A DNA stretch of 32,000 nucleotides from Candidatus Woesearchaeota archaeon (GTDB lineage Archaea > Nanobdellota > Nanobdellia > Woesearchaeales > SM23-78). The notes beneath the pieces are model-generated. The model searched no databases. It was given only the letters and a program-made list of their open reading frames with translations, and was not told the DNA's origin. The stretch is from positions 1-32,000 of the forward strand of contig JAHWIP010000076.1 in assembly GCA_019322375.1 (NCBI GenBank). Direction: 5' to 3'. Both the position numbers and the translations under genes were made by a program. Shown here piece after piece: positions 1-32,000 of the stretch; positions within the stretch are counted from its first letter, which is position 1; the number at the start of each line of letters is the position of its first letter.

Positions 1-1
1 C

Positions 2-406
2 AACACAGTAGCAATGTTCCATATCAAAATGGGTGCTGTAAAAGACTTAACCACTTACAAATTCTCTTATAACTGGCGTGTAGAAGGCAATCCTTCCAAG
101 TACTTGTTAATTACTGAAGTCAACCTTGGTTACTGGTTCTCAGACAGAATGTATTTATCTGCTGGAGTTGGTCTTATTAGCAAATGGTTTTCCTATGCAG
201 AAGAGTCCATTTATCCTAACAAAAAGCACAAAGCAAGATTTCTAAGCTCATTATACCTGAACATAAAGCTTGCTAGTTTTCAGGTAAAACCCTTAGCTCC
301 TGAAGTAGGAACCGAGCTCTGGATAGAAGCAGGTGCTCGAACCACTTTCAAAGGAATAGGCTTTCCAATTTGTTTGGTGATGAGGTTCACACAGAATGGG
401 AATTGA
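2..406 (+). CDS. C-terminal part of an OMP-like beta-barrel protein (hypothetical). The reading frame is open to the window start.
   Basis: The frame has no stop between nt 2 and the ATG at 14, so the gene probably starts upstream of the window. The sequence shows alternating hydrophobic/aromatic beta-strand patterning (YKFSYNW, LGYWFSDRMYLSAGVGL, LWIEAGARTTF) like the clearer barrel at 2398-2958. No family was recognised. Confidence 0.35.
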   Translation, partial: NTVAMFHIKMGAVKDLTTYKFSYNWRVEGNPSKYLLITEVNLGYWFSDRMYLSAGVGLISKWFSYAEESIYPNKKHKARFLSSLYLNIKLASFQVKPLAPEVGTELWIEAGARTTFKGIGFPICLVMRFTQNGN

Positions 407-408
407 GT

Positions 409-426
409 AGCACTTAGTGCTTTTTT
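409..426 (+). terminator. Weak intrinsic-terminator-like hairpin plus T tract
   Basis: AGCAC-TTA-GTGCT (5-bp stem, 3-nt loop) runs directly into TTTTTT (421-426), 3 nt after the stop at 404-406. Confidence 0.3.
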
Positions 427-587
427 AATAGATATGTTACGAAAACCAGAGTTCTAAAGCAAATAAATACGGATGGCTCCTAATAATCAAAGTAACTTTG
501 GTTTTTTAACAAACCCAGGAGGGAGTTTAAGGTTTAATAGAATTCTCTCTAAGGAAAAAATTCATGTGAGGAGGAAAAAAAAATCTC

Positions 588-2384
588 ATGAAGAAATTTT
601 ACTTTTTTTTGGTCATTGGTTTTGTGTTGGTAGCCTTCTATCCCCAGAACAACCAGATTTTCCCTATGAATTCTGCTGAAAATCCCAAGCTGATCTCTAA
701 CATCATGTCTCCTTATTCTCAGCTCCAATTAAAGACTCTCAGACAAAGACAGATGCTGAGAAGAAATCTTCGTCCTATTCTAAAATCTCAAAACAATGAA
801 AGCCAGCACTGGATAAGAACATACGGCGGCACGCGAGATGATTTAATCTACTCATTAGAGCAGACACTTGATGGTGGGTTCATTACTGGAGGATTGACCT
901 GGAGTTTTGGAGCTGGTGAAACTGATGTGGTCATAACCAAGCTGACTTCAGAGGGACTTGTTGAATGGCAGGAGACTTATGGCAGATCTAGTCATGATGG
1001 TTTGTATTATGTCTCTGTTCATCAAACACCAGACGGCGGGTACATTGTTGCAACTGATACTTTTCCAGAAGGCTCGGGATGGCTTGACATTTGGGTATTC
1101 AAACTTGATTCTCAAGGCAACATCAAGTGGCAGAAAACCTGCGGGAATCCTGAAAGTAGTGAAACTGCGTTTGGAGGTATACAGCTGACAAATGACGGAG
1201 GCTTTGTTATGACAGGATATACAGCTACTTCTTGGGCTGGACACGACATATTCGTTGTTAAGCTTGATTCTCAAGGCAAGGATGAATGGCAAAAGGCTTA
1301 CCCTGGACCTAATGTCGAAAAAGGAAACTCTATCCATCAAACACCTGATGAAGGATACATTGTTCTTAGTAGCATAATATCCCCAGATGAAGATGCAGTC
1401 GCTACTTTTGGTCTTCTAAAACTGTACCCGAACGGTGAGATTGAGTGGCAAGAAACATACCCTGGATACGAGAGAAGCGAATCTTTTTATTTTTACGGGT
1501 ATGTTGAACCAACAAGTGATGGTGGTTATTTTGTTGCAGACTTCACAGACAAAGAAGAATTAGGTCAATACGACATGTGGTTTCTTAAGCTTGATTCCAA
1601 AGGCAATCCCTGGTGGCAGAAGAAAATCGGAGGTCTGGAAAGAGATGTCATAGGAAGAAGAATGCAGCAGACAAATGATGGCAAGTACATTGTAGCTGGC
1701 TATACTGCATCATTTGGAGATAGTTTCTTGGATGCTTTGATTTTCAAGCTTGGTTCTAAAGGCAATGTTGAGTGGGCAAAAACATATGGAATGCCAGGCA
1801 CAACAGAAGTTGCTTTTGACATTCAGGAGACAAACGACCTTGGATACATTGTTGGAGGATACAGAAATGTCGACAGTTTTGATCTGATGGCTATGAAGAT
1901 TGATCAGAATGGTAATATAGGTGCTGGTTGTCCTTTCATAACTGATGTAAATCTCACAGTCACAGATACTTATGCTGTTCCTATGAACACTGCTTTCACA
2001 TCTCAAGACAAGGACTATCCTGTTCAAAACACAAATGTGACACCTGAAAGCATTACCATGGATTCAAGGCTGTTGTACTGGGATTTAAACCAACCACCAA
2101 TCGACATAACTGTAACAACAGAGGAGAACTACAGTGCATTCCGAAAAGAGACCTACAATATCATTCGCTGGAACCCGAACCCATATAACACTAACTTTAC
2201 AGTCACAGAGTATCGAGTTTACCGGGTATTCTTTGGCGAGTACGAGTTGTTAGAAACTGTTCCATATGGTACTTTTGAATTCTGGGACAGACTTGTAGAC
2301 GAAACTCCAAATTACAAGTATGCTGTGACAACGGTTGTTGATGGCAAGGAAAGTCCGCTACCTGAACCAGTAGGCGGCAATTAA
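588..2384 (+). CDS. Secreted beta-propeller-repeat protein with a C-terminal Fn3/Ig-like domain
   Basis: The N-terminus is hydrophobic (MKKFYFFLVIGFVLVAF). About 8 repeats of ~50-60 aa share the pattern Q/xTxDGGY/FIvxG...D..vvKLDSxGNxxWQKTYG, which is SBBP/PQQ-like beta-propeller repeat style. The C-terminal segment YNIIRWNPNPYNTNFTVTEYRVYRV...YKYAVTTVVDGKESP looks fibronectin-III-like. GAGGAGG lies upstream of the ATG. Confidence 0.7.
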   Translation: MKKFYFFLVIGFVLVAFYPQNNQIFPMNSAENPKLISNIMSPYSQLQLKTLRQRQMLRRNLRPILKSQNNESQHWIRTYGGTRDDLIYSLEQTLDGGFITGGLTWSFGAGETDVVITKLTSEGLVEWQETYGRSSHDGLYYVSVHQTPDGGYIVATDTFPEGSGWLDIWVFKLDSQGNIKWQKTCGNPESSETAFGGIQLTNDGGFVMTGYTATSWAGHDIFVVKLDSQGKDEWQKAYPGPNVEKGNSIHQTPDEGYIVLSSIISPDEDAVATFGLLKLYPNGEIEWQETYPGYERSESFYFYGYVEPTSDGGYFVADFTDKEELGQYDMWFLKLDSKGNPWWQKKIGGLERDVIGRRMQQTNDGKYIVAGYTASFGDSFLDALIFKLGSKGNVEWAKTYGMPGTTEVAFDIQETNDLGYIVGGYRNVDSFDLMAMKIDQNGNIGAGCPFITDVNLTVTDTYAVPMNTAFTSQDKDYPVQNTNVTPESITMDSRLLYWDLNQPPIDITVTTEENYSAFRKETYNIIRWNPNPYNTNFTVTEYRVYRVFFGEYELLETVPYGTFEFWDRLVDETPNYKYAVTTVVDGKESPLPEPVGGN

Positions 2385-2397
2385 AGGAGGTAAAAAA

Positions 2398-2958
2398 ATG
2401 AAAAAATCAATCTTGTTCCTTTTGGCACTGCTCCTGGTGTCTAGTTTCTCCTTCCAATGCTGGGCTGGAACCTTCAAAATAGGGGCATCTGTGAACTACT
2501 ACCTCATCTCAGATCCTATCTTCAAAGAGCTCTACTCAAGCGGGGGCATGATGTTTGGTGGCTTTCTGAGCTTCTCGTATAAAATGTTCGAGCTAAGGAC
2601 TGAGTTCAACACTTTCCAGATGAATGGCAACATGAGCCTGACAGAAGAAGAAATCAAGTTCTCAATGACCCCGATTGTTGTAGGACTCCGGGTTTTTCTG
2701 CCTAACAAAACTGTTTCCCCATACCTGGGAGGTGGTCTTACTTACTGCTCTTACAAGGAGGAGCTTCCAGCACGTTTTGAGCCAGTGTCAGAATCAGTCA
2801 CTGGTTTTCATTTTGAATCTGGCAGTTACTTCATCTTGGCAAAGGGACTTCTCCTGGATCTCAATGTGCGGTATTCGAATTTAAATGCAGAATCCTTTGC
2901 AGATGATGTAAAGATTGGAGGAATCCGGGCAGGCCTTGGGGTTGGGTACAGATTCTGA
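2398..2958 (+). CDS. Small outer-membrane-protein-type beta-barrel protein (OMP_b-brl-like, 8-strand size class)
   Basis: It has a signal peptide (MKKSILFLLALLLVSSFSFQCWA) and alternating amphipathic strands. The C-terminus is GLGVGYRF, with a terminal aromatic Phe like the beta-signal of bacterial OMPs. A strong SD (AAAGGAGG) lies 8 nt upstream of the ATG. Confidence 0.6.
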   Translation: MKKSILFLLALLLVSSFSFQCWAGTFKIGASVNYYLISDPIFKELYSSGGMMFGGFLSFSYKMFELRTEFNTFQMNGNMSLTEEEIKFSMTPIVVGLRVFLPNKTVSPYLGGGLTYCSYKEELPARFEPVSESVTGFHFESGSYFILAKGLLLDLNVRYSNLNAESFADDVKIGGIRAGLGVGYRF

Positions 2959-3007
2959 ATCATTGAATCTGTCAAGACATTAAGAAGAGGTGCCATCCGA
3001 TAAAAAG

Positions 3008-3104
3008 AACCAGGGGAGAGGATTATAGGGGTTAGAGCGAGTTTTAGCTTAAAAAGAGCTGATACTTATCTAACCCCTCTCCCCTTGGTTTTTCTCTTTT
3101 TTTT
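3008..3104 (+). terminator. Long imperfect hairpin followed by a T-rich tract (intrinsic-terminator-like)
   Basis: AACCAGGGGAGA..GGGGTTAGA (3008-3036) pairs with TCTAACCCC-TCTCCCCTTGGTT (3069-3090). It is followed by tttttctctttttttt, about 50 nt after the stop of the 2398-2958 gene. Confidence 0.5.
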
Positions 3105-3194
3105 ACTTTATTTATTTACCATATAGAAAATAATATATTTCCGACTGCGAATCCAAAACATTTATATATAATAACACATTACAATTCAATTACT

Positions 3195-3464
3195 ATGGTA
3201 ATGGATACTTTGCAGATAAGATTGAGCCACAACATGGTAAAGATGATAGATTCTATGGTAAAAAGAGGAATATATAGTAGCAGATCAGAAGCAATAAGAG
3301 ATGGAGTAAGAGAACTCACTCTCAAAAGCCTAATTGGAATCATACCAAACACAGGAGACTCAGTAAAAGAAATAAGAGAAATAAGAAATAAACTTTCAAA
3401 AGAAATAAAGAGTTTCAAAGATATTGAAAAAATAAATAAAGAATTTGCTCATCTAAAAAAATAA
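3195..3464 (+). CDS. Ribbon-helix-helix (CopG/MetJ-type) DNA-binding protein, antitoxin-like
   Basis: The N-terminal IRLSHNMVKMIDSMVKRGIYSSRSEAIRDGVREL is the typical RHH beta-strand plus two-helix pattern. The protein is 89 aa. Confidence 0.65.
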   Translation: MVMDTLQIRLSHNMVKMIDSMVKRGIYSSRSEAIRDGVRELTLKSLIGIIPNTGDSVKEIREIRNKLSKEIKSFKDIEKINKEFAHLKK

Positions 3465-3908
3465 ATCTTCTGGTTTTAAAACACAGATATGTTTCTGTGC
3501 AAAGGCAATCAGTTTTCTATCCCTTGTTATTAAAATTAAATTTAAACGTTTGCAAATTGCAACATGCAAATAATCAGAAAAACCAATTTGAAATCCATTA
3601 ATTAATTCCAGCTTTCTTGCTAACCGATAATCATCTGCCATTAAATCAATGAATTCAATATCTTTTGTGTTCCTTAAAATATAATTTTTAAAATGACTGA
3701 ATTTGTTTTGTAATTTATAACTAATCTCTTTGAGAACAACAGGCGAAATTATTATCACAGCACGATTATTCGTTACTTTCTTAAAGAACTCCTCTGCAAT
3801 CTTCCAATAAGGCATACCTTTAGAAGGGTCACCTTCTTTCTTAAACAAATTTAACCAAATACAACTATCCACATAATAAGATTCCTTAACCATTTCAGAA
3901 CTAATCAA
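3453..3908 (-). CDS. PIN-domain protein (VapC-like ribonuclease)
   Basis: The conserved acidic positions are spaced as in PIN domains: YYVDSCIWLNL (N-terminal D), VVLKEISYKL (E), GFSDYLHVAIC (D), LITRDRKL (D). The protein is 151 aa. Confidence 0.65.
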   Translation of the reverse strand: MISSEMVKESYYVDSCIWLNLFKKEGDPSKGMPYWKIAEEFFKKVTNNRAVIIISPVVLKEISYKLQNKFSHFKNYILRNTKDIEFIDLMADDYRLARKLELINGFQIGFSDYLHVAICKRLNLILITRDRKLIAFAQKHICVLKPEDLFF

Positions 3909-3970
3909 TCAGTGCTTAATATACGCTCCATTTAATTTTCCGAAACAAAAAAGAATTCTTCGTAACTCTT

Positions 3971-5236
3971 TCAAAAGAAATCTCCCAACCCAGTCTGGCT
4001 CTTCTTAACAAGCTCGGGCTTCTCTTCTTTAACAACTTCTTTTCCATTAAGCAAAGGAACCCCATACTCTCCGTCAAAACCAGGCTTAATCTCAAGCTTG
4101 CCTTGCCTGTTTAACATGATGATATCAACAATCTCTTTATCAGCCACTTTTAATAATTCTTCTTTAGAAACATTCAACAAGATATCAAACTCATTCTTTC
4201 CTGCTTTTAATATTTCATAGTATTTTGCCCAAACCTTTTTAGTAGCCATGCTGCTTTTAAGAACAAGAGAAAGAATCTCATGAAGTGGGATTATTCTTTT
4301 AAAAGGCTTAGCATCTTTAGGTTTACCTTGTTTTCTGTCAGCAAGTTCATCAACTCTGTTTAACACCCCAATAGTCAGAGGTCTTTTACAAACAGGACAA
4401 ATACCATTATGCTTTTTACTTTCTTCAGGGCTGAAAGATACATTGCAATTTCTGTGCCCGTCAAAATGATACTTGCCATAATTAGGGTCAACTTCAATTG
4501 TTTCAACCAAGCCTTCTCCTGTGCGCAAAGCCTTTATCAGGTTAGCATAAGTCAATTCCTTAAACTCAAAAACAGTTGATTCTCTGCCAATCCTCCAGGG
4601 CCAGAAGCTATGGCTGTCAGAAAAACTAACTAAATTATAATTATCAAGTTTTGAAAGCCTCCAATTCATCTCAGGGTCACTGCTAAGACCTGTTTCAAGA
4701 GCATGGATGTGTTTTGCTTGTTCACCAAAACATTCTTCAACACTGTCAAAACCACTCTTACTGCCAAACAAACTGAACCAAGGAGTCCATATATGCGCAG
4801 GAATAATCTCAATATCCCTGGATATCTTCATCATCTCCTCAACAAACTCTGGGCAGGGAATATTAAACATAGGCCTGCCATCATAGTCAACTCTTCCCTT
4901 AGAAAGCAAATACTTTGTAATCTTATCAACTATTTCAAAACTAGGAGCAAGCACAACAAGATGGATTCTTCTGCCCTTGTACTTATGAGTATAGATTAAG
5001 CTTATCTCATTCTGCAAAACAAAAGGAAAACCAGATTCTGTTTTAAGAATACCACTCCCATCTTCTTTTAACTCTTTTTTCAGCTCCTTAATCCATTCAG
5101 GATGGCAGAAATCAGATGTGCCAAGCAAACCCAAACCCTTGGTCTTAGCCCATTTCTCAAGGTTCTGAATGTTTAACTGGGCGCTACAAGCCCTTGAATA
5201 CCTGGAATGCAAGTGTAAGTCAGAGATTATTCTCAT
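3971..5236 (-). CDS. endQ: Endonuclease Q-family PHP-domain nuclease with a Zn-ribbon
   Basis: The N-terminal PHP motif is DLHLHSRYSRACS. PAHIWTPWFSLFG, ALETGLSSDPEMN, SFSDSHS..RIGRE and GKYHFDGH follow. Then comes CPVCKRPLTIGVLNRVDELADR and a C-terminal GFDGEYG. The length (~420 aa) and motif order match archaeal EndoQ as I recall it. Confidence 0.75.
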   Translation of the reverse strand: MRIISDLHLHSRYSRACSAQLNIQNLEKWAKTKGLGLLGTSDFCHPEWIKELKKELKEDGSGILKTESGFPFVLQNEISLIYTHKYKGRRIHLVVLAPSFEIVDKITKYLLSKGRVDYDGRPMFNIPCPEFVEEMMKISRDIEIIPAHIWTPWFSLFGSKSGFDSVEECFGEQAKHIHALETGLSSDPEMNWRLSKLDNYNLVSFSDSHSFWPWRIGRESTVFEFKELTYANLIKALRTGEGLVETIEVDPNYGKYHFDGHRNCNVSFSPEESKKHNGICPVCKRPLTIGVLNRVDELADRKQGKPKDAKPFKRIIPLHEILSLVLKSSMATKKVWAKYYEILKAGKNEFDILLNVSKEELLKVADKEIVDIIMLNRQGKLEIKPGFDGEYGVPLLNGKEVVKEEKPELVKKSQTGLGDFF

Positions 5237-5273
5237 GATAGAAAACAGAATAAGTTATTATATATAAATATTT

Positions 5274-7544
5274 TTAACCCTTAACCAACTCTCCTAACAA
5301 AAACTTCATCTCTACTATCATGTCCAGCTTTACTTCTTGAGGCACAAAGGTTGCTAAGGGCAGTATTTCTGCTTTTTTATAAAAACCCATGAAGAGTATT
5401 TTCATTAATAAAGGTATCTTTGATGCTCTGAGCCTCATGTTAAATATATTATTATCATATTCTTCTGGCAAGCCCAGTAAGGCTGCATATATTCTTTGTA
5501 TTCTTTCATATAATTCTTTATCATTAATTTCAGGTCTTTTGCTTGTATCATTTAACTCATTAATAAAGTTTTTAGCAACTTCTTCACTAATAGCAGGACT
5601 CTTTTTTCTTGACACCCTAATCTTTCTAAAGAGCTTGTTAGCTCCTACAAGGAATGCAAAGGTGGAGTTGTGTTCATACAATCCTCTTGCTTTCTCAGGA
5701 TGGGTTAGTAAGTAAAAGAAGTAGCTGATTAAAAGAAAGGGTATTAATCCTAGTATAATAAATAAGATTATAAACCCAGCATAATAAGCCTGGAAATAAT
5801 CACTAAAATTACATTTTCTGCAATTGCCACCGCAGTCAGCAAGTCTTTCATCACCATTCTTAACTCCATCATCACATCTTGGACAGGGCCTGCAAAGCCC
5901 TCCGCAATCAACACCCATCTCTCCGCCGTTCTGTACGCCATCAGAGCAAGTACCGCAACGCTTTGTACAAGGGCCACCGCAATCAACACCTTCCTCTTCC
6001 TGGTTCTTTATGCCATCTTCACAACTAGGAAAAGTGCATATAAGATACTCGCATCTTAAGCTCTCACAATCCTTGTTTTTTAAACAGCTCTGATTACCAG
6101 CACACCCAGCGCAAACACCTCCGCAATCAACATCACTTTCATCCTGGTTCTTAACACCATCAGTACAACTAGGACAGATTTCAAGGCATGGGCCCCCGCA
6201 ATCAACACCTTCTTCTCCCTGGTTCTGAATACTGTCATTACAGGTTGGACAAGGGTCGCATGGACCCCCGCAATCAACACCTTCTTCAATGCCGTTCTTT
6301 AAGCCATCAGAGCAAGTAGCATTGTACTCACATATTCTTATTTCATCTGGCTTGCTCCTGTTATCACCGCAATTAGCTATGTCTGTACAGTTCCTGGTCA
6401 TAAACCCTCCTGGCATACAAGGACCCCAGTCAGAGCAGTTCCAGTCAGGCATGCATCCTATTTCCTCGTCTTCGCATGGACCGCAATCAAAAGGGCAATT
6501 AGAGCAGTCTTCTACTGCACTGCAAACATAATCACCGCAGAAATCTGTTCTAGAAACATTCTTAAGAGTGTTAAATTTATCAGAACTAACAACATCCACT
6601 TTCACAAAGTTGCTTTCAACACTCTTATTCATAATATCATAAGCTGTGAAAACAAAATAAGCATATCCACTGGTATTAAGAGCAGGGTCATAGGTTACAA
6701 AGCCGGTTTTGTCAATGCTCGCACTAATATTTGCATAAGCTGTTCCTTTGATTTCAAAAGCAGGATTGACTTGTCTGTAAGAGAAACTCAGCATTCCGCC
6801 GTCAGGGTCATAAAAATAGTCATTAAGATTATAAGCACCTGTGGCTGTGTTCTGGAAAACCATGAAGTTAGGAACAGGGAATAGCAATGTTGGTGCCCGG
6901 TTTACCTTTGACACCTGCACATACCATGTTTTTATATCTGAAAGGTTATGAGAATCAGTCACTCTTGCACTAATATTGTGAACCCCTGATAATTCATATC
7001 CTGGCCTGAAAATATAATTAGTCTTATTAAATGATTCATTTATTAATCCAGAATCAAGAAGCCACTCATAGATAAGAGTTTCATTATCATCCTTGTCAAT
7101 TGCTTTTACCCTGAAATAAACAGATTGTGTCTGGTTAATCTGAACAGAAGAGTTCTTTGGCTCAAAAGAAGTAATCTTAGGTTTGGCAAAGATTTTAAAA
7201 GTTACTACCAGGGTGCCTGCGCATGACTCCTTAACAGCTATCACCCCTATTTTTGAAACTCCAACATCATCACTGCTAGGCTCAAATCTAAGAACACCAC
7301 CACTACTAATACTTATGCCTGTTAGTCTCCTGTCAAACAAGGCATAAGAATAAAATATTCCCTGCTCATCCATGTTAGTAAGATTAAAATCATGCACAAA
7401 GAGTTCGCCTTCTCCTATCTCAAAATAATTAATAGGATTAATTCTAGGCGTATCAGTAGAGGTGCAGACACCAGAGGAAAAGCCTATATTTATTAATAAG
7501 AAAAATAATACTAATACAACTACCATAGAGGCTTTTTTGTTCAC
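5274..7544 (-). CDS. Type-I membrane surface protein: signal peptide, PKD/cadherin-like Ig domains, Cys-rich modules, one TM helix, and a ~140-aa cytoplasmic domain
   Basis: It has a GTG start and a signal peptide (MNKKASMVVVLVLFFLLINIGFSSG). A PKD-like segment is IYEWLLDSG...GVHNISARVTDSHN...WYVQV, and a cadherin-like segment is YNLNDYFYDPDGGMLSFSY. Residues 336-578 are extremely Cys-rich. The TM helix is aa ~586-614 (YYAGFIILFIILGLIPFLLISYFFYLL). There are many N-x-S/T sequons. Confidence 0.8.
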   Translation of the reverse strand: MNKKASMVVVLVLFFLLINIGFSSGVCTSTDTPRINPINYFEIGEGELFVHDFNLTNMDEQGIFYSYALFDRRLTGISISSGGVLRFEPSSDDVGVSKIGVIAVKESCAGTLVVTFKIFAKPKITSFEPKNSSVQINQTQSVYFRVKAIDKDDNETLIYEWLLDSGLINESFNKTNYIFRPGYELSGVHNISARVTDSHNLSDIKTWYVQVSKVNRAPTLLFPVPNFMVFQNTATGAYNLNDYFYDPDGGMLSFSYRQVNPAFEIKGTAYANISASIDKTGFVTYDPALNTSGYAYFVFTAYDIMNKSVESNFVKVDVVSSDKFNTLKNVSRTDFCGDYVCSAVEDCSNCPFDCGPCEDEEIGCMPDWNCSDWGPCMPGGFMTRNCTDIANCGDNRSKPDEIRICEYNATCSDGLKNGIEEGVDCGGPCDPCPTCNDSIQNQGEEGVDCGGPCLEICPSCTDGVKNQDESDVDCGGVCAGCAGNQSCLKNKDCESLRCEYLICTFPSCEDGIKNQEEEGVDCGGPCTKRCGTCSDGVQNGGEMGVDCGGLCRPCPRCDDGVKNGDERLADCGGNCRKCNFSDYFQAYYAGFIILFIILGLIPFLLISYFFYLLTHPEKARGLYEHNSTFAFLVGANKLFRKIRVSRKKSPAISEEVAKNFINELNDTSKRPEINDKELYERIQRIYAALLGLPEEYDNNIFNMRLRASKIPLLMKILFMGFYKKAEILPLATFVPQEVKLDMIVEMKFLLGELVKG
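5811..6314 (-). repeat. Six tandem ~25-aa four-Cys modules, C-x-D-G/S-x-x-N-x-x-E-x-x-x-D-C-G-G-x-C-x-x-C, coding and inside the 5274-7544 CDS
   Basis: The protein copies are CSDGLKNGIEEGVDCGGPCDPC, CNDSIQNQGEEGVDCGGPCLEIC, CTDGVKNQDESDVDCGGVCAGC, CEDGIKNQEEEGVDCGGPCTKRC, CSDGVQNGGEMGVDCGGLCRPC and CDDGVKNGDERLADCGGNCRKC. At DNA level the recurring plus-strand core is CC(N)CCGCAATCAACACC. Confidence 0.85.
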
Positions 7545-7563
7545 TAATCAACCCTCTTTTTTG

Positions 7564-7571
7564 TTAATATA
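7564..7571 (-). promoter_or_regulatory. Candidate archaeal TATA box for the surface-protein gene
   Basis: The minus strand reads TATATTAA about 20-27 nt upstream of the GTG start at 7544. This would fit a leaderless or short-leader transcript. Confidence 0.3.
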
Positions 7572-7725
7572 CCCTGTTCTTTGTATTTGGTATATATAAA
7601 GGTGGTGGTTTTAATAGAGAACATAAAGTTAAATCAAAACATTAATAAACTTCTCATAATAAATAATTAGCAGGTAAAAAGGAAATAAGAGTGAGAAGAG
7701 GTGAGTGGTTAGATTGTTTTACAAC

Positions 7726-10434
7726 ATGCCTTCTGATGAAGTGATAAAGCATTTTGCTAGTTCTGAGGATAATGGCTTGACTAGCAAAGAGGTTGAGTTC
7801 AGGCTTAAGAAGTTTGGCAGGAACAAGCTGGCTGCGAAAAAAAAAGTTACTATTCTGCACAGGTTCATCAACCAGTTCAAGGAGTTAATGATTATCATCT
7901 TAATACTGGCTGGTGTTATTGCTTTTATTCTTGGAGAAAGCATTGATGCAGGCATTATATTCTTTGTTGTGCTTGTTAATGCAGTCATAGGTGTGCTTCA
8001 GGAGTACAAAGCAGAAAAAGCTATTGAAGCCCTGAAAAAAATGATGACTCCTCATGCAACTATTCTTAGGAATGGAATAGAAAAAGTGATTAATGCAGAG
8101 GAGCTTGTTCCAGGCGACATCCTGATTCTTGAAGAAGGCACGCGTGCACCAGCAGATGCAAGAATAATAGAGGCTGCTATGCTCAAAGTGGATGAAGCTG
8201 TTCTTACAGGAGAAAGCGTGCCCAGAGGCAAGCATGAAGCAGTAATAGAAAAAGAAAATATTGCTCTGGGCGACAGGAATAACATGCTCTTCATGGGCAC
8301 CAACATCACCAGCGGCAGGTGCAAGGCAGTTGTTACTGCCACTGGCATGAGCACAGAGTTTGGAAAAATAGCAGGTTTAACAGCAGAGATAAAAGAGGAG
8401 AAAAGCCCGCTTCAGAAAGAGCTTGTAAGGGTTGGCAAGTTCATTGCAAAAGTTACTCTGGGAATAGTGATAATAGTTTTCTTTCTTGGACTGCTCAGCG
8501 GGCAGGGCTTGTTTGTCATGTTCTTGTTTGCAGTCAGCCTTGGAGTGGCTGCTGTTCCAGAAGGCCTGCCAGCAACCATGACCATAGCCCTTGCTTTGGG
8601 TGTGCGAAGAATGGCAAAGAGAAAGGCTATTATGAGAAAGCTTTCAAGTGTTGAGACTCTTGGAAGCACCACAGTGATTTGCACTGACAAGACAGGCACT
8701 CTTACCAAGAACGAGATGACTGTTAAGCAGATATGGGTTAATAATAAAAATATATATATCCAGGGAGAAGGTTATGAGCCAGCAGGAGGCTTTCTTTATA
8801 ATAACAAGGATTATTCTGATGATGTTCTTAGGAAGATGCTAAGATGCGGATTACTGTGCAACAATGCTGTTCTTCAAAAAGACTCTGATAACAAGGATAA
8901 ATGGGTGATTGTGGGTGACCCTACTGAAGGCGCGCTTGTGGTTAGTGCAAAAAAAACAGGGCTTGAGCAGAAAAAAGAAGAAGAAACTTATGATCGGGTG
9001 TTTGAGATTCCTTTTAGCAGTGATGCCAAGCGCATGATAACCATTAACAAGGATGAAGCACGCAAAAGCAAGGACAGAAAAGGCTTAACTGCTTATATGA
9101 AAGGAGCAACAGGGGTTATCCTTGATAAATGTTCTTATATAGAAGTTGATGGCAAGGTAAAAAAGCTTAGTGAAAAGCAAAAAGAGGATATCAAGGTTGT
9201 TAGCAGGCAGATGTCTGAACAAGCTTTAAGAGTGCTGGGCTTTGCTTATAAAACATTAAAAGGCAAAGAGCAGGAAGAAAATAATTACAAGAAAATTAAG
9301 GAACAAGATTTTGTGTTCTTAGGCTTGCAAGGAATGATAGACCCTCCAAGGCAGGAAGTAAAGGATGCTGTTGCCAAGTGCAGAAAAGCAGGCATAAAGA
9401 TTTATGTAGTGACTGGCGACCATGGCTTGACAGCAAGAGCAATAGCAAAGGAGATAGGAATAGCAACTGATAATACCAGGATTATCAAAGGGCCAGAGCT
9501 TGAAAAGATGAATGATCAGGCTCTTAGCATTGCTATGAGGGAAGAAGTAATCTTTGCAAGGGTTAGTCCTGAGCACAAGATGAGAATAGCAAGCCTGCTC
9601 ATGAGCCATGGCGAAGTTGTTGCTATGACAGGCGATGGTGTGAATGATGCTCCTGCCCTGAAAAAAGCAGATATAGGCGTGGCCATGGGCATAACAGGAA
9701 CAGATGTGAGCAAGGAAGCCAGTGAAATGGTGCTAACAGATGACTCTTTTGCAACCATTGTTAATGCTGTGGAGGAGGGAAGAAGCATTTACTCAAATAT
9801 TACCAAATTTATAAGGTATATGTTCTCAACTAATCTAGGAGAGATAATAGCTATTCTGTTAGGAATGCTTTTAATACCTGTTTTCTTAAAAGAAAAAGGA
9901 ATAGTGCTCATAGTCACAGCTGTTCAGATACTATGGATTAACCTGGGAACAGATGTGCTGCCAGCCCTGGCCCTGGGAGTTGAGCCTCCAGAGCAGGGGG
10001 TTATGAATAAGCCTCCTAGAAACCCAAGAGAAAGAATAATTAGTTCCAAGCGCTTTGCACACTGGCTAATGACAGGCTTAATCATAGGCATTGGAACCCT
10101 TGCAATGTTTTTGATGAACAGTGATGAACCTTTAAAAGCAAGAACCATGGCTTTCTCTGTGCTAGTCTTCTATCAGCTAGCAAATGTGTTTAACTGCAGA
10201 CATGAGACTAAATCATTGTTTCATATAAAACTGTTCTCTAATAAATATATCATTTGGGCTGTGCTTGTGTCACTAGTGCTCCAGATAGCAGTTATACAGG
10301 TGCCTTTGCTGCAAAAAGTCTTTAAGACCATGGCTCTTTCATTATTTGAATGGGGGGCTGTGGTGCTGCTAAGCCTGACAATAATTATCTATGATGAAAT
10401 AAGAAAGGTGTTTGCAAGAAAGCATATGCGTTAA
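7726..10434 (+). CDS. P2-type cation-transporting ATPase (Ca2+-ATPase-like, SERCA/PMCA class)
   Basis: Motifs present are TGES, VPEGLPATMTIALALG (TM4), the phosphorylation site ICTDKTGTLT, the KGA nucleotide-site motif, and the hinge MTGDGVNDAPALKKADIGVAMG. I place the start at the ATG (MPSDEVIKHF...GLTSKEVEFRLKKFGRNKL) rather than the GTG at 7705 used by the ORF track. Confidence 0.9.
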   Translation: MPSDEVIKHFASSEDNGLTSKEVEFRLKKFGRNKLAAKKKVTILHRFINQFKELMIIILILAGVIAFILGESIDAGIIFFVVLVNAVIGVLQEYKAEKAIEALKKMMTPHATILRNGIEKVINAEELVPGDILILEEGTRAPADARIIEAAMLKVDEAVLTGESVPRGKHEAVIEKENIALGDRNNMLFMGTNITSGRCKAVVTATGMSTEFGKIAGLTAEIKEEKSPLQKELVRVGKFIAKVTLGIVIIVFFLGLLSGQGLFVMFLFAVSLGVAAVPEGLPATMTIALALGVRRMAKRKAIMRKLSSVETLGSTTVICTDKTGTLTKNEMTVKQIWVNNKNIYIQGEGYEPAGGFLYNNKDYSDDVLRKMLRCGLLCNNAVLQKDSDNKDKWVIVGDPTEGALVVSAKKTGLEQKKEEETYDRVFEIPFSSDAKRMITINKDEARKSKDRKGLTAYMKGATGVILDKCSYIEVDGKVKKLSEKQKEDIKVVSRQMSEQALRVLGFAYKTLKGKEQEENNYKKIKEQDFVFLGLQGMIDPPRQEVKDAVAKCRKAGIKIYVVTGDHGLTARAIAKEIGIATDNTRIIKGPELEKMNDQALSIAMREEVIFARVSPEHKMRIASLLMSHGEVVAMTGDGVNDAPALKKADIGVAMGITGTDVSKEASEMVLTDDSFATIVNAVEEGRSIYSNITKFIRYMFSTNLGEIIAILLGMLLIPVFLKEKGIVLIVTAVQILWINLGTDVLPALALGVEPPEQGVMNKPPRNPRERIISSKRFAHWLMTGLIIGIGTLAMFLMNSDEPLKARTMAFSVLVFYQLANVFNCRHETKSLFHIKLFSNKYIIWAVLVSLVLQIAVIQVPLLQKVFKTMALSLFEWGAVVLLSLTIIIYDEIRKVFARKHMR

Positions 10435-10466
10435 ATTTAAATAATCTCCTATAATCCAAAGCACAC

Positions 10467-10979
10467 ATGGCAGATGTACAAATAGGCTTATTTGGCAGCT
10501 CAACAAGCAATGATAAAAAACTCTTTGCTATTGCACAAGAAACAGGCAGACTTATTGCTGAAAAAAAAGCAACTCTTTTCTGTGGTAATGTTCTTGGTGT
10601 TATGAGTGCAGCTCTTAAAGGTGCAAAACAAGGAGGAGGAAGAACAGTTGTTATTGTGCCTTATGAAGAAGCAGGACAAGGAGATTTATCTAATTGCGAT
10701 GTATATATCCCCAGTGCTATGAACTGGTTTTCAAGAGGAGGCTCATTGGTTAATGCTGTTGATGGAATCATCGTGGTGGGTGGGGGTGTTGGCACTATTA
10801 GTGAGCTTACATATGCTTGGTGGAAAGAAATACCTGTTGTAATTATAGAAACAGGTGAGCTAATAGACCAATACATTGGTAAAGGATTTGATAAAAGGAA
10901 AAAACATAAAATACTAGGTGCAAAAACCCCTAAGGAAGCAGTAGAGAAATTATTTGAGCTTATTTCTAAACACTCCTAA
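10467..10979 (+). CDS. LOG / TIGR00725-like Rossmann-fold protein (lysine-decarboxylase-like family)
   Basis: GLFGSS...LFCGNVLGVMSAALKGAKQGGGRTVVIVP and VVGGGVGTISELTYAW match the family pattern GGxxG(V/I)M...G.P and GGxGTxxE. The protein is 170 aa. Confidence 0.55.
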   Translation: MADVQIGLFGSSTSNDKKLFAIAQETGRLIAEKKATLFCGNVLGVMSAALKGAKQGGGRTVVIVPYEEAGQGDLSNCDVYIPSAMNWFSRGGSLVNAVDGIIVVGGGVGTISELTYAWWKEIPVVIIETGELIDQYIGKGFDKRKKHKILGAKTPKEAVEKLFELISKHS

Positions 10980-11967
10980 AGAACACTATCTTCATTAAAA
11001 CAAACAAAAAGTAAAGCCCTATGAGTATAACTCCTTCTTTTTTTTCATGATGGTCAACAGTTATATTCTTCCTCAATAAAAGCATGACCACAAGCACTGT
11101 GAAAGCCCAGAAAGGAAGCTCAAAAAACAACAGGCTTCTATTAAAACTAAGACCGGCAATAGTTGCTCCTAATCCCATGGATAAAAGAGGATTAGTAATG
11201 TTTGAGCCTATCAAGGTTCCTAAAGAGATGCCATGGGCCTTCTTAACAATACCCTTAAGAGCAGTTGAAAGTTCTGGCAAGCAACCCCCAACACCAAGGA
11301 TAATAACACCTAAAAAGGTCTGGGTAAGATTAAAAGCATCAGCTATTCTAAGAGCATTATCAACCACAAACTTACCTCCAAGGATTAATAACCCAACACC
11401 GCCCAGCATTATAAGGCTCACAATAAAAGGATGATGTCTTAATCTTCGGGATTTCAGCTCAATAGCATCAACAGGCTCTGCAAGTAAAGGGCTCTTTCTT
11501 CTATCTCTTCTCTCATCCCTGCTCAAAAACAAGAGATAAACAACATAAGCAAGTATCAAGATGATGCCCATAATCCTAGAGATAAAGCCTGTTAAACCCA
11601 TAAGAAAAACTAATAATATTGATATGAGAATAGCAACTCCATCCCTGCTAAGAGTCTTTTTATCTGCTTTTAAAATGCTTATCAAAGCCACAAGCCCGAC
11701 AACAAGAGTCATCTGGGTGATAGAAGAACCAATATTAACACCAACAGCTATACCACTGGCAGCAACTCCTCTAAGATTAGAAATACCAGCATATACATTA
11801 GTGAATATCTCTGGCAAAGAAGTGCCAATGGAAACAACAGTTAATCCAATAAACACATGGGAAAGCCTGAACCTCTGAGCCAGCTTCTTAGCACTCTCAA
11901 TAATAAAATCAGAGCCAATCCAGAGCAGAACAAGCCCAAGTATTAATAAGAGGATTGGGATTAGCAT
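10966..11967 (-). CDS. CaCA-family Na+(H+)/Ca2+ exchanger (YrbG/NCX_Mj-like)
   Basis: About 10 TM segments in two halves each carry an alpha-repeat signature (GTSLPEIFTN and GGCLPELSTAL), separated by a charged loop (SRDERRDRRKS). The 3' end overlaps the convergent 10467-10979 gene by 14 nt. Confidence 0.8.
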   Translation of the reverse strand: MLIPILLLILGLVLLWIGSDFIIESAKKLAQRFRLSHVFIGLTVVSIGTSLPEIFTNVYAGISNLRGVAASGIAVGVNIGSSITQMTLVVGLVALISILKADKKTLSRDGVAILISILLVFLMGLTGFISRIMGIILILAYVVYLLFLSRDERRDRRKSPLLAEPVDAIELKSRRLRHHPFIVSLIMLGGVGLLILGGKFVVDNALRIADAFNLTQTFLGVIILGVGGCLPELSTALKGIVKKAHGISLGTLIGSNITNPLLSMGLGATIAGLSFNRSLLFFELPFWAFTVLVVMLLLRKNITVDHHEKKEGVILIGLYFLFVLMKIVFFRSV

Positions 11968-12008
11968 GGGAATAACATGAATACATGGGTTTTTAAAGTT
12001 AGCGATAG

Positions 12009-12707
12009 TCAGCTCCTAACAAGCATTGATTCCAGCTTGTCTTCAATAGCAGGTATATTAAGGTAGCCTTGGTCTTCACACATAACCCTCATTTCCCCAT
12101 ATAATTCATGGAAGGGCTTTTGGAATTTCTGCCAGAACCAGTTGGCTATTGCAAAATTTACATTCTTCTTAGAATTAAACTCATTGTTCTTCATAGAAAC
12201 ATGCCACCTGTCAAACTGGGAAACATATCCCCCTACATCAAACAAGTTAATGTAATAAGTCCAGGACAGGGGTGTGTTAGCATCACCCGGAATAAAATAA
12301 TAGTGCTGGTCAAGGTATTTACTTCTGCTGTCAGCAACACTCACAACATTTCCTATATTGCCATTTCCTAATAGATTATGCAGTCTTTCTTTATCACGCC
12401 CAATAGAGTGCTTGTCTTGAGATGAGAAGAAAATATTAGCAAACATCACTACTCTTGACAAATCAGCGTATACTAAGCCGTGATTAACCCCTCTTTGTAT
12501 AAAAGAATTATTCTTAATCTTTTTTAATTCAAACATAAGATCCCAGATTTCTTTAGAATCTGCATTAAAGACTGATTCAACATAACCCATATCTTGTATG
12601 CCCCTGGCAAAGAATTCATGAATAACATCTTTTTTCCTAACCTCAAACGGATACTTTTCTAATAATAAGTATTCAAAGAGCACAGGAATATCTATTGCAT
12701 CAATCAT
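12009..12707 (-). CDS. Hypothetical protein, no family recognised
   Basis: It is a 232-codon ORF with non-repetitive, ordinary-complexity sequence (…NHGLVYADLSRV…GRDKERLHNLLGNGNIGN…FDRWHVSMKNNEF…). I could not assign any motif. Confidence 0.5.
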   Translation of the reverse strand: MIDAIDIPVLFEYLLLEKYPFEVRKKDVIHEFFARGIQDMGYVESVFNADSKEIWDLMFELKKIKNNSFIQRGVNHGLVYADLSRVVMFANIFFSSQDKHSIGRDKERLHNLLGNGNIGNVVSVADSRSKYLDQHYYFIPGDANTPLSWTYYINLFDVGGYVSQFDRWHVSMKNNEFNSKKNVNFAIANWFWQKFQKPFHELYGEMRVMCEDQGYLNIPAIEDKLESMLVRS

Positions 12708-12832
12708 GTGAATAGTGTATCCCTCGGTGTTTAAATATTTATCTTAAAGTTTTTTGTCTTCCTATACAGTTCGTCGCGCACGACCATATATATAACAAAT
12801 AATTTAAAAACAATGCCCTCTCTCTGAATCCT

Positions 12833-14533
12833 ATGCCTAAATCAGATTTTTTCAAGGAAATAATAGAGCACATCAAGCAGAACAAGCCCAACAAAGCAAG
12901 GCTTTCCAAGCAAAAAGTCAGGCTTTGCTCTAAGCACAAGCTTAAACGCATACCCACAGATATAGAGATTTTATTGCATGCAAAAAAACAAGACTTGTTT
13001 TTTCTAAGGAAATACTTGCAAACCAAGCCAACAAGAACTATTAGCGGGGTTGCTGTTGTGGCTGTTATGACCTATCCTTTCTCTTGCCCTCACGGCAGGT
13101 GTGTGCAGTGCCCTGGTGGTCCTGATAGTTTTTTTGGCACTGTTCCGCAGAGTTATACTGGCAAAGAACCTGCTACCATGAGAGCTATTAGGAACAGATA
13201 TGATTCTTATTTACAAATATTTAATCGTCTTGAGCAGTATGTTGTGCTTGGACAAAGCCCTGAAAAAGTTGAGCTTATCATTATGGGAGGGACTTTTCCT
13301 AGTTTTCCAAAGAAATATCAGGAAGAATTCATCTATTATGCTTTCAAGGCAATGAACGATTTCTCAAGATTATTCTATAAGAATGGCAATTTCAATATCA
13401 TTAAGTTCAAGCAGTTTTTTGAACTGCCAGGAAAAGTTGGTGATAAGAACAGGGTTAAGAATATCCATGAAAAACTGCTTGCAATGAAAAACAAGGATAA
13501 GAAAACAAAAAAAGATAAGAAAAACCTTGAGCAAGAGCAAAGGCTAAATGAGAAATCAAATATAAGATGTGTTGGCTTAACCATTGAAACCAGGCCTGAT
13601 TATGCAAAGCAAAAACATGCTAATGAAATGCTAAGAATGGGGTGCACCCGTGTAGAGCTCGGAGTTCAGAGTGTTTTTGATGACGCACTCAAAAGAATTA
13701 ATAGAGGACATGATGTTGCAGAGTCCATATGCGCAACCCAAATCTTAAAAGACCTTGGGTTTAAGATTAATTATCATATGATGCTGGGATTGCCTGGAAT
13801 TAATTTCCTGCAGGAGATTGAAGGATTAAAAAAGCTTTTTGATAATCCTGATTTCAGGCCTGACATGCTAAAGCTATACCCATGCATGGTTTTAAAAGGA
13901 ACCCGATTGCATGAGGACTGGAAAAAAGAAAGGTATAAACCTTTAACGACTCAGCAGGCAGCAAAACTGATTATTGAGTTCAAAAAGCACATACCAGAAT
14001 ACATCAGGATTATGAGAGTGCAAAGAGATATCCCTACAAAAATGACAGAAGCAGGTGTTGACAAGACCAATCTAAGACAGTACATGCATGAAAAAATGAA
14101 AAAGCACGGTGTTAAGTGCAGGTGCATTCGGTGCAGGGAAATAAGGGATAAGGAAATCAAGGGTAAAGTTGAGTTAAAAATTATTAATTATCAGGCTTCT
14201 AAAGGCAAAGAATATTTTATTAGCCTGGAGAACAAGGACCATATATTAGGTTTTTGCAGGCTAAGGTTTCCTTCCCAAAGCTTAAGAAAAGAAATGCCTA
14301 AAAACTCTGCAATTATTAGGGAACTGCATGTGTATGGAACAGCAGCAGCAATTAAAGGAAAAGGAAAAGTGCAGCACAAAGGCTTTGGAAAAAGATTATT
14401 AAGAACAGCAGAAAGCATTGCAAAAAAGAATAAAAAGAAAAAAATGATTATCATCTCCGGAGTTGGAGTAAGGGATTATTACAGAAACCAAGGATATAAA
14501 AAGCAAGGGCCTTATATGGTTAAGAATATATAA
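12833..14533 (+). CDS. elp3: Elp3-type radical-SAM/GNAT tRNA uridine(34) modification enzyme
   Basis: The N-terminal basic region is followed by TRTISGVAVVAVMTYPFSCPHGRCVQCPGG (radical-SAM cluster), IMGGTFPS, GLTIETRPDY, RVELGVQS and KLYPCMVLKGT. The C-terminal GNAT part is ELHVYG...HKGFGKRLL..AE. A Lys-rich insertion reads KNKDKKTKKDKKNLEQEQRLNEKS. Confidence 0.9.
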   Translation: MPKSDFFKEIIEHIKQNKPNKARLSKQKVRLCSKHKLKRIPTDIEILLHAKKQDLFFLRKYLQTKPTRTISGVAVVAVMTYPFSCPHGRCVQCPGGPDSFFGTVPQSYTGKEPATMRAIRNRYDSYLQIFNRLEQYVVLGQSPEKVELIIMGGTFPSFPKKYQEEFIYYAFKAMNDFSRLFYKNGNFNIIKFKQFFELPGKVGDKNRVKNIHEKLLAMKNKDKKTKKDKKNLEQEQRLNEKSNIRCVGLTIETRPDYAKQKHANEMLRMGCTRVELGVQSVFDDALKRINRGHDVAESICATQILKDLGFKINYHMMLGLPGINFLQEIEGLKKLFDNPDFRPDMLKLYPCMVLKGTRLHEDWKKERYKPLTTQQAAKLIIEFKKHIPEYIRIMRVQRDIPTKMTEAGVDKTNLRQYMHEKMKKHGVKCRCIRCREIRDKEIKGKVELKIINYQASKGKEYFISLENKDHILGFCRLRFPSQSLRKEMPKNSAIIRELHVYGTAAAIKGKGKVQHKGFGKRLLRTAESIAKKNKKKKMIIISGVGVRDYYRNQGYKKQGPYMVKNI

Positions 14534-14534
14534 G

Positions 14535-15485
14535 ATGGAAGAAAAGTTTGTTGTAAAAGAAAAATTTGAAAAAAGATACAGAGAATTACTAAGGGATAGA
14601 TATGATGAGTTTATCAATTACTCCAAGAAATACATAAGAAAAAGCATTCGTGTGAACACCTTAAAGATTTCTATTAATGAATTAAAAAAAAGACTGGGAA
14701 AAAACTGGGAGTTAAAACAGGTTCCCTGGTGCAGGCAAGGTTTTTGGATAGAGCATAAAGCAAAGGATGATGAAAAAAGATATGACATAGGTAATGTTTT
14801 AGAGCACCAGCTAGGCTATATATATGTGCAGGAAGCAGCAAGCATGATACCTCCTGTAGTGCTGGAGCCAAGACCAGGGGAAACAGTTCTGGATATGTGC
14901 TCTGCTCCTGGCAGCAAAGCAAGCCAGATAGCAGCCATGATGCAGAACAAAGGCTTATTAATAGCTAATGATGTGCAGACAGGCAGGTTAAAGCCTCTTG
15001 GAATCAACCTTCAAAGAGTAGGGGTGAGCAATGCCTTAATCACACAGATGCCAGGGCATAGATTTAAAAAAACAAGCCTAAGATTTGACAAAGTGCTGGT
15101 GGATGCTCCTTGCACTGGAACAGGAACAATAAGGCGCTCATACAAAACCTTAACCATGTGGAGCCCTAACATGATAAGAAAACTGGCAAGCCAGCAAAAA
15201 CAATTAATAGCCAGTGGATTTGAAGTGCTAAAACCAGAAGGAAGGCTTGTGTACTCAACCTGCACAATGGAGCCAGAAGAGAATGAAGAAGTGGTGAGCT
15301 GGCTGCTAAATAAATATCCTGATGCAAAGATTGAGAAAATAAAGCTAGATATCAACCGCAGTCCTGCAATTGCTGGGTTTGGAAAAGAAAAATACAATTC
15401 CCAAGTCAAAGAATGCCTAAGAATATGGCCCCAGGATAATGATACTGAGGGGTTTTTTGTAGTTAATATAAGAAAAAAAAGTTGA
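14535..15485 (+). CDS. NOL1/NOP2/Sun-family RNA (cytosine-C5)-methyltransferase (archaeal Trm4/NSUN-like)
   Basis: Motifs are VLDMCSAPGSKASQIA (SAM site), VLVDAPCTGTGTIRR (motif IV Cys) and LVYSTCTMEPEENE (motif VI Cys). The gene starts 1 nt after the elp3 stop. Confidence 0.85.
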   Translation: MEEKFVVKEKFEKRYRELLRDRYDEFINYSKKYIRKSIRVNTLKISINELKKRLGKNWELKQVPWCRQGFWIEHKAKDDEKRYDIGNVLEHQLGYIYVQEAASMIPPVVLEPRPGETVLDMCSAPGSKASQIAAMMQNKGLLIANDVQTGRLKPLGINLQRVGVSNALITQMPGHRFKKTSLRFDKVLVDAPCTGTGTIRRSYKTLTMWSPNMIRKLASQQKQLIASGFEVLKPEGRLVYSTCTMEPEENEEVVSWLLNKYPDAKIEKIKLDINRSPAIAGFGKEKYNSQVKECLRIWPQDNDTEGFFVVNIRKKS

Positions 15486-15491
15486 ACAGAA

Positions 15492-15929
15492 TCACTTCCT
15501 TGCCTTCTCCAGCTTTCCGCGTAGCAAAGCATCCAGGCTTTGGTCATTGACTTTTATTACCTGCCATCTTACTCCTGGGATGTCTCCTTTGCTTCTGCCC
15601 ATGGTTCCTCCTATGCACTCAATTATTACTTCGTCATGTTCATCTATTAGCTTGGTTGCTCCGTCTCCTGGGCAAAAAGCAGTCACTTGCTTGCCGTTCT
15701 TTACCAGCTGCACTCTAACGCATTTCCTCATTGCAGAGTTTGGCTGTTTTGCTTCTAACTGGACTTTTTCCAGCACTATGCCTGAGGCCTGGCTTGCCCC
15801 TCCAAGAGGGTCTGACTTTGCTTTCAGCCTTTTGGCTCTTTTAACATACCATTTATCATGCCATCTGCTTTTCTTGCTTCTTTTCTTAAGTTTTTTTGCA
15901 GCGTTCAAGCCTTTGCTTTTCTTTGCCAT
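15492..15929 (-). CDS. rps12: 30S ribosomal protein uS12 (archaeal S12/S23e type)
   Basis: [53 protein letters not shown]....[31 protein letters not shown] is the hallmark uS12 sequence. Confidence 0.95.
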
Positions 15930-15952
15930 TTTTTATCTCTGATTGGCAACAA

Positions 15953-15971
15953 CAAAAATCAAAGATTTTTG
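15953..15971 (-). promoter_or_regulatory. Perfect 8-bp hairpin in the rps12 leader
   Basis: CAAAAATC-AAA-GATTTTTG lies 24-42 nt upstream of the rps12 ATG. It is the same CAAAA..NNN..TTTTG design as the hairpins in the rpoA'/rpoA'' bridge. Confidence 0.3.
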
Positions 15972-16031
15972 AGTTTGCCATTTTACTCGTCCAATGAATG
16001 GTGATGCTTTTTTAAATGTTTTGTAAATAAC

Positions 16032-16454
16032 TTATACAACCTTTATCTCCTCTACCTTAAAGTACTTGCCCACAACCTTCTCAAGGTTTCTTAAGTTCTG
16101 GGCTTTTATACCTATCATTAACCCTTTTGTTTTTGTGTCTGCTCCTGTGATTATAACAATCTCTCCTTCTTCTTTAATGTCTGTTATTTTTAGAGGTGCC
16201 AGGTAATTGGTTATGAATTGCAAACGATCAGGATTAAACTCAACTATCTTTATCTTTCTTTTAAGCATTTTCTCAAGCTTAACAATGTTGGTTTTGTTCC
16301 TGCCAAGAGCCTTGCCCATCTCTCCCTGATCAACCAGAAACACCAATTTGTCTCTGTCAAAAAAACAGTCCTTAAGCTTTGCATGAGTTATTTTCTCAAA
16401 CAATGCCATGAACTTGAGCATGTCTGTGTCAAAAGTTATTTTTTGATTAACCAT
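16032..16454 (-). CDS. nusA: Archaeal NusA-like transcription factor (two KH domains)
   Basis: The protein is 140 aa and sits in the conserved position between rpl30e and rps12. KH-like GxxG-type segments are GEMGKALGRNKTNI and KTKGLMIGIKAQNLRNL. Confidence 0.8.
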   Translation of the reverse strand: MVNQKITFDTDMLKFMALFEKITHAKLKDCFFDRDKLVFLVDQGEMGKALGRNKTNIVKLEKMLKRKIKIVEFNPDRLQFITNYLAPLKITDIKEEGEIVIITGADTKTKGLMIGIKAQNLRNLEKVVGKYFKVEEIKVV

Positions 16455-16486
16455 TTTTTAGAATCAGAAATATTTTTCCTCCATTC

Positions 16487-16768
16487 TTAATACTTTTTCT
16501 TCTCAACCACTTTCTTCATACCAATACAGGCTATTGAAAAAGGTTTCTTACAAACAGTTCCTAGCTCATCATTGGGAATGTCTAGCTTCTCAACAGCTAT
16601 CTTTAAGACAGAGGCATAGTACTCTATGTCCTTTGCCAAGCTCTCAGAAGCATTGCTTGCAAGGAAAACCTTTACTAATTCATTGTTCCTAAGAGCCTTC
16701 AGAGTATTATCTGTTCCTATAACTAAGTTCGGGGTTTTCAAGTGTTTTTTTATTTCTGCAATTGACAT
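16487..16768 (-). CDS. rpl30e: 50S ribosomal protein eL30 (L30e)
   Basis: The protein is 93 aa, with LVIGTDNTLKALRNNELVKVFLASNA...DIEYYA...ELGTVCKKPFSIACIG typical of the L30e/L7Ae fold. It sits in the conserved position immediately downstream of rpoA''. Confidence 0.85.
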   Translation of the reverse strand: MSIAEIKKHLKTPNLVIGTDNTLKALRNNELVKVFLASNASESLAKDIEYYASVLKIAVEKLDIPNDELGTVCKKPFSIACIGMKKVVEKKKY

Positions 16769-16769
16769 T

Positions 16770-17927
16770 TTATCTCTTCTTCTTTGCTACTTTCTCCTCT
16801 CTTATCTTGGTAATCAAGCCGGGCAGCCCTGTTCCCAGGGGCACTGGCTGGTTAATCATGACATTCTCAATAACAGAGTTAAGGTCGTCTATCTCTCCTA
16901 CCATGCTGGCATTGATTATGTGCCTGATAGGCGTCTCAAACGAGGCTCTTGCCAGCACACTAGGCTTTTCCTTAACAATACCGTATCTGCTCACACCCAG
17001 TACTTTGCCTGACATGGTCATGGCATCTGCTATTAAGAGTATGTGCCTTGTATCAATGTTTATTCCTTGAGCTTTGAGCACTTTGATTATCTCTCTTACA
17101 ACTGCTTCTCTTGCTGCTTCTATGCCCAGGAGTTTCTCAATCTCAGTAATTTTATTGGTGGTTGTCATATAAGGATTAACAAAGTCAAGTTTAAGCACGT
17201 CTTTTAGATTGCTGCCAGCAGTTACTATTATATATTCGTCCTCTCTCTTAACAGGCAGTACTTGGACTATTCCTTTCACACCATTAATGTACACATCTTT
17301 TATTTTTTCTTTTAACCTGTAAATCATGTTTAGGGCTTCGTCTCCTGAAGCCTTTATTCTTATGCTGCTGTCCTTGTCAAGCCTTACATCAAACCCTTTC
17401 AGACCTTTTTTTAGTAGTCTTGCAATCTTTAAGTGCGTAACTCTTCTATCCTTGAGCTTCTTATCATCAAGCTCAATTCTCATCTTGGTCTCAGCAACAT
17501 TAATACTTATCTCCTTAAGATACTCTTTGAATCTGGTTTCTTTCAGTCCTTCAGCTATTAATCTGATATCCTTGCCCTGGGAATAAGGCTTTTTCAAGTA
17601 TATCTCCATCATCTCAGTGCTAATCTCTTTTCTAGCATCAAGAATCTCTATTAATCTTGGCAGGCCTGTAGTAACATTCATTTCAGAAACTCCAGCAAAG
17701 TGAAAGGTGTTTAAAGTCATCTGGGTTCCTGGCTCTCCAATAGATTCAGCAGTAACAAGCCCTACTGATTCTCCTGGTTCTGCTAATGAGCTTCTATACT
17801 CAGAATACACTCTTTCAACTATTTTTTTTATCTTATTACTGCTGGTTTTTTCAGGAAGCTCTTTTTCCAATTCCTCAAGTAGTTTTAATGGAAGCCTGTT
17901 CTTATATTCTAATAATTCCCTTTTCAT
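16770..17927 (-). CDS. rpoA2: DNA-directed RNA polymerase subunit A'' (Rpo1C)
   Basis: AEPGESVGLVTAESIGEPGTQMTLNTFHFAGV (trigger-loop region) and the C-terminal SFETPIRHIINASMVGEIDDLNSVIENVMINQPVPLGTG are present. The protein is 385 aa. Confidence 0.95.
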   Translation of the reverse strand: MKRELLEYKNRLPLKLLEELEKELPEKTSSNKIKKIVERVYSEYRSSLAEPGESVGLVTAESIGEPGTQMTLNTFHFAGVSEMNVTTGLPRLIEILDARKEISTEMMEIYLKKPYSQGKDIRLIAEGLKETRFKEYLKEISINVAETKMRIELDDKKLKDRRVTHLKIARLLKKGLKGFDVRLDKDSSIRIKASGDEALNMIYRLKEKIKDVYINGVKGIVQVLPVKREDEYIIVTAGSNLKDVLKLDFVNPYMTTTNKITEIEKLLGIEAAREAVVREIIKVLKAQGINIDTRHILLIADAMTMSGKVLGVSRYGIVKEKPSVLARASFETPIRHIINASMVGEIDDLNSVIENVMINQPVPLGTGLPGLITKIREEKVAKKKR

Positions 17928-18157
17928 TTTTTACCTCGTAAAATGTTTAAATCTTGTTTTTTATTTAAACCAACAAAATCTTTGATTTTGTGTCCCAAAG
18001 GCTTTGCCTTTGTGAATTCAAAAGAGCAAAGCTCTTTTGTATAATGGCTCAAAAATGGTTTGTTCATTTTTTTAAATGAACATTCAAAAACCCCATGGGT
18101 TTTTGTAATTTTCATTTTTGTTGTCATTTTAACCTTTTCTGCCTGTTTTTGAATCAT
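17924..18157 (-). CDS. 77-codon Lys-rich bridging ORF between rpoA' and rpoA''. Coding status is uncertain (see hairpin array).
   Basis: Its ATG overlaps the rpoA' TGA (ACATGA), and its TGA overlaps the rpoA'' ATG (AAATGA). It stays open in a very AT-rich segment where stops are expected by chance. It is also packed with palindromes, which is atypical of coding sequence. No family was recognised. Confidence 0.35.
   Translation of the reverse strand: MIQKQAEKVKMTTKMKITKTHGVFECSFKKMNKPFLSHYTKELCSFEFTKAKPLGHKIKDFVGLNKKQDLNILRGKK
17945..18105 (-). other. Array of six perfect short hairpins inside the rpoA'/rpoA'' bridge
   Basis: Plus-strand coordinates are as follows. GTTTAAAT-10nt-ATTTAAAC at 17945-17970. 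CAAAATC-TTT-GATTTTG at 17974-17990. CAAAGGC-TTT-GCCTTTG at 17996-18012. CAAAAGAGC-AAA-GCTCTTTTG at 18019-18039. TGTTCATTT-TTTT-AAATGAACA at 18061-18082. CAAAAACCC-CAT-GGGTTTTTG at 18085-18105. Confidence 0.8.
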
Positions 18158-20739
18158 GTAGTCCTTATTATATGCCCAACATTAATCTTGCCGCCCTCGC
18201 TCTTGCTAACATCCACTCCATCCTCCCCATAAGCAAACTGTACAATCTTTTTACCAGCGTCCCGCACAGTAAAGTCATATTCTACTTTGAAATCTTGAAG
18301 AGCATTGGCCAGTCTTCTGTAAAGATAACCTGATTTAGGTGTTCTAAGAGCAGTATCCATTAAGCTATCCCTCCCTGTCATTGCCATGAAAAAGAGTTCA
18401 AAAGGTTCAAGCCCGCTCTTAAAACCATTTCTTATAAAGCCTCTTGCAGATGCTCCTAAGTCTCCTTTTTTAAAGCATGATAAAGTCCTGTCACTGTAAC
18501 CCTTGCTAATCCTCCCCCCTCTCAAAGCCTGCTGTCCTACGCATGCAGACATCTGGGCAAGGTTAAGCAGATTACCCTGGGCTCCTGACTGTATCATCAT
18601 AAGGGTGTGAGAATCTTTTTTAGCATTCTTAGCAACTATTTCTCCTGTCTCATTCCTTGCTTTGTTAAGCCTTTCCAATATTCTGAGTTCAAGAGTCTCT
18701 CTAATATCTCTTCCTGGCAAGAGCTCAAGGGTTCTGTCATGATATTCTTGTATCATCTTCTTAACATCAGTATCTGCTTCTTCAAGAAGCCTAATAACCT
18801 CTTCCTGCACTTCTGGTTTTAAATCAATATCTGAAAGAGTGATTGTTAAGCCATACCTAAGCAACACTTCTATTCCTAACCTATATATTTTCCCAAGCAT
18901 ATCAACCATCTGAGCAGCTCCGTATTGTTTATGCAGGTTTCTCAGAAGCAGGCCTGAACCTTCTCCCAGGTTGTTCTTATCAAGTATTCCTGTAACCAGT
19001 TTTCCATTTTTTATCTCAACAATAGCATCAGGGTCTTTTACACCTTCCTTGTAATGCCTTGCAAAACCTCTGAAATTAAAATCATCAGGTAAGAGCACAG
19101 AAAAGATTTCTTTGCCATTAACCATGTTCTTGCTGGATAGTTTTGTAAAGTTATCAACCCCGACTGCAACAAGCAAGTCAACTGCTTCTTCTCTTGGAAG
19201 GCTTAAGTACTTGGTTAAAATATAATTGCCAGTAATAGCATCCTGGTTACACCCAATAATGCTCAAACCATACCTTGGGCTTATTAACTGAGTCTGAACC
19301 TCCATTAGTATCTCTGCCTCGCTTCTGGCTTCCTCTGTCTGAGGGATATGTAAATTCATTTCATCACCATCAAAGTCAGCATTATAAGGAGCACACACAG
19401 CAGGGTTAAGCCTAAGAGTAAGACCTGGCAGCACCTTCACACGATGGCACATCATGCTCATCCTGTGCAGGCTTGGCTGCCTGTTAAACGTGCTTATATC
19501 ACCATCCATTAAGTGCCTCTCAATAATAAAGCCTGGCTGAAGCTCTTCAAGCAGCTGTTCTTTTGTCTCATCAGTGATTTTTTTCCTTCTTCCATCAGGC
19601 CTGATAATATAATTAGCACCAGGATACTTCTTAGGACCTCTCTTAACAAAGTCTTTAAGAAACTCAAGGTTCCACTCTGTTATTCTCTCAGGCACTGTGA
19701 GCTTCATAGCCATCACCATTGGCACACCAACCTCATTTATATTAAGCATGGGATCAGGGCTAATCACAGTTCTTGCTGAAAAATTAGTTCTTTTACCAGC
19801 AAGGTTATGACGAATTCTTCCCTCCTTGCTCTTAATACGCGCAGTAAGAGTTTTTAATGGCTGCCCGCTCCTATGCCTTGCAGGCGGTAGCTGGGCAACA
19901 GCATTATCAAAGAAAGTAGTGATATGATACTGCAATAAATCCCATAAATCCTCAATAATAATTTCCGGAGCTCCTGCATTGATGTTCTCAAATAATCTCT
20001 GGTTAATCCTGACAATGTCCCCTAGTTTATGAGTAAGGTCATCCTCGCTTCTCTCGCCTGTTTCAAGAGTAATGCTTGGCCTCATAGTAACCGGAGGTAT
20101 TGGCAGGACTGTTAACACCATCCACTCTGGCTGAGCACTGCCAGGGTTAATACCAAAAAAAGGCAGGTGCTCTCTTTTTATTCTCTCAAGTCTGCTCCTA
20201 ACCTCTATTGGGCTGAGCCTTTTATCATCCTCTAAGAAAGTGGTTGGCTTCTCAATTCTTATCTTGAATTGTTTCTCCTTGCAATGAGGGCACTTAGTAA
20301 TAGTCTTAAGAGCAGCAATGATTTCTTTTATCTTTTTTCTCTGCTCATCAACCCCAAACTCTTTGCCAATGTTTTCAAGCTCATGCCTGAACCTGTTAAT
20401 CTTATCACTAGGAATCAATATGTTGCCGCAGCTCCTGCAAGAACATCTCAGCAAGTCAAGAATAACATTAACAAATTTGATATGAATAACAGGCCTTGCA
20501 AGCTCTATGAATCCAAAATGCCCAGGGCACTCTTTTAACTTGCACCCGCAAGTCTTGCACTTAAGCCCAGGGTCAATCACTCCTAAGCGAACATCCATTA
20601 AGCCGCCATCAACAGGATAGCCCTCTTTATCATAAAGCTCAGGAGTAACAATCTTGGCAGAAGCCATTTCCTTGATAAACTTAGGACTCATCACCCCAAA
20701 TTCAATCTGGTCAACTTTTTTTGATACTGGTGGTTCCAT
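18154..20739 (-). CDS. rpoA1: DNA-directed RNA polymerase subunit A' (Rpo1N)
   Basis: Zn-binding motifs are CKTCGCKLKECPGHFG and CSCRSCG. The catalytic motif is YNADFDGDEMNLHIPQ. The protein is 861 aa. Confidence 0.97.
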   Translation of the reverse strand: MEPPVSKKVDQIEFGVMSPKFIKEMASAKIVTPELYDKEGYPVDGGLMDVRLGVIDPGLKCKTCGCKLKECPGHFGFIELARPVIHIKFVNVILDLLRCSCRSCGNILIPSDKINRFRHELENIGKEFGVDEQRKKIKEIIAALKTITKCPHCKEKQFKIRIEKPTTFLEDDKRLSPIEVRSRLERIKREHLPFFGINPGSAQPEWMVLTVLPIPPVTMRPSITLETGERSEDDLTHKLGDIVRINQRLFENINAGAPEIIIEDLWDLLQYHITTFFDNAVAQLPPARHRSGQPLKTLTARIKSKEGRIRHNLAGKRTNFSARTVISPDPMLNINEVGVPMVMAMKLTVPERITEWNLEFLKDFVKRGPKKYPGANYIIRPDGRRKKITDETKEQLLEELQPGFIIERHLMDGDISTFNRQPSLHRMSMMCHRVKVLPGLTLRLNPAVCAPYNADFDGDEMNLHIPQTEEARSEAEILMEVQTQLISPRYGLSIIGCNQDAITGNYILTKYLSLPREEAVDLLVAVGVDNFTKLSSKNMVNGKEIFSVLLPDDFNFRGFARHYKEGVKDPDAIVEIKNGKLVTGILDKNNLGEGSGLLLRNLHKQYGAAQMVDMLGKIYRLGIEVLLRYGLTITLSDIDLKPEVQEEVIRLLEEADTDVKKMIQEYHDRTLELLPGRDIRETLELRILERLNKARNETGEIVAKNAKKDSHTLMMIQSGAQGNLLNLAQMSACVGQQALRGGRISKGYSDRTLSCFKKGDLGASARGFIRNGFKSGLEPFELFFMAMTGRDSLMDTALRTPKSGYLYRRLANALQDFKVEYDFTVRDAGKKIVQFAYGEDGVDVSKSEGGKINVGHIIRTT

Positions 20740-20754
20740 TTAACCTTTTCCGCT

Positions 20755-20820
20755 CCGCGCAAAACGTTAACGAAAAGTAAGCGACTCCTAGTGCTGCGCA
20801 CCGGAGTCCCTTCAACGCGG
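20755..20820 (-). other. GC-rich structured spacer between rpoB' and rpoA' (candidate RNA element)
   Basis: The 94-nt spacer is visibly more GC-rich than its surroundings. It has nested complementarity: CCGCG (20755-59)/CGCGG (20816-20), GACTCC (20783-88)/GGAGTC (20803-08), and GTGC (20791-94)/GCAC (20798-801). Confidence 0.25.
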
Positions 20821-20833
20821 GCAATTTTTTTGC

Positions 20834-22636
20834 TTAATACTTACTCTTCAACCTTAACTTTGGATAAAGCAGCATGCTCTTGAACTCGTCAAGGATTAGT
20901 TTGAAAGCATAACTCATCTCAATACTGCTTATCTCAACATTCTCACCGCACACAGGGCAGTAATACATATTCTTTCTAACATCATAAACAGCTATTAAGC
21001 CGCATTCCTCGCAAACAGGCACCTCTGTTTTGTCACTGTCAAACCTTTCTTTTAGTAAGAGGCTTGCTCCGTGAGCAATAAAGGTGTCTTTCTCCATTTC
21101 CCCAAGCCTGAGCCCTCCTTCCTTTGCTCTTCCTTCTGTTGGCTGCCTGGTGAGCAGCTGGATTGGGCCTCTGGCTCTGCTGTGAATCTTGTTAGCAACC
21201 ATGTGTTTGAGTTTTAAATAGTACATGTTACCAATGAATATTTTGGCTTCATACTGTTCTCCTGTAATTCCATTATACATGGTTTCTGTTCCGTTCTCTT
21301 TGAAACCCATTTTAAGCAACTCTAATCTTATATCTGTTTCTTTTTCTCCTACAAAAGTGGTGCCGTCAATGTATCTGCCGTTCAAAGCTCCTGTCTTGCC
21401 TGCCAGCAACTCTATTAAATGGCTTACTGTCATTCTGCTAGGCACACCATGAGGACTAAATATAATATCCGGCTTTATGCCTGATACTGTGAAAGGAATA
21501 TCTGCTTCTGGAATGATTAAGCTTATAACTCCTTTTTGCCCATGCCTTGAAGTGAATTTATCCCCAATCTCAGGAATTCTCTGGTCTCTGAGCCTTACTT
21601 GGACTAATTTATTTCCTTCCTCGCTCTCTGTGAGCATCACAAAGTCAACTATGCCTTTTTCTCCGTGTTTAAGAGCACTGCTTGACTCTCTTCTAGAAGT
21701 GGTTGCTAGGTTGTACTCTTCAAGGCTGCTCAGGAATCTTGGAGGGCTGGTCTTGCCAATGATTACATCTCCTTCCTGTACAACTGCTTCTGAATATATT
21801 ATTCCATCGTCTTCTAAGAACCGGTAATCATGCTCTGTTCTATAACCCTTAACATCTTTGTTAGGAATGCTTACTTCATCAGTCAAGCCCCCTGAGTACC
21901 TTAATTCTTCTGTGATTATAGGCCTGTAGTACGTGCTCCTGCCAAAACCTCTTTCAATACTTCCCTGATTAATAACAACAGCATCCTCCATGTTATAACC
22001 TTTATAAGACATTATTGCCACAACAATGTTCTGTCCGCTAGGGTGCTTGTCCAAGTCAAGAATATCATTGGTAATAGTGCTTACAACAGGTTTCTGCGGG
22101 TAGTGAAGCAGATTAACATCCATGTCCACTCTTGAAAAGAAATTAGCAGTGTAGAATCCTACTGCTTGCTTTTGGTTCTTTGAACCCTGAGTGAGCCTGA
22201 CTCCATGGTTATAGTTGCCAAAAGGAACAAGGCTGGTGGCTAAGCCAAAAATATCAATAGGGCTTATGTTTAGGTGTGTATCTTCTGGTGTTAGATTCTG
22301 TTCCTTTAAGGATACTATTACACTTTCCTCCTCCAAGCTGTCCACATACTCAACTATTCCCTGCTCTACAAGACCAGACCATTTCACCTCGTTCTTATTA
22401 AGCTGCTCAGCATGTGCCTCTGTTAGTAATGACTTGCCCTCCTTGGCAACAAGTAATGGTCTTATACACCTGCCACTGCCAGTCTCAATAAATACTTGGT
22501 CTGCTTTGTCATCGTAAAGAAAATTAATACCAAGAGAGATTTTATTATTCCTTCTCTGGTTTACAAGCTTGTTAACAAACTCTTTACCATCACCAACTTT
22601 TCCAAGGTATTTGTTGTTAAGGAATAATTCGCTCAT
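20834..22636 (-). CDS. rpoB1: DNA-directed RNA polymerase subunit B' (C-terminal half of Rpo2)
   Basis: GDKFTSRHGQKGVIS, SRMTVSHLIELL, RARGPIQLLTRQPTEGRAKEGGLRLGEMEKD and the C-terminal Zn ribbon CEECG...CPVCG are present. The protein is 600 aa. Confidence 0.97.
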   Translation of the reverse strand: MSELFLNNKYLGKVGDGKEFVNKLVNQRRNNKISLGINFLYDDKADQVFIETGSGRCIRPLLVAKEGKSLLTEAHAEQLNKNEVKWSGLVEQGIVEYVDSLEEESVIVSLKEQNLTPEDTHLNISPIDIFGLATSLVPFGNYNHGVRLTQGSKNQKQAVGFYTANFFSRVDMDVNLLHYPQKPVVSTITNDILDLDKHPSGQNIVVAIMSYKGYNMEDAVVINQGSIERGFGRSTYYRPIITEELRYSGGLTDEVSIPNKDVKGYRTEHDYRFLEDDGIIYSEAVVQEGDVIIGKTSPPRFLSSLEEYNLATTSRRESSSALKHGEKGIVDFVMLTESEEGNKLVQVRLRDQRIPEIGDKFTSRHGQKGVISLIIPEADIPFTVSGIKPDIIFSPHGVPSRMTVSHLIELLAGKTGALNGRYIDGTTFVGEKETDIRLELLKMGFKENGTETMYNGITGEQYEAKIFIGNMYYLKLKHMVANKIHSRARGPIQLLTRQPTEGRAKEGGLRLGEMEKDTFIAHGASLLLKERFDSDKTEVPVCEECGLIAVYDVRKNMYYCPVCGENVEISSIEMSYAFKLILDEFKSMLLYPKLRLKSKY

Positions 22637-22654
22637 TTTGATCTTTGTTTTTAA

Positions 22655-24157
22655 TTATTTCTTCTTCTTACCACTCGGTACTTTCTCCATTTCAAAGCCT
22701 GCTTTTTGCAGCACAGGAAGGATTTTCTCTTCTGGAAAAACCTGGGAAACACTTGCCAGTAATGCAAGATTCTTTCTTAATCCTATGTTTGTTCCTTCAG
22801 GTGTTTCGCTTGTGCATAATCTTCCCATGTGCGTGCTGTGCAGGCTTCTGGCTTCAAAGTTTTCTTGTGAAGATGATAAAGGACTAACAACTCTCTGCAG
22901 AGGAGATAATGTCTGCAAGAAGTTAAGCCTCTCAATCCTTTGGCTAACCCCTTTTCTCCCGCCAACCCAGTTGCCAGTTGCCATGCTTGAATAAATTCTC
23001 TGGGTTAAGAGTTTCTCCCTAATGATTACTTTAATACTTGGGAACTTGCCTCTCTTTACAATTCTCTGAAAATTATAAAGCAAGTCACCGATTAAGACTT
23101 TGAGATTAACCCTGAACAAATCTGCAAGAAGGTCACCGCTCATCTTTAAGCGTTTATTCCTATAATGGTCTTTGTCATCTGATTTCTCCTTTCTTATGGT
23201 GAGTATCATTTTCTTAAGCATCTTGCAAAGATTATAAGCCTTCCAAGTCCTGTCATCACGAGTAATGCCAATATGAGGCAACAAGTATTTATCAAGGATT
23301 TCCTGCATTCTCTGAATCCTTATCTCCCTTGCCTGGGTTATGCCTATCTTCTTAGCAATATAATCAATTGCATCCTCAGAGTTCTTCATATCAACGAACT
23401 CATACAAGTTGATAAGCACCTCTGCATCATCTTCCAAATCAATAAAGCGCATGATTTCCTCGTCTTTTATAAGGCCAAGAGCCTTGATAACCGCAATAAT
23501 AGGTATTCTCTTCACCCTTGTGAAGGTAAGATAGAACAACCCGTCTTTTAGTTTCTCGAACTGGTGAGGTATCTTGTAAGAACCTTTTTCTGAGAATAGT
23601 TTGCCAACATAAGGGCTAATACCTGTTGTTTGCTTCTCAATCATGAATGTATTAGAAGCAAGGTCTTCTATGTTAACAATAGCTTTCTCAGTTCCATTGA
23701 TAATAAAGTATCCTCCTGTATCATCCGGGTCCTCGTTCTGCTTGATAAGCTCCTCCCTGCTTAAACCATGAAGATGGCAGTACTTTGATTTGAGCATAAC
23801 AGGAATATTAGCAACCTGCGTTGTAAAACTTTCACGCTGCACACCATTAATATGAGCGCTTACCTCAAGGAACATAGGAGCAGAATAGCTAAGCTTTCTT
23901 AATCTGGCCTCAACAGGATAAATGCTCCTCTTAGAACCATCAGCCTCTGTAATTTCAGGCTTAGTAACCCACACATTATCCAAGTGTATCTTAAACTCAT
24001 CAACATTCGGAGGAATAATTGTGGGCTCAATCTCCTTGTTCTCATTAATAATTACTTGTAACTCATTATTAATAAAATTGTTAAAAGATTCAATATTAGC
24101 CTTGATAACACTGTTCTCTTCAAAATACTTTTTTAGCAATGCATAAGACTTTTTCAT
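22655..24157 (-). CDS. rpoB2: DNA-directed RNA polymerase subunit B'' (N-terminal half of Rpo2)
   Basis: ESFNNFIN, YPVEARLRKLSYSAPMFLEV, TGGYFIINGTEKAIV and the C-terminal HSTHMGRLCTSETPEGTNIGLRKNLAL are present. The protein is 500 aa, and the split-B arrangement has B'' upstream of B'. Confidence 0.95.
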   Translation of the reverse strand: MKKSYALLKKYFEENSVIKANIESFNNFINNELQVIINENKEIEPTIIPPNVDEFKIHLDNVWVTKPEITEADGSKRSIYPVEARLRKLSYSAPMFLEVSAHINGVQRESFTTQVANIPVMLKSKYCHLHGLSREELIKQNEDPDDTGGYFIINGTEKAIVNIEDLASNTFMIEKQTTGISPYVGKLFSEKGSYKIPHQFEKLKDGLFYLTFTRVKRIPIIAVIKALGLIKDEEIMRFIDLEDDAEVLINLYEFVDMKNSEDAIDYIAKKIGITQAREIRIQRMQEILDKYLLPHIGITRDDRTWKAYNLCKMLKKMILTIRKEKSDDKDHYRNKRLKMSGDLLADLFRVNLKVLIGDLLYNFQRIVKRGKFPSIKVIIREKLLTQRIYSSMATGNWVGGRKGVSQRIERLNFLQTLSPLQRVVSPLSSSQENFEARSLHSTHMGRLCTSETPEGTNIGLRKNLALLASVSQVFPEEKILPVLQKAGFEMEKVPSGKKKK

Positions 24158-24168
24158 TTTAGCTTTAT

Positions 24169-24408
24169 CTAATCCTTAACAACCCCCCGATAATATATTA
24201 TCTCGCCAGCAGTCCTGCTCTTACGCTTAATCATAACAATATCCCCTTCCTTAACACTGAGATGAGCTATTGCTGGATCAGAAACATTAATTTTAGGAAT
24301 CTCCCTGATAGAGACCTTATAATCTTTTAGCAAAGCCTTTGCTTCTTTATCAGAGAGCTTGATATGCTCAGGAATAAGGTCGTGTTTGAGTTGAGATTTT
24401 CGTGTCAT
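24169..24408 (-). CDS. rpoH: DNA-directed RNA polymerase subunit H (Rpo5)
   Basis: HDLIPEHIKLSDKEAKALLKDYKVSIREIPKINVSDPAIAHLSVKEGDIVMIKRKSRTAGEIIYYRGVV is the classic RpoH sequence. I set the start at the internal ATG (MTRKS) because the ORF-track extension to 24459 runs into the tRNA-Lys gene. Confidence 0.9.
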   Translation of the reverse strand: MTRKSQLKHDLIPEHIKLSDKEAKALLKDYKVSIREIPKINVSDPAIAHLSVKEGDIVMIKRKSRTAGEIIYYRGVVKD

Positions 24409-24428
24409 TTTAATCTGAAATGTATACA

Positions 24429-24583
24429 TGGGCCGGACGAGACAGTCAGAAAAACTCACATTTTTCCGGGTGATAAACGCAGTTTCTCATTTGAACTCGC
24501 GACCACACGATGACTTCCTGATTTAAAAGTCGTGTGCTCTAGTTCCCAAGCCACAAAGGCTTACCGGACTGAGCTACCGGCCC
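24429..24583 (-). tRNA. tRNA-Lys(UUU) with three intron-like insertions (D-loop, anticodon loop 37/38, T-loop), 155 nt
   Basis: The minus strand reads GGGCCGG-TA-GCTC-[31 nt where 8-11 are expected]-GAGC-A-CACGA-CTTTTA[AATCAGGAAGTC]A-TCGTG-TGGTC-GCGAG-TTCAAAT-[47 nt]-CTCGT-CCGGCCC-A. All four stems pair. For the 12-nt anticodon intron, loop nt CTTT can pair with intron GAAG, leaving 3-nt bulges at both junctions. CCA is not encoded. Confidence 0.8.
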
Positions 24584-24586
24584 ATA

Positions 24587-24735
24587 CGCCCTGGCCGGGA
24601 TTCGAACCCGGGTCGAAGCCTATCCACGACTTTAATCATTGATTGTGAATGATTATTAGTTCTCGACAGGGCTTCATGATAGTTACTGCAACAAAACAAG
24701 GTTTGTTTTGCTGAACCAGGCTACACTACCAGGGC
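24587..24735 (-). tRNA. tRNA-Asp(GUC) with two introns (D-loop ~33 nt, anticodon 37/38 ~42 nt), 149 nt
   Basis: The minus strand reads GCCCTGG-TA-GTGT-[43 nt D region containing hairpin CAAAACAA-ACC-TTGTTTTG]-TCAT-G-AAGCC-CTGTCG[42 nt containing AATCATT-CACAATC-AATGATT]A-GGCTT-CGAC-CCGGG-TTCGAAT-CCCGG-CCAGGGC-G. Only 3 nt separate it from tRNA-Lys. Confidence 0.8.
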
Positions 24736-24933
24736 ATCGCATACTTAATCATGAAGCAAATTGAAGTGAATAAAAGAGCAGTGGCTCGTAAATGCGTTTG
24801 TATTACCTTTCTAGAACCCTCCTGCCCTTAAAAACATTTTATTCCAGCTCATATTTCCCTGCTAATAATGATATGAGTATAGCTAACAATATATTATTAA
24901 TACTGAATACAAGCAAAGAAGGTGGATAACCAT

Positions 24934-25380
24934 TTATAAAGGTTGCTGTTTTTTAATAAACTTAACTATGCCGCCTACTGCACCAATCAAGAATACTATT
25001 GGGCAAATAGGGATAGCAATAATAAAGAATGTTACATGAAGAACTTCCATCAAAATTCTTAATACAGTGATGTTGGCGGCAATCATACCTAAAGCATAAA
25101 AGAAGTTGTGCAGAAAAACAGAGACAAGAAAGCCAACAGCAGAAATCGCTGTCAGAAACAAAAATGTTTTTAGCCTTCCCTTAACCTTTGATTTCCAACT
25201 CAAAAACAGCAGTGCAGCACCAAAAATAAAAAAAAGAAATGCTAACACAGCAGCAAAAGGAAAAAGATTTCGTTTCATAACATCAGAAACAGGAACAAGG
25301 AAATAAATAACTAACAAAATAAAGATAGCAATTAAAACAAAGAAGAATATTTTTGATAAATAAAGGTGTTTGTCTTTCAT
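24934..25380 (-). CDS. Small integral membrane protein (about 4 TM helices), hypothetical
   Basis: The 148-aa protein has four long hydrophobic segments (IFFFVLIAIFILLVIYFLV, FPFAAVLAFLFFIFGAALLFL, FLFLTAISAVGFLVSVFL, VTFFIIAIPICPIVFLIGAVGGIV). Confidence 0.6.
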   Translation of the reverse strand: MKDKHLYLSKIFFFVLIAIFILLVIYFLVPVSDVMKRNLFPFAAVLAFLFFIFGAALLFLSWKSKVKGRLKTFLFLTAISAVGFLVSVFLHNFFYALGMIAANITVLRILMEVLHVTFFIIAIPICPIVFLIGAVGGIVKFIKKQQPL

Positions 25381-25470
25381 AAAAAGAAAAATGATATATC
25401 TAATATTAAAATGTTGTTGTGGGTGGAAGTGCTAGCGCCTGGATGGATGGTTTTGGTGGGAATCCGAAGT

Positions 25471-26178
25471 CTATTTCTTTTGGGCTAATAGGATCATATT
25501 GACGTGTGCAGGCTTGTGAGTAAAATGATATAATCCTGTTTTTACTTCTTTATCTAACAAAGAAATGAATGCTATATCAAAACCTTGTTTTTTAAATGCC
25601 TCAGTAAACTCCCGATGATGCTTATGATGATTATAAGTACCAAAAATGTGAAAAAAGTGTCCTTGGTTTGTGAAGAAAAAAATCCCTTTTGGTTTCAATA
25701 ACCTGTTAATTTCACTTACATACTCATCAATAGTTGGTCGAATTGGTTGAAATTCTTCTGGAGTTGTCCTTACAATTTGATCAGTAATCATGTGATTGTG
25801 TATTTCTGTAAAATAACCATCCTCAAAAGGATAAGGCAAATCCTTTGCATCCCAAGGAAAGAGAATAAATTCAATGTTATCACTCTTTGTTCCTTGTTTT
25901 CTGAGTTTTTCTTTAGCATAATCTCTATACCAAAAAGGTTTGGTTGTATCGGGAATATTTTTTGGGACGAATGTGAGATTTTCCCAGTATGAACTTAAAT
26001 CAAAATAATAAGTCATTCCTCTATAAGTAATCTTGACCTGCCTCTCTTTTGAGTATTCTTCTAGGTTATCATAAACCGGGGCATGATCTGGTCCTATCTC
26101 TAATGCAACAATATGGTCAAGTTTATTTCTTTCTTGCGTAAAGTAATCATTCAAAGATGTTTTAAGTAAAAATACCAT
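25471..26178 (-). CDS. Divergent class-I SAM-methyltransferase-like protein (tentative)
   Basis: IVALEIGPD sits at the motif-I position but lacks the usual Gly-rich loop. WDAKDLPYPFEDGYFTEIHNHM resembles the LPF.D.sFD motif. EINRLLKPKGIFFFTN resembles the RvLKPgG motif. A ~60-aa insertion follows motif I. Confidence 0.35.
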   Translation of the reverse strand: MVFLLKTSLNDYFTQERNKLDHIVALEIGPDHAPVYDNLEEYSKERQVKITYRGMTYYFDLSSYWENLTFVPKNIPDTTKPFWYRDYAKEKLRKQGTKSDNIEFILFPWDAKDLPYPFEDGYFTEIHNHMITDQIVRTTPEEFQPIRPTIDEYVSEINRLLKPKGIFFFTNQGHFFHIFGTYNHHKHHREFTEAFKKQGFDIAFISLLDKEVKTGLYHFTHKPAHVNMILLAQKK

Positions 26179-26254
26179 AATATCTACCAGAATTTAGAGG
26201 CAGGTATAGATTTATAAAACTTTCTATTTTGTAACCACTGAGAAGGAGTAAATA

Positions 26255-26407
26255 TCCCCGCGCCCGGACATTCAGAAAAACCGTAATCCCAGCTTCTCGT
26301 TTGAACCAGGAACCTCTCGGGAACAGCTGATCGTGTATCATTTCCAGCCAGCCGGCTTCTCAACACGATATCTACAGCCGAGCGCTCTGCCGTTGAGCTA
26401 CGCGGGG
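26255..26407 (-). tRNA. tRNA-Tyr(GUA) with two introns (anticodon region ~50 nt, T-loop 31 nt), 153 nt
   Basis: The minus strand reads CCCCGCG-TA-GCTC-AACGGCA-GAGC-G-CTCGG-CTGTAG(A)[~50 nt containing ATCGTGT...ACACGAT]-CCGAG-AGGTT-CCTGG-TTCAAAC-[GAGAAGCTGGGATTACGGTTTTTCTGAATGT]-CCGGG-CGCGGGG-A. The C1:G72 pair is the archaeal/eukaryal tRNA-Tyr identity pair. The ORF-track entry 26184..26489 overlaps this gene and is spurious. Confidence 0.8.
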
Positions 26408-26432
26408 TATAGACTATTGAAGAAGGATTTTC

Positions 26433-26441
26433 TTTATAAAA
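26433..26441 (-). promoter_or_regulatory. Candidate TATA box for tRNA-Tyr
   Basis: The minus strand reads TTTTATAAA at -26 to -34 relative to the tRNA 5' end (26407). Confidence 0.4.
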
Positions 26442-26508
26442 GTTTTGGAGTTTTATAAGAGTCACTTTGGAAAAATATTTAAAAAACAAAATTCAGGTCG
26501 TAATATAA

Positions 26509-26907
26509 ATGGAGAGGGCGACTCTGGAACTTATTCTTAGAAAGAGCTGGTGAAGGGGAACTAGTTATATTCCTAAAAAATGGGCTCCTGATAATCCTGC
26601 TTTGATGCATTGTGTTGTAACTGCTCTTCTTGTACAGGATTACCTTGGAGGAAAGATTGTCTGGGCAAGGGTTAAGATGCCTAATGGAAAAAAGGTATCT
26701 CATTATTTTAACAGGATTAATGGAAAAGACGAGGATTACACAAGAGAGCAGTTCCCAGAAGGAACTGTTGTTCCAAGGGGAAGACGAAGAAAATTGTTTA
26801 GGGACACAAGAGAGTATTTGCTCTCACTTAAAGAAACTAAAATAAGATATAAGGTGTTTGAAATAAGATTTAAACGTTTCTTAAAAGAATATCAAAAAAC
26901 AAAATAA
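26509..26907 (+). pseudogene. YunG-like small protein interrupted by an in-frame TGA at 26551-26553
   Basis: The ATG at 26509 gives MERATLELILRKSW, then TGA. The same frame continues RGTSYIPKKWAPDNPALMHCVVTALLVQDYLGGKIVW...SHYFNRINGKDEDYTREQF. Both parts resemble, from memory, the YunG-type family pattern (..SW..ETS....W...NPA.GQC.VTALVVQD..GG.I). The ORF track only reports 26602..26907. Confidence 0.45.
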
Positions 26908-26908
26908 T

Positions 26909-28387
26909 TTATTCTTTGTGCACCAGGTTTACATTGTTAGAGTATGTTACTCTTTCTTTTCCTTTTCTGGCGTCAAATTTGGCTTTGGCGCTTGGAAGCC
27001 TTATGCCTCCTACTAGCTGGAGTTTTGACTTTACCCTGTAGGTTATTATTCTTTCCTCATAAGGCTCCAGCACGTCCAGCTCCCATTTGGCTACTGTGCC
27101 TCTTCTGCTCTTGCCAATGTTGACAGGCTCCATTGAGCCCAGCCTTGTTTTCTTCTCTATCTCTGCTATCCTGGGCACAGTATCCACCACTCTTAAGTTG
27201 GTTATGGGCCTTCTTGACCTGTTCTTCAGGTAAAGACTTATCTTTATTTCACTCACTCCTTCCTTTGTTCTCCCAAGAGGCTCTGCGCTTTTAATTATAA
27301 CTATAGGGCTTCTCAGAGTATAGTAGAGCACTACCCCTACTATTATCAAGATGATTATGAGCACTAATAACCTGTAATTAGTAATGATTTCTATGTCCAG
27401 GTGTTCCTCTGAGCTGAGCTCCTGTCTTATAACATAATAAGTTTTGCCGTCTGTTCCTCCCTCTTTTACAGGGCTTGGTGAGAAGCTGGTGAATAATCTC
27501 TTGAAAAAGTTAATTCTAAAACTCTTCTCAGCCACTCCTTTCTCATTCCCTTTATTATAAATAGTTATGCTTTCCCGGGTTCTGAACAAGAAGCTCTTCT
27601 TGGTGCTTGTTTCCTGCATATCAAGATAGCCTTGTACTTCATACTGGGTGGAAGACTCTGCTATTTTCTTATCCTCAAAGAACAAGGTAAGGGTCAGGGT
27701 TTTTGTGCCTGCCTCTACAAAAGGGTCTACTTCAAATAATATCTCATTAAACTTCTCTTCCAGGGGCAACAGGTGGGTGGTGTATTCTTTATATAATATT
27801 TCCCCGCTAATCACTACTTTTAATCCGTCAAGGTCTCTCAGGTTCCTGTTCCTAAGGTTAAGCCTCACAGCCACTTTTTGTCTTGGGTCAACCACCTGGT
27901 CAATATAAATAGTAGGAGTTACTGTGGGCACATACACTCCTGGTTTTTGGTCAGGAGAAACAACATAAACAGCGAATTTTTCTTTTTCCTCAAAGTGAAA
28001 ACCTGTTTTTTCTGATTTTATTTTTATTGGAATGATATATGTTAGTCCTTCTCTTAAAAGTGGTTTTGGTCTTAGCTCTACTACGAATTCTGCATCTTGC
28101 CCTGCTGTCACCACACCTGATCCTGGTTCTGCATTAACAATCCAGTTAACATCCCTTGTGCTGATTGTAAAGAAATCATCAAAGTCTGCTGTGTTCCTAA
28201 TAATAAGCTCAAACCTTGCTATTTCCTGCTTGGTAATAGTATTGTTAATAGGAGTAACAAAATATGTGAATGCCAGTGCCTGGGAAGCTGTTATTAGAAT
28301 AAGAACTAATGCAATGGTTAATGTGAATAAGACTCTTAATTCGAGCTTTTTGTTCATGGGACCTCGCCTCCTGCCCTTTATAACCAT
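26909..28387 (-). CDS. Membrane protein with CARDB/NEW3/DUF11-like beta-sandwich domains on both sides of a single TM helix
   Basis: The probable true start is the second ATG (28357), which is preceded by AGGAGG: MNKKLELRVLFTLTIALVLILITASQALA (signal peptide). NEW3/CARDB-like text is FELIIRNTADFDDFFTISTRDVNWIVNAEPGSGVVTAGQDAEFVVELRP. The TM helix is LLVLIIILIIVGVVLYYTL. The C-terminal DUF11-like text is LRVVDTVPRIAEIE...GTVAKWELDVLEPYEERIITYRVKS. Confidence 0.65.
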   Translation of the reverse strand: MVIKGRRRGPMNKKLELRVLFTLTIALVLILITASQALAFTYFVTPINNTITKQEIARFELIIRNTADFDDFFTISTRDVNWIVNAEPGSGVVTAGQDAEFVVELRPKPLLREGLTYIIPIKIKSEKTGFHFEEKEKFAVYVVSPDQKPGVYVPTVTPTIYIDQVVDPRQKVAVRLNLRNRNLRDLDGLKVVISGEILYKEYTTHLLPLEEKFNEILFEVDPFVEAGTKTLTLTLFFEDKKIAESSTQYEVQGYLDMQETSTKKSFLFRTRESITIYNKGNEKGVAEKSFRINFFKRLFTSFSPSPVKEGGTDGKTYYVIRQELSSEEHLDIEIITNYRLLVLIIILIIVGVVLYYTLRSPIVIIKSAEPLGRTKEGVSEIKISLYLKNRSRRPITNLRVVDTVPRIAEIEKKTRLGSMEPVNIGKSRRGTVAKWELDVLEPYEERIITYRVKSKLQLVGGIRLPSAKAKFDARKGKERVTYSNNVNLVHKE

Positions 28388-28408
28388 TTAAATTTATGAA
28401 TAACCCCC

Positions 28409-28416
28409 TTTATATA
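28409..28416 (-). promoter_or_regulatory. Candidate TATA box upstream of the 26909-28387 gene
   Basis: The minus strand reads TATATAAA about 22-29 nt upstream of the first ATG (28387). Confidence 0.3.
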
Positions 28417-28445
28417 CCTTTCTATTTTAGAGAAGTAAAAACTGG

Positions 28446-29233
28446 CTATTCCTGGTTAATGACATGTTCAATGCCAGCAAGTTCAGGTTTTTCCATTGGC
28501 TTGTCTAGAACTAATTGGTGTTCCTTATCTGGCTTTGGAATTTCTTTTGCTTGATTGGAATTGTTCGGACTTATAACATACATCATCACAGTGGCTGCTA
28601 AGCCTGCAACAGGGTATGCTATGGCTAGGGTTTTTTTGAATCTCTTTGATTTTTGCTTTATTCTTTTTGGCAGAGTTCCTGTGTCCTCTACTCCTGTTAA
28701 TTCTTTATAGATATCTATGGTCAATAGCACAGGCACTCCTATTGCTGTTCCTATGGTTGTCATCATGCCTGCATTCAAAAGGATTTTATCTATTTCTTTT
28801 ACTCCTGCAAGAGCATACAGACCTATTCTGATTGGAAACACTATCCCTGCAATAAAACCTATGTCAAATAATACTTTTTTCCTAGTGGCGAGTCTTTAGT
28901 CACTCCGAACTTTTGCCTTACTCTTTCTCTGCCTTCCATTCCAAGACCTATAGATGCATAGGTAAATGCTGTTGTGAGCATTCTTGATTTTATTGATTCA
29001 AAATCTGTTAATCTGCCTGCTGTTGTTTCTATCATTGCATAGAGTGGGTTGAATATGGTTGCTGATGCTATGGTTGAAACAGTGTCTTTTTTAAATCTAG
29101 AACTATTTTTTATGTTTTGATATGTTCCTTTTGGATTGCAGATTATTTCATCTAATTGCTTGCATGCTAGAGAATAATCTTGATATATTCTGTTCGTGAT
29201 AGTTTCATATCTTTGCTTTAATCCCATAGTCAC
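28446..29233 (-). pseudogene. AlaE-like (L-alanine exporter family-like) membrane protein split by a frameshift at an A6 run
   Basis: ORFs 28859..29233 and 28446..28841 are adjacent on the same strand. The downstream frame is open back to 28897, overlapping the upstream ORF. A -1 shift within GGAAAAAAG (plus-strand T-run 28875-28880) joins ...FGVTKDSPLGKK to VLFDIGFIAGIVFPIRIGLYALAG... The two halves resemble, from memory, the two halves of E. coli AlaE (R...D......iE...g.......SR / D.....f..P.y..l...G). Confidence 0.4.
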
Positions 29234-29250
29234 TATTAGTTAGTAGCATC

Positions 29251-29260
29251 TATTTTTAAA
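29251..29260 (-). promoter_or_regulatory. Candidate TATA box for the AlaE-like gene
   Basis: The minus strand reads TTTAAAAATA about 24-33 nt upstream of the ATG at 29227 (M3 of the ORF-track model). Confidence 0.3.
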
Positions 29261-29281
29261 TGTTGTTAAAAAGAAAAGATA

Positions 29282-29400
29282 TGGGGCTGCGAGGATTTGA
29301 ACCCCGGTTTCCAGCTGTCCGTTTCATTGATAAGCATGAGTTGGCATGCCATTCTCACGAACCCCGAGCTGGGGTGATGGCCAAACTACACTACAGCCCC
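29282..29400 (-). tRNA. Intron-containing tRNA, most parsimoniously tRNA-Pro (GGG by canonical 37/38 splicing). The isotype is uncertain.
   Basis: The minus strand reads GGGGCTG-TA-GTGT-AGTTTGGCCA-TCAC-C-CCAGC-TCGGGG[45 nt]A-GCTGG-AAAC-CGGGG-TTCAAAT-CCTCG-CAGCCCC-A. The stems are good and the T-loop is canonical. G1-G3:C70-C72 plus A73 and G35/G36 fit archaeal tRNA-Pro identity rules. However, the spliced loop would be UCGGGGA, with C rather than U at position 33. Confidence 0.55.
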
Positions 29401-29429
29401 GTTGAATAATAAAAAGAAATAGTTAAGGA

Positions 29430-29439
29430 TTTATATAAG
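29430..29439 (-). promoter_or_regulatory. Candidate TATA box for the tRNA at 29282-29400
   Basis: The minus strand reads TTATATAAAT at -30 to -39 from the tRNA 5' end. This is slightly far and would imply a short leader. Confidence 0.3.
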
Positions 29440-30684
29440 TTATTTTTTCTTTTTCTTAGGTTTCTTCTTTTTTGCTTTCTTTTTCTTCTTCTTTGTTATC
29501 TTTTTCTTTTTCTTAGGTTTCTTCTTTGTTATTTTCTTTACTTTCTTTTTCTTTGCTGCTTTCTTCTTTGCCTTTCTCTTGAGCTTCTTTTTTAATTTTT
29601 TCTTTGCAGCTTTTTTCTTAGCTGTTTTTTTCTTTGCAGTCTTTTTCTTAGTCTTTTTTACTTTTTTCTTTACCTTGGTCATGGCAGCCTTCTTAAGCTT
29701 GGTTATGTATTCTTTTTCTTCTTCTTTTCTGCTCTTGACTTTTATGATTATGGCAATTATCAGTATAACTATCAATGCTATTAGCAGGAATTGTACAATG
29801 ATTGCTGCCCTGCTTTTTTCAAGTTGAGAAGCAGGTTGCTGCTGCTCTGGCTCAGCCTCTTCTGGCTCTTCTAGAACAGGGGTTATAACCACATTTACCT
29901 TCCTAATAACAGGCGCTCTTGCTGCTTCTCCTAATAAATTGCTTTCCTGCTTGGTGCTCACTGTGAAGTATGCTTTTTTGTAAGAAATATAGTTAAGGGT
30001 TAACTCAATATCTTCCTGCCCGTCATTGTTAAAATCAAGGTTAATTGAGGCTTTCTCATGCAGGTTCATTCTCTTGTCACCAGGGGTTATCATCAATCCC
30101 ACCATGCCTATTCCTTTGCTATAATCCTGTATAATCCTCATAATATTAATCTCATAGGTGTTCTCTCCTTTTCTTGCTCTGATAACATCATTTGGCATCA
30201 CTTTGTCTATGTCTAGTTCAAGGTCATCTTTGATTTCAAATTCATAGATATAGCCTGCTCTGTTTGGGAACTTGGTTATTGTCAGCTCTGATTCCTCTTC
30301 CTCCCCTATTATTAGGCGTCTGGTTGGAGAAGTAATCTTTATATTATCTGTGTCTATGCATTCTATGCTCCAGATATAGGTGCCTGGCACCAGGTCTGTT
30401 CTTATCCTTGTATCATACGGCGATAGTAATCCAGTAGCAGTCTTTGCTATCTGGTCATTCAGGATTAACGAGCACTCTTTCATATCAAGCTCAGAAGGAT
30501 ACTTGAACATGAAATATATGCTTGTTGCTTTTGTCTGGGTGTCATGCGTTGGGGCTACAAGGGTTATGCTGGCAGCAGGGCTGATAACAAAGCCTGTGAT
30601 TGAAGCATTGTTAGCAATAACTAGGTATATTAAGGCAAGGGCAAACAATCCAAAGACTATTTCTAGTTTTGTAACCCGCTTCAT
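29440..30684 (-). CDS. Type-I membrane protein: two Ig-like ectodomains, an acidic linker, one TM helix, and a 100-aa polylysine cytoplasmic tail
   Basis: The signal/anchor is LEIVFGLFALALIYLVIA. The ectodomain is paralogous to the upstream gene. The acidic linker is EEPEEAEPEQQQ and the TM helix is AAIIVQFLLIALIVILIIAIII. In the last 85 residues, 57 are Lys (KKTAKKKTAKKKAAKKKLKKK...KKKKPKKKKK). The start overlaps the upstream gene's stop by 4 nt. Confidence 0.8.
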   Translation of the reverse strand: MKRVTKLEIVFGLFALALIYLVIANNASITGFVISPAASITLVAPTHDTQTKATSIYFMFKYPSELDMKECSLILNDQIAKTATGLLSPYDTRIRTDLVPGTYIWSIECIDTDNIKITSPTRRLIIGEEEESELTITKFPNRAGYIYEFEIKDDLELDIDKVMPNDVIRARKGENTYEINIMRIIQDYSKGIGMVGLMITPGDKRMNLHEKASINLDFNNDGQEDIELTLNYISYKKAYFTVSTKQESNLLGEAARAPVIRKVNVVITPVLEEPEEAEPEQQQPASQLEKSRAAIIVQFLLIALIVILIIAIIIKVKSRKEEEKEYITKLKKAAMTKVKKKVKKTKKKTAKKKTAKKKAAKKKLKKKLKRKAKKKAAKKKKVKKITKKKPKKKKKITKKKKKKAKKKKPKKKKK

Positions 30685-32000
30685 TTTTTCATCTTCCTCC
30701 CTGTGCTCTTAATAATATCAAAGCTCTCATCAAAAACAGGCTGGGCTTCTTCAGGCTCAGGACTTTCTTCTGGCTTAACCATTTTTGGTTTAAGCTCCTT
30801 TTTTTTAACCTTTGGTTCTCTGGCTTTTTTCTCTTTGGTCTTTTTTTGTTTAACCGGTTGTTTAACCACTTTTTTCTCTGGTTTTCTCCTAGAGGGAGAC
30901 TCAAAAATCTCTGATTTTTGTTTTCTCCCAGAAGGAGACTCAAAAATCTCTGATTTTTGTTTTCTCCCAGAAGGAGACTCAAAAATCTCTGATTTTTGTT
31001 TTCTCCCAGAAGGAGACTCAAAAATCTCTGATTTTTGTTGTTTCTCTTCTTTGGTAATTTGTAATTCAGTAACTTTTTTCTTTTTTCTTTTTGCAACCAA
31101 CAGGATAATCACAAGAATTATGATTAATATAATTGCTATTATGAGTATTATTAACCAGGTTTTGCTCTTTTTTTCTGGCTTTGGAGAGGGTGTTACGACT
31201 GTTTCTTCTTCTACCTCAGGCTCTTCTACTTCTTCTTCAGGCTCTTGCTCTGCGAGCAAGTCCTCTCCCTCTTCAACTTCCTCTATAACTTCTGGTTCTT
31301 CTTCTGTTTCCGGCTCTTCTTCAGGCACTGGTTCTGCTTCTTCTTCCTCTTCTTCTATTGCTTCTTCAACAACTGTATCTGGATAAGGAGTCACAACAAA
31401 GTAAGCATCAACACTTCTGTCAACCTCTGTAAGAGAGAGCTCAACATCCACGGTCTCATCATCATCAAAGTCAAAGCTGAGGGTGCCTGGTACCAGCATC
31501 CTGTGCTTAACACCTGTACTTCTGTCCCTTACCTCTACAAAGCTGGTGTTAATAGCAACCCCCATCTTTATAATATCAAGGTAATAAGTTTTGCCGGAAA
31601 GTTTTATCTGGATATCCTCCCCTCCTTTAAGTGCAGGAAGCTCTACAGGGCTCTGACCAGGCTCTATTGTGAACACATAACCTCTTAAACCAGAGGAATA
31701 ATAAAATGTTTCATAGCTTTCTTTTATTTCTTCACCAGTATTAACACTAAGGGTTCTTGTCTCAGATAGTATCTCATTAAAATCTATGTCATAGCACTTC
31801 ATAAACCAGTCGTGCTTACCTGCTTCTAGCTCCACTGTTATTTTATTATCATTTATGCGGAAAAGCGTGTTCCTGACTTTTTTTACCTCATCATCTACTA
31901 TTAATGAGCAGTTAAGAATGTCCACGTACTGGTCAAAGCTGTAGATAAAGTCCTGGGTATAAGTTATGATTACAGAGCCGTCAGCAGGCAATTTAAGTTC
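30681..32000 (-). CDS. Paralogous type-I membrane protein (5' end outside the window): Ig-like ectodomains, a long polyacidic stalk, a TM helix, and a basic tail with a 13-aa x4 tandem repeat
   Basis: The frame is open to the window end. The domains align by eye with the 29440-30684 protein (C.L..D......L..G...W...C.D; ...F.F.DD...D.EL.L.......AYF.V). The acidic stalk EEAIEEEEEEAEPVPEEEPETEEEPEVIEEVEEGEDLLAEQEPEEEVEEPEVEEE is at ~31203-31370. The TM helix is TWLIILIIAIILIIILVIILLVA. The basic tail is KRKKKK...(KSEIFESPSGRKQ)x4...KKTKEKKAREPKVKKKELKPK. Confidence 0.8.
   Translation of the reverse strand, partial: ELKLPADGSVIITYTQDFIYSFDQYVDILNCSLIVDDEVKKVRNTLFRINDNKITVELEAGKHDWFMKCYDIDFNEILSETRTLSVNTGEEIKESYETFYYSSGLRGYVFTIEPGQSPVELPALKGGEDIQIKLSGKTYYLDIIKMGVAINTSFVEVRDRSTGVKHRMLVPGTLSFDFDDDETVDVELSLTEVDRSVDAYFVVTPYPDTVVEEAIEEEEEEAEPVPEEEPETEEEPEVIEEVEEGEDLLAEQEPEEEVEEPEVEEETVVTPSPKPEKKSKTWLIILIIAIILIIILVIILLVAKRKKKKVTELQITKEEKQQKSEIFESPSGRKQKSEIFESPSGRKQKSEIFESPSGRKQKSEIFESPSRRKPEKKVVKQPVKQKKTKEKKAREPKVKKKELKPKMVKPEESPEPEEAQPVFDESFDIIKSTGRKMKK
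30881..31042 (-). repeat. Perfect 39-nt in-frame tandem repeat (about 3.8 copies plus a degenerate flank)
   Basis: The plus-strand unit is GGAGACTCAAAAATCTCTGATTTTTGTTTTCTCCCAGAA. Identical copies sit at 30895-30933, 30934-30972 and 30973-31011. A fourth copy starts at 31012 and diverges after ~29 nt. A partial diverged copy lies at 30881-30894. The unit encodes KSEIFESPSGRKQ. Confidence 0.95.

What the first reader, a model, noticed from the sequence alone, without database searches (positions are those of the whole stretch)
17924..18157. A 231-nt insert between rpoA' and rpoA'' is both a perfectly bridging ORF and an array of six perfect hairpins
A' and A'' genes normally abut. Here a very AT-rich segment separates them. 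It reads as a 77-codon Lys-rich ORF whose start and stop each overlap the neighbours in ATGA arrangements, the geometry of translational coupling. An open frame of that length is unexpected by chance in AT-rich DNA. The same segment carries six perfect inverted repeats with 7-9-bp stems. Five have 3-4-nt loops and one has a 10-nt loop. Four have the form CAAA(A)..NNN..(T)TTTG. That is far more palindromic than normal coding sequence. It could be a novel small RNAP-associated protein, an RNA processing/attenuation/stoichiometry-control element between the two halves of the largest subunit, or a domesticated MITE-like insertion.
Basis: seen in the sequence. Interest (0 to 1): 0.7.

Follow-up and report, generated by a model that had tools for sequence, protein, structure and literature searches.

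The report
Palindrome pile-up between RNA-polymerase genes
The 226 bases between the two halves of this archaeon's largest RNA polymerase gene are a lineage-specific pile-up of tiny perfect DNA palindromes of a kind found in non-coding DNA of a few related Woesearchaeota, and the 77-codon reading frame across it is most likely a by-product, not a new polymerase protein.

Summary
ORF 17924..18157(-) has 77 codons with ATGA overlaps at both ends. It carries six perfect hairpins plus a seventh 6-bp one (RNA fold z = -5.7). The interpretation mostly fails.

- **No gene conservation.** The ORF matches only its own database entry in 5.8 billion and 1.84 billion protein searches. The nearest relatives have a 5-nt spacer. 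Other expanded spacers in the clade (130-338 nt) have no bridging ORF.
- **Both ATGA overlaps pre-exist** in relatives that lack the insert.
- **The hairpins belong to a family.** Perfect CAAAA..loop..TTTTG palindromes are confined to one Woesearchaeota subclade (1.77 versus 0.14 per 10 kb) and enriched in non-coding DNA (30 of 41, p = 7e-20).
- **They behave as DNA-level palindromes.** Nearly all are fully Watson-Crick (38 perfect, 7 with one defect). They are gained, lost and loop-flipped between 99%-identical strains. They are flanked by direct repeats of variable length (p = 7e-8).
- **The insert carries relic copies of the rpoA'' start** (AAATGA four times, p = 0.0008) and of the rpoA' ribosome-binding site. 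These supply Met11, Met15 and Met31 of the ORF.

Best reading: serial fold-back or insertion duplications at the rpoA'' start. Translation of the ORF is plausible but probably incidental.

The parts
17928..18153 (-). 226-nt spacer (insert) between the rpoA' stop and the rpoA'' start; GC 0.28
   Evidence: The sister genomes L002/L082 and L001/L081 have TTAAA (5 nt) here.
17924..18157 (-). 77-codon orphan ORF (annotated in NCBI from Met11 as the 67-aa hypothetical protein KY348_06390)
   Evidence: No family hit. Frame-open chance 0.0009-0.014. Codon score is at the 22nd percentile of real gene windows, and 4.5% of dinucleotide shuffles reach it.
18128..18142 (-). Relic ribosome-binding leader GCAGAAAAGGTTAAA in front of Met11 (ATG 18125-18127). 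It is a near copy of the rpoA' leader GCGGAAAAGGTTAA at 20740-20753.
   Evidence: The same leader drives rpoA'' directly in L007.
18109..18119 (-). Upstream copy of the direct repeat AAAAATGAAAA (contains Met15, ATG 18113-18115). This is a relic rpoA'' start.
   Evidence: AAATGA occurs four times in the region (expected 0.5, p = 0.0008).
17921..17931 (-). Downstream copy of the direct repeat AAAAATGAAAA, containing the functional rpoA'' ATG (17925-17927)
18085..18105 (-). Hairpin 1, CAAAAACCC-ATG-GGGTTTTTG. It is the perfect core of an imperfect palindrome with 22-nt arms (18074-18117), and both arms carry the AAATGAA start motif.
   Evidence: (I1, 82% complementary)
18061..18082 (-). Hairpin 2, TGTTCATTT-AAAA-AAATGAACA. 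It is an inverted plus a direct copy of the start motif (contains Met31, ATG 18065-18067).
   Evidence: (I6)
18019..18039 (-). Hairpin 3, CAAAAGAGC-TTT-GCTCTTTTG
   Evidence: Its 3' half mirrors hairpin 4 around GAATTC (I2).
17996..18012 (-). Hairpin 4, CAAAGGC-AAA-GCCTTTG
   Evidence: It is a direct-repeat partner of hairpin 5 (D1, 79% identity).
17973..17991 (-). Hairpin 5, ACAAAATC-AAA-GATTTTGT. L007 has the same stem and flanks but with loop TTT.
17945..17970 (-). Hairpin 6, GTTTAAAT-(10 nt)-ATTTAAAC. It contains a TATA-box consensus TTTAAATA (17962-17969) ending 34 nt before the rpoA'' ATG.
   Evidence: Promoter function is inferred only.
17925..17943 (-). Hairpin 7 (TTTTAC-GAG-GTAAAA, 17929-17943) together with the Shine-Dalgarno sequence and start of rpoA'' (GAGGTAAAAAATG, 17925-17937). 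The SD and spacer are the same as for gene 2398..2958.
18154..20739 (-). rpoA' (861 aa)
16770..17927 (-). rpoA'' (385 aa)
15944..15984 (-). Second instance in the same operon (nusA-rps12 spacer). A relic start AAAATGGCAAA (15974-15984) is followed by hairpin CAAAAATC-TTT-GATTTTTG (15953-15971) and an inverted copy of the start (..TTGTTGCCA). The real rps12 start AAAATGGCAAA is at 15922-15932.
24692..24710 (-). Family member CAAAACAA-ACC-TTGTTTTG inside a tRNA-like gene upstream of rpoH
30902..31037 (-). Four tandem 39-nt units, each containing CAAAAATC-AGA-GATTTTTG, lying inside a coding ORF and translated as KQKSEIFESPSGR four times

Best explanation
**What it is (high confidence).** The spacer is a lineage-specific, non-conserved insertion. 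It is built from short perfect DNA palindromes of a family with the form C-A(3-5)-variable core-3/4-nt loop-complement-T(3-5)-G. This family populates non-coding DNA in one subclade of Woesearchaeota: intercistronic spacers, 5' leaders, spaces between convergent genes, and tRNA-gene regions.

**How it arose (inferred).** There were repeated events at the rpoA'' start. Each event added palindromic DNA and re-copied the target. This left a relic ribosome-binding leader, three relic direct copies and one inverted copy of the AAATGAA start motif, and an 11-nt direct repeat that brackets most of the array.

The forward-reverse-forward arrangement, the all-Watson-Crick stems, the loop flips between near-identical strains and the variable length of the flanking repeats point to fold-back template switching during DNA synthesis. 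They point away from a cut-and-paste transposase.

**Consequences (inferred).**
- The 77-codon ORF exists because the relic starts (Met11, Met15, Met31) happen to share one frame. That frame has no stop before the pre-existing ATGA at the rpoA'' start.
- The ORF may well be translated from the relic leader. It is not a conserved gene.
- rpoA'' is now served by its own strong SD (GAGGTAAAAAATG), which came with the insert, and possibly by a TATA-like box.
- The hairpins are transcribed within the operon mRNA. At most they modulate its stability or the coupling between cistrons.
For: **Absent from the nearest relatives and patchy across the clade**
- Sister pairs differ: 24 vs 161 nt at 92% nucleotide identity, 50 vs 163 nt, and 1 vs 72 nt.

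**No protein homolog**
-.
- No bridging ORF in any other long A'-A'' spacer.

**The hairpins form a family**
- CAAA is the commonest outer tetranucleotide of perfect hairpins: 42 of 521.
- Density is 1.77 per 10 kb in the clade and 0.14 in 133 more distant loci. 30 of 41 lie in the 11.6% of sequence that is non-coding, p = 7e-20.
- They occur in the rpoB'-A', A'-A'', nusA-rps12 and post-rps12 spacers and next to unrelated genes (UPP synthase/AMMECR1, RsmB/TPR).

**DNA-level signature**
- 38 members are perfect, 7 have one non-Watson-Crick pair, and only one of those is G-U.
- Loops are purine-only or pyrimidine-only in both orientations.
- One hairpin has loop AA in L083 and TTT in L084, which are 99.2% identical. 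A hairpin block is present in one and absent in the other.
- WIN and L007 share a stem and its flanks but have complementary loops.

**Flanking direct repeats**
- Repeats of 9 nt or more flank 9 of 24 clusters against a 3.5% null (p = 7e-8). Their lengths run from 9 to 31 nt.

**Forward-reverse-forward copies of the target**
- In the WIN A'-A'' spacer (I1).
- In the WIN nusA-rps12 spacer.
- Independently in L102/L106/L110, compared with relatives that have the plain site.

**Relic leader**
- The leader before Met11 is nearly identical to the rpoA' leader.

**Literature**
- Template switching creates and perfects hairpin stems and inverts their loops (PMC8794818; PMC8604942).
Against: - No whole genome of the clade could be scanned. 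Copy number and genome-wide spread rest on about 230 kb centred on the RNAP operon.
- A shared about 30-nt hairpin-plus-linker segment in WIN and L007, and recurrent hairpin doublets with GTGC-like linkers, look more like copying of a pre-existing element than de novo fold-back. A transposase-mobilised or otherwise copy-pasted element therefore remains possible.
- A simple 7-9-mer self-similarity count inside the insert is not above dinucleotide shuffles. Only the AAATGA motif, the hairpins and the 11-nt repeat are individually significant.
- The open frame (p about 0.001-0.014), the mildly gene-like codon score (p about 0.045) and a good relic RBS leave room for selection on translation.
- Within the window, the hairpins cluster in the RNAP/rps12/tRNA region and are absent from about 3.3 kb of other non-coding DNA. 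This could hint at a function tied to highly expressed operons.
Confidence: 0.62

Rival explanations
1. Translated spacer. The product does not matter, but the act of translating the ORF does. Ribosomes start at the ATG that overlaps the rpoA' stop, or at the relic RBS before Met11. They melt the hairpin array and terminate on the ATGA at the rpoA'' start. This preserves translational coupling of A' and A'' across the insertion. Selection therefore keeps the frame open.
For: - Chance of this frame being open is 0.0009-0.014.
- The three relic ATGs are all in frame.
- The relic RBS is nearly identical to that of rpoA'.
- A parallel case exists in the L004 nusA-rps12 spacer. A relic ATG opens a 19-codon ORF across two hairpins that ends in TGATG on the rps12 start.
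- The codon score of the frame is within the range of real genes.
Against: - Seven other long A'-A'' spacers (130-338 nt) have no bridging ORF, so coupling is dispensable in the clade.
- The relic ATG in the WIN nusA-rps12 spacer has no stop within a few bases of the real rps12 start, so it gives no such coupling geometry.
- rpoA'' has its own strong SD.
- Both ATGA overlaps pre-date the insert.
- If the insert is recent, the open frame needs no selection.
Confidence: 0.15
2. Classical mobile element. The hairpins are REP-like or mini-MITE units, single or in doublets. They are mobilised in trans by a transposase encoded elsewhere in the genome (for example an HUH/RAYT-type or IS enzyme). The A'-A'' spacer is simply one tolerated landing site.
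For: - Patchy distribution: WIN has them, while its sisters L001, L002 and L006 show none in 6-21 kb each.
- Recurrent doublets with similar linkers occur in different spacers and genomes.
- WIN and L007 share a segment of about 30 nt.
- Flanking direct repeats are present.
- Every unit ends in the inverted termini CAAAA/TTTTG.
- A survey reports a Woesearchaea genome among the archaea with the highest MITE density (PMC11602168).
Against: - Flanking repeats vary from 9 to 31 nt instead of having a fixed length.
- Units are 17-25 nt, far below MITE size.
- The stems differ between copies, whereas copies of one master element would share them.
- Inverted copies of the local target sit next to the hairpins.
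- No transposase is present in the window.
- The conserved 5' GTAG of REPs is absent.
Confidence: 0.2
3. Selected cis-acting RNA or transcription element for the RNAP operon. The hairpins with T-runs attenuate or terminate transcription after rpoA', or protect mRNA ends. The TATA-like box in hairpin 6 then restarts transcription of rpoA''. This uncouples the expression of the two halves.
For: - The fold is very stable.
- Hairpin 1 scores as terminator-like on both strands.
- There are two T5 and three T4 runs on the sense strand.
- TTTAAATA lies 34 nt before the ATG. This leaves a leader of about 10-12 nt containing the SD. The same consensus sits at promoter distance before several leaderless genes of the window.
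- One family member lies between convergent genes in L084, a typical terminator position.
Against: - The insert is absent from the sister genomes, and the other long spacers have different content.
- T5 runs are not avoided inside coding sequences: 55 observed against 62 expected.
- TTTAWATA matches number 11 against 6.7 expected by chance.
- Hairpin orientation is mixed and G-U pairs are essentially absent, which is not what RNA-level selection gives.
- Rfam gives no match.
- A 1:1 subunit pair has no obvious need for attenuation.
Confidence: 0.12
4. Genuine small protein gene. It would be a new basic, Lys-rich RNAP-associated or linker subunit, translationally coupled to A' and A''.
For: - Open 77-codon frame.
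- Gene-like codon score.
- Plausible RBS.
- It is called as a gene in the NCBI record.
Against: - Only a self-hit among 5.8 billion clusters and 1.84 billion representatives. The three weak extra hits are long repetitive proteins.
- Pfam, NCBIfam and PDB give none.
- It is absent from genomes whose RpoA'' is 83-86% identical.
- The sequence is dictated by palindromes.
- pLDDT is 45.6 with no secondary structure.
Confidence: 0.05
5. Assembly or amplification artefact, such as chimeric inverted duplications.
For: Forward-reverse-forward structures resemble polymerase template-switch chimeras made in vitro (own knowledge).
Against: - The same family, and even orthologous hairpins, recur in independent assemblies from different studies and samples. 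Examples are L083/L084/L085, L005/L087 and L007/L090.
- The flanking genes are intact.
Confidence: 0.03

Closest known systems
REP / BIME / REPIN elements of Gammaproteobacteria (own knowledge)
   Same: - Short palindromic units of 20-40 nt.
- Confined to extragenic DNA, including intercistronic spacers of operons.
- Occur singly, as doublets and as clusters in both orientations.
- Transcribed into stable mRNA hairpins.
- Patchy between lineages.
   Different: - REPs are imperfect palindromes with a conserved 5' GTAG/GTGG. They share one consensus per genome and are tied to a RAYT transposase.
- Here the stems are perfect and differ from copy to copy.
- The only constant part is C-A(n)/T(n)-G.
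- Flanking direct repeats of variable length are common.
- No RAYT was seen, though this could not be tested genome-wide.
MITEs, e.g. Neisseria Correia elements; conserved MITEs reported at high density in a Woesearchaea genome (PMC11602168)
   Same: - Non-autonomous, intergenic and inverted-repeat-bounded.
- Flanked by direct repeats.
- Presence/absence polymorphism between strains.
- Can be co-transcribed and alter expression of the neighbouring gene.
   Different: - MITEs are about 50-800 bp with a target duplication of fixed length.
- These units are 17-25 nt, with 9-31-nt repeats and inverted copies of the local target.
Template-switch (fold-back) mutations that create and maintain perfect hairpins (PMC8794818; PMC8604942)
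   Same: - Perfect Watson-Crick arms.
- Loop inversion between close relatives.
- Multi-base 'compensatory' differences between sister hairpins.
- Reverse-complement copies of neighbouring sequence.
   Different: - Those were described mainly for rRNA or miRNA stems and for yeast coding inverted repeats.
- They have not been described as a proliferating family with a common CAAAA/TTTTG frame.
- They have not been described piling up as arrays at gene starts in archaeal operons.
Rickettsia palindromic elements and mitochondrial double-hairpin / GC-cluster elements (own knowledge)
   Same: - Small palindromic repeats in streamlined, AT-rich genomes.
- They insert in spacers, introns and even in frame into coding sequence. 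Compare the 13-aa repeat at 30902-31037 and the 77-codon ORF.
   Different: - Different sequences, sizes (RPEs are about 100-150 bp) and hosts.
- No homology.
Intra-operon attenuator upstream of rpoB in the E. coli rplKAJL-rpoBC operon (own knowledge)
   Same: Hairpin-containing spacer inside an RNA polymerase operon.
   Different: - That element is conserved and sets a defined ribosomal-protein : RNAP ratio.
- This insert is absent from sister genomes and separates two halves of one subunit that are needed 1:1.

Membership tests
Conserved protein-coding gene (small RNAP subunit) | Homologs in related genomes | tested here: not met
   Only the self-hit P0001. The weak extra hits are long repetitive proteins.
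Conserved protein-coding gene (small RNAP subunit) | Present at the same locus in sister lineages | tested here: not met
   L002/L082 and L001/L081 have a 5-nt spacer. No bridging ORF in other long spacers.
Conserved protein-coding gene (small RNAP subunit) | Coding statistics or a foldable product | tested here: inconclusive
   Codon score is within the gene range, but 4.5% of shuffles reach it. pLDDT is 45.6 from a single sequence.
REP/BIME (RAYT-associated) | Imperfect palindrome with conserved 5' GTAG/GTGG and one consensus per genome | tested here: not met
   Stems are perfect, vary between copies, and start with CAAA.
REP/BIME (RAYT-associated) | Extragenic, multi-copy, single/doublet/cluster organisation | tested here: met
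   30 of 41 in non-coding DNA, p = 7e-20. Doublets and arrays are present.
REP/BIME (RAYT-associated) | Cognate RAYT (Y1 HUH) gene in the genome | not testable with these tools
   Only 32 kb of the source genome was available. There is no transposase in it.
MITE | Terminal inverted repeats | tested here: met
   Trivially met. Every unit or array begins with CAAAA and ends with TTTTG.
MITE | Target-site duplication of fixed length | tested here: not met
   Flanking repeats are 9, 9, 10, 11, 11, 11, 11, 17 and 31 nt. Fifteen of 24 clusters have none above background.
MITE | Size about 50-800 bp and a related autonomous IS | tested here: not met
   Units are 17-25 nt and doublets 40-51 nt. Whether a related IS exists could not be tested.
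Template-switch (fold-back) generated palindromes | Perfect Watson-Crick arms without G-U | tested here: met
   38 are perfect, 7 have one defect, and one of those is G-U.
Template-switch (fold-back) generated palindromes | Loop inversion between close relatives | tested here: met
   L083 has loop AA and L084 has TTT at 99.2% identity. WIN has AAA and L007 has TTT.
Template-switch (fold-back) generated palindromes | The new arm is a reverse-complement copy of adjacent sequence, followed by a return to the template that duplicates the target (forward-reverse-forward) | tested here: met
   WIN A'-A'' (I1; 18 of 21 matches by my count). WIN nusA-rps12. L102/L106/L110 against relatives with the plain site.
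Template-switch (fold-back) generated palindromes | Each event reconstructable from an ancestral empty site as a single mutation | tested here: inconclusive
   Clear for the L102-type spacer. The WIN array needs several events, and parts of it (hairpins 3-5) have no identifiable local source.
Intrinsic terminator / attenuator | Stable hairpin followed by a T-run, at the end of a transcription unit | tested here: inconclusive
   Hairpin 1 matches the scan. T5 runs are not counter-selected in coding sequence. The location is inside an operon.
Any curated RNA family (Rfam 15) | Covariance-model match | tested here: not met
   No match near a gathering score. The best is 23 bits against a threshold of 80.

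The most novel reading that the evidence does not exclude
The CAAAA..TTTTG hairpins are a previously undescribed class of self-amplifying mini-palindromes in DPANN archaea. They spread by fold-back template switching at A-rich gene starts. Because each event re-copies the ribosome-binding site and start codon, they generate translated proto-genes. On this reading the 77-codon ORF between rpoA' and rpoA'' is a newborn translated reading frame. Its translation now bridges the two halves of the largest RNAP subunit. The hairpin-encoded 13-aa repeat in ORF 30681..31991 would be a second case of such exaptation.
Probability: 0.2. Interest if true: 0.65.

Novelty: new variant of a known kind. Interest (0 to 1): 0.4.

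Why it matters
- **The split site tolerates insertions.** The near-universal abutment of the archaeal rpoA'/rpoA'' genes has a median spacer of 5 nt. One Woesearchaeota clade tolerates insertions of 50-338 nt here. Tight translational coupling of the two halves therefore looks dispensable, provided the downstream gene keeps or regains its own ribosome-binding site.
- **A repeat family that seems unreported.** It documents a family of tiny perfect palindromes with strain-level turnover in very small, gene-dense genomes. Their signatures fit replication template switching. This offers a natural system for studying how hairpins, upstream ORFs and possibly new ORFs are born. My two searches of the paper library for such repeats in Woesearchaeota or DPANN found no description of it.
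- **A caution for annotation.** The 'hypothetical protein' called here is most likely not a gene in the usual sense.

Tried and rejected
- **Protein route.** Pfam, NCBIfam, PDB, the word-indexed search and the exhaustive HMMER search gave only the self-hit. The single-sequence AlphaFold2 model was unstructured, so no fold search was run.
- **Rfam.** Nothing at gathering or E-value thresholds for the insert.
- **Covariation or RNAz-type analysis of orthologs.** Not possible, because no relative carries an orthologous insert.
- **A covariance model of the hairpin doublets.** The MAFFT alignment of nine doublets was good for hairpin A but unreliable for hairpin B, so no model was built.
- **k-mer self-similarity of the insert.** Not above dinucleotide shuffles, so I do not claim a general excess of local repeats.
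- **T-run avoidance as a test for oligo-T termination.** No avoidance was found.
- **ORF-based coding mask at 70 aa.** It wrongly counted the 77-aa ORF and spurious ORFs as coding. I replaced it with a 100-aa mask.
- **The look-up of encoding contigs for P0001.** Nothing on record.
- **Manual reconstruction of the multi-intron tRNAs at 24400-24760.** Abandoned.
- **A'-ORF-A'' fusion by two -1 frameshifts.** Considered and rejected as unsupported, although there is an A6 run at the 3' overlap.
- **Paper searches.** Searches for Woesearchaeota or DPANN palindromic repeats found no description of this family, and a search on the rpoA1/rpoA2 intergenic region found nothing relevant.


Full report

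Yes. On the minus strand, rpoA' (18154..20739, Rpb1 domains 1-5) and rpoA'' (16770..17927, Rpb1 domain 5) are separated by 226 nt. The surrounding operon is rpoH, rpoB'', rpoB', rpoA', rpoA'', L30e, nusA, rps12.

A 77-codon ORF (17924..18157) starts at the ATG of ACATGA, which overlaps the rpoA' stop. It ends at the TGA of ATGAAA, which overlaps the rpoA'' start. The other two frames carry 6-7 stops each.

The chance that this frame is open is 0.00085 with mononucleotide shuffles and 0.014 with dinucleotide shuffles. For any frame it is 0.002 and 0.05.

Six perfect hairpins lie at the stated places. Four have the form CAAA(A)..(T)TTTG. A seventh 6-bp hairpin sits on the rpoA'' Shine-Dalgarno sequence. 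As RNA the segment folds at -60 kcal/mol, z = -5.68, and 0 of 200 shuffles fold as well. Seven hairpin centres are reached by 1% of dinucleotide shuffles.

**2. Is the ORF a gene?**

The evidence says it is not a conserved one.
- The word-indexed search of 5.8 billion clusters returned only the ORF's own entry. That entry is a 67-aa 'hypothetical protein KY348_06390' of a Candidatus Woesearchaeota MAG, starting at Met11.
- An exhaustive HMMER scan of 1.84 billion representatives added only three weak hits to long repetitive proteins.
- Pfam, NCBIfam and PDB gave nothing.
- A single-sequence AlphaFold2 model is unstructured, with pLDDT 45.6.
- The codon score of the frame is inside the range of real genes (22nd percentile), but 4.5% of dinucleotide shuffles reach it.

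**3. What do relatives have at the junction?**

I fetched 160 loci encoding RpoA'' relatives. In 129 with both genes the median spacer is 5 nt, and 92 have 20 nt or less. So 'normally abut' is right in general.

The RpoA' C-terminus (..GHIIRTT*) and the RpoA'' N-terminus (MKRELLE..) are the same with or without a spacer. The ACATGA and ATGA(A/G)A sequences that give the two 'coupling' overlaps already exist in genomes without the insert.

In a neighbour-joining tree the window is sister to L002/L082 and then L001/L081. All four have the 5-nt spacer TTAAA. The insert is therefore specific to this lineage.

Within the wider clade (RpoA'' at least about 72% identical) spacer length is patchy even between sisters:
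- 24 vs 161 nt at 92% nucleotide identity (L089/L060)
- 50 vs 163 nt (L008/L093)
- 1 vs 72 nt (L003 vs L083/84)
- 19 vs 172 nt (L085/L004)

None of the other long spacers (130-338 nt) has a bridging ORF. Their content differs, but it is assembled from modules shared between different spacers and genomes.

**4. The hairpins belong to a family.**

Among 521 perfect hairpins (stem of 7 or more, loop 3-5) in 1.33 Mb, CAAA is the commonest outer tetranucleotide at 42. GAAA has 8 and TAAA has 6.

The family is concentrated in the close clade: 41 in 232 kb, or 1.77 per 10 kb. In 133 more distant Woesearchaeota/DPANN loci the density is 0.14 per 10 kb. Thirty of the 41 lie in the 11.6% of sequence outside ORFs of 100 aa or more, p = 7e-20.

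They occur in several kinds of place:
- the rpoB'-rpoA' spacer (L003)
- the rpoA'-rpoA'' spacer (window, L005, L007, L087)
- the nusA-rps12 spacer (window 15953-15971, L004, L005)
- after rps12 (L003, L060)
- tRNA-gene regions upstream of rpoH
- between ordinary genes, such as UPP synthase/AMMECR1 and RsmB/TPR in L084

The window's own nearest relatives show none in 6-21 kb each. The element is therefore neither specific to the A'/A'' junction nor vertically stable.

**5. Is the signature at the DNA level or the RNA level?**

It looks like DNA.
- Of units framed by CAAA..TTTG, 38 are perfectly Watson-Crick. Only 7 have one defect, and just one of those is G-U. This is the opposite of the decay series expected for chance matches, and unlike RNA stems that tolerate G-U.
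- By my count from the listing, loops are purine-only (AAA, AGA, GAA..; 16) or pyrimidine-only (TTT, TCT..; 10) on the sense strand. Orientation is therefore mixed.
- L083 and L084 are 99.2% identical. At one hairpin with identical flanks, L083 has loop AA and L084 has TTT. A hairpin with its flanking duplication is present in one and absent in the other. A block of about 215 nt made of partial tRNA-5' copies plus a hairpin doublet is also present in only one of them.
- The window and L007 share ..TTTGG(G/C)ACACAAAATC-loop-GATTTTGTTG with complementary loops.
- Hairpin clusters are flanked by direct repeats of 9 nt or more in 9 of 24 cases, against a 3.5% null (p = 7e-8). The lengths run from 9 to 31 nt, so there is no fixed target-site duplication.

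**6. Anatomy of this insert.**

Reading 5' to 3' on the minus strand:
- After the rpoA' stop comes GCAGAAAAGGTTAAA-ATG (18128-18142, then Met11). This is a near copy of the rpoA' leader GCGGAAAAGGTTAA-ATG at 20740-20753, and of the leader that directly precedes rpoA'' in L007.
- The motif AAATGA, which is the rpoA'' start, occurs four times (expected 0.5, p = 0.0008) and once inverted. The three upstream copies are Met11, Met15 and Met31 of the ORF, all in one frame.
- An 11-nt direct repeat AAAAATGAAAA (18109-18119 and 17921-17931) brackets most of the array.
- Hairpin 1 is the perfect core of a palindrome with 22-nt arms, and both arms include AAATGAA (I1).
- Hairpin 2 is an inverted plus a direct copy of the same motif.
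- Hairpins 3 and 4 mirror each other around GAATTC. Hairpins 4 and 5 are direct copies that differ at two stem positions on both arms (I2, D1).
- The 3' end supplies a new strong SD, GAGGTAAAAAATG. The same SD and spacer serve gene 2398..2958.

The nusA-rps12 spacer of the same window repeats the pattern. It reads: relic AAAATGGCAAA, hairpin, inverted copy TTGTTGCCA, new spacer, then the real AAAATGGCAAA.

A more distant clade shows the cleanest single event. Relatives have ..AAAGGTGTAAAAA-ATG. L102/L106/L110 have AAAGGTGTGAAAAT-AAAA-ATTTTCAAACCAC-GGGTGCAAAAAA-ATG. That is a forward-reverse-forward copy of the SD region.

**7. Mechanism I commit to.**

*Shown:*
- The insertion is lineage-specific.
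- It is made of members of a clade-specific palindrome family.
- It contains relic copies of the target start and of a leader.
- The ORF is an orphan.

*Inferred:*
- The array grew by repeated fold-back (template-switch) events during DNA synthesis at the A-rich rpoA'' start.
- In such an event the nascent strand copies itself backwards, which makes a perfect arm. It then returns upstream on the template, which makes a direct repeat of variable length.
- The same process later homogenises arms and flips loops.
- Published work describes exactly these outcomes for hairpins elsewhere (PMC8794818; PMC8604942).
- Insertions survive only where a complete start region is regenerated downstream. That is why they pile up at gene starts and in spacers of these dense genomes.
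- The ORF is open because palindromic A/T-run units are stop-poor and the relic starts happen to be in frame.
- Because Met11 has an rpoA'-like RBS, some translation is likely. It would end on the rpoA'' start.

I put the 'what it is' part at about 0.8 and the template-switch origin at about 0.5, for 0.62 overall.

**8. Rivals.**
- **Translation of the ORF is selected to keep A'-A'' coupling (0.15).** L004 has a parallel 19-codon relic ORF ending in TGATG on rps12. However, seven long spacers lack any bridge, and rpoA'' has its own SD.
- **A transposase-mobilised REP or mini-MITE (0.2).** Patchiness, doublets with GTGC-like linkers and the segment shared by the window and L007 fit this. Variable repeat length, tiny size, copy-specific stems and inverted target copies do not.
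- **A selected attenuator with an internal promoter (0.12).** Hairpin 1 is terminator-like, and TTTAAATA lies 34 nt before the ATG. Against this, T5 runs are not avoided in coding sequence, TATA matches are near chance, and the element is not conserved.
- **A true small protein (0.05).**
- **An artefact (0.03).** This is countered by recurrence in independent assemblies.

**9. Comparison with known systems, and novelty.**

It works like REP/BIME or MITE-type intergenic palindromes, and like template-switch hairpins. It fails the defining tests of REPs (GTAG, an imperfect shared consensus) and of MITEs (fixed target-site duplication, size). It meets those of template-switch products, apart from a full event-by-event reconstruction.

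My two searches of the paper library for such repeats in Woesearchaeota or DPANN found no description of this family. One survey notes a Woesearchaea genome among the archaea with the highest MITE density (PMC11602168).

I rate it a new variant of a known kind. Interest is moderate (0.4). The striking 'bridging ORF plus hairpins' is explained as a by-product. The palindrome family, its turnover and its tendency to create relic-start ORFs inside a core operon are worth a follow-up.

Noticed in passing
window 24400-24760 (-): Two tRNA-like genes lie upstream of rpoH, with clear acceptor and T-arm ends. ARAGORN and Rfam at gathering score miss them, presumably because of multiple or non-canonical introns. 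A CAAAA-type hairpin (24692-24710) sits in the D-arm region of the first. A third tRNA, with an intron, is found at 29282-29400(-).
   Followed up: partly
window 30902-31037 (-), inside ORF 30681..31991: Four tandem 39-nt units each hold CAAAAATC-AGA-GATTTTTG plus a second small hairpin (TCTCC..GGAGA). They are translated as KQKSEIFESPSGR four times, in a predicted membrane protein. This is a CAAAA hairpin embedded in coding sequence.
   Followed up: partly
L002 4159-4263; L060 116-241 and 2840-3000; L005 2667-3000; L087 9663-10000; L086: A conserved hairpin follows stop codons: AAGYCC.GYCCGGYG.TTGAGG.C, then AAATTAAGTTTAAGTT. It recurs in different spacers of the RNAP operon in several genomes and may be a terminator-plus-promoter cassette. 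It is not present in the window.
   Followed up: partly
L003 270-320; L060 2930-2975; L097 9838-9880: Shared leader hairpin TTCGGAGGAT..ATATCCTCCTTAA, in which an SD-like GGAGGA is paired with an anti-SD-like TCCTCC. It is followed by GCTTTTCGCAAAAGGTTA just before rpoA' or rpoA''. The window's rpoB'-rpoA' spacer (20740-20833) and L007's A'-A'' spacer share a variant, GGGACTCCGG..CTAGGAGTC plus TTTTGCGCGRAGCGGAAAAGGTTAA.
   Followed up: partly
L097 9834-10000: The A'-A'' spacer contains a second copy of the last about 30 nt of rpoA' (GTCAGCCACATAATAAGGACGACAAATTAA). The insertion therefore went into the 3' end of rpoA' and duplicated the gene end.
   Followed up: no
L084 2921-3115 versus L083 about 1540-1560: At 99.2% overall identity, L084 carries an extra block of about 215 nt upstream of a tRNA gene. 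The block consists of repeated partial tRNA-5' fragments plus a CAAAA hairpin doublet.
   Followed up: partly
window 5261-5268(-), 10436-10443(+), and upstream of genes 10966..11967(-) and 12009..12707(-): Several first or monocistronic genes have a TATA consensus ending 22-25 nt before the ATG and no SD, so their transcripts look leaderless. Genes internal to operons carry GGAGG/GAGGT SDs.
   Followed up: partly
window 15011..15547 (-) versus 15492..15929 (-): The longest rps7 ORF overlaps the end of rps12 by 56 nt. The real rps7 start is probably further downstream.
   Followed up: no

What the first reader, a model, noticed from the sequence alone, without database searches (positions are those of the whole stretch)
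24429..24735. All four tRNA genes are interrupted, with eight intron-like insertions including D-loop and T-loop positions
Reading the minus strand, tRNA-Lys(UUU) carries three insertions (D-loop, anticodon 37/38, T-loop). tRNA-Asp(GUC) carries two (D-loop, 37/38). tRNA-Tyr(GUA) at 26255-26407 carries two (anticodon, T-loop). The tRNA at 29282-29400 carries one. In every case the acceptor, D, anticodon and T stems pair normally once the insertions are removed. Multiple non-canonical introns per tRNA are established mainly for Thermoproteales and a few ultrasmall archaea, and they require a splicing endonuclease with relaxed BHB specificity. This density in a genome with euryarchaeal/DPANN-type split RpoB is unusual. 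It would also make standard tRNA finders miss or mis-type these genes.
Basis: partly seen in the sequence, partly recalled or inferred. Interest (0 to 1): 0.75.

Follow-up and report, generated by a model that had tools for sequence, protein, structure and literature searches.

The report
Multi-intron tRNA genes in a Woesearchaeote
Four tRNA genes of a tiny DPANN archaeon (Woesearchaeota) are broken up by eight short archaeal-type introns, which is real and makes them invisible to simple tRNA finders, but this turns out to be the normal state of tRNA genes in this lineage and is a known kind of feature.

Summary
On the minus strand lie tRNA-Asp(GUC) 24735-24587 (2 introns), tRNA-Lys(UUU) 24583-24429 (3), tRNA-Tyr(GUA) 26407-26255 (2) and a fourth gene, 29400-29282 (1), which I identify as tRNA-Pro(GGG). 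Removing the eight segments (12-50 nt) gives four clean cloverleaves. All eight junctions fit bulge-helix-bulge (BHB) geometry at least in relaxed form; only the Tyr T-loop junction forms a textbook BHB in its minimum-energy fold.

The window is from a Woesearchaeota MAG. The Asp-Lys pair sits upstream of rpoH in most of 80 related genomes. There the introns are present or absent in a mosaic at the same three sites (D-loop, 37/38, 59/60). Intronless orthologues match the predicted spliced products. Spliced Lys genes show strong covariation, so these are functional genes, not pseudogenes.

The kind is known: Thermoproteales, ARMAN, and flagged for DPANN including Woesearchaeota by Kaneta et al. 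2018. "Unusual density" holds only relative to Euryarchaeota, because within Woesearchaeota it is the rule.

EndA proteins named Woesearchaeota or Nanoarchaeota are single-chain and alpha4-like. That leaves open how relaxed junctions are cut. No RNA evidence for splicing was available.

The parts
24587..24735 (-). tRNA-Asp(GUC) gene, 149 nt precursor, 75 nt after splicing; CCA not encoded
   Evidence: Spliced alignment. ARAGORN calls Asp(gtc) on the spliced sequence. Orthologues found in 53 related loci, 16 of them intronless.
24683..24714 (-). Asp intron 1, 32 nt, D-loop between U20 and C20a
   Evidence: The minimum-energy fold shows two 3-nt bulges (GUU, UAA) flanking a 3-bp CUG/CAG helix, with an 11-bp inner helix. 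Strict geometry gives H 3/4, h 1, h' 10. L038 and L072 lack this intron and read GGC|CTATCAT and GGT|CTATCAT respectively.
24622..24663 (-). Asp intron 2, 42 nt, canonical 37/38
   Evidence: Strict geometry gives H 4/4 (one G-C and three G.U pairs), h 7, h' 2. The minimum-energy fold prefers a slipped pairing. A homologous 42-nt intron is present in L002 and L003 and absent in L007, L010 and L021.
24429..24583 (-). tRNA-Lys(UUU) gene, 155 nt precursor, 74 nt after splicing; starts 3 nt after tRNA-Asp and ends 20 nt before the rpoH ATG
   Evidence: The spliced sequence is 74/74 identical to the exons of L002, which has no D-loop or anticodon intron.
24542..24563 (-). Lys intron 1, 22 nt, D-loop 19/20 (sequence-equivalent to 20/21 or 21/22 because of a UA repeat)
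   Evidence: Relaxed HBh' form: H 3/4 (UCC/GGG), inner helix AAGCC/GGCUU, D-stem as outer helix after an A14.A21 mismatch. The minimum-energy fold is slipped. The same site is occupied in 25 of 74 orthologues, with a conserved 3' end GGGCAA.
24512..24523 (-). Lys intron 2, 12 nt, canonical 37/38
   Evidence: H 4/4 (CUUU/GAAG), h 7, no inner helix (hBH plus loop). A 12-nt intron is also present in L003 and L023. The site is occupied in about 40 of 74 orthologues.
24443..24489 (-). Lys intron 3, 47 nt, T-loop 59/60
   Evidence: H 3/4 (UCA/UGA), h 5 (the T-stem), h' 8. The minimum-energy fold has a 7x7 internal loop between the T-stem and a long inner helix. A homologous intron is present in L003. 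The site is occupied in 21 of 74 orthologues.
26255..26407 (-). tRNA-Tyr(GUA) gene, 153 nt precursor, 72 nt after splicing
   Evidence: Twelve orthologues were found elsewhere in related loci.
26322..26371 (-). Tyr intron 1, 50 nt, canonical 37/38
   Evidence: H 3/4, h 5, and an inner helix AUCGUGU/ACACGAU after a 1-nt bulge. An intron of about 49-58 nt with the same architecture is present in 12 of the 14 orthologous introns listed.
26269..26299 (-). Tyr intron 2, 31 nt, T-loop 59/60
   Evidence: Textbook hBHBh' in the minimum-energy fold: 5-bp T-stem, 4-bp UUCA/UGAA, bulges AAC and UGU, 9-bp inner helix. Its ends match the Lys T-loop intron at 21 of 26 positions.
29282..29400 (-). tRNA-Pro(GGG) gene with C33, 119 nt precursor, 74 nt after splicing
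   Evidence: Rfam tRNA 44.6 bits. ARAGORN calls Pro(ggg) on the spliced sequence. The intronless metagenome homologue L134 has the identical anticodon arm CCAGC-UCGGGGA-GCUGG, and L130 has CAAGC-UCGGGGA-GCUUG. The sequence is identical in an independent Logan assembly.
29317..29361 (-). Pro intron, 45 nt, canonical 37/38
   Evidence: H 3/4, h 5. The inner helix UUCGU/AUGAA is displaced by one register. A homologous intron is present in L188.
24169..24408 (-). rpoH, first gene of the rpoH-rpoB''-rpoB'-rpoA'-rpoA'' cluster immediately downstream of tRNA-Lys (context, conserved synteny)
   Evidence: Pfam RNA_pol_Rpb5_C. Split RpoB and RpoA. The Asp-Lys pair lies upstream of the RpoB'' match in most of L001-L080.

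Best explanation
These are four functional tRNA genes of a Woesearchaeota (DPANN) archaeon: Asp-GUC, Lys-UUU, Tyr-GUA and Pro-GGG. They are interrupted by eight protein-spliced archaeal introns.

Shown here:
- The exons are collinear and assemble into canonical cloverleaves.
- Each intron sits at one of three structurally equivalent places. These are six nucleotides into the D-, anticodon- or T-loop.
- At each place the arm's own stem is the outer helix. Four loop nucleotides pair with the 3' end of the intron to form the central 4-bp helix. The two splice sites lie in the flanking 3-nt bulges.

Inferred from established archaeal tRNA biology:
- Asp and Lys are 3 nt apart and are presumably co-transcribed. 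The other two genes are transcribed separately.
- RNase P and RNase Z trim the ends.
- The splicing endonuclease EndA cuts both bulges of every BHB or relaxed-BHB junction, whatever its position.
- RtcB joins the exons and probably circularises the introns.
- CCA is added post-transcriptionally, since none is encoded.

The introns are gained, lost and occasionally copied between genes on short evolutionary timescales. That produces a mosaic of intron content among related species.
For: 1. Spliced sequences are called as normal Asp, Lys, Tyr and Pro tRNAs.
2. All 8 junctions have H>=3/4 plus a flanking helix in strict BHB geometry. In the minimum-energy folds, the Tyr T-loop junction is a perfect hBHBh', the Asp D-loop junction has both 3-nt bulges, and the Lys T-loop junction has the expected 7x7 loop.
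3. Among 158 introns inferred in orthologous genes, 73% are at least relaxed, 32% near-canonical and 20% strict. Random junctions give 4.2%, 0.37% and 0.05%.
4. Orthologous Asp-Lys pairs upstream of rpoH show presence or absence of introns at the same sites. Lys: 13 intronless, 25 D-loop, about 40 at 37/38, 21 at 59/60. Asp: 16 of 53 intronless. L002 Lys exons are 74/74 identical to the predicted spliced window gene.
5. Fifty distinct intron-containing Lys genes were spliced in silico. They give 99.8% paired cells, 12 of 21 pairs with compensatory double changes, and 0 of 500 shuffles as good. Slid controls give 30-46% paired.
6. Intron ends are conserved only where BHB pairing demands it: GGGCAA| at the D-loop site and UGAAAG| at the T-loop site. 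The interiors are free.
7. Exon GC is 63% and intron GC is 41%.
8. EndA homologues with an intact Tyr/His/Lys triad exist in MAGs named Woesearchaeota or Nanoarchaeota.
9. The kind is documented. Non-canonical positions 20/21, 56/57 and 59/60 and three-intron genes are described in PMC4090602. DPANN tRNA disruption is described in PMC5829648.
Against: - There is no RNA evidence of splicing.
- No EndA or RtcB gene lies in the window. The EndA proteins examined are not from this genome.
- In isolated minimum-energy folds, 5 of the 8 junctions adopt slipped alternatives rather than a BHB (Asp 37/38, Lys D-loop, Lys 37/38, Tyr 37/38, Pro). Several central helices depend on G.U pairs or contain a mismatch.
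- The spliced alignments of orthologues were guided by stem complementarity, which leans the covariation counts slightly towards pairing.
- The rest of the genome could not be searched for uninterrupted duplicate genes.
Confidence: 0.9

Rival explanations
1. The loci are decayed tRNA pseudogenes that have accumulated insertions. Functional uninterrupted copies lie elsewhere in the genome.
For: The rest of the genome could not be inspected. Standard finders reject three of the four genes. The Pro gene has an atypical C33.
Against: - Exons are almost invariant between species while introns diverge or are replaced. Lys exons are 74/74 identical to L002, whose only intron is an unrelated 86-nt T-loop intron.
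- Spliced genes give 99.8% paired cells with compensatory changes.
- The same locus upstream of rpoH holds the Asp-Lys pair in most of 80 species.
- The insertions sit only at BHB-compatible sites.
- C33 recurs in intronless Pro(GGG) genes.
Confidence: 0.03
2. The insertions are not removed. They persist as expansion segments in unusually large mature tRNAs.
For: No RNA data are available. Several junctions fold poorly into a BHB in isolation.
Against: - Insertions in the anticodon loop next to position 37, and inside the T-loop and D-loop, would destroy the anticodon loop and the D/T-loop tertiary contacts.
- Close relatives lack individual insertions while keeping identical exons.
- Intron ends are constrained exactly as BHB pairing predicts.
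Confidence: 0.03
3. The insertions are assembly artefacts, or footprints of mobile elements such as MITEs or integrase targets in tRNA genes.
For: tRNA genes are common integration targets, and MAG assemblies can be chimeric.
Against: - The Pro locus is identical over 1925 nt in an independent Logan assembly.
- The same sites are occupied in dozens of MAGs from unrelated studies.
- The inserts are 12-50 nt with no target duplications or terminal repeats, and they carry BHB pairing to the exons.
Confidence: 0.01
4. They are self-splicing group I or group II introns.
For: Group I introns occur in some archaeal rRNA and tRNA genes (PMC6125680, listed).
Against: Lengths of 12-50 nt are far below any catalytic core. 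There is no Rfam intron hit at E<=1. BHB geometry is present instead.
Confidence: 0.005

Closest known systems
Multi-intron, non-canonical-position tRNA genes of Thermoproteales (Sugahara 2007/2008; Fujishima 2010; reviewed in PMC4090602)
   Same: - Up to three BHB/HBh'/hBH introns per gene.
- Positions in the D-arm, at 37/38, and at T-loop 56/57 and 59/60.
- Rapid gain and loss between related species.
- Similar introns in different tRNA genes, implying copying. Here the Lys and Tyr T-loop introns match at 21 of 26 end positions, the top of 392 cross-identity pairs.
   Different: - The host is a mesophilic-type DPANN lineage (Woesearchaeota), not Crenarchaeota.
- Insertion is concentrated at three equivalent loop sites rather than scattered, for example at 3/4 or 25/26.
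- EndA in named relatives is a single alpha-type chain. No sequence is inserted relative to M. jannaschii EndA at the position of the Crenarchaea-specific loop.
ARMAN-1/-2 (Micrarchaeota) disrupted tRNAs with epsilon2 EndA (PMC3239211, PMC3488258)
   Same: An ultrasmall DPANN archaeon. It has non-canonical introns, including relaxed-BHB T-loop introns.
   Different: ARMAN-2 uses a three-unit fused epsilon protomer with the ASL loop. The Woesearchaeota and Nanoarchaeota EndAs found here are 170-211 aa, collinear with alpha4 M. jannaschii EndA.
DPANN survey in Kaneta et al. 2018 (PMC5829648)
   Same: The survey includes a Woesearchaeote and a Pacearchaeote. It reports alpha4-type EndA in DPANN associated with markedly increased tRNA gene disruption, including multiple introns. 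It also reports incomplete tRNA sets that suggest undetected disrupted genes.
   Different: That work is one genome per lineage, analysed with tRNAscan-SE. It has no locus-level comparison. The presence/absence mosaic at one orthologous locus across about 75 species, and the site rule shown here, are additional detail.
Cyanidioschyzon merolae ectopic and multiple tRNA introns (PMC3728597, PMC9602550)
   Same: [quoted passage not shown]
   Different: It is a eukaryotic nuclear genome with a heteromeric Sen complex. The genes are often permuted as well.

Membership tests
Archaeal BHB (EndA-dependent) tRNA introns | Removal of the segment restores a canonical tRNA cloverleaf with a 7-nt anticodon loop | tested here: met
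   ARAGORN calls Asp, Lys, Tyr and Pro on the spliced sequences. Intronless orthologues equal the spliced products.
Archaeal BHB (EndA-dependent) tRNA introns | Two 3-nt bulges separated by a 4-bp helix at the exon-intron junctions (hBHBh'), or the relaxed hBH / HBh' forms | tested here: met
   All 8 junctions have H>=3/4 with at least one flanking helix. The strict motif appears in the minimum-energy fold for Tyr 59/60, and a near-BHB for the Asp D-loop and Lys 59/60. The other five are relaxed or slipped. Enrichment over random junctions was measured in 158 orthologous introns.
Archaeal BHB (EndA-dependent) tRNA introns | Cleavage by EndA and ligation by RtcB, with mature tRNA lacking the intron | not testable with these tools
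   No RNA data are available. No EndA or RtcB gene lies in the window. EndA with an intact catalytic triad is present in MAGs named Woesearchaeota or Nanoarchaeota.
Archaeal BHB (EndA-dependent) tRNA introns | Exons under tRNA-type constraint, introns free apart from the BHB-forming ends | tested here: met
   Covariation in spliced Lys genes. Conserved GGGCAA| and UGAAAG| intron ends with variable interiors. Exon GC 63% against intron GC 41%.
Broad-specificity EndA systems ((alpha-beta)2 with CSL, or epsilon2 with ASL) that accompany multi-intron tRNAs | Two-subunit or three-unit EndA carrying a specificity loop with a conserved Lys near the catalytic site | tested here: inconclusive
   Eight DPANN-type EndAs, including P0096 (named Woesearchaeota), are single chains with PF02778 and PF01974. 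They have no internal insertion relative to M. jannaschii and M. maripaludis EndA. Some have Lys-rich N-terminal tails. A separate beta subunit, and the EndA of this particular genome, could not be checked.
Split or permuted tRNA genes | tRNA halves encoded at separate loci or in reversed order | tested here: not met
   All exons are collinear and contiguous within 119-155 nt.
Group I / group II introns | Catalytic RNA core of hundreds of nucleotides | tested here: not met
   Introns are 12-50 nt. There is no Rfam match at E<=1.
tRNA pseudogenes | Loss of stem pairing and of cross-species conservation | tested here: not met
   99.8% paired cells with compensatory changes. The syntenic locus is conserved in most of 80 species.

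The most novel reading that the evidence does not exclude
Woesearchaeota may be a second large radiation, beside Thermoproteales, of rampant tRNA-intron gain, loss and copying. It would be governed by a simple site rule: the intron sits after the sixth nucleotide of the D-, anticodon- or T-loop, so that each arm's stem doubles as the outer BHB helix. It would be served by an ordinary-looking single-chain alpha-type EndA.

If that enzyme alone cuts the relaxed D-loop (HBh') and 12-nt (hBH) junctions, one of two things follows. Either the accepted link between EndA architecture or specificity loops and substrate breadth needs revision, or an unrecognised cofactor is involved. Candidates suggested by this work are the Lys-rich EndA tail, and an L7Ae-type protein binding the conserved UGA...AUGA module seen in the Tyr and Pro introns.

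Such genes could also explain part of the 'missing tRNA' problem reported for complete Nanobdellota genomes.
Probability: 0.3. Interest if true: 0.55.

Novelty: new member of a known kind. Interest (0 to 1): 0.35.

Why it matters
**Annotation.** Simple tools (ARAGORN, Rfam tRNA) miss or mis-type three of four tRNA genes here. Recent surveys of Nanobdellota and DPANN genomes report incomplete tRNA sets and cannot decide between loss, split genes and detection failure (PMC5829648; bioRxiv 10.64898/2026.05.13.725050). Heavily interrupted genes are a concrete candidate explanation.

**Evolution.** The Asp-Lys locus upstream of rpoH offers a natural series of about 75 species with every combination of 0-3 introns at fixed sites. 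That is good material for dating intron gain and loss, and for testing intron copying between genes.

**Mechanism.** If the lineage has only an alpha4-like EndA, it provides a test of whether substrate breadth really requires the CSL/ASL-type loops.

None of this changes the basic picture of archaeal tRNA splicing.

Tried and rejected
1. **Standard finders.** ARAGORN default gave nothing. ARAGORN -i gave two wrong identities. Rfam in gathering and E<=1 modes found only the Pro gene.
2. **Alternative register for the fourth gene.** I considered anticodon CGG or Val-CAC with a shifted stem, as ARAGORN -i suggested. I rejected it because it needs a C27.A43 mismatch, no N26 and a 3-nt variable loop. 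In addition, the intronless homologues L130 and L134 show the loop UCGGGGA unambiguously.
3. **First-pass alignment errors.** The first spliced alignments placed spurious Lys 'introns' at query positions 40-43 in species whose anticodon stem differs from the window's. Rebuilding each query's 3' stem strands from its own 5' strands fixed this, and those positions collapsed onto 37/38 (with wrong stem coordinates, 45).
4. **Asp D-loop boundaries.** Introns in distant orthologues are poorly placed by this method (0 of 13 scored as BHB), so I do not rely on them.
5. **EndA in the window.** None was found (Pfam). A weak tblastn hit of M. jannaschii EndA near the end of L002 pointed to the 232-aa ORF 12009-12707. 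That ORF is not EndA.
6. **Source contig.** I tried to recover the source contig or strain variants by exact protein look-up. Only one 1965-nt Logan contig, around the Pro gene, was found. rpoH and the 598-aa ORF are not on record. One search used a wrong start coordinate.
7. **K-turn in the Tyr and Pro introns.** I tried to fit a clean kink-turn to the conserved UGA...AUGA module and could not by inspection.
8. **Fourth gene in related loci.** No orthologue is present in the 80 rpoB-anchored loci. I used the single metagenome scan instead.
Full report
**What is there**

Four tRNA genes lie on the minus strand of the window.
- tRNA-Asp(GUC), 24735-24587.
- tRNA-Lys(UUU), 24583-24429. It starts 3 nt after tRNA-Asp and ends 20 nt before the rpoH ATG at 24408.
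- tRNA-Tyr(GUA), 26407-26255.
- A fourth gene, 29400-29282.

These come from direct reading and a spliced-alignment dynamic programme I wrote.

The interruptions are as follows.
- Asp: 32 nt in the D-loop (U20/C20a) and 42 nt at 37/38.
- Lys: 22 nt in the D-loop (G19/U20), 12 nt at 37/38 and 47 nt in the T-loop (59/60).
- Tyr: 50 nt at 37/38 and 31 nt at 59/60.
- Fourth gene: 45 nt at 37/38.

After removal, ARAGORN calls normal Asp(GTC), Lys(TTT), Tyr(GTA) and Pro(GGG) cloverleaves. None of the genes encodes CCA.

A crude scan for acceptor-stem plus T-arm combinations recovers these four and nothing else credible.

The claim that standard finders fail is borne out.
- ARAGORN default finds none.
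- ARAGORN with anticodon-loop introns finds two and mis-types them as SeC and Val.
- The Rfam tRNA model sees only the single-intron gene, even at E<=1.

**Identity of the fourth gene**

Its anticodon loop was ambiguous, because every reading in the natural register gives C at position 33. I scanned metagenome contigs for Pro-like 5' halves. The scan returned intronless genes with the same arm:
- L134: CCAGC-UCGGGGA-GCUGG, identical to the spliced window gene.
- L130: CAAGC-UCGGGGA-GCUUG.

The gene is therefore tRNA-Pro(GGG) with a canonical 37/38 intron and a genuine C33. The alternative shifted register (anticodon CGG or CAC) needs a stem mismatch, no N26 and a 3-nt variable loop, so I rejected it. 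The locus is identical over 1925 nt in an independent Logan assembly of run SRR14699983.

**Are the insertions introns?**

I scored each junction in strict bulge-helix-bulge geometry. In this geometry:
- the central helix H is the four exon nucleotides ending two before the 5' splice site, paired with intron positions -6 to -3;
- both cuts fall after the second nucleotide of a 3-nt bulge.

This is consistent with the description in PMC4090602. All eight junctions have at least 3 of 4 H pairs and at least one flanking helix.

| Junction | H | h | h' | Note |
|---|---|---|---|---|
| Asp D-loop | 3/4 | 1 | 10 | |
| Asp 37/38 | 4/4 | 7 | 2 | three G.U pairs |
| Lys D-loop | 3/4 | 0 | 5 | D-stem follows one A.A mismatch |
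| Lys 37/38 | 4/4 | 7 | 0 | |
| Lys 59/60 | 3/4 | 5 | 8 | |
| Tyr 37/38 | 3/4 | 5 | 1 (+7) | 7 further bp follow a 1-nt bulge |
| Tyr 59/60 | 4/4 | 5 | 9 | |
| Pro 37/38 | 3/4 | 5 | see note | 5-bp inner helix one register off |

Random junctions of the same lengths in related DNA reach this level 4.2% of the time.

Minimum-energy folds of mini-substrates give a more sober picture.
- Tyr 59/60 folds into a textbook hBHBh'.
- The Asp D-loop junction shows both 3-nt bulges around a 3-bp helix.
- Lys 59/60 shows the expected 7x7 internal loop.
- The other five prefer slipped alternatives.

Most junctions are therefore relaxed rather than strict BHB motifs.

**Comparative evidence**

The N-terminal RpoB half (22655-24157) is 84-89% identical to proteins of MAGs labelled Woesearchaeota, Nanoarchaeota or Nanoarchaeia. 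Eighty related loci were fetched. The window carries the typical archaeal cluster rpoH-rpoB''-rpoB'-rpoA'-rpoA''-L30e-NusA-S12 with split RpoB.

After refining the spliced alignments, tRNA-Lys(UUU) is found in 74 of 80 loci and tRNA-Asp(GUC) in 53. Both almost always lie just upstream of rpoH.

Intron content is a mosaic.
- Lys: 13 genes without introns, 25 with a D-loop intron at the same site, about 40 with a 37/38 intron, 21 with a 59/60 intron and 6 with a 56/57 intron. Five genes carry three introns.
- Asp: 16 genes without introns. The remainder carry D-loop, 37/38 and/or T-loop introns.

The closest relatives differ from the window at individual sites.
- L002 Lys has only an unrelated 86-nt T-loop intron. 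Its exons are 74/74 identical to the predicted spliced window gene.
- L003 shares the 12-nt and 47-nt Lys introns but lacks the D-loop intron.
- L038 and L072 Asp lack the D-loop intron and read straight across the predicted junction.

Intron ends are conserved only where they must pair with the exon...GGGCAA| at the Lys D-loop site and ...UGAAAG| at the T-loop site. The interiors vary freely.

Across 158 inferred introns, 73% are at least relaxed, 32% near-canonical and 20% strict BHB. Random junctions give 4.2%, 0.37% and 0.05%.

Fifty distinct intron-containing Lys genes, spliced in silico, give 99.8% standard pairs. Twelve of 21 pairs show compensatory double changes. No shuffle of 500 does as well, and slid controls reach only 30-46%. 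One caveat: the refined alignments were guided by stem complementarity.

Exon GC is 63%, intron GC 41% and window GC 38.6%. Together these results exclude pseudogenes, retained expansion segments and assembly artefacts as serious rivals.

**A geometric regularity (inference from the above)**

The three recurrent sites are equivalent. In each arm, the arm's stem is the outer helix. The first four (T-loop, anticodon loop) or second to fifth (D-loop) loop nucleotides form the central helix with the intron's 3' end. The next two loop nucleotides end the 5' exon. One loop nucleotide starts the 3' exon.

**Intron copying**

The Lys and Tyr T-loop introns of the window share (U/C)GAGAA(A/G)CUG(C/G)G at the 5' end and GUUUUUCUGA(C/A)UG at the 3' end. 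They match at 21 of 26 end positions. That is the highest of 392 cross-identity pairs of T-loop introns (mean 9.9, sd 3.1), apart from the L003-Lys/window-Tyr pair at 22. This resembles the intron transposition described for Thermoproteales (Fujishima 2010, as summarised in PMC4090602).

**The enzyme**

No EndA or RtcB gene is in the window. I searched with M. jannaschii EndA recalled from memory. The query proved 91% identical to the M. fervens protein, which validates it. It found single-chain proteins of 170-211 aa carrying PF02778 and PF01974 and named Woesearchaeota (P0096, GCA_014728835.1) or Nanoarchaeota.

In alignment these proteins:
- are collinear with the alpha4-type methanococcal enzymes;
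- keep the Tyr/His/Lys triad;
- have no internal insertion relative to M. jannaschii;
- in several cases have a Lys-rich N-terminal tail.

This agrees with Kaneta et al. 2018, who reported alpha4-type EndA in DPANN associated with increased tRNA disruption. I could not see an extra loop relative to M. jannaschii. I could not exclude a separate beta subunit. I could not examine this genome's own enzyme.

**Novelty**

Multi-intron tRNA genes with BHB/HBh'/hBH junctions at 20/21, 56/57, 59/60 and other positions are established (PMC4090602).
- ARMAN has them together with an epsilon2 EndA (PMC3239211, PMC3488258).
- A Woesearchaeote and a Pacearchaeote were included in the 2018 survey that flagged multiple introns and incomplete tRNA sets in DPANN (PMC5829648).
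- A 2026 preprint on 208 complete Nanobdellota genomes reports missing tRNA isotypes it could not explain, and does not discuss multi-intron genes.

The finding is therefore a correct observation of a known kind of feature in a lineage where it is the rule. What goes beyond the literature I could search:
- the species-level mosaic at one syntenic locus;
- the site rule;
- the apparent intron copying;
- the alpha4-like EndA.

I found no paper describing these in the held library. That library lacks most subscription journals.

Noticed in passing
window 29362-29368 (-), anticodon loop of tRNA-Pro(GGG); also L130, L134, L088, L092, L120 and others: Position 33 is C instead of the near-universal U. 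In a metagenome sample of Pro-like genes, C33 occurs in 17 of 65 genes with anticodon GGG, including intronless ones. It occurs in only 2 of 44 with UGG and 0 of 11 with CGG. The sequence is identical in an independent assembly.
   Followed up: partly
window 26322-26371 (-) and orthologous introns in L011, L014, L018, L026, L034, L039, L053, L057, L063, L065, L072, L074, L080: The canonical tRNA-Tyr intron is kept at about 49-58 nt with a common architecture. It has two covarying helices around an internal loop with a 5' (U/G)GA and an invariant 3' AUGA, reminiscent of box D'/C' (K-turn). The Pro intron of the window (UGAGAAUG...AAUGAAAC) and its relatives L129, L182 and L188 carry a similar pair. 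I could not fit a clean K-turn.
   Followed up: partly
window 24408-24735 (-) and L001-L080: tRNA-Asp and tRNA-Lys are 3 nt apart. They abut the rpoH start (20-nt spacer) at the head of the RNA polymerase gene cluster. This arrangement is conserved in most of the 80 related genomes, which suggests possible co-transcription with rpoH.
   Followed up: partly
L006, L013, L025, L027 and others, and L061 (record titles): Many contigs carrying a Woesearchaeota-type rpoB'' and the Asp-Lys locus are titled 'uncultured Methanosarcinales archaeon' (binchicken MAGs), and one is titled 'Candidatus Aminicenantes bacterium'. These are probably mislabelled or contaminated records.
   Followed up: no
proteins P0095, P0096, P0099, P0064 (alignment A2): EndA proteins from Nanoarchaeota- or Woesearchaeota-named MAGs carry Lys-rich N-terminal extensions of about 20-45 residues. 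These are absent from methanococcal EndA.
   Followed up: no
window 2398-2958 (+): A 186-aa ORF matches the Pfam outer-membrane beta-barrel domain OMP_b-brl (E 1e-10, above the curated cut-off). That is odd for an archaeon without an outer membrane.
   Followed up: no
window 12833-15485 (+): Two RNA-modification genes sit side by side: an Elp3-type radical-SAM/GNAT protein and an RsmB/NSUN-type m5C methyltransferase.
   Followed up: no
window 12009-12707 (-), 24934-26178 (-), 26909-31991 (-): Several sizeable ORFs (232, 148, 235, 492, 131, 124, 414 and 436 aa) have no significant Pfam match. They include all neighbours of the Tyr and Pro genes. The 232-aa ORF has only a weak kinase-like PDB similarity.
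   Followed up: partly

What the first reader, a model, noticed from the sequence alone, without database searches (positions are those of the whole stretch)
24439..24485. Homologous introns at the same non-canonical T-loop position in tRNA-Lys and tRNA-Tyr
The insertions that follow TTCAAAT (Lys) and TTCAAAC (Tyr) share both ends. Lys reads GAGAAACTGCG...GAGTTTTTCTGACTGT (47 nt). Tyr reads GAGAAGCTGGG...CGGTTTTTCTGAATGT (31 nt, plus-strand 26266-26296). The shared termini can pair (AGAAA/G with TTTCT, with an A-to-G change that keeps pairing as G-U). Shared intron termini at an identical position in unrelated tRNAs are the signature expected of intron gain by transposition or duplication rather than vertical inheritance. 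A T-loop site is itself rare.
Basis: seen in the sequence. Interest (0 to 1): 0.7.

Follow-up and report, generated by a model that had tools for sequence, protein, structure and literature searches.

The report
Mobile T-loop intron family in Woesearchaeal tRNAs
Two unrelated tRNA genes (Lys and Tyr) of an uncultured DPANN archaeon carry copies of one short intron family at the same T-loop position, and the same family sits in at least eight kinds of tRNA across related genomes, so this is a new example, in a new lineage, of tRNA introns spreading between genes.

Summary
The coordinates are 2-4 nt off. tRNA-Lys(UUU) (24429-24583, minus strand) and tRNA-Tyr(GUA) (26255-26407, minus strand) each carry an insertion after T-loop nucleotide 59 (47 nt, 24443-24489; 31 nt, 26269-26299). 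With the T-arm, each forms a bulge-helix-bulge (BHB) splicing motif. The motif is strict for Tyr and has 3 of 4 central pairs for Lys.

Both belong to a roughly 46-nt family (Y-GAGAAACUGCGUUU-loop-AAACGCAGUUUUUC-UGAA-UG). I found the family in about 25 further Woesearchaeota/Nanoarchaeota contigs, always at 59/60, in tRNA-Ser (four anticodons), Leu, initiator Met, Val (two anticodons), Pro and Tyr.

A covariance model built without the window scores Lys at 62 bits and Tyr at 50 bits. The next best hit in the window scores 10.7 bits.

The Lys intron is 40/47 identical to the tRNA-Leu intron of relative SM23-78. It is unrelated to the intron at that genome's own tRNA-Lys site. Other relatives have different introns there, or none. 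This indicates non-vertical spread with rapid turnover.

The intron pairs with the invariant U54-R57, so one intron fits any tRNA. The kind is known (Thermoproteales intron transposition; 59/60 introns in ARMAN-2). The family and the lineage are not described in the literature I could search. The transfer mechanism is unresolved.

The parts
24429..24583 (-). tRNA-Lys(UUU) gene with three introns (155 nt precursor; no encoded CCA), 3 nt downstream of tRNA-Asp and about 20 nt upstream of rpoH
   Evidence: Acceptor and T-arm pairing found by my scanner. The spliced 74-nt product is called tRNA-Lys(ttt) by ARAGORN.
24443..24489 (-). Lys T-loop intron at 59/60, 47 nt, a full-length family member: U + h' hairpin (GAGAAACUGCGUUU / AAAUGU-G-AGUUUUUC, one bulged G) + H2 UGAC + UG
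   Evidence: Independent model R2 scores 24437-24500 at 62 bits, E about 4e-17. Fold. 40/47 identical to the SM23-78 tRNA-Leu intron.
24490..24500 (-). Lys T-stem 5' strand (24496-24500) and T-loop U54-A59 (24490-24495). U54-A57 is the exon half (H1) of the BHB central helix, and A58 and A59 are the first two nucleotides of the 5' bulge.
   Evidence: Structure count on alignment A1. cmsearch alignment.
24437..24442 (-). Lys U60 (24442, third nucleotide of the 3' bulge) and T-stem 3' strand (24437-24441)
24542..24563 (-). Lys D-loop intron, 22 nt. It is recognisably orthologous in SM23-78 and L004 (AAGCCUUUG..GCUUGGGA).
   Evidence: Splicing it out is required for the ARAGORN cloverleaf. Orthologue sequences. 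The exact cut is ambiguous by 1-2 nt, but all options give the same mature sequence.
24512..24523 (-). Lys canonical 37/38 intron, 12 nt (AAUCAGGAAGUC)
26255..26407 (-). tRNA-Tyr(GUA) gene with two introns (153 nt precursor)
   Evidence: ARAGORN calls tRNA-Tyr(gta) i(37,50) once the T-loop insert is removed.
26269..26299 (-). Tyr T-loop intron at 59/60, 31 nt, an internally deleted family member: C + GAGAAGCUG/CGGUUUUUC hairpin + H2 UGAA + UG
   Evidence: R2 scores 26263-26310 at 50.1 bits, E about 2e-13. The minimum-free-energy fold is an exact 5-bp / 3-nt / 4-bp / 3-nt / 9-bp hBHBh' motif.
26322..26371 (-). Tyr canonical 37/38 intron, 50 nt. Its ends resemble those of the L033 tRNA-Tyr canonical intron, so it is probably orthologous.
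   Evidence: ARAGORN i(37,50). Sequences.
24587..24735 (-). tRNA-Asp(GUC) gene with D-loop and canonical introns but an uninterrupted T-loop (internal control)
   Evidence: The orthologue in L009 is called tRNA-Asp(gtc). R2 gives only 9.9 bits on its T-arm.
29282..29400 (-). tRNA, probably Pro(GGG), with a canonical-region intron and an empty 59/60 site. Its orthologue in L014/L056 carries the family intron.
   Evidence: Rfam tRNA 44.6 bits. Occupied/empty comparison. Isotype from ARAGORN on L014.

Best explanation
The two insertions are archaeal protein-spliced (bulge-helix-bulge) introns at tRNA position 59/60. They belong to one roughly 46-nt intron family that has spread non-vertically among tRNA genes of Woesearchaeota-type DPANN archaea.

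How it works. Shown: in the precursor, the intron's 3' segment UGAA pairs with the invariant T-loop nucleotides U54-U55-C56-R57. This 4-bp helix stacks on the 5-bp T-stem on one side and on the intron's own long hairpin (h') on the other. It leaves two 3-nt bulges, A58-A59-Y and U-G-U60. That is the canonical hBHBh' substrate, and it is the structural analogue in the T-arm of a 37/38 intron in the anticodon arm. Inferred: the splicing endonuclease EndA cuts after the second nucleotide of each bulge, and RtcB-type ligase joins A59 to U60. This restores UUCAAAU.

Everything the exon contributes (any 5-bp T-stem, UUCR, AA, U60) is common to nearly all tRNAs, and the intron brings the rest. So the same intron is splice-competent in any tRNA. 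I think this is why the family occurs in so many isoacceptors and only at this site.

In the window, Lys holds a full-length copy that was acquired or replaced recently, because the closest relatives have other introns or none at that site. Tyr holds an internally deleted copy that is probably older, because a full-length copy sits in a tRNA-Tyr of another genome.

The physical route of transfer is not resolved here. It could be reverse splicing plus cDNA recombination, or ectopic recombination / gene conversion between T-arms.
For: Gene models: splicing gives clean tRNA-Lys(UUU) and tRNA-Tyr(GUA).

Structure: the minimum-free-energy fold of Tyr and of the family consensus is exactly 5 bp / 3 nt / 4 bp / 3 nt / hairpin. 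On 14 members, 97% of cells pair, 8 pairs have double changes, 0 of 500 shuffles reach this, and slid controls give 38-65% pairing.

Family: the genome scan gave 12 genuine hits plus 1 chance hit. All genuine hits lie in Woesearchaeota/Nanoarchaeota-type MAGs (one is labelled Methanosarcinales), and their internal 30 nt, which the pattern did not constrain, are conserved.

Site specificity: a flank-free core pattern in metagenomes gave 12 genuine members, all embedded in GTTCRAAY...UGAxUG-U-(T-stem). The other 25 hits were unrelated chance matches.

Membership: model R2, built without the window, scores Lys 62 bits, Tyr 50 bits and the next best hit 10.7 bits.

Hosts with reliable identity: Ser CGA/UGA/GGA/GCU, Tyr, Val CAC/GAC, iMet, Pro, Leu and Lys. 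Host T-stems covary (4 of 5 pairs) while the intron stays conserved.

Non-vertical signal: window Lys versus SM23-78 Leu is 40/47 identical, z = 16.8. Window Lys versus SM23-78 Lys is z = 0.4. Unrelated 59/60 introns give z of about 0-2.

Turnover at the orthologous tRNA-Lys site: 47 nt in the window, then 21, 128, 86 and 0 nt in relatives at 86-91% RpoB'' identity.

Occupied/empty pairs exist for iMet, Ser-UGA, Ser-GCU, Pro and Lys. Ser-GCU in L050 versus L060 differs by exactly the 46-nt insert. The L020 and L023 introns are 46/46 identical in different Ser isoacceptors of different species.

Junction: all five empty sites read TTCAAAT. That is the 59/60 product; 60/61 would give TTCAAAC in about half of the hosts.

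Precedent: a 59/60 intron was cleaved in vitro by a DPANN EndA (PMC3239211), and intron transposition was inferred in Thermoproteales (Fujishima 2010, as summarised in PMC4090602 and PMC4033280).
Against: No RNA data exist, so splicing, the exact junction and the mature tRNAs are inferred.

Neither EndA nor RtcB is encoded in the window, and I did not examine this lineage's endonuclease.

Family members were collected with exact-match patterns derived from the window. The apparent invariance of GAGAA / UUUUCUGA is therefore partly ascertainment, and diverged members are under-sampled.

The four Ser isoacceptors have related exons. They could share the intron by gene duplication, so they are not independent transfer events.

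The Lys central helix has a U54-C mismatch, and RNAfold leaves it open. That copy is a relaxed substrate, not a strict one.

The whole genome of the window organism was not available. The number of copies per genome and the true donor of the Lys copy are unknown.
Confidence: 0.85

Rival explanations
1. Convergence. The two introns arose independently and look alike only because any 59/60 intron must pair with UUCR and present 3-nt bulges, in an AT-rich genome.
For: The shared 3' end UGAMUG is indeed dictated by pairing with U54-R57 and by bulge geometry. A/U-rich hairpins of the AAAAC...GUUUU type are common in other introns and leaders of this lineage.
Against: Unrelated 59/60 introns from the same lineage meet the same constraint yet show no similarity to the window introns (z = -0.2 to 1.8). 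The unconstrained h' helix and loop are conserved across about 25 copies. R2 scores are 62 and 50 bits against 10.7 bits or less for anything else in the window.
Confidence: 0.03
2. Purely vertical inheritance. The intron was present at 59/60 in the ancestors of these tRNA genes and was lost repeatedly. Similarity reflects descent and purifying selection, not transfer between genes.
For: Within one tRNA lineage the intron is inherited: Val-CAC copies in L021/L046/L048/L059 are near-identical, as are the iMet copies in L017/L060. The Ser isoacceptors could share it by gene duplication. The Tyr copy may be orthologous between the window and L033.
Against: Lys, Tyr, Leu, Val, Pro and iMet genes diverged long before this archaeal lineage arose, yet their introns are 85-100% identical. 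Orthologous tRNA-Lys sites in relatives at about 90% RpoB'' identity hold unrelated introns, while the D-loop and 37/38 introns of the same gene stay recognisably orthologous. Sequence subtypes cut across tRNA identity: the 'UUUAU' type is in window Lys and SM23-78 Leu, and the 'UGUGUUGCUCACC' type is in L014 Pro and L050 Ser-GCU.
Confidence: 0.04
3. The inserts are not spliced. They are small DNA insertion elements (MITE-like palindromes) that have disrupted tRNA genes, leaving pseudogenes.
For: The element is a near-palindrome of about 46 bp, non-coding, multi-copy and site-specific. Standard tRNA finders do not call these genes.
Against: There is no target-site duplication of 2 nt or more at occupied versus empty sites. 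The arms pair through a G-U that is a C-A mismatch on the other strand, and the model scores the sense strand at 80-92 bits against 16-31 bits for the antisense strand. The insert plus exon makes a textbook EndA substrate. Exons are intact, and T-stems covary to keep pairing in every host. The tRNA-Asp/tRNA-Lys/rpoH arrangement is conserved in five relatives.
Confidence: 0.04
4. Mechanism rival within the favoured picture. Spread is DNA-level ectopic recombination or gene conversion between T-arms, using the intron itself and the near-identical GGTTCRAA / TCCGG flanks as homology. It would not be RNA-level reverse splicing followed by reverse transcription.
For: Many hosts share the identical T-arm CCCGG-TTCAAA...T-CCGGG. 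Different intron families replace one another at the same site: tRNA-Lys holds family A in the window but a second family in L004, and tRNA-Ser(CGA) holds family A in L016 but another in L023. No reverse transcriptase is seen in the window.
Against: De novo gain at an empty site offers only about 8 + 5 nt of flanking identity, and less for hosts such as Lys (GCGAG) or iMet (GGTGG/GATGG). Identical copies in different species need either inter-genome transfer or strong selection. Neither route was tested here.
Confidence: 0.4

Closest known systems
Transposed tRNA intron clusters of Thermoproteales (Fujishima, Sugahara, Tomita & Kanai 2010, Mol Biol Evol 27:2233; summarised in PMC4090602 and PMC4033280)
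   Same: Near-identical short BHB introns occur in tRNA genes of different identity. The tRNA bodies are unrelated. The inference is recent gain by intron transfer, with the BHB motif thought to specify where an intron can persist.
   Different: The phylum differs (DPANN Woesearchaeota/Nanoarchaeota, not TACK Thermoproteales). The family here is confined to one site (59/60). Its exon partner is the universal T-loop. It is conserved, up to 46/46 identical, across different species. I could not read the primary paper, so finer comparisons such as cluster sizes and positions rest on reviews.
59/60 introns of Candidatus Micrarchaeum acidiphilum ARMAN-2 (Fujishima et al. 2011, PMC3239211)
   Same: It is also a DPANN archaeon with introns at T-loop position 59/60. 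tRNA-Pro(GGG) there forms a strict hBHBh' motif, and pre-tRNA-Cys with a 59/60 intron was cut correctly in vitro by the host EndA.
   Different: Those are individual introns (for example 13 nt, relaxed hBH) that were not reported as a multi-tRNA sequence family. ARMAN-2 uses an epsilon2 EndA. The EndA of the present lineage was not examined.
Canonical archaeal 37/38 BHB introns
   Same: The architecture is identical: a 5-bp stem, a 4-bp helix formed by loop nucleotides 1-4 with the intron's 3' part, two 3-nt bulges, and a cut after the second bulge nucleotide. 54-59/60 maps onto 32-37/38.
   Different: At 37/38 the exon half of the central helix includes the anticodon. It differs between tRNAs, so an intron cannot move without re-adaptation. 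At 59/60 it is invariant.
C/D-box sRNA-bearing tRNA-Trp intron of Euryarchaeota
   Same: It is a conserved intron sequence in a tRNA, and there is a CUGA near the 3' end.
   Different: There is no C box (UGAGAAA, not RUGAUGA) and no C'/D' boxes. The family is only 31-47 nt long. Rfam reports no snoRNA hit at these coordinates.

Membership tests
Archaeal bulge-helix-bulge (BHB) tRNA intron | Two 3-nt bulges on opposite strands, separated by a 4-bp helix and flanked by helices h and h' | tested here: met
   Tyr and the family consensus fold to exactly this motif at minimum free energy. Lys has 3 of 4 central pairs (a U54-C mismatch), which makes it relaxed. 97% of cells pair over 14 members, and shifted registers give 38-65%.
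Archaeal bulge-helix-bulge (BHB) tRNA intron | Removing the intron restores a complete cloverleaf tRNA | tested here: met
   ARAGORN calls tRNA-Lys(ttt), 74 nt, and tRNA-Tyr(gta) after removal. It makes no call before removal.
Archaeal bulge-helix-bulge (BHB) tRNA intron | Cleaved by splicing endonuclease EndA and joined by RtcB ligase; absent from the mature tRNA | not testable with these tools
   No RNA data are available. No EndA or RtcB is encoded in the window. The only support is precedent: in vitro cleavage of a 59/60 intron in ARMAN-2 (PMC3239211).
Non-canonical intron at position 59/60 | Splice junction between nucleotides 59 and 60 of the T-loop | tested here: met
   This rests on geometry (the cut falls after the second nucleotide of each bulge) and on five empty orthologous sites that all read TTCAAAT, the 59/60 product. 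It is an inference and has not been mapped experimentally.
Transferred ('transposed') tRNA intron cluster sensu Fujishima 2010 | Significantly similar intron sequences in tRNAs of different identity | tested here: met
   Searches give the hosts. One search gives 62 and 50 bits with an independent model. One search gives z = 16.8 for Lys versus Leu.
Transferred ('transposed') tRNA intron cluster sensu Fujishima 2010 | Similarity is not explained by descent of the host genes: intron relationships are incongruent with tRNA and species relationships | tested here: met
   Orthologous tRNA-Lys sites carry unrelated introns or none. Five tRNAs show occupied/empty pairs. Host T-stems covary while the intron is conserved. 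No formal tree reconciliation was done.
Transferred ('transposed') tRNA intron cluster sensu Fujishima 2010 | Membership in one of the described Thermoproteales intron clusters | tested here: not met
   All hosts are Woesearchaeota/Nanoarchaeota-type MAGs. No Thermoproteales hit appeared in the genome scan. This is an analogous case and not a member of those clusters.
MITE / IS-type DNA transposon | Terminal inverted repeats valid as DNA, plus a target-site duplication | tested here: not met
   There is no duplication of 2 nt or more at occupied versus empty sites. The arms include a G-U that pairs only as RNA on the sense strand, and antisense model scores are far lower.
Self-splicing group I/II intron or homing-endonuclease intron | A ribozyme core of hundreds of nucleotides and/or an intron-encoded protein | tested here: not met
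   The introns are 31-47 nt with no ORF. Rfam reports no intron family here.
C/D-box sRNA intron | C (RUGAUGA) and D (CUGA) boxes, with internal C'/D' boxes and guide regions | tested here: not met
   Only a CUGA is present, and it is part of the H2 pairing segment. There is no C box. Rfam has no snoRNA hit at these coordinates.

The most novel reading that the evidence does not exclude
The family is an active, non-autonomous mobile RNA element. It is an excised (probably circularised) BHB intron that re-inserts by reversal of the EndA/RtcB reaction into the universally conserved T-loop of any tRNA. It is then fixed in DNA and moves between species as well as between genes. Its conserved hairpin loop (YUCACCCAGAA) would then be a functional signal, for example for a host factor. 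T-loop occupation might also protect tRNA genes from integrases that target the T-arm.
Probability: 0.2. Interest if true: 0.85.

Novelty: new member of a known kind. Interest (0 to 1): 0.55.

Why it matters
How protein-spliced tRNA introns are gained is unresolved. The only well-known evidence for transfer comes from Thermoproteales. This family gives a second, independent case in DPANN archaea, and it has useful properties:

- a single defined target site;
- a mechanistic reason why that site accepts the same intron in every tRNA;
- many natural occupied, empty and replaced alleles among close relatives that can be compared.

It also has a practical consequence. All four tRNA genes in this window are missed by ARAGORN, and three of four are missed by Rfam at threshold. 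A 2026 survey of 208 complete Nanobdellota genomes reports 26-54 tRNAs per genome, with isotypes 'missing', and it invokes split tRNAs (bioRxiv 10.64898/2026.05.13.725050). Multi-intron genes with T-loop introns are a simpler candidate explanation. They also cause protein-gene over-extension: rpoH is called across tRNA-Lys in L002.

Tried and rejected
- ARAGORN and Rfam on the raw window fail on these genes, so I needed hand gene models and a custom stem-pairing scanner.
- ARAGORN isotype calls on genes that still contain a second non-canonical intron are unreliable. tRNA-Asp was called Arg, Thr, Ser or SeC, and L021/L046/L048 were miscalled. I used only calls on genes where ARAGORN had a single remaining intron or none, plus acceptor and anticodon reading by eye.
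- Chance hits were discarded. These were L012 (Rummeliibacillus) in the genome scan and 25 of 37 metagenome hits, which had no internal similarity and no tRNA context.
- Two scans of viral contigs gave no genuine member. The hits were one recurrent unrelated sequence (not in a tRNA) and other chance matches. There is therefore no evidence for a viral vehicle.
- The C/D-box sRNA, MITE and self-splicing-intron readings were rejected (see the membership tests).
- The idea that Lys and Tyr are direct duplicates was rejected in favour of common family membership.
- The primary paper, Fujishima 2010, is not held, so I used reviews.
- I could not assign the host tRNA in L015 (acceptor GGACCUG).
- I did not look for EndA in this lineage.
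- I did not build an intron phylogeny, because there are too few copies per genome in the DNA I hold.

Full report
**Context.** The window comes from an uncultured DPANN archaeon of the Woesearchaeota/Nanoarchaeota type. Its RpoB'' is 91% identical to that of 'Euryarchaeota archaeon SM23-78', and the next hits are labelled Woesearchaeota, Nanoarchaeota or Nanoarchaeia. The minus strand carries the RNA polymerase operon rpoH-rpoB''-rpoB'-rpoA'-rpoA'', followed by L7Ae/L30e, NusA-KH and S12. Directly upstream of rpoH lie tRNA-Asp and tRNA-Lys, 3 nt apart. tRNA-Tyr lies 1.7 kb further upstream, and a fourth tRNA lies at 29282-29400. ARAGORN finds none of these. Rfam reaches its threshold only for the fourth.

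**Observation check.** Both follow TTCAAA of a T-loop. I built gene models by requiring acceptor and T-stem pairing.

- tRNA-Lys(UUU) spans 24583..24429. It has a 22-nt D-loop intron, a 12-nt 37/38 intron and a 47-nt intron at 59/60 (24489..24443).
- tRNA-Tyr(GUA) spans 26407..26255. It has a 50-nt 37/38 intron and a 31-nt intron at 59/60 (26299..26269).

After removal of the introns, ARAGORN returns a 74-nt tRNA-Lys(ttt) and a tRNA-Tyr(gta).

**Structure.** The T-arm plus insert folds into a canonical hBHBh' motif. The T-stem (5 bp) stacks on a 4-bp helix between U54-A57 and the intron's UGAA. Two 3-nt bulges (A58 A59 Y and U G U60) flank that helix. The intron's own hairpin follows. For Tyr and for the family consensus this is the minimum-free-energy structure. 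For Lys the central helix has a U54-C mismatch. This arrangement is the T-arm equivalent of a 37/38 intron, with 54-59/60 corresponding to 32-37/38. Cutting after the second nucleotide of each bulge joins A59 to U60.

**A family, not a pair.** A scan of 185,579 species-representative genomes used a T-loop-anchored pattern and returned 13 loci. Twelve are genuine, all in Woesearchaeota/Nanoarchaeota-type MAGs (one of them is labelled Methanosarcinales); L012 is a chance bacterial hit. Their internal 30 nt were not constrained by the pattern, yet they are conserved. The consensus is Y GAGAAACUGCGUUU-YUCACCCAGAA-AAACGCAGUUUUUC UGAA UG, which is a 14-bp hairpin with an 11-nt loop.

On this alignment 97% of cells pair, eight pairs show compensatory double changes, and no shuffle reaches the observed values. 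Shifted registers drop to 38-65% pairing.

A second scan, of metagenome contigs, used a core pattern that says nothing about the flanks. It gave 37 hits. The 12 that carry the family's internal sequence are all embedded in GTTCRAAY...UGAxUG-U-(T-stem 3' strand). The other 25 are unrelated. In the available sample, then, the family is specific to 59/60.

**Non-circular membership test.** A covariance model built from 16 members, excluding the window, was run over the whole window without filters. It scores the Lys site at 62 bits (E about 4e-17) and the Tyr site at 50 bits (E about 2e-13). The next best hit scores 10.7 bits, and the intron-less T-arm of tRNA-Asp scores 9.9 bits.

**Hosts.** Hosts identified reliably are Ser (CGA, UGA, GGA, GCU), Tyr (L033, full length, 46 nt), Val (CAC, GAC), initiator Met, Pro(GGG), Leu(GAG, in SM23-78) and the window's Lys and Tyr. 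One host is unassigned. Host T-stems differ and covary at four of five pairs, while the intron is conserved. The four Ser isoacceptors have related exons and may share the intron by gene duplication. The other hosts cannot.

**Evidence for non-vertical spread.**

1. The window's Lys intron is 40/47 identical to the tRNA-Leu intron of SM23-78 (z = 16.8). It shows no similarity to the 21-nt intron at the orthologous tRNA-Lys site of that same genome (z = 0.4). Unrelated 59/60 introns give z of about 0-2, so the shared constraint alone does not create similarity.
2. At the orthologous tRNA-Lys 59/60 site, relatives with 86-91% RpoB'' identity carry 21, 128, 86 or 0 nt. The D-loop and 37/38 introns of the same gene remain recognisably orthologous.
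3. Occupied/empty pairs exist for iMet, Ser-UGA, Ser-GCU, Pro and Lys. Ser-GCU in L050 and L060 differs by exactly the 46-nt insert.
4. Sequence subtypes cut across tRNA identity, and two copies in different Ser isoacceptors of different species are 46/46 identical.

The Tyr copy is an internally deleted member. Its canonical intron resembles that of the L033 tRNA-Tyr, which carries a full-length T-loop copy. The Tyr copy is therefore probably older, and the Lys copy is a recent acquisition or replacement. The two are relatives within a family, not direct duplicates.

**Junction.** All five empty sites read TTCAAAT. In occupied sites the nucleotide after ...UG is U in all but the Leu copy, while the first inserted nucleotide is C in about half. 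59/60 restores the observed T-loop; 60/61 would not. This agrees with the BHB geometry, but it is an inference.

**Why this site.** The exon contributes only features common to nearly all tRNAs: any 5-bp T-stem, U54 U55 C56 R57, A58 A59 and U60. The intron brings the complementary UGAA, both third-bulge positions and h'. The same intron is therefore splice-competent in any tRNA. That is not true at 37/38, where the central helix includes the anticodon. I regard this as the likely reason for the family's breadth and its site restriction. It is an inference from the anatomy.

**Wider pattern.** 59/60 is a common intron site in this lineage. Among tRNAs that were not used to fetch a locus, 9 of 24 have an insert there. 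At least one further family is shared between different tRNAs: the L004 tRNA-Lys intron and an intron in an AGCCCCG-acceptor tRNA in L014 (z = 13.5). There is a weaker third case within L023 (z = 4.0).

**Comparison with what is known.** Transfer of similar introns among different tRNAs was inferred for Thermoproteales by Fujishima et al. 2010, as summarised in PMC4090602 and PMC4033280. The primary paper was not available to me. Introns at 59/60, including a strict hBHBh' in tRNA-Pro(GGG) and in vitro cleavage of a 59/60 intron, were reported for the DPANN archaeon ARMAN-2 (PMC3239211). A marked increase in disrupted tRNA genes in DPANN lineages whose EndA carries the L3 loop, with a Woesearchaeon among the genomes surveyed, was noted in PMC5829648. 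I found no description of this family, or of intron transfer in Woesearchaeota, in the searchable library. The finding is therefore a new member of a known kind.

**Limits.**

- No RNA evidence is available.
- EndA and RtcB are not in the window and were not examined.
- Family members were collected by exact patterns, so terminal invariance is partly ascertainment.
- The whole genome of the window organism was not available.
- The physical mechanism of transfer (reverse splicing plus cDNA, or ectopic recombination between T-arms) remains open.
- IMG/VR viral contigs hold no genuine copy.

Noticed in passing
window 24772-24852 (minus strand); also L001 about 9156-9240, L004 about 9175-9255, L007 about 300-390, L008 about 9215-9305: A conserved 13-15-codon micro-ORF (MSWNKMFLRAGGF* in the window; consensus M-x3-K-x-FLRAGGF*) lies just upstream of tRNA-Asp/tRNA-Lys/rpoH. 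Between relatives it shows synonymous-type changes: AGG/AGA, TTG/TTA, and TAG/TGA for the stop. Its 3' end (AGRGCAGG) can pair with a conserved downstream GAGCCMCUGCUCUUU, which is followed by a T-run. This looks like a leader peptide plus a terminator-like hairpin ahead of the RNA polymerase operon.
   Followed up: partly
window 29282-29400 (minus strand); orthologues L014 342-505 and L056: The fourth tRNA (acceptor GGGGCUG, probably Pro-GGG) gives a C at position 33, where U is almost universal, under every contiguous splicing model I could construct (anticodon loop UCGGGG|intron|A). This is conserved in two species. It might indicate C-to-U editing or a genuinely unusual anticodon loop.
   Followed up: partly
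L023 107-160 and 588-705; L001 9275-9372; L004 9280-9325; upstream of tRNA-Ser in L016 and L022: Immediately upstream of several tRNA-Ser and tRNA-Asp genes there is a stem-loop. One strand repeats the first 11-13 nt of the tRNA (for example GCCAGCGTCGCAT). The other strand is its complement, often interrupted by extra small hairpins. The meaning is unknown: a leader structure, a remnant of rearrangement, or a processing signal. It is not present upstream of tRNA-Asp in the window itself.
   Followed up: no
L004 9487-9721 versus L014 6659-6901; L023 706-926 versus L023 6444-6643: Other 59/60 intron families are also shared between different tRNAs. An 87-128-nt family (CAACCUUUUCCGC..GCGCAAAACGUUGGCGAA..GGCGACUCCUAGUC) occurs in the L004 tRNA-Lys and in an AGCCCCG-acceptor tRNA of L014 (z = 13.5). 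A weaker pair occurs within L023 (z = 4.0). The L004 copy has a 46-nt internal insertion that contains an AAACUGCGUUUAU piece resembling the main family.
   Followed up: partly
window 24169-24459 (minus strand); L002 4355-4660: The mechanical ORF for rpoH (GTG at 24459), and the 101-aa gene call in L002, run into the undetected tRNA-Lys, including its T-loop intron. The conserved 79-aa form starts near 24408. Undetected multi-intron tRNAs therefore cause over-extension of protein genes in annotations.
   Followed up: partly
window 24587-24735 (D-loop intron of tRNA-Asp); L001 9280-9350 and 9540-9580; introns in L004 and L009: Small A/U-rich hairpin modules of the form CAAAAC-N3-5-GUUUUG recur inside introns, leaders and inter-tRNA spacers of this lineage. 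They appear to account for much of the length variation between orthologous introns.
   Followed up: no
window 2398-2958 (+) and 5274-7544 (-): An ORF with a bacterial outer-membrane beta-barrel domain (OMP_b-brl, E about 1e-10), and a 756-aa ORF with a bacterial Ig-like domain, sit on an archaeal contig. This could be horizontal acquisition or a surface protein. I did not examine them further.
   Followed up: no
window 24584-24586; L004 9485-9486: tRNA-Asp and tRNA-Lys are separated by only 2-3 nt, and tRNA-Lys ends about 20 nt before the rpoH start codon. This implies co-transcription of the two tRNAs with the RNA polymerase operon, and very tight 5'/3' end processing. The arrangement is conserved in five relatives, except for a 65-nt spacer in SM23-78.
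   Followed up: no

What the first reader, a model, noticed from the sequence alone, without database searches (positions are those of the whole stretch)
29440..32000. Operonic pair of paralogous surface proteins with acidic stalks outside and extreme polybasic tails inside: a candidate novel envelope module
Two overlapping (ATGA) genes encode proteins with the same plan: two Ig-like beta-sandwich ectodomains, a Glu/Pro-rich stalk (about 55 residues, mostly Glu, in the upstream paralog), one TM helix, then a cytoplasmic tail. One tail has 57 Lys in its last 85 residues (AKKK/TAKKK repeats resembling histone H1 or AlgP tails). The other tail is Lys-rich with a 13-aa repeat. I know of no characterised archaeal family with this architecture. 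A polylysine tail anchored at the inner face of the membrane could tether nucleic acid (nucleoid or ribosomes) or acidic lipids to a surface receptor. The neighbouring CARDB-like membrane protein (26909-28387) shares the theme of domains on both sides of one TM helix. In an episymbiotic small archaeon this could be a host-contact module; the functional proposal is speculation.
Basis: partly seen in the sequence, partly recalled or inferred. Interest (0 to 1): 0.7.

Follow-up and report, generated by a model that had tools for sequence, protein, structure and literature searches.

The report
Paired archaeal surface proteins, polylysine tails
Two overlapping genes of a Woesearchaeota (DPANN) archaeon encode a conserved, uncharacterised pair of related surface proteins whose inner tails are extremely lysine-rich; the architecture is real, but what the tails bind is still unknown.

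Summary
Gene A (29440-30684, minus strand) and gene B (30681 to the window edge, N-terminus missing) overlap by ATGA. They are true but distant paralogues: hhalign gives 99.9% probability, E 1.6e-36, over 211 columns.

Each protein has two beta-sandwich ectodomains, a disordered stalk (strongly acidic in B), one transmembrane helix and a basic tail. A's tail has 57 Lys in its last 85 residues. B's tail carries a recent 39-bp x4 tandem repeat.

The pair is a family limited to Woesearchaeota/Nanoarchaeota-type metagenome genomes. It has no Pfam, NCBIfam, PADLOC or PDB match. Only domain 1 is shared, as a repeat module of giant surface proteins.

Conserved features include:
- polybasic A tails of 33-180 aa;
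- a juxtamembrane EEKxY(I/V)xxLK motif in A;
- a C-terminal FDIIKSTGRR motif in B;
- ATGA coupling in 10 of 12 related loci.

In related loci the neighbourhood is an SMC/Rad50-like zinc-hook ATPase, then B, then A, then the 492-aa protein. The lysine codons avoid long A runs (p about 0.001), so the tail appears to be selected coding sequence.

The proposed function, a heterodimeric surface complex whose tails bind polyanions or a partner, is inference. The finding is a new variant of a known kind, of moderate interest.

The parts
29440..30684 (-). Gene A, 414 aa: A-type member of the family (NCBI KY348_06465, hypothetical protein)
   Evidence: ORF. A 100% identical protein, P0001. 21 homologues aligned.
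30595..30684 (-). A aa 1-30: N-terminal hydrophobic helix (signal anchor or signal peptide) with invariant E8 and G12, followed by the conserved NASITGF motif
   Evidence: Hydropathy. Invariant columns. Helix 3-30 in the AF2 model.
30307..30579 (-). A ectodomain 1 (aa 36-126): Ig-like beta-sandwich with invariant C71 and C109. Homologous to a repeat module of giant surface proteins.
   Evidence: pLDDT above 90. Profile positions 1-90 hit up to 35 copies per giant protein. Those proteins carry Pfam Big_13, Big_3_3 and MtxA_IG-like.
29956..30285 (-). A ectodomain 2 (aa 134-243): family-specific beta-sandwich with a DxNxDGxxD loop (D217, N219, D221, G222, D225; nt 30010-30036)
   Evidence: Model. 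Invariant D217, D221 and D225. Full two-domain matches occur only in small 245-487 aa proteins.
29809..29955 (-). A stalk (aa 244-292): disordered, rich in E/Q/P/A, net charge -3
   Evidence: pLDDT below 40. Composition.
29734..29808 (-). A C-terminal transmembrane helix (aa 293-317)
   Evidence: Hydropathy up to 3.5. Helix.
29443..29733 (-). A cytoplasmic tail (aa 318-414). It has a conserved juxtamembrane motif, RKEEEKEYITKLKK (nt 29689-29730), then xAKKK-type polylysine: 60 K in 97 residues, net +58.
   Evidence: Motif conservation (E323, Y326, L330). Longest A run is 7, against a mean of 11.2 in synonymous shuffles.
30681..32000 (-). Gene B, 439 aa visible: B-type paralogue. It is open to the window edge, so the N-terminus and signal peptide are missing.
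31386..32000 (-). B ectodomains 1 and 2 (visible aa 1-205), homologous to A aa 36-248. They include the Cys pair and a DFDDDETVD loop.
   Evidence: hhalign 99.9%. Joint alignment.
31161..31385 (-). B stalk (aa 206-280): Glu/Pro-rich, net -32. The acidic core is at nt 31188-31373.
   Evidence: B-type stalks carry net -5 to -27 in homologues.
31092..31160 (-). B transmembrane helix (aa 281-303), preceded by KKSK
   Evidence: Hydropathy up to 4.1.
30684..31091 (-). B cytoplasmic tail (aa 304-439), net +20. It contains the 39-bp x4.1 tandem repeat (30881-31039). It ends in the conserved motif FDIIKSTGRKMKK (30684-30722).
   Evidence: The C-terminal motif is conserved (invariant I429, I430, S432).
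26909..28387 (-). 492-aa syntenic neighbour: N-terminal helix, three beta-sandwich domains, a transmembrane helix, then a fourth beta-sandwich on the other side of the membrane
   Evidence: AF2 mean pLDDT 88.8. Only generic Ig-like Foldseek hits. Lies downstream of the B-A pair in 12 of 12 loci that reach far enough.

Best explanation
A and B are a translationally coupled pair of paralogous membrane-anchored surface proteins, found only in a clade of Woesearchaeota-type DPANN archaea. They most likely assemble 1:1 into a heterodimer.

Each chain displays an Ig-like domain and a family-specific beta-sandwich outside the cell. The sandwich probably binds calcium through a DxDxDG-type loop. A disordered stalk holds the two domains away from the membrane; in B it is a polyanionic Glu/Pro brush.

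One transmembrane helix leads to a cytoplasmic tail. A's tail is a short conserved juxtamembrane motif followed by a variable histone-H1-like polylysine stretch, which would clamp electrostatically onto a polyanion at the inner face. My preferred ligand is nucleoid DNA or RNA. B's tail is a flexible basic linker ending in a conserved 13-20 residue peptide (WP..EKFDIIKSTGRR), which looks like a docking motif for a cytoplasmic partner.

The pair would therefore link the cell surface physically to the cell interior.

Shown: gene structure, paralogy, fold, family conservation, synteny, and the compositional and codon evidence. Inferred: topology, heterodimer formation, calcium binding, the tail ligand and any partner.
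For: - Structure and paralogy.
- Topology: B homologues carry a classic n-h-c signal peptide ending in AxA. The Cys pair in domain 1 is invariant, and the domain is homologous to repeat modules of giant surface proteins. The positive-inside rule applies, with net +58 and +20 after the transmembrane helix.
- Coupling: the ATGA overlap is kept in 10 of 12 related loci. B sits directly upstream of A in every locus with coverage.
- Tail under selection:
  - every full-length A-type homologue keeps a tail of 33-180 aa with net +7 to +82;
  - the juxtamembrane E/Y/L motif is conserved;
  - long A runs are avoided, longest 7 against 11.2 expected, with 0.12% of synonymous shuffles as low;
  - polybasic tails are specific to this family, 13 of 13 in 223 kb;
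  - of 122 giant proteins sharing domain 1, only 9 end in a transmembrane-like segment, and none of the nine has a polylysine tail.
- B's C-terminal motif has invariant I-I-x-S.
- An SMC/Rad50-superfamily ATPase with a CPTC zinc hook lies upstream on the same strand in 15 of 15 loci with coverage. ASRP relatives of such ATPases organise chromosomes (PMC9389158).
Against: - Nothing tests binding.
- Beyond the juxtamembrane motif the tails cannot be aligned. Their length varies more than fivefold.
- The DNA shows slippage-type repeats, which fits weak constraint on the exact sequence.
- A and B tail lengths do not co-vary (Spearman 0.34, p 0.29, n = 12).
- The ATPase cannot be assigned. Its Rad50, ASRP and LmuB model scores are similar, and the NCBIfam Rad50 and ASRP scores are below their curated cut-offs. 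It also lies outside this window.
- The synteny may reflect shared ancestry within one clade. Unrelated genes are inserted between the ATPase and B in three loci.
- Distant homologues of the 492-aa protein occur without A or B nearby.
- Heterodimer formation rests on gene coupling alone.
Confidence: 0.4

Rival explanations
1. The tails have no specific ligand. A modest cluster of positive charge fixes the N-out/C-in topology and anchors the helix, and it may lie on anionic lipids. The extreme length in this genome is nearly neutral low-complexity expansion by replication slippage in an AT-rich genome. On this view the biology is all in the ectodomains, as a surface coat, adhesin or receptor.
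For: - Tail length ranges from 33 to 180 aa and the sequence cannot be aligned.
- TRF finds nested 15-66 bp repeats in A's tail, and a 98% identical 39-bp x4 repeat in B that homologues lack.
- Both tails in this genome are the longest among the 12 paired loci.
- The shortest family tails, about 33-40 aa with net +7 to +12, are evidently sufficient.
Against: - Even the shortest tails are several times longer and more charged than a topogenic signal needs.
- Giant surface proteins of the same organisms that end in a transmembrane helix have mostly non-lysine-rich tails of net +7 to +13, and one is net negative.
- Avoidance of long A runs shows selection on the coding sequence.
- Conserved linear motifs in both tails point to specific interactions.
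Confidence: 0.3
2. The pair is a stalked component or membrane anchor of the cell-surface layer (S-layer or pseudo-periplasmic spacer) of these archaea. The acidic stalk sets the spacing. The tails hold the anchor in the membrane or contact the cytoskeleton or division machinery.
For: - The plan of ectodomain, flexible stalk, C-terminal transmembrane helix and basic residues is that of known archaeal S-layer glycoprotein anchors (general knowledge).
- Domain 1 is shared with giant surface proteins.
- An NAS sequon is conserved after the first helix.
- There is a conserved, apparently single, locus per genome fragment.
Against: - There is no PGF-CTERM or other archaeosortase signal, and no S-layer model hit.
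- The proteins are small (350-440 aa).
- No abundance data exist.
- This reading does not explain why the tails are so long or carry conserved motifs.
Confidence: 0.15
3. The ATPase-B-A cluster is a Lamassu-like or other SMC-type anti-virus defence system, with the membrane proteins acting as sensors or effectors.
For: - The upstream ATPase matches PADLOC LmuB model PDLC03859 over its full length (E 2e-39).
- HEPN/nucleotidyltransferase, Fic and integrase genes lie a few kb away in two loci.
Against: - No LmuA, LmuC or other defence model matches A, B, the 492-aa protein or the upstream radical-SAM-like protein.
- The locus is present in the same order in all 16 related loci, at 41-83% identity, like vertically inherited core genes. 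Defence islands are typically patchy.
- The ATPase scores equally well against ASRP and Rad50 models.
Confidence: 0.05

Closest known systems
Ig-like repeat modules (Pfam Big_13 / Big_3_3 / MtxA_IG-like type) of giant archaeal and bacterial surface proteins
   Same: Ectodomain 1 of A and B is homologous to these modules. The family profile hits 4330 proteins, and single giant proteins carry up to 35 copies. The two-Cys pattern (C...W.xxC) is the same.
   Different: A and B themselves score below every Pfam threshold. They carry a single copy plus a family-specific second domain, a stalk, a transmembrane helix and a long tail. Only 9 of 122 giant proteins end in a transmembrane-like segment, and none of the nine has a polylysine tail.
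C-terminal anchors of archaeal S-layer glycoproteins, and PGF-CTERM/archaeosortase substrates
   Same: The order of parts is the same: extracellular domains, a flexible low-complexity stalk, one C-terminal transmembrane helix, then basic residues inside.
   Different: There is no PGF, PEF or VPXXXP motif before the helix and no NCBIfam hit. The tails are 33-180 residues with conserved motifs, not a handful of Arg/Lys. Nothing suggests cleavage.
Histone H1 C-terminal domain and bacterial H1-like Lys/Ala/Pro tails (AlgP, chlamydial Hc1, mycobacterial HupB C-terminus)
   Same: The composition and short periodicity of A's tail match: xAKKK, TAKKK and KPKKK units, 62% Lys with Ala/Thr/Pro spacers, net +58. 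Tails of this kind bind and condense DNA (general knowledge).
   Different: Those proteins are soluble nucleoid proteins. Here the tail is fused to a transmembrane surface protein. The similarity is compositional only, so homology can be neither shown nor excluded.
Two-chain Ig-superfamily receptors such as the alpha-beta T-cell receptor (structural analogy only)
   Same: There are two paralogous chains. Each has two beta-sandwich domains, a connecting stalk, one transmembrane helix and a cytoplasmic tail. Weak Foldseek hits to TCR chains exist. Charged residues lie at the transmembrane boundaries: E or Q in 17 of 20 A-type sequences and K-S-K in 10 of 13 B-type sequences (alignments).
   Different: There is no sequence relationship and the fold matches are generic (8-19% identity). 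Heterodimer formation is inferred from gene coupling alone.
Membrane proteins with polybasic cytoplasmic tails that tether cellular polyanions (YidC/Oxa1 C-tails binding ribosomes; lamin B receptor binding chromatin)
   Same: The principle is the same: a membrane-anchored basic tail holds a nucleic-acid-containing structure at the membrane (general knowledge).
   Different: The folds and families are unrelated. None of these proteins has Ig-like ectodomains. No binding data exist for A or B.

Membership tests
Ig-like / Fn3-like beta-sandwich fold (E-set type) | Two-sheet Greek-key beta-sandwich of about 90-110 residues | tested here: met
   The AF2 model of A has two all-beta domains with pLDDT above 90. 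Foldseek probability is 1.0 to CbhA Fn3-like modules, the chitinase A N-domain and TCR chains, TM-score to target 0.74-0.80 for single domains. B aligns to both domains at 99.9%.
Pfam Big_13 / Big_3_3 / MtxA_IG-like bacterial Ig-like domains | Score above the Pfam gathering threshold for the domain model | tested here: inconclusive
   A direct hmmscan of A and B gives no such hit even at E <= 1. A profile of the A/B ectodomains strongly hits giant proteins, and those proteins carry these Pfam domains. This is a superfamily-level relationship for domain 1 only.
Archaeosortase substrates (PGF-CTERM, PEF-CTERM, VPXXXP-CTERM) | A signature motif just before the C-terminal transmembrane helix, then only a short basic cluster ending the protein | tested here: not met
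   The sequences before the helices are ...QLEKSRAAIIVQF... (A) and ...PKPEKKSKTWLII... (B), with no signature motif. The tails are 97 and 136 aa. No NCBIfam model hits at E <= 0.01.
Class III (type IV pilin-like) signal peptides of archaeal pilins and archaellins | A short basic N-terminus ending in [KR]-[GA], with cleavage before a hydrophobic stretch | tested here: not met
   A-type N-termini read M[KR][KR]xxKxE[IV]xFG. Gly or Ala is absent from the -1 position in 20 of 21 sequences. B-type proteins have ordinary Sec signal peptides ending in AxA. This was tested by inspection only.
Histone H1-like / AlgP-like lysine-rich DNA-binding tails | A long Lys/Ala/Pro(Thr)-rich low-complexity segment with very high net positive charge, and DNA binding | not testable with these tools
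   The composition criterion is met: 60 K, 10 A, 7 T in 97 residues, net +58. DNA binding cannot be tested in silico here, and no sequence model defines the class.
DxDxDG-type calcium-binding loop | D-x-[DN]-x-[DN]-G with a further acidic ligand a few residues on, located in a loop | tested here: met
   A has D217-F-N-N-D221-G-Q-E-D225 in the loop between strands 213-216 and 226-234. D217, D221 and D225 are invariant across A and B types. B-type sequences have K or E in place of G. Calcium binding itself was not tested.
   The window protein has no such hit at E <= 1. Four distant homologues carry precomputed PF01345 and/or PF07705 hits. The AF2 model has four beta-sandwich domains, three before and one after the second helix. 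Foldseek matches are generic ASH/MSP/integrin-type domains.
ASRP (archaea-specific SMC-related protein) or Rad50, for the upstream ATPase in related loci | Walker A and Walker B heads separated by a coiled coil with a CxxC zinc hook, and a score above the NCBIfam cut-off | tested here: inconclusive
   A CPTC hook is seen. The ASRP model matches over its full length, E 7.6e-42, but at 143.7 bits against a cut-off of 300. Rad50 models match only the head domains and are also below cut-off. The PDB best hits are Rad50 heads. No Mre11 lies adjacent; a radical-SAM-like gene does.
Lamassu defence system | LmuB SMC-like ATPase together with the LmuA effector (and LmuC) | tested here: not met
   An LmuB model matches the ATPase (E 2e-39). 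No PADLOC model matches A, B, the 492-aa protein or the upstream gene.

The most novel reading that the evidence does not exclude
The B-A heterodimer is a transmembrane tether between nucleoid and envelope, working with the adjacent zinc-hook SMC/Rad50-like ATPase. A's H1-like tail would bind chromosomal DNA at the inner face. B's conserved C-terminal peptide would dock the ATPase, or the cytoplasmic Ig-like domain of the 492-aa protein. The Ig-like ectodomains would report or fix the position of a surface contact such as a host-attachment site. Chromosome organisation or DNA traffic in these tiny episymbiotic archaea would then be coupled physically to the cell surface.
Probability: 0.12. Interest if true: 0.8.

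Novelty: new variant of a known kind. Interest (0 to 1): 0.45.

Why it matters
DPANN archaea such as Woesearchaeota are mostly uncultured, and the proteins that build their envelopes and host contacts are almost all unannotated. This work defines a conserved two-gene family with a clear domain plan, diagnostic motifs and a fixed genomic neighbourhood. That gives a concrete target for structure prediction of complexes, metaproteomics and biochemistry.

If the histone-H1-like tail really binds nucleic acid at the membrane, it would be a rare prokaryotic example of a surface receptor wired directly to the nucleoid. If it does not, the family still shows how far low-complexity tails can expand while staying under codon-level selection.

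Tried and rejected
Searches and tests that gave nothing or were negative:
- Default BLASTP of A against B gave nothing (E = 18). The cause is composition adjustment; paralogy was then shown by other means.
- Pfam, NCBIfam and PADLOC scans of A and B returned only spurious hits driven by the transmembrane helix or low complexity.
- A PDB sequence search with the family profile found nothing below E 0.5.
- Foldseek against PDB and BFVD gave only generic Ig/Fn3 matches.
- Two literature searches for lysine-rich tails or surface proteins in DPANN/Woesearchaeota found nothing relevant.
- I tried to recover the missing upstream part of this contig. Exact look-ups of A and of the NCBI form of the 492-aa protein gave only a 1965-bp Logan contig, or nothing. 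An exact 27-mer scan of metagenome contigs found nothing.
- The tails of A and B do not co-vary in length, and B's stalk charge does not co-vary with A's tail charge.

Ideas considered and rejected:
- The polylysine tail as a generic anchor of surface proteins in these organisms.
- The 492-aa protein as an obligate partner. Its distant homologues lack A/B neighbours.
- Pilin-like signal peptides and archaeosortase sorting signals, by inspection and by NCBIfam.


Full report
**What is in the sequence**

The minus strand of 29440-32000 holds two ORFs. Gene A (29440-30684) encodes 414 aa. Gene B ends at 30681 and is open all the way to base 32000. The TTG start at 31991 printed by the ORF listing is an artefact, because no in-frame stop lies upstream within the window. 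B is therefore cut by the window edge. Its homologues show that about 25-40 residues are missing, including a classic Sec signal peptide.

B's TGA stop and A's ATG start share the tetranucleotide ATGA at 30681-30684.

- A has 57 Lys in its last 85 residues. The full tail (aa 318-414) has 60 Lys and a net charge of +58.
- B's stalk has 33 Glu and 7 Pro within 62 residues. The whole stalk has a net charge of -32.
- B's tail contains KQKSEIFESPSGR four times. This repeat is encoded by a 39-bp tandem repeat of 4.1 copies at 98% identity (30881-31039).

**Are the two proteins paralogues?**

Default BLASTP sees nothing (E = 18), because composition correction penalises these biased sequences. Without that correction the ectodomains align at 25% identity over 198 residues (E 1.6e-15).

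Comparing a 21-sequence A-family profile with a 14-sequence B-family profile gives 99.9% probability, E 1.6e-36, over 211 columns (A 36-248, B 1-209). The paralogy is real and covers both ectodomains. The stalks, transmembrane helices and tails share only their layout.

**Fold**

AlphaFold2 with the family alignment models A as follows:
- an N-terminal helix (aa 3-30);
- two beta-sandwiches (aa 41-126 and 134-243, pLDDT above 90);
- a disordered stalk (aa 248-289, pLDDT below 40);
- a long helix that begins with the transmembrane segment.

Foldseek against PDB and against viral models returns only generic Fn3/Ig-like matches at 8-19% identity: CbhA Fn3-like modules, the chitinase A N-domain, TCR chains and SoxYZ. 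"Two Ig-like beta-sandwich ectodomains" is therefore correct, and no characterised family is hit.

**Family and distribution**

Gene A is 100% identical to NCBI KY348_06465 of a Candidatus Woesearchaeota genome assembled from a metagenome (MAG). The rest of the window is plainly archaeal, with an rpoH-B''-B'-A'-A''-L30e-NusA-S12 gene order and an ELP3-like gene.

A-type homologues (21 clusters) and B-type homologues (7 clusters) all come from Woesearchaeota/Nanoarchaeota-type MAGs. All are "hypothetical" and none has a Pfam domain.

An exhaustive profile search with the ectodomain alignment found 4330 proteins. The matches divide clearly:
- Profile positions 1-90 (domain 1, with its two invariant Cys) form a repeat module. 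It occurs up to 35 times in giant 2-7.7 thousand-residue surface proteins that carry Pfam Big_13, Big_3_3 and MtxA_IG-like domains.
- Full two-domain matches occur only in small proteins of 245-487 aa, which are the A/B family.

Pfam, NCBIfam, PADLOC and a PDB sequence search give nothing specific for A or B themselves.

**Conserved features beyond the fold**

A-type proteins share:
- an N-terminal helix with invariant E8 and G12;
- an NASITGF motif just after that helix;
- C71 and C109;
- a D217-x-N-x-D221-G-x-x-D225 loop of the DxDxDG calcium-binding type;
- an E or Q at the outer end of the second helix (17 of 20 sequences);
- a juxtamembrane motif (R/K)xxEEKxY(I/V)xxLK;
- a Lys-rich tail.

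B-type proteins share:
- a cleavable-looking signal peptide;
- the same Cys pair and acidic loop;
- a strongly acidic or Pro-rich stalk (net -5 to -27);
- Lys residues just outside the helix (10 of 13 sequences);
- a mixed basic tail;
- a well conserved extreme C-terminus, (W)P..(E)KF(D/E)IIKS(T)G(R/K)(R/K).

A-type tails range from 33 to 180 residues and from net +7 to +82. P0131, with 82 Lys in 180 residues, exceeds the window's protein.

**Is the polylysine tail meaningful or just slippage?**

Three controls argue that it is a selected property of this family:
1. In 223 kb of the window plus related loci, 64 ORFs have a transmembrane-like segment. All 13 with a tail of at least 30 residues, at least 35% K+R and net charge of at least +10 after the last segment are A-type (12) or B-type (1).
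2. Of 122 giant proteins that share domain 1, only 9 end with a transmembrane-like segment. None of those has a polylysine tail. Their tails run 14-110 residues with net charge of at most +13, and the basic residues cluster next to the helix.
3. The 60 Lys codons of the tail are arranged so that the longest A run is 7. When the same AAA/AAG codons are permuted, the mean longest run is 11.2, and only 0.12% of permutations are as short as 7. This is the pattern expected if slippery poly(A) tracts are selected against in a translated sequence.

On the other side, the tails cannot be aligned, their length varies more than fivefold, and nested repeats are visible in the DNA. The B repeat is a very recent duplication that homologues lack. 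The exact sequence and length therefore look weakly constrained. A and B tail lengths do not co-vary (rho 0.34, p 0.29, n = 12).

**Topology**

No dedicated predictor was available. The evidence I could assemble is consistent:
- B-type signal peptides have an n-h-c layout ending in AxA.
- Domain 1 has an invariant Cys pair placed on the two strands (68-75 and 101-111) where Ig-like domains usually carry a disulfide.
- Domain 1 is homologous to modules of secreted giant proteins.
- The charge distribution across the helix is extreme, acidic before it and +58 or +20 after it.

Together these put the ectodomains outside and the tails inside.

**Genomic context**

Across 16 distinct related loci:
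- B lies directly upstream of A in every locus with coverage. The ATGA overlap is kept in 10 of 12. One locus has a 4-nt gap, and in one B is frameshifted.
- A 689-aa SMC/Rad50-superfamily ATPase with a CPTC zinc hook lies upstream on the same strand in 15 of 15 loci with coverage. It is usually 60-100 bp from B, with unrelated genes inserted in three loci.
- A homologue of the window's 492-aa protein (26909-28387) lies downstream on the same strand in 12 of 12 loci that extend far enough. Zero to five variable genes lie between, often a small K+ channel.

The ATPase matches three kinds of model:

| Model | Result |
|---|---|
| NCBIfam ASRP | full length, E 7.6e-42, but 143.7 bits against a cut-off of 300 |
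| NCBIfam Rad50 | head domains only, below cut-off |
| PADLOC LmuB | full length, E 2e-39 |

No Mre11 is adjacent, so the ATPase cannot be assigned. ASRPs include coalescin and Sph proteins and are linked to chromosome organisation (PMC9389158).

In this window the ATPase position lies beyond the edge. A is followed by an oligo-T stretch and an intron-containing tRNA gene (29282-29400). B-A is therefore its own unit here, and the 124-aa, 131-aa and 492-aa ORFs are neighbours, not operon members.

The 492-aa protein models confidently (mean pLDDT 88.8) as a helix, three beta-sandwiches, a transmembrane helix and a fourth beta-sandwich. Its structural matches are generic only. Homologues of this protein at 32-41% identity in more distant lineages have no A/B genes nearby. 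That family is therefore broader than A/B and independent of it.

**Interpretation**

The best-supported reading is a heterodimeric, membrane-anchored surface complex. Translational coupling of two paralogues with complementary features favours 1:1 assembly. Those features are one signal anchor against one cleaved signal peptide, E/Q against K at the outer helix boundary, and different tail motifs.

The ectodomains are ordinary adhesin- or receptor-type modules held on flexible stalks. The unusual part is inside the cell. A carries a histone-H1-like polycation that would bind any nearby polyanion. B carries a conserved terminal peptide that looks like a docking motif.

I prefer nucleic acid, meaning the nucleoid in a very small cell, as A's ligand, for three reasons:
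- The K/A/T/P composition and short periodicity resemble DNA-condensing tails more than short lipid-binding polybasic patches.
- The tail is far longer than topology requires.
- The constant neighbour is an SMC/Rad50-like ATPase.

This step is inference, and I give the whole model 0.4.

The main rival (0.3) is that only a modest positive cluster is functional, for topology or lipid contact, and that the extreme length here is tolerated slippage. A surface-coat anchor role (0.15) is compatible with either reading. A Lamassu-like defence role (0.05) is unlikely, because no partner models match and the locus behaves like a vertically inherited core locus.

**Novelty and score**

The family is uncharacterised and unannotated. 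Its general plan of Ig-like ectodomains, stalk, C-terminal helix and basic inside is a known kind of archaeal surface protein. Domain 1 belongs to a very common module.

The new elements are the paired paralogue arrangement, the long conserved polybasic and motif-bearing cytoplasmic tails, and the fixed neighbourhood. I rate it a new variant of a known kind, with interest 0.45. It is a solid, well-delimited target for DPANN cell biology. It has no functional evidence yet, and a real chance remains that the striking tail length is largely neutral.

Noticed in passing
window 29282-29400 (-): An intron-containing tRNA gene lies between gene A and the 124-aa ORF. Rfam tRNA scores 44.6 bits, with a 51-nt insertion in the anticodon-loop region. 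Default ARAGORN missed it. With introns allowed, ARAGORN calls tRNA-Val(CAC) with a 47-nt intron at a non-canonical position. A Pro(CGG) reading with a canonical 37/38 intron also seems possible by eye.
   Followed up: partly
window 2398-2958 (+): A 186-aa ORF matches Pfam OMP_b-brl, the bacterial outer-membrane beta-barrel domain, above the gathering threshold (E 9.7e-11, 42.6 bits against 28.7). This is unexpected on an archaeal contig. Local GC is a little higher, 0.436 against about 0.39. It could be horizontal transfer, a misassembly, or a true archaeal beta-barrel.
   Followed up: no
window 26909-28387 (-): The 492-aa membrane protein has four confidently modelled beta-sandwich domains, three before and one after an internal transmembrane helix. 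Its family has about 60 clusters and no annotation. Homology reaches down to 25% identity and extends beyond the lineages that have A/B.
   Followed up: yes
L002-L015 and L020-L023, upstream of the B homologue (e.g. L012 4721-6787): A 689-aa SMC/Rad50-superfamily ATPase has a CPTC zinc hook and no adjacent Mre11. In at least three loci (L004, L012, L015) it is preceded by a 400-413 aa radical-SAM-like gene. It scores similarly against ASRP, Rad50 and LmuB models, and the NCBIfam Rad50 and ASRP scores are below their curated cut-offs.
   Followed up: partly
window 30595-30684 (-), aa 1-33 of A: The A-type N-terminal helix carries an invariant Glu (E8) and Gly (G12). The near-invariant motif N-A-S-I-T-G-F-V follows it and contains an N-glycosylation sequon. 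This is too conserved for a plain signal peptide. B-type proteins have an ordinary AxA signal peptide instead.
   Followed up: partly
window 28859-29233 (-) and L010 9005-9292: The 124-aa ORF downstream of A has a 40% identical homologue in the same position after A in locus L010. It has no Pfam, NCBIfam or PADLOC match.
   Followed up: no
window 588-2384 (+), 3971-5236 (-), 5274-7544 (-): Three large ORFs (598, 421 and 756 aa) have no Pfam family, or only a weak Big_9 hit. They may be further unannotated surface proteins of this archaeon.
   Followed up: no
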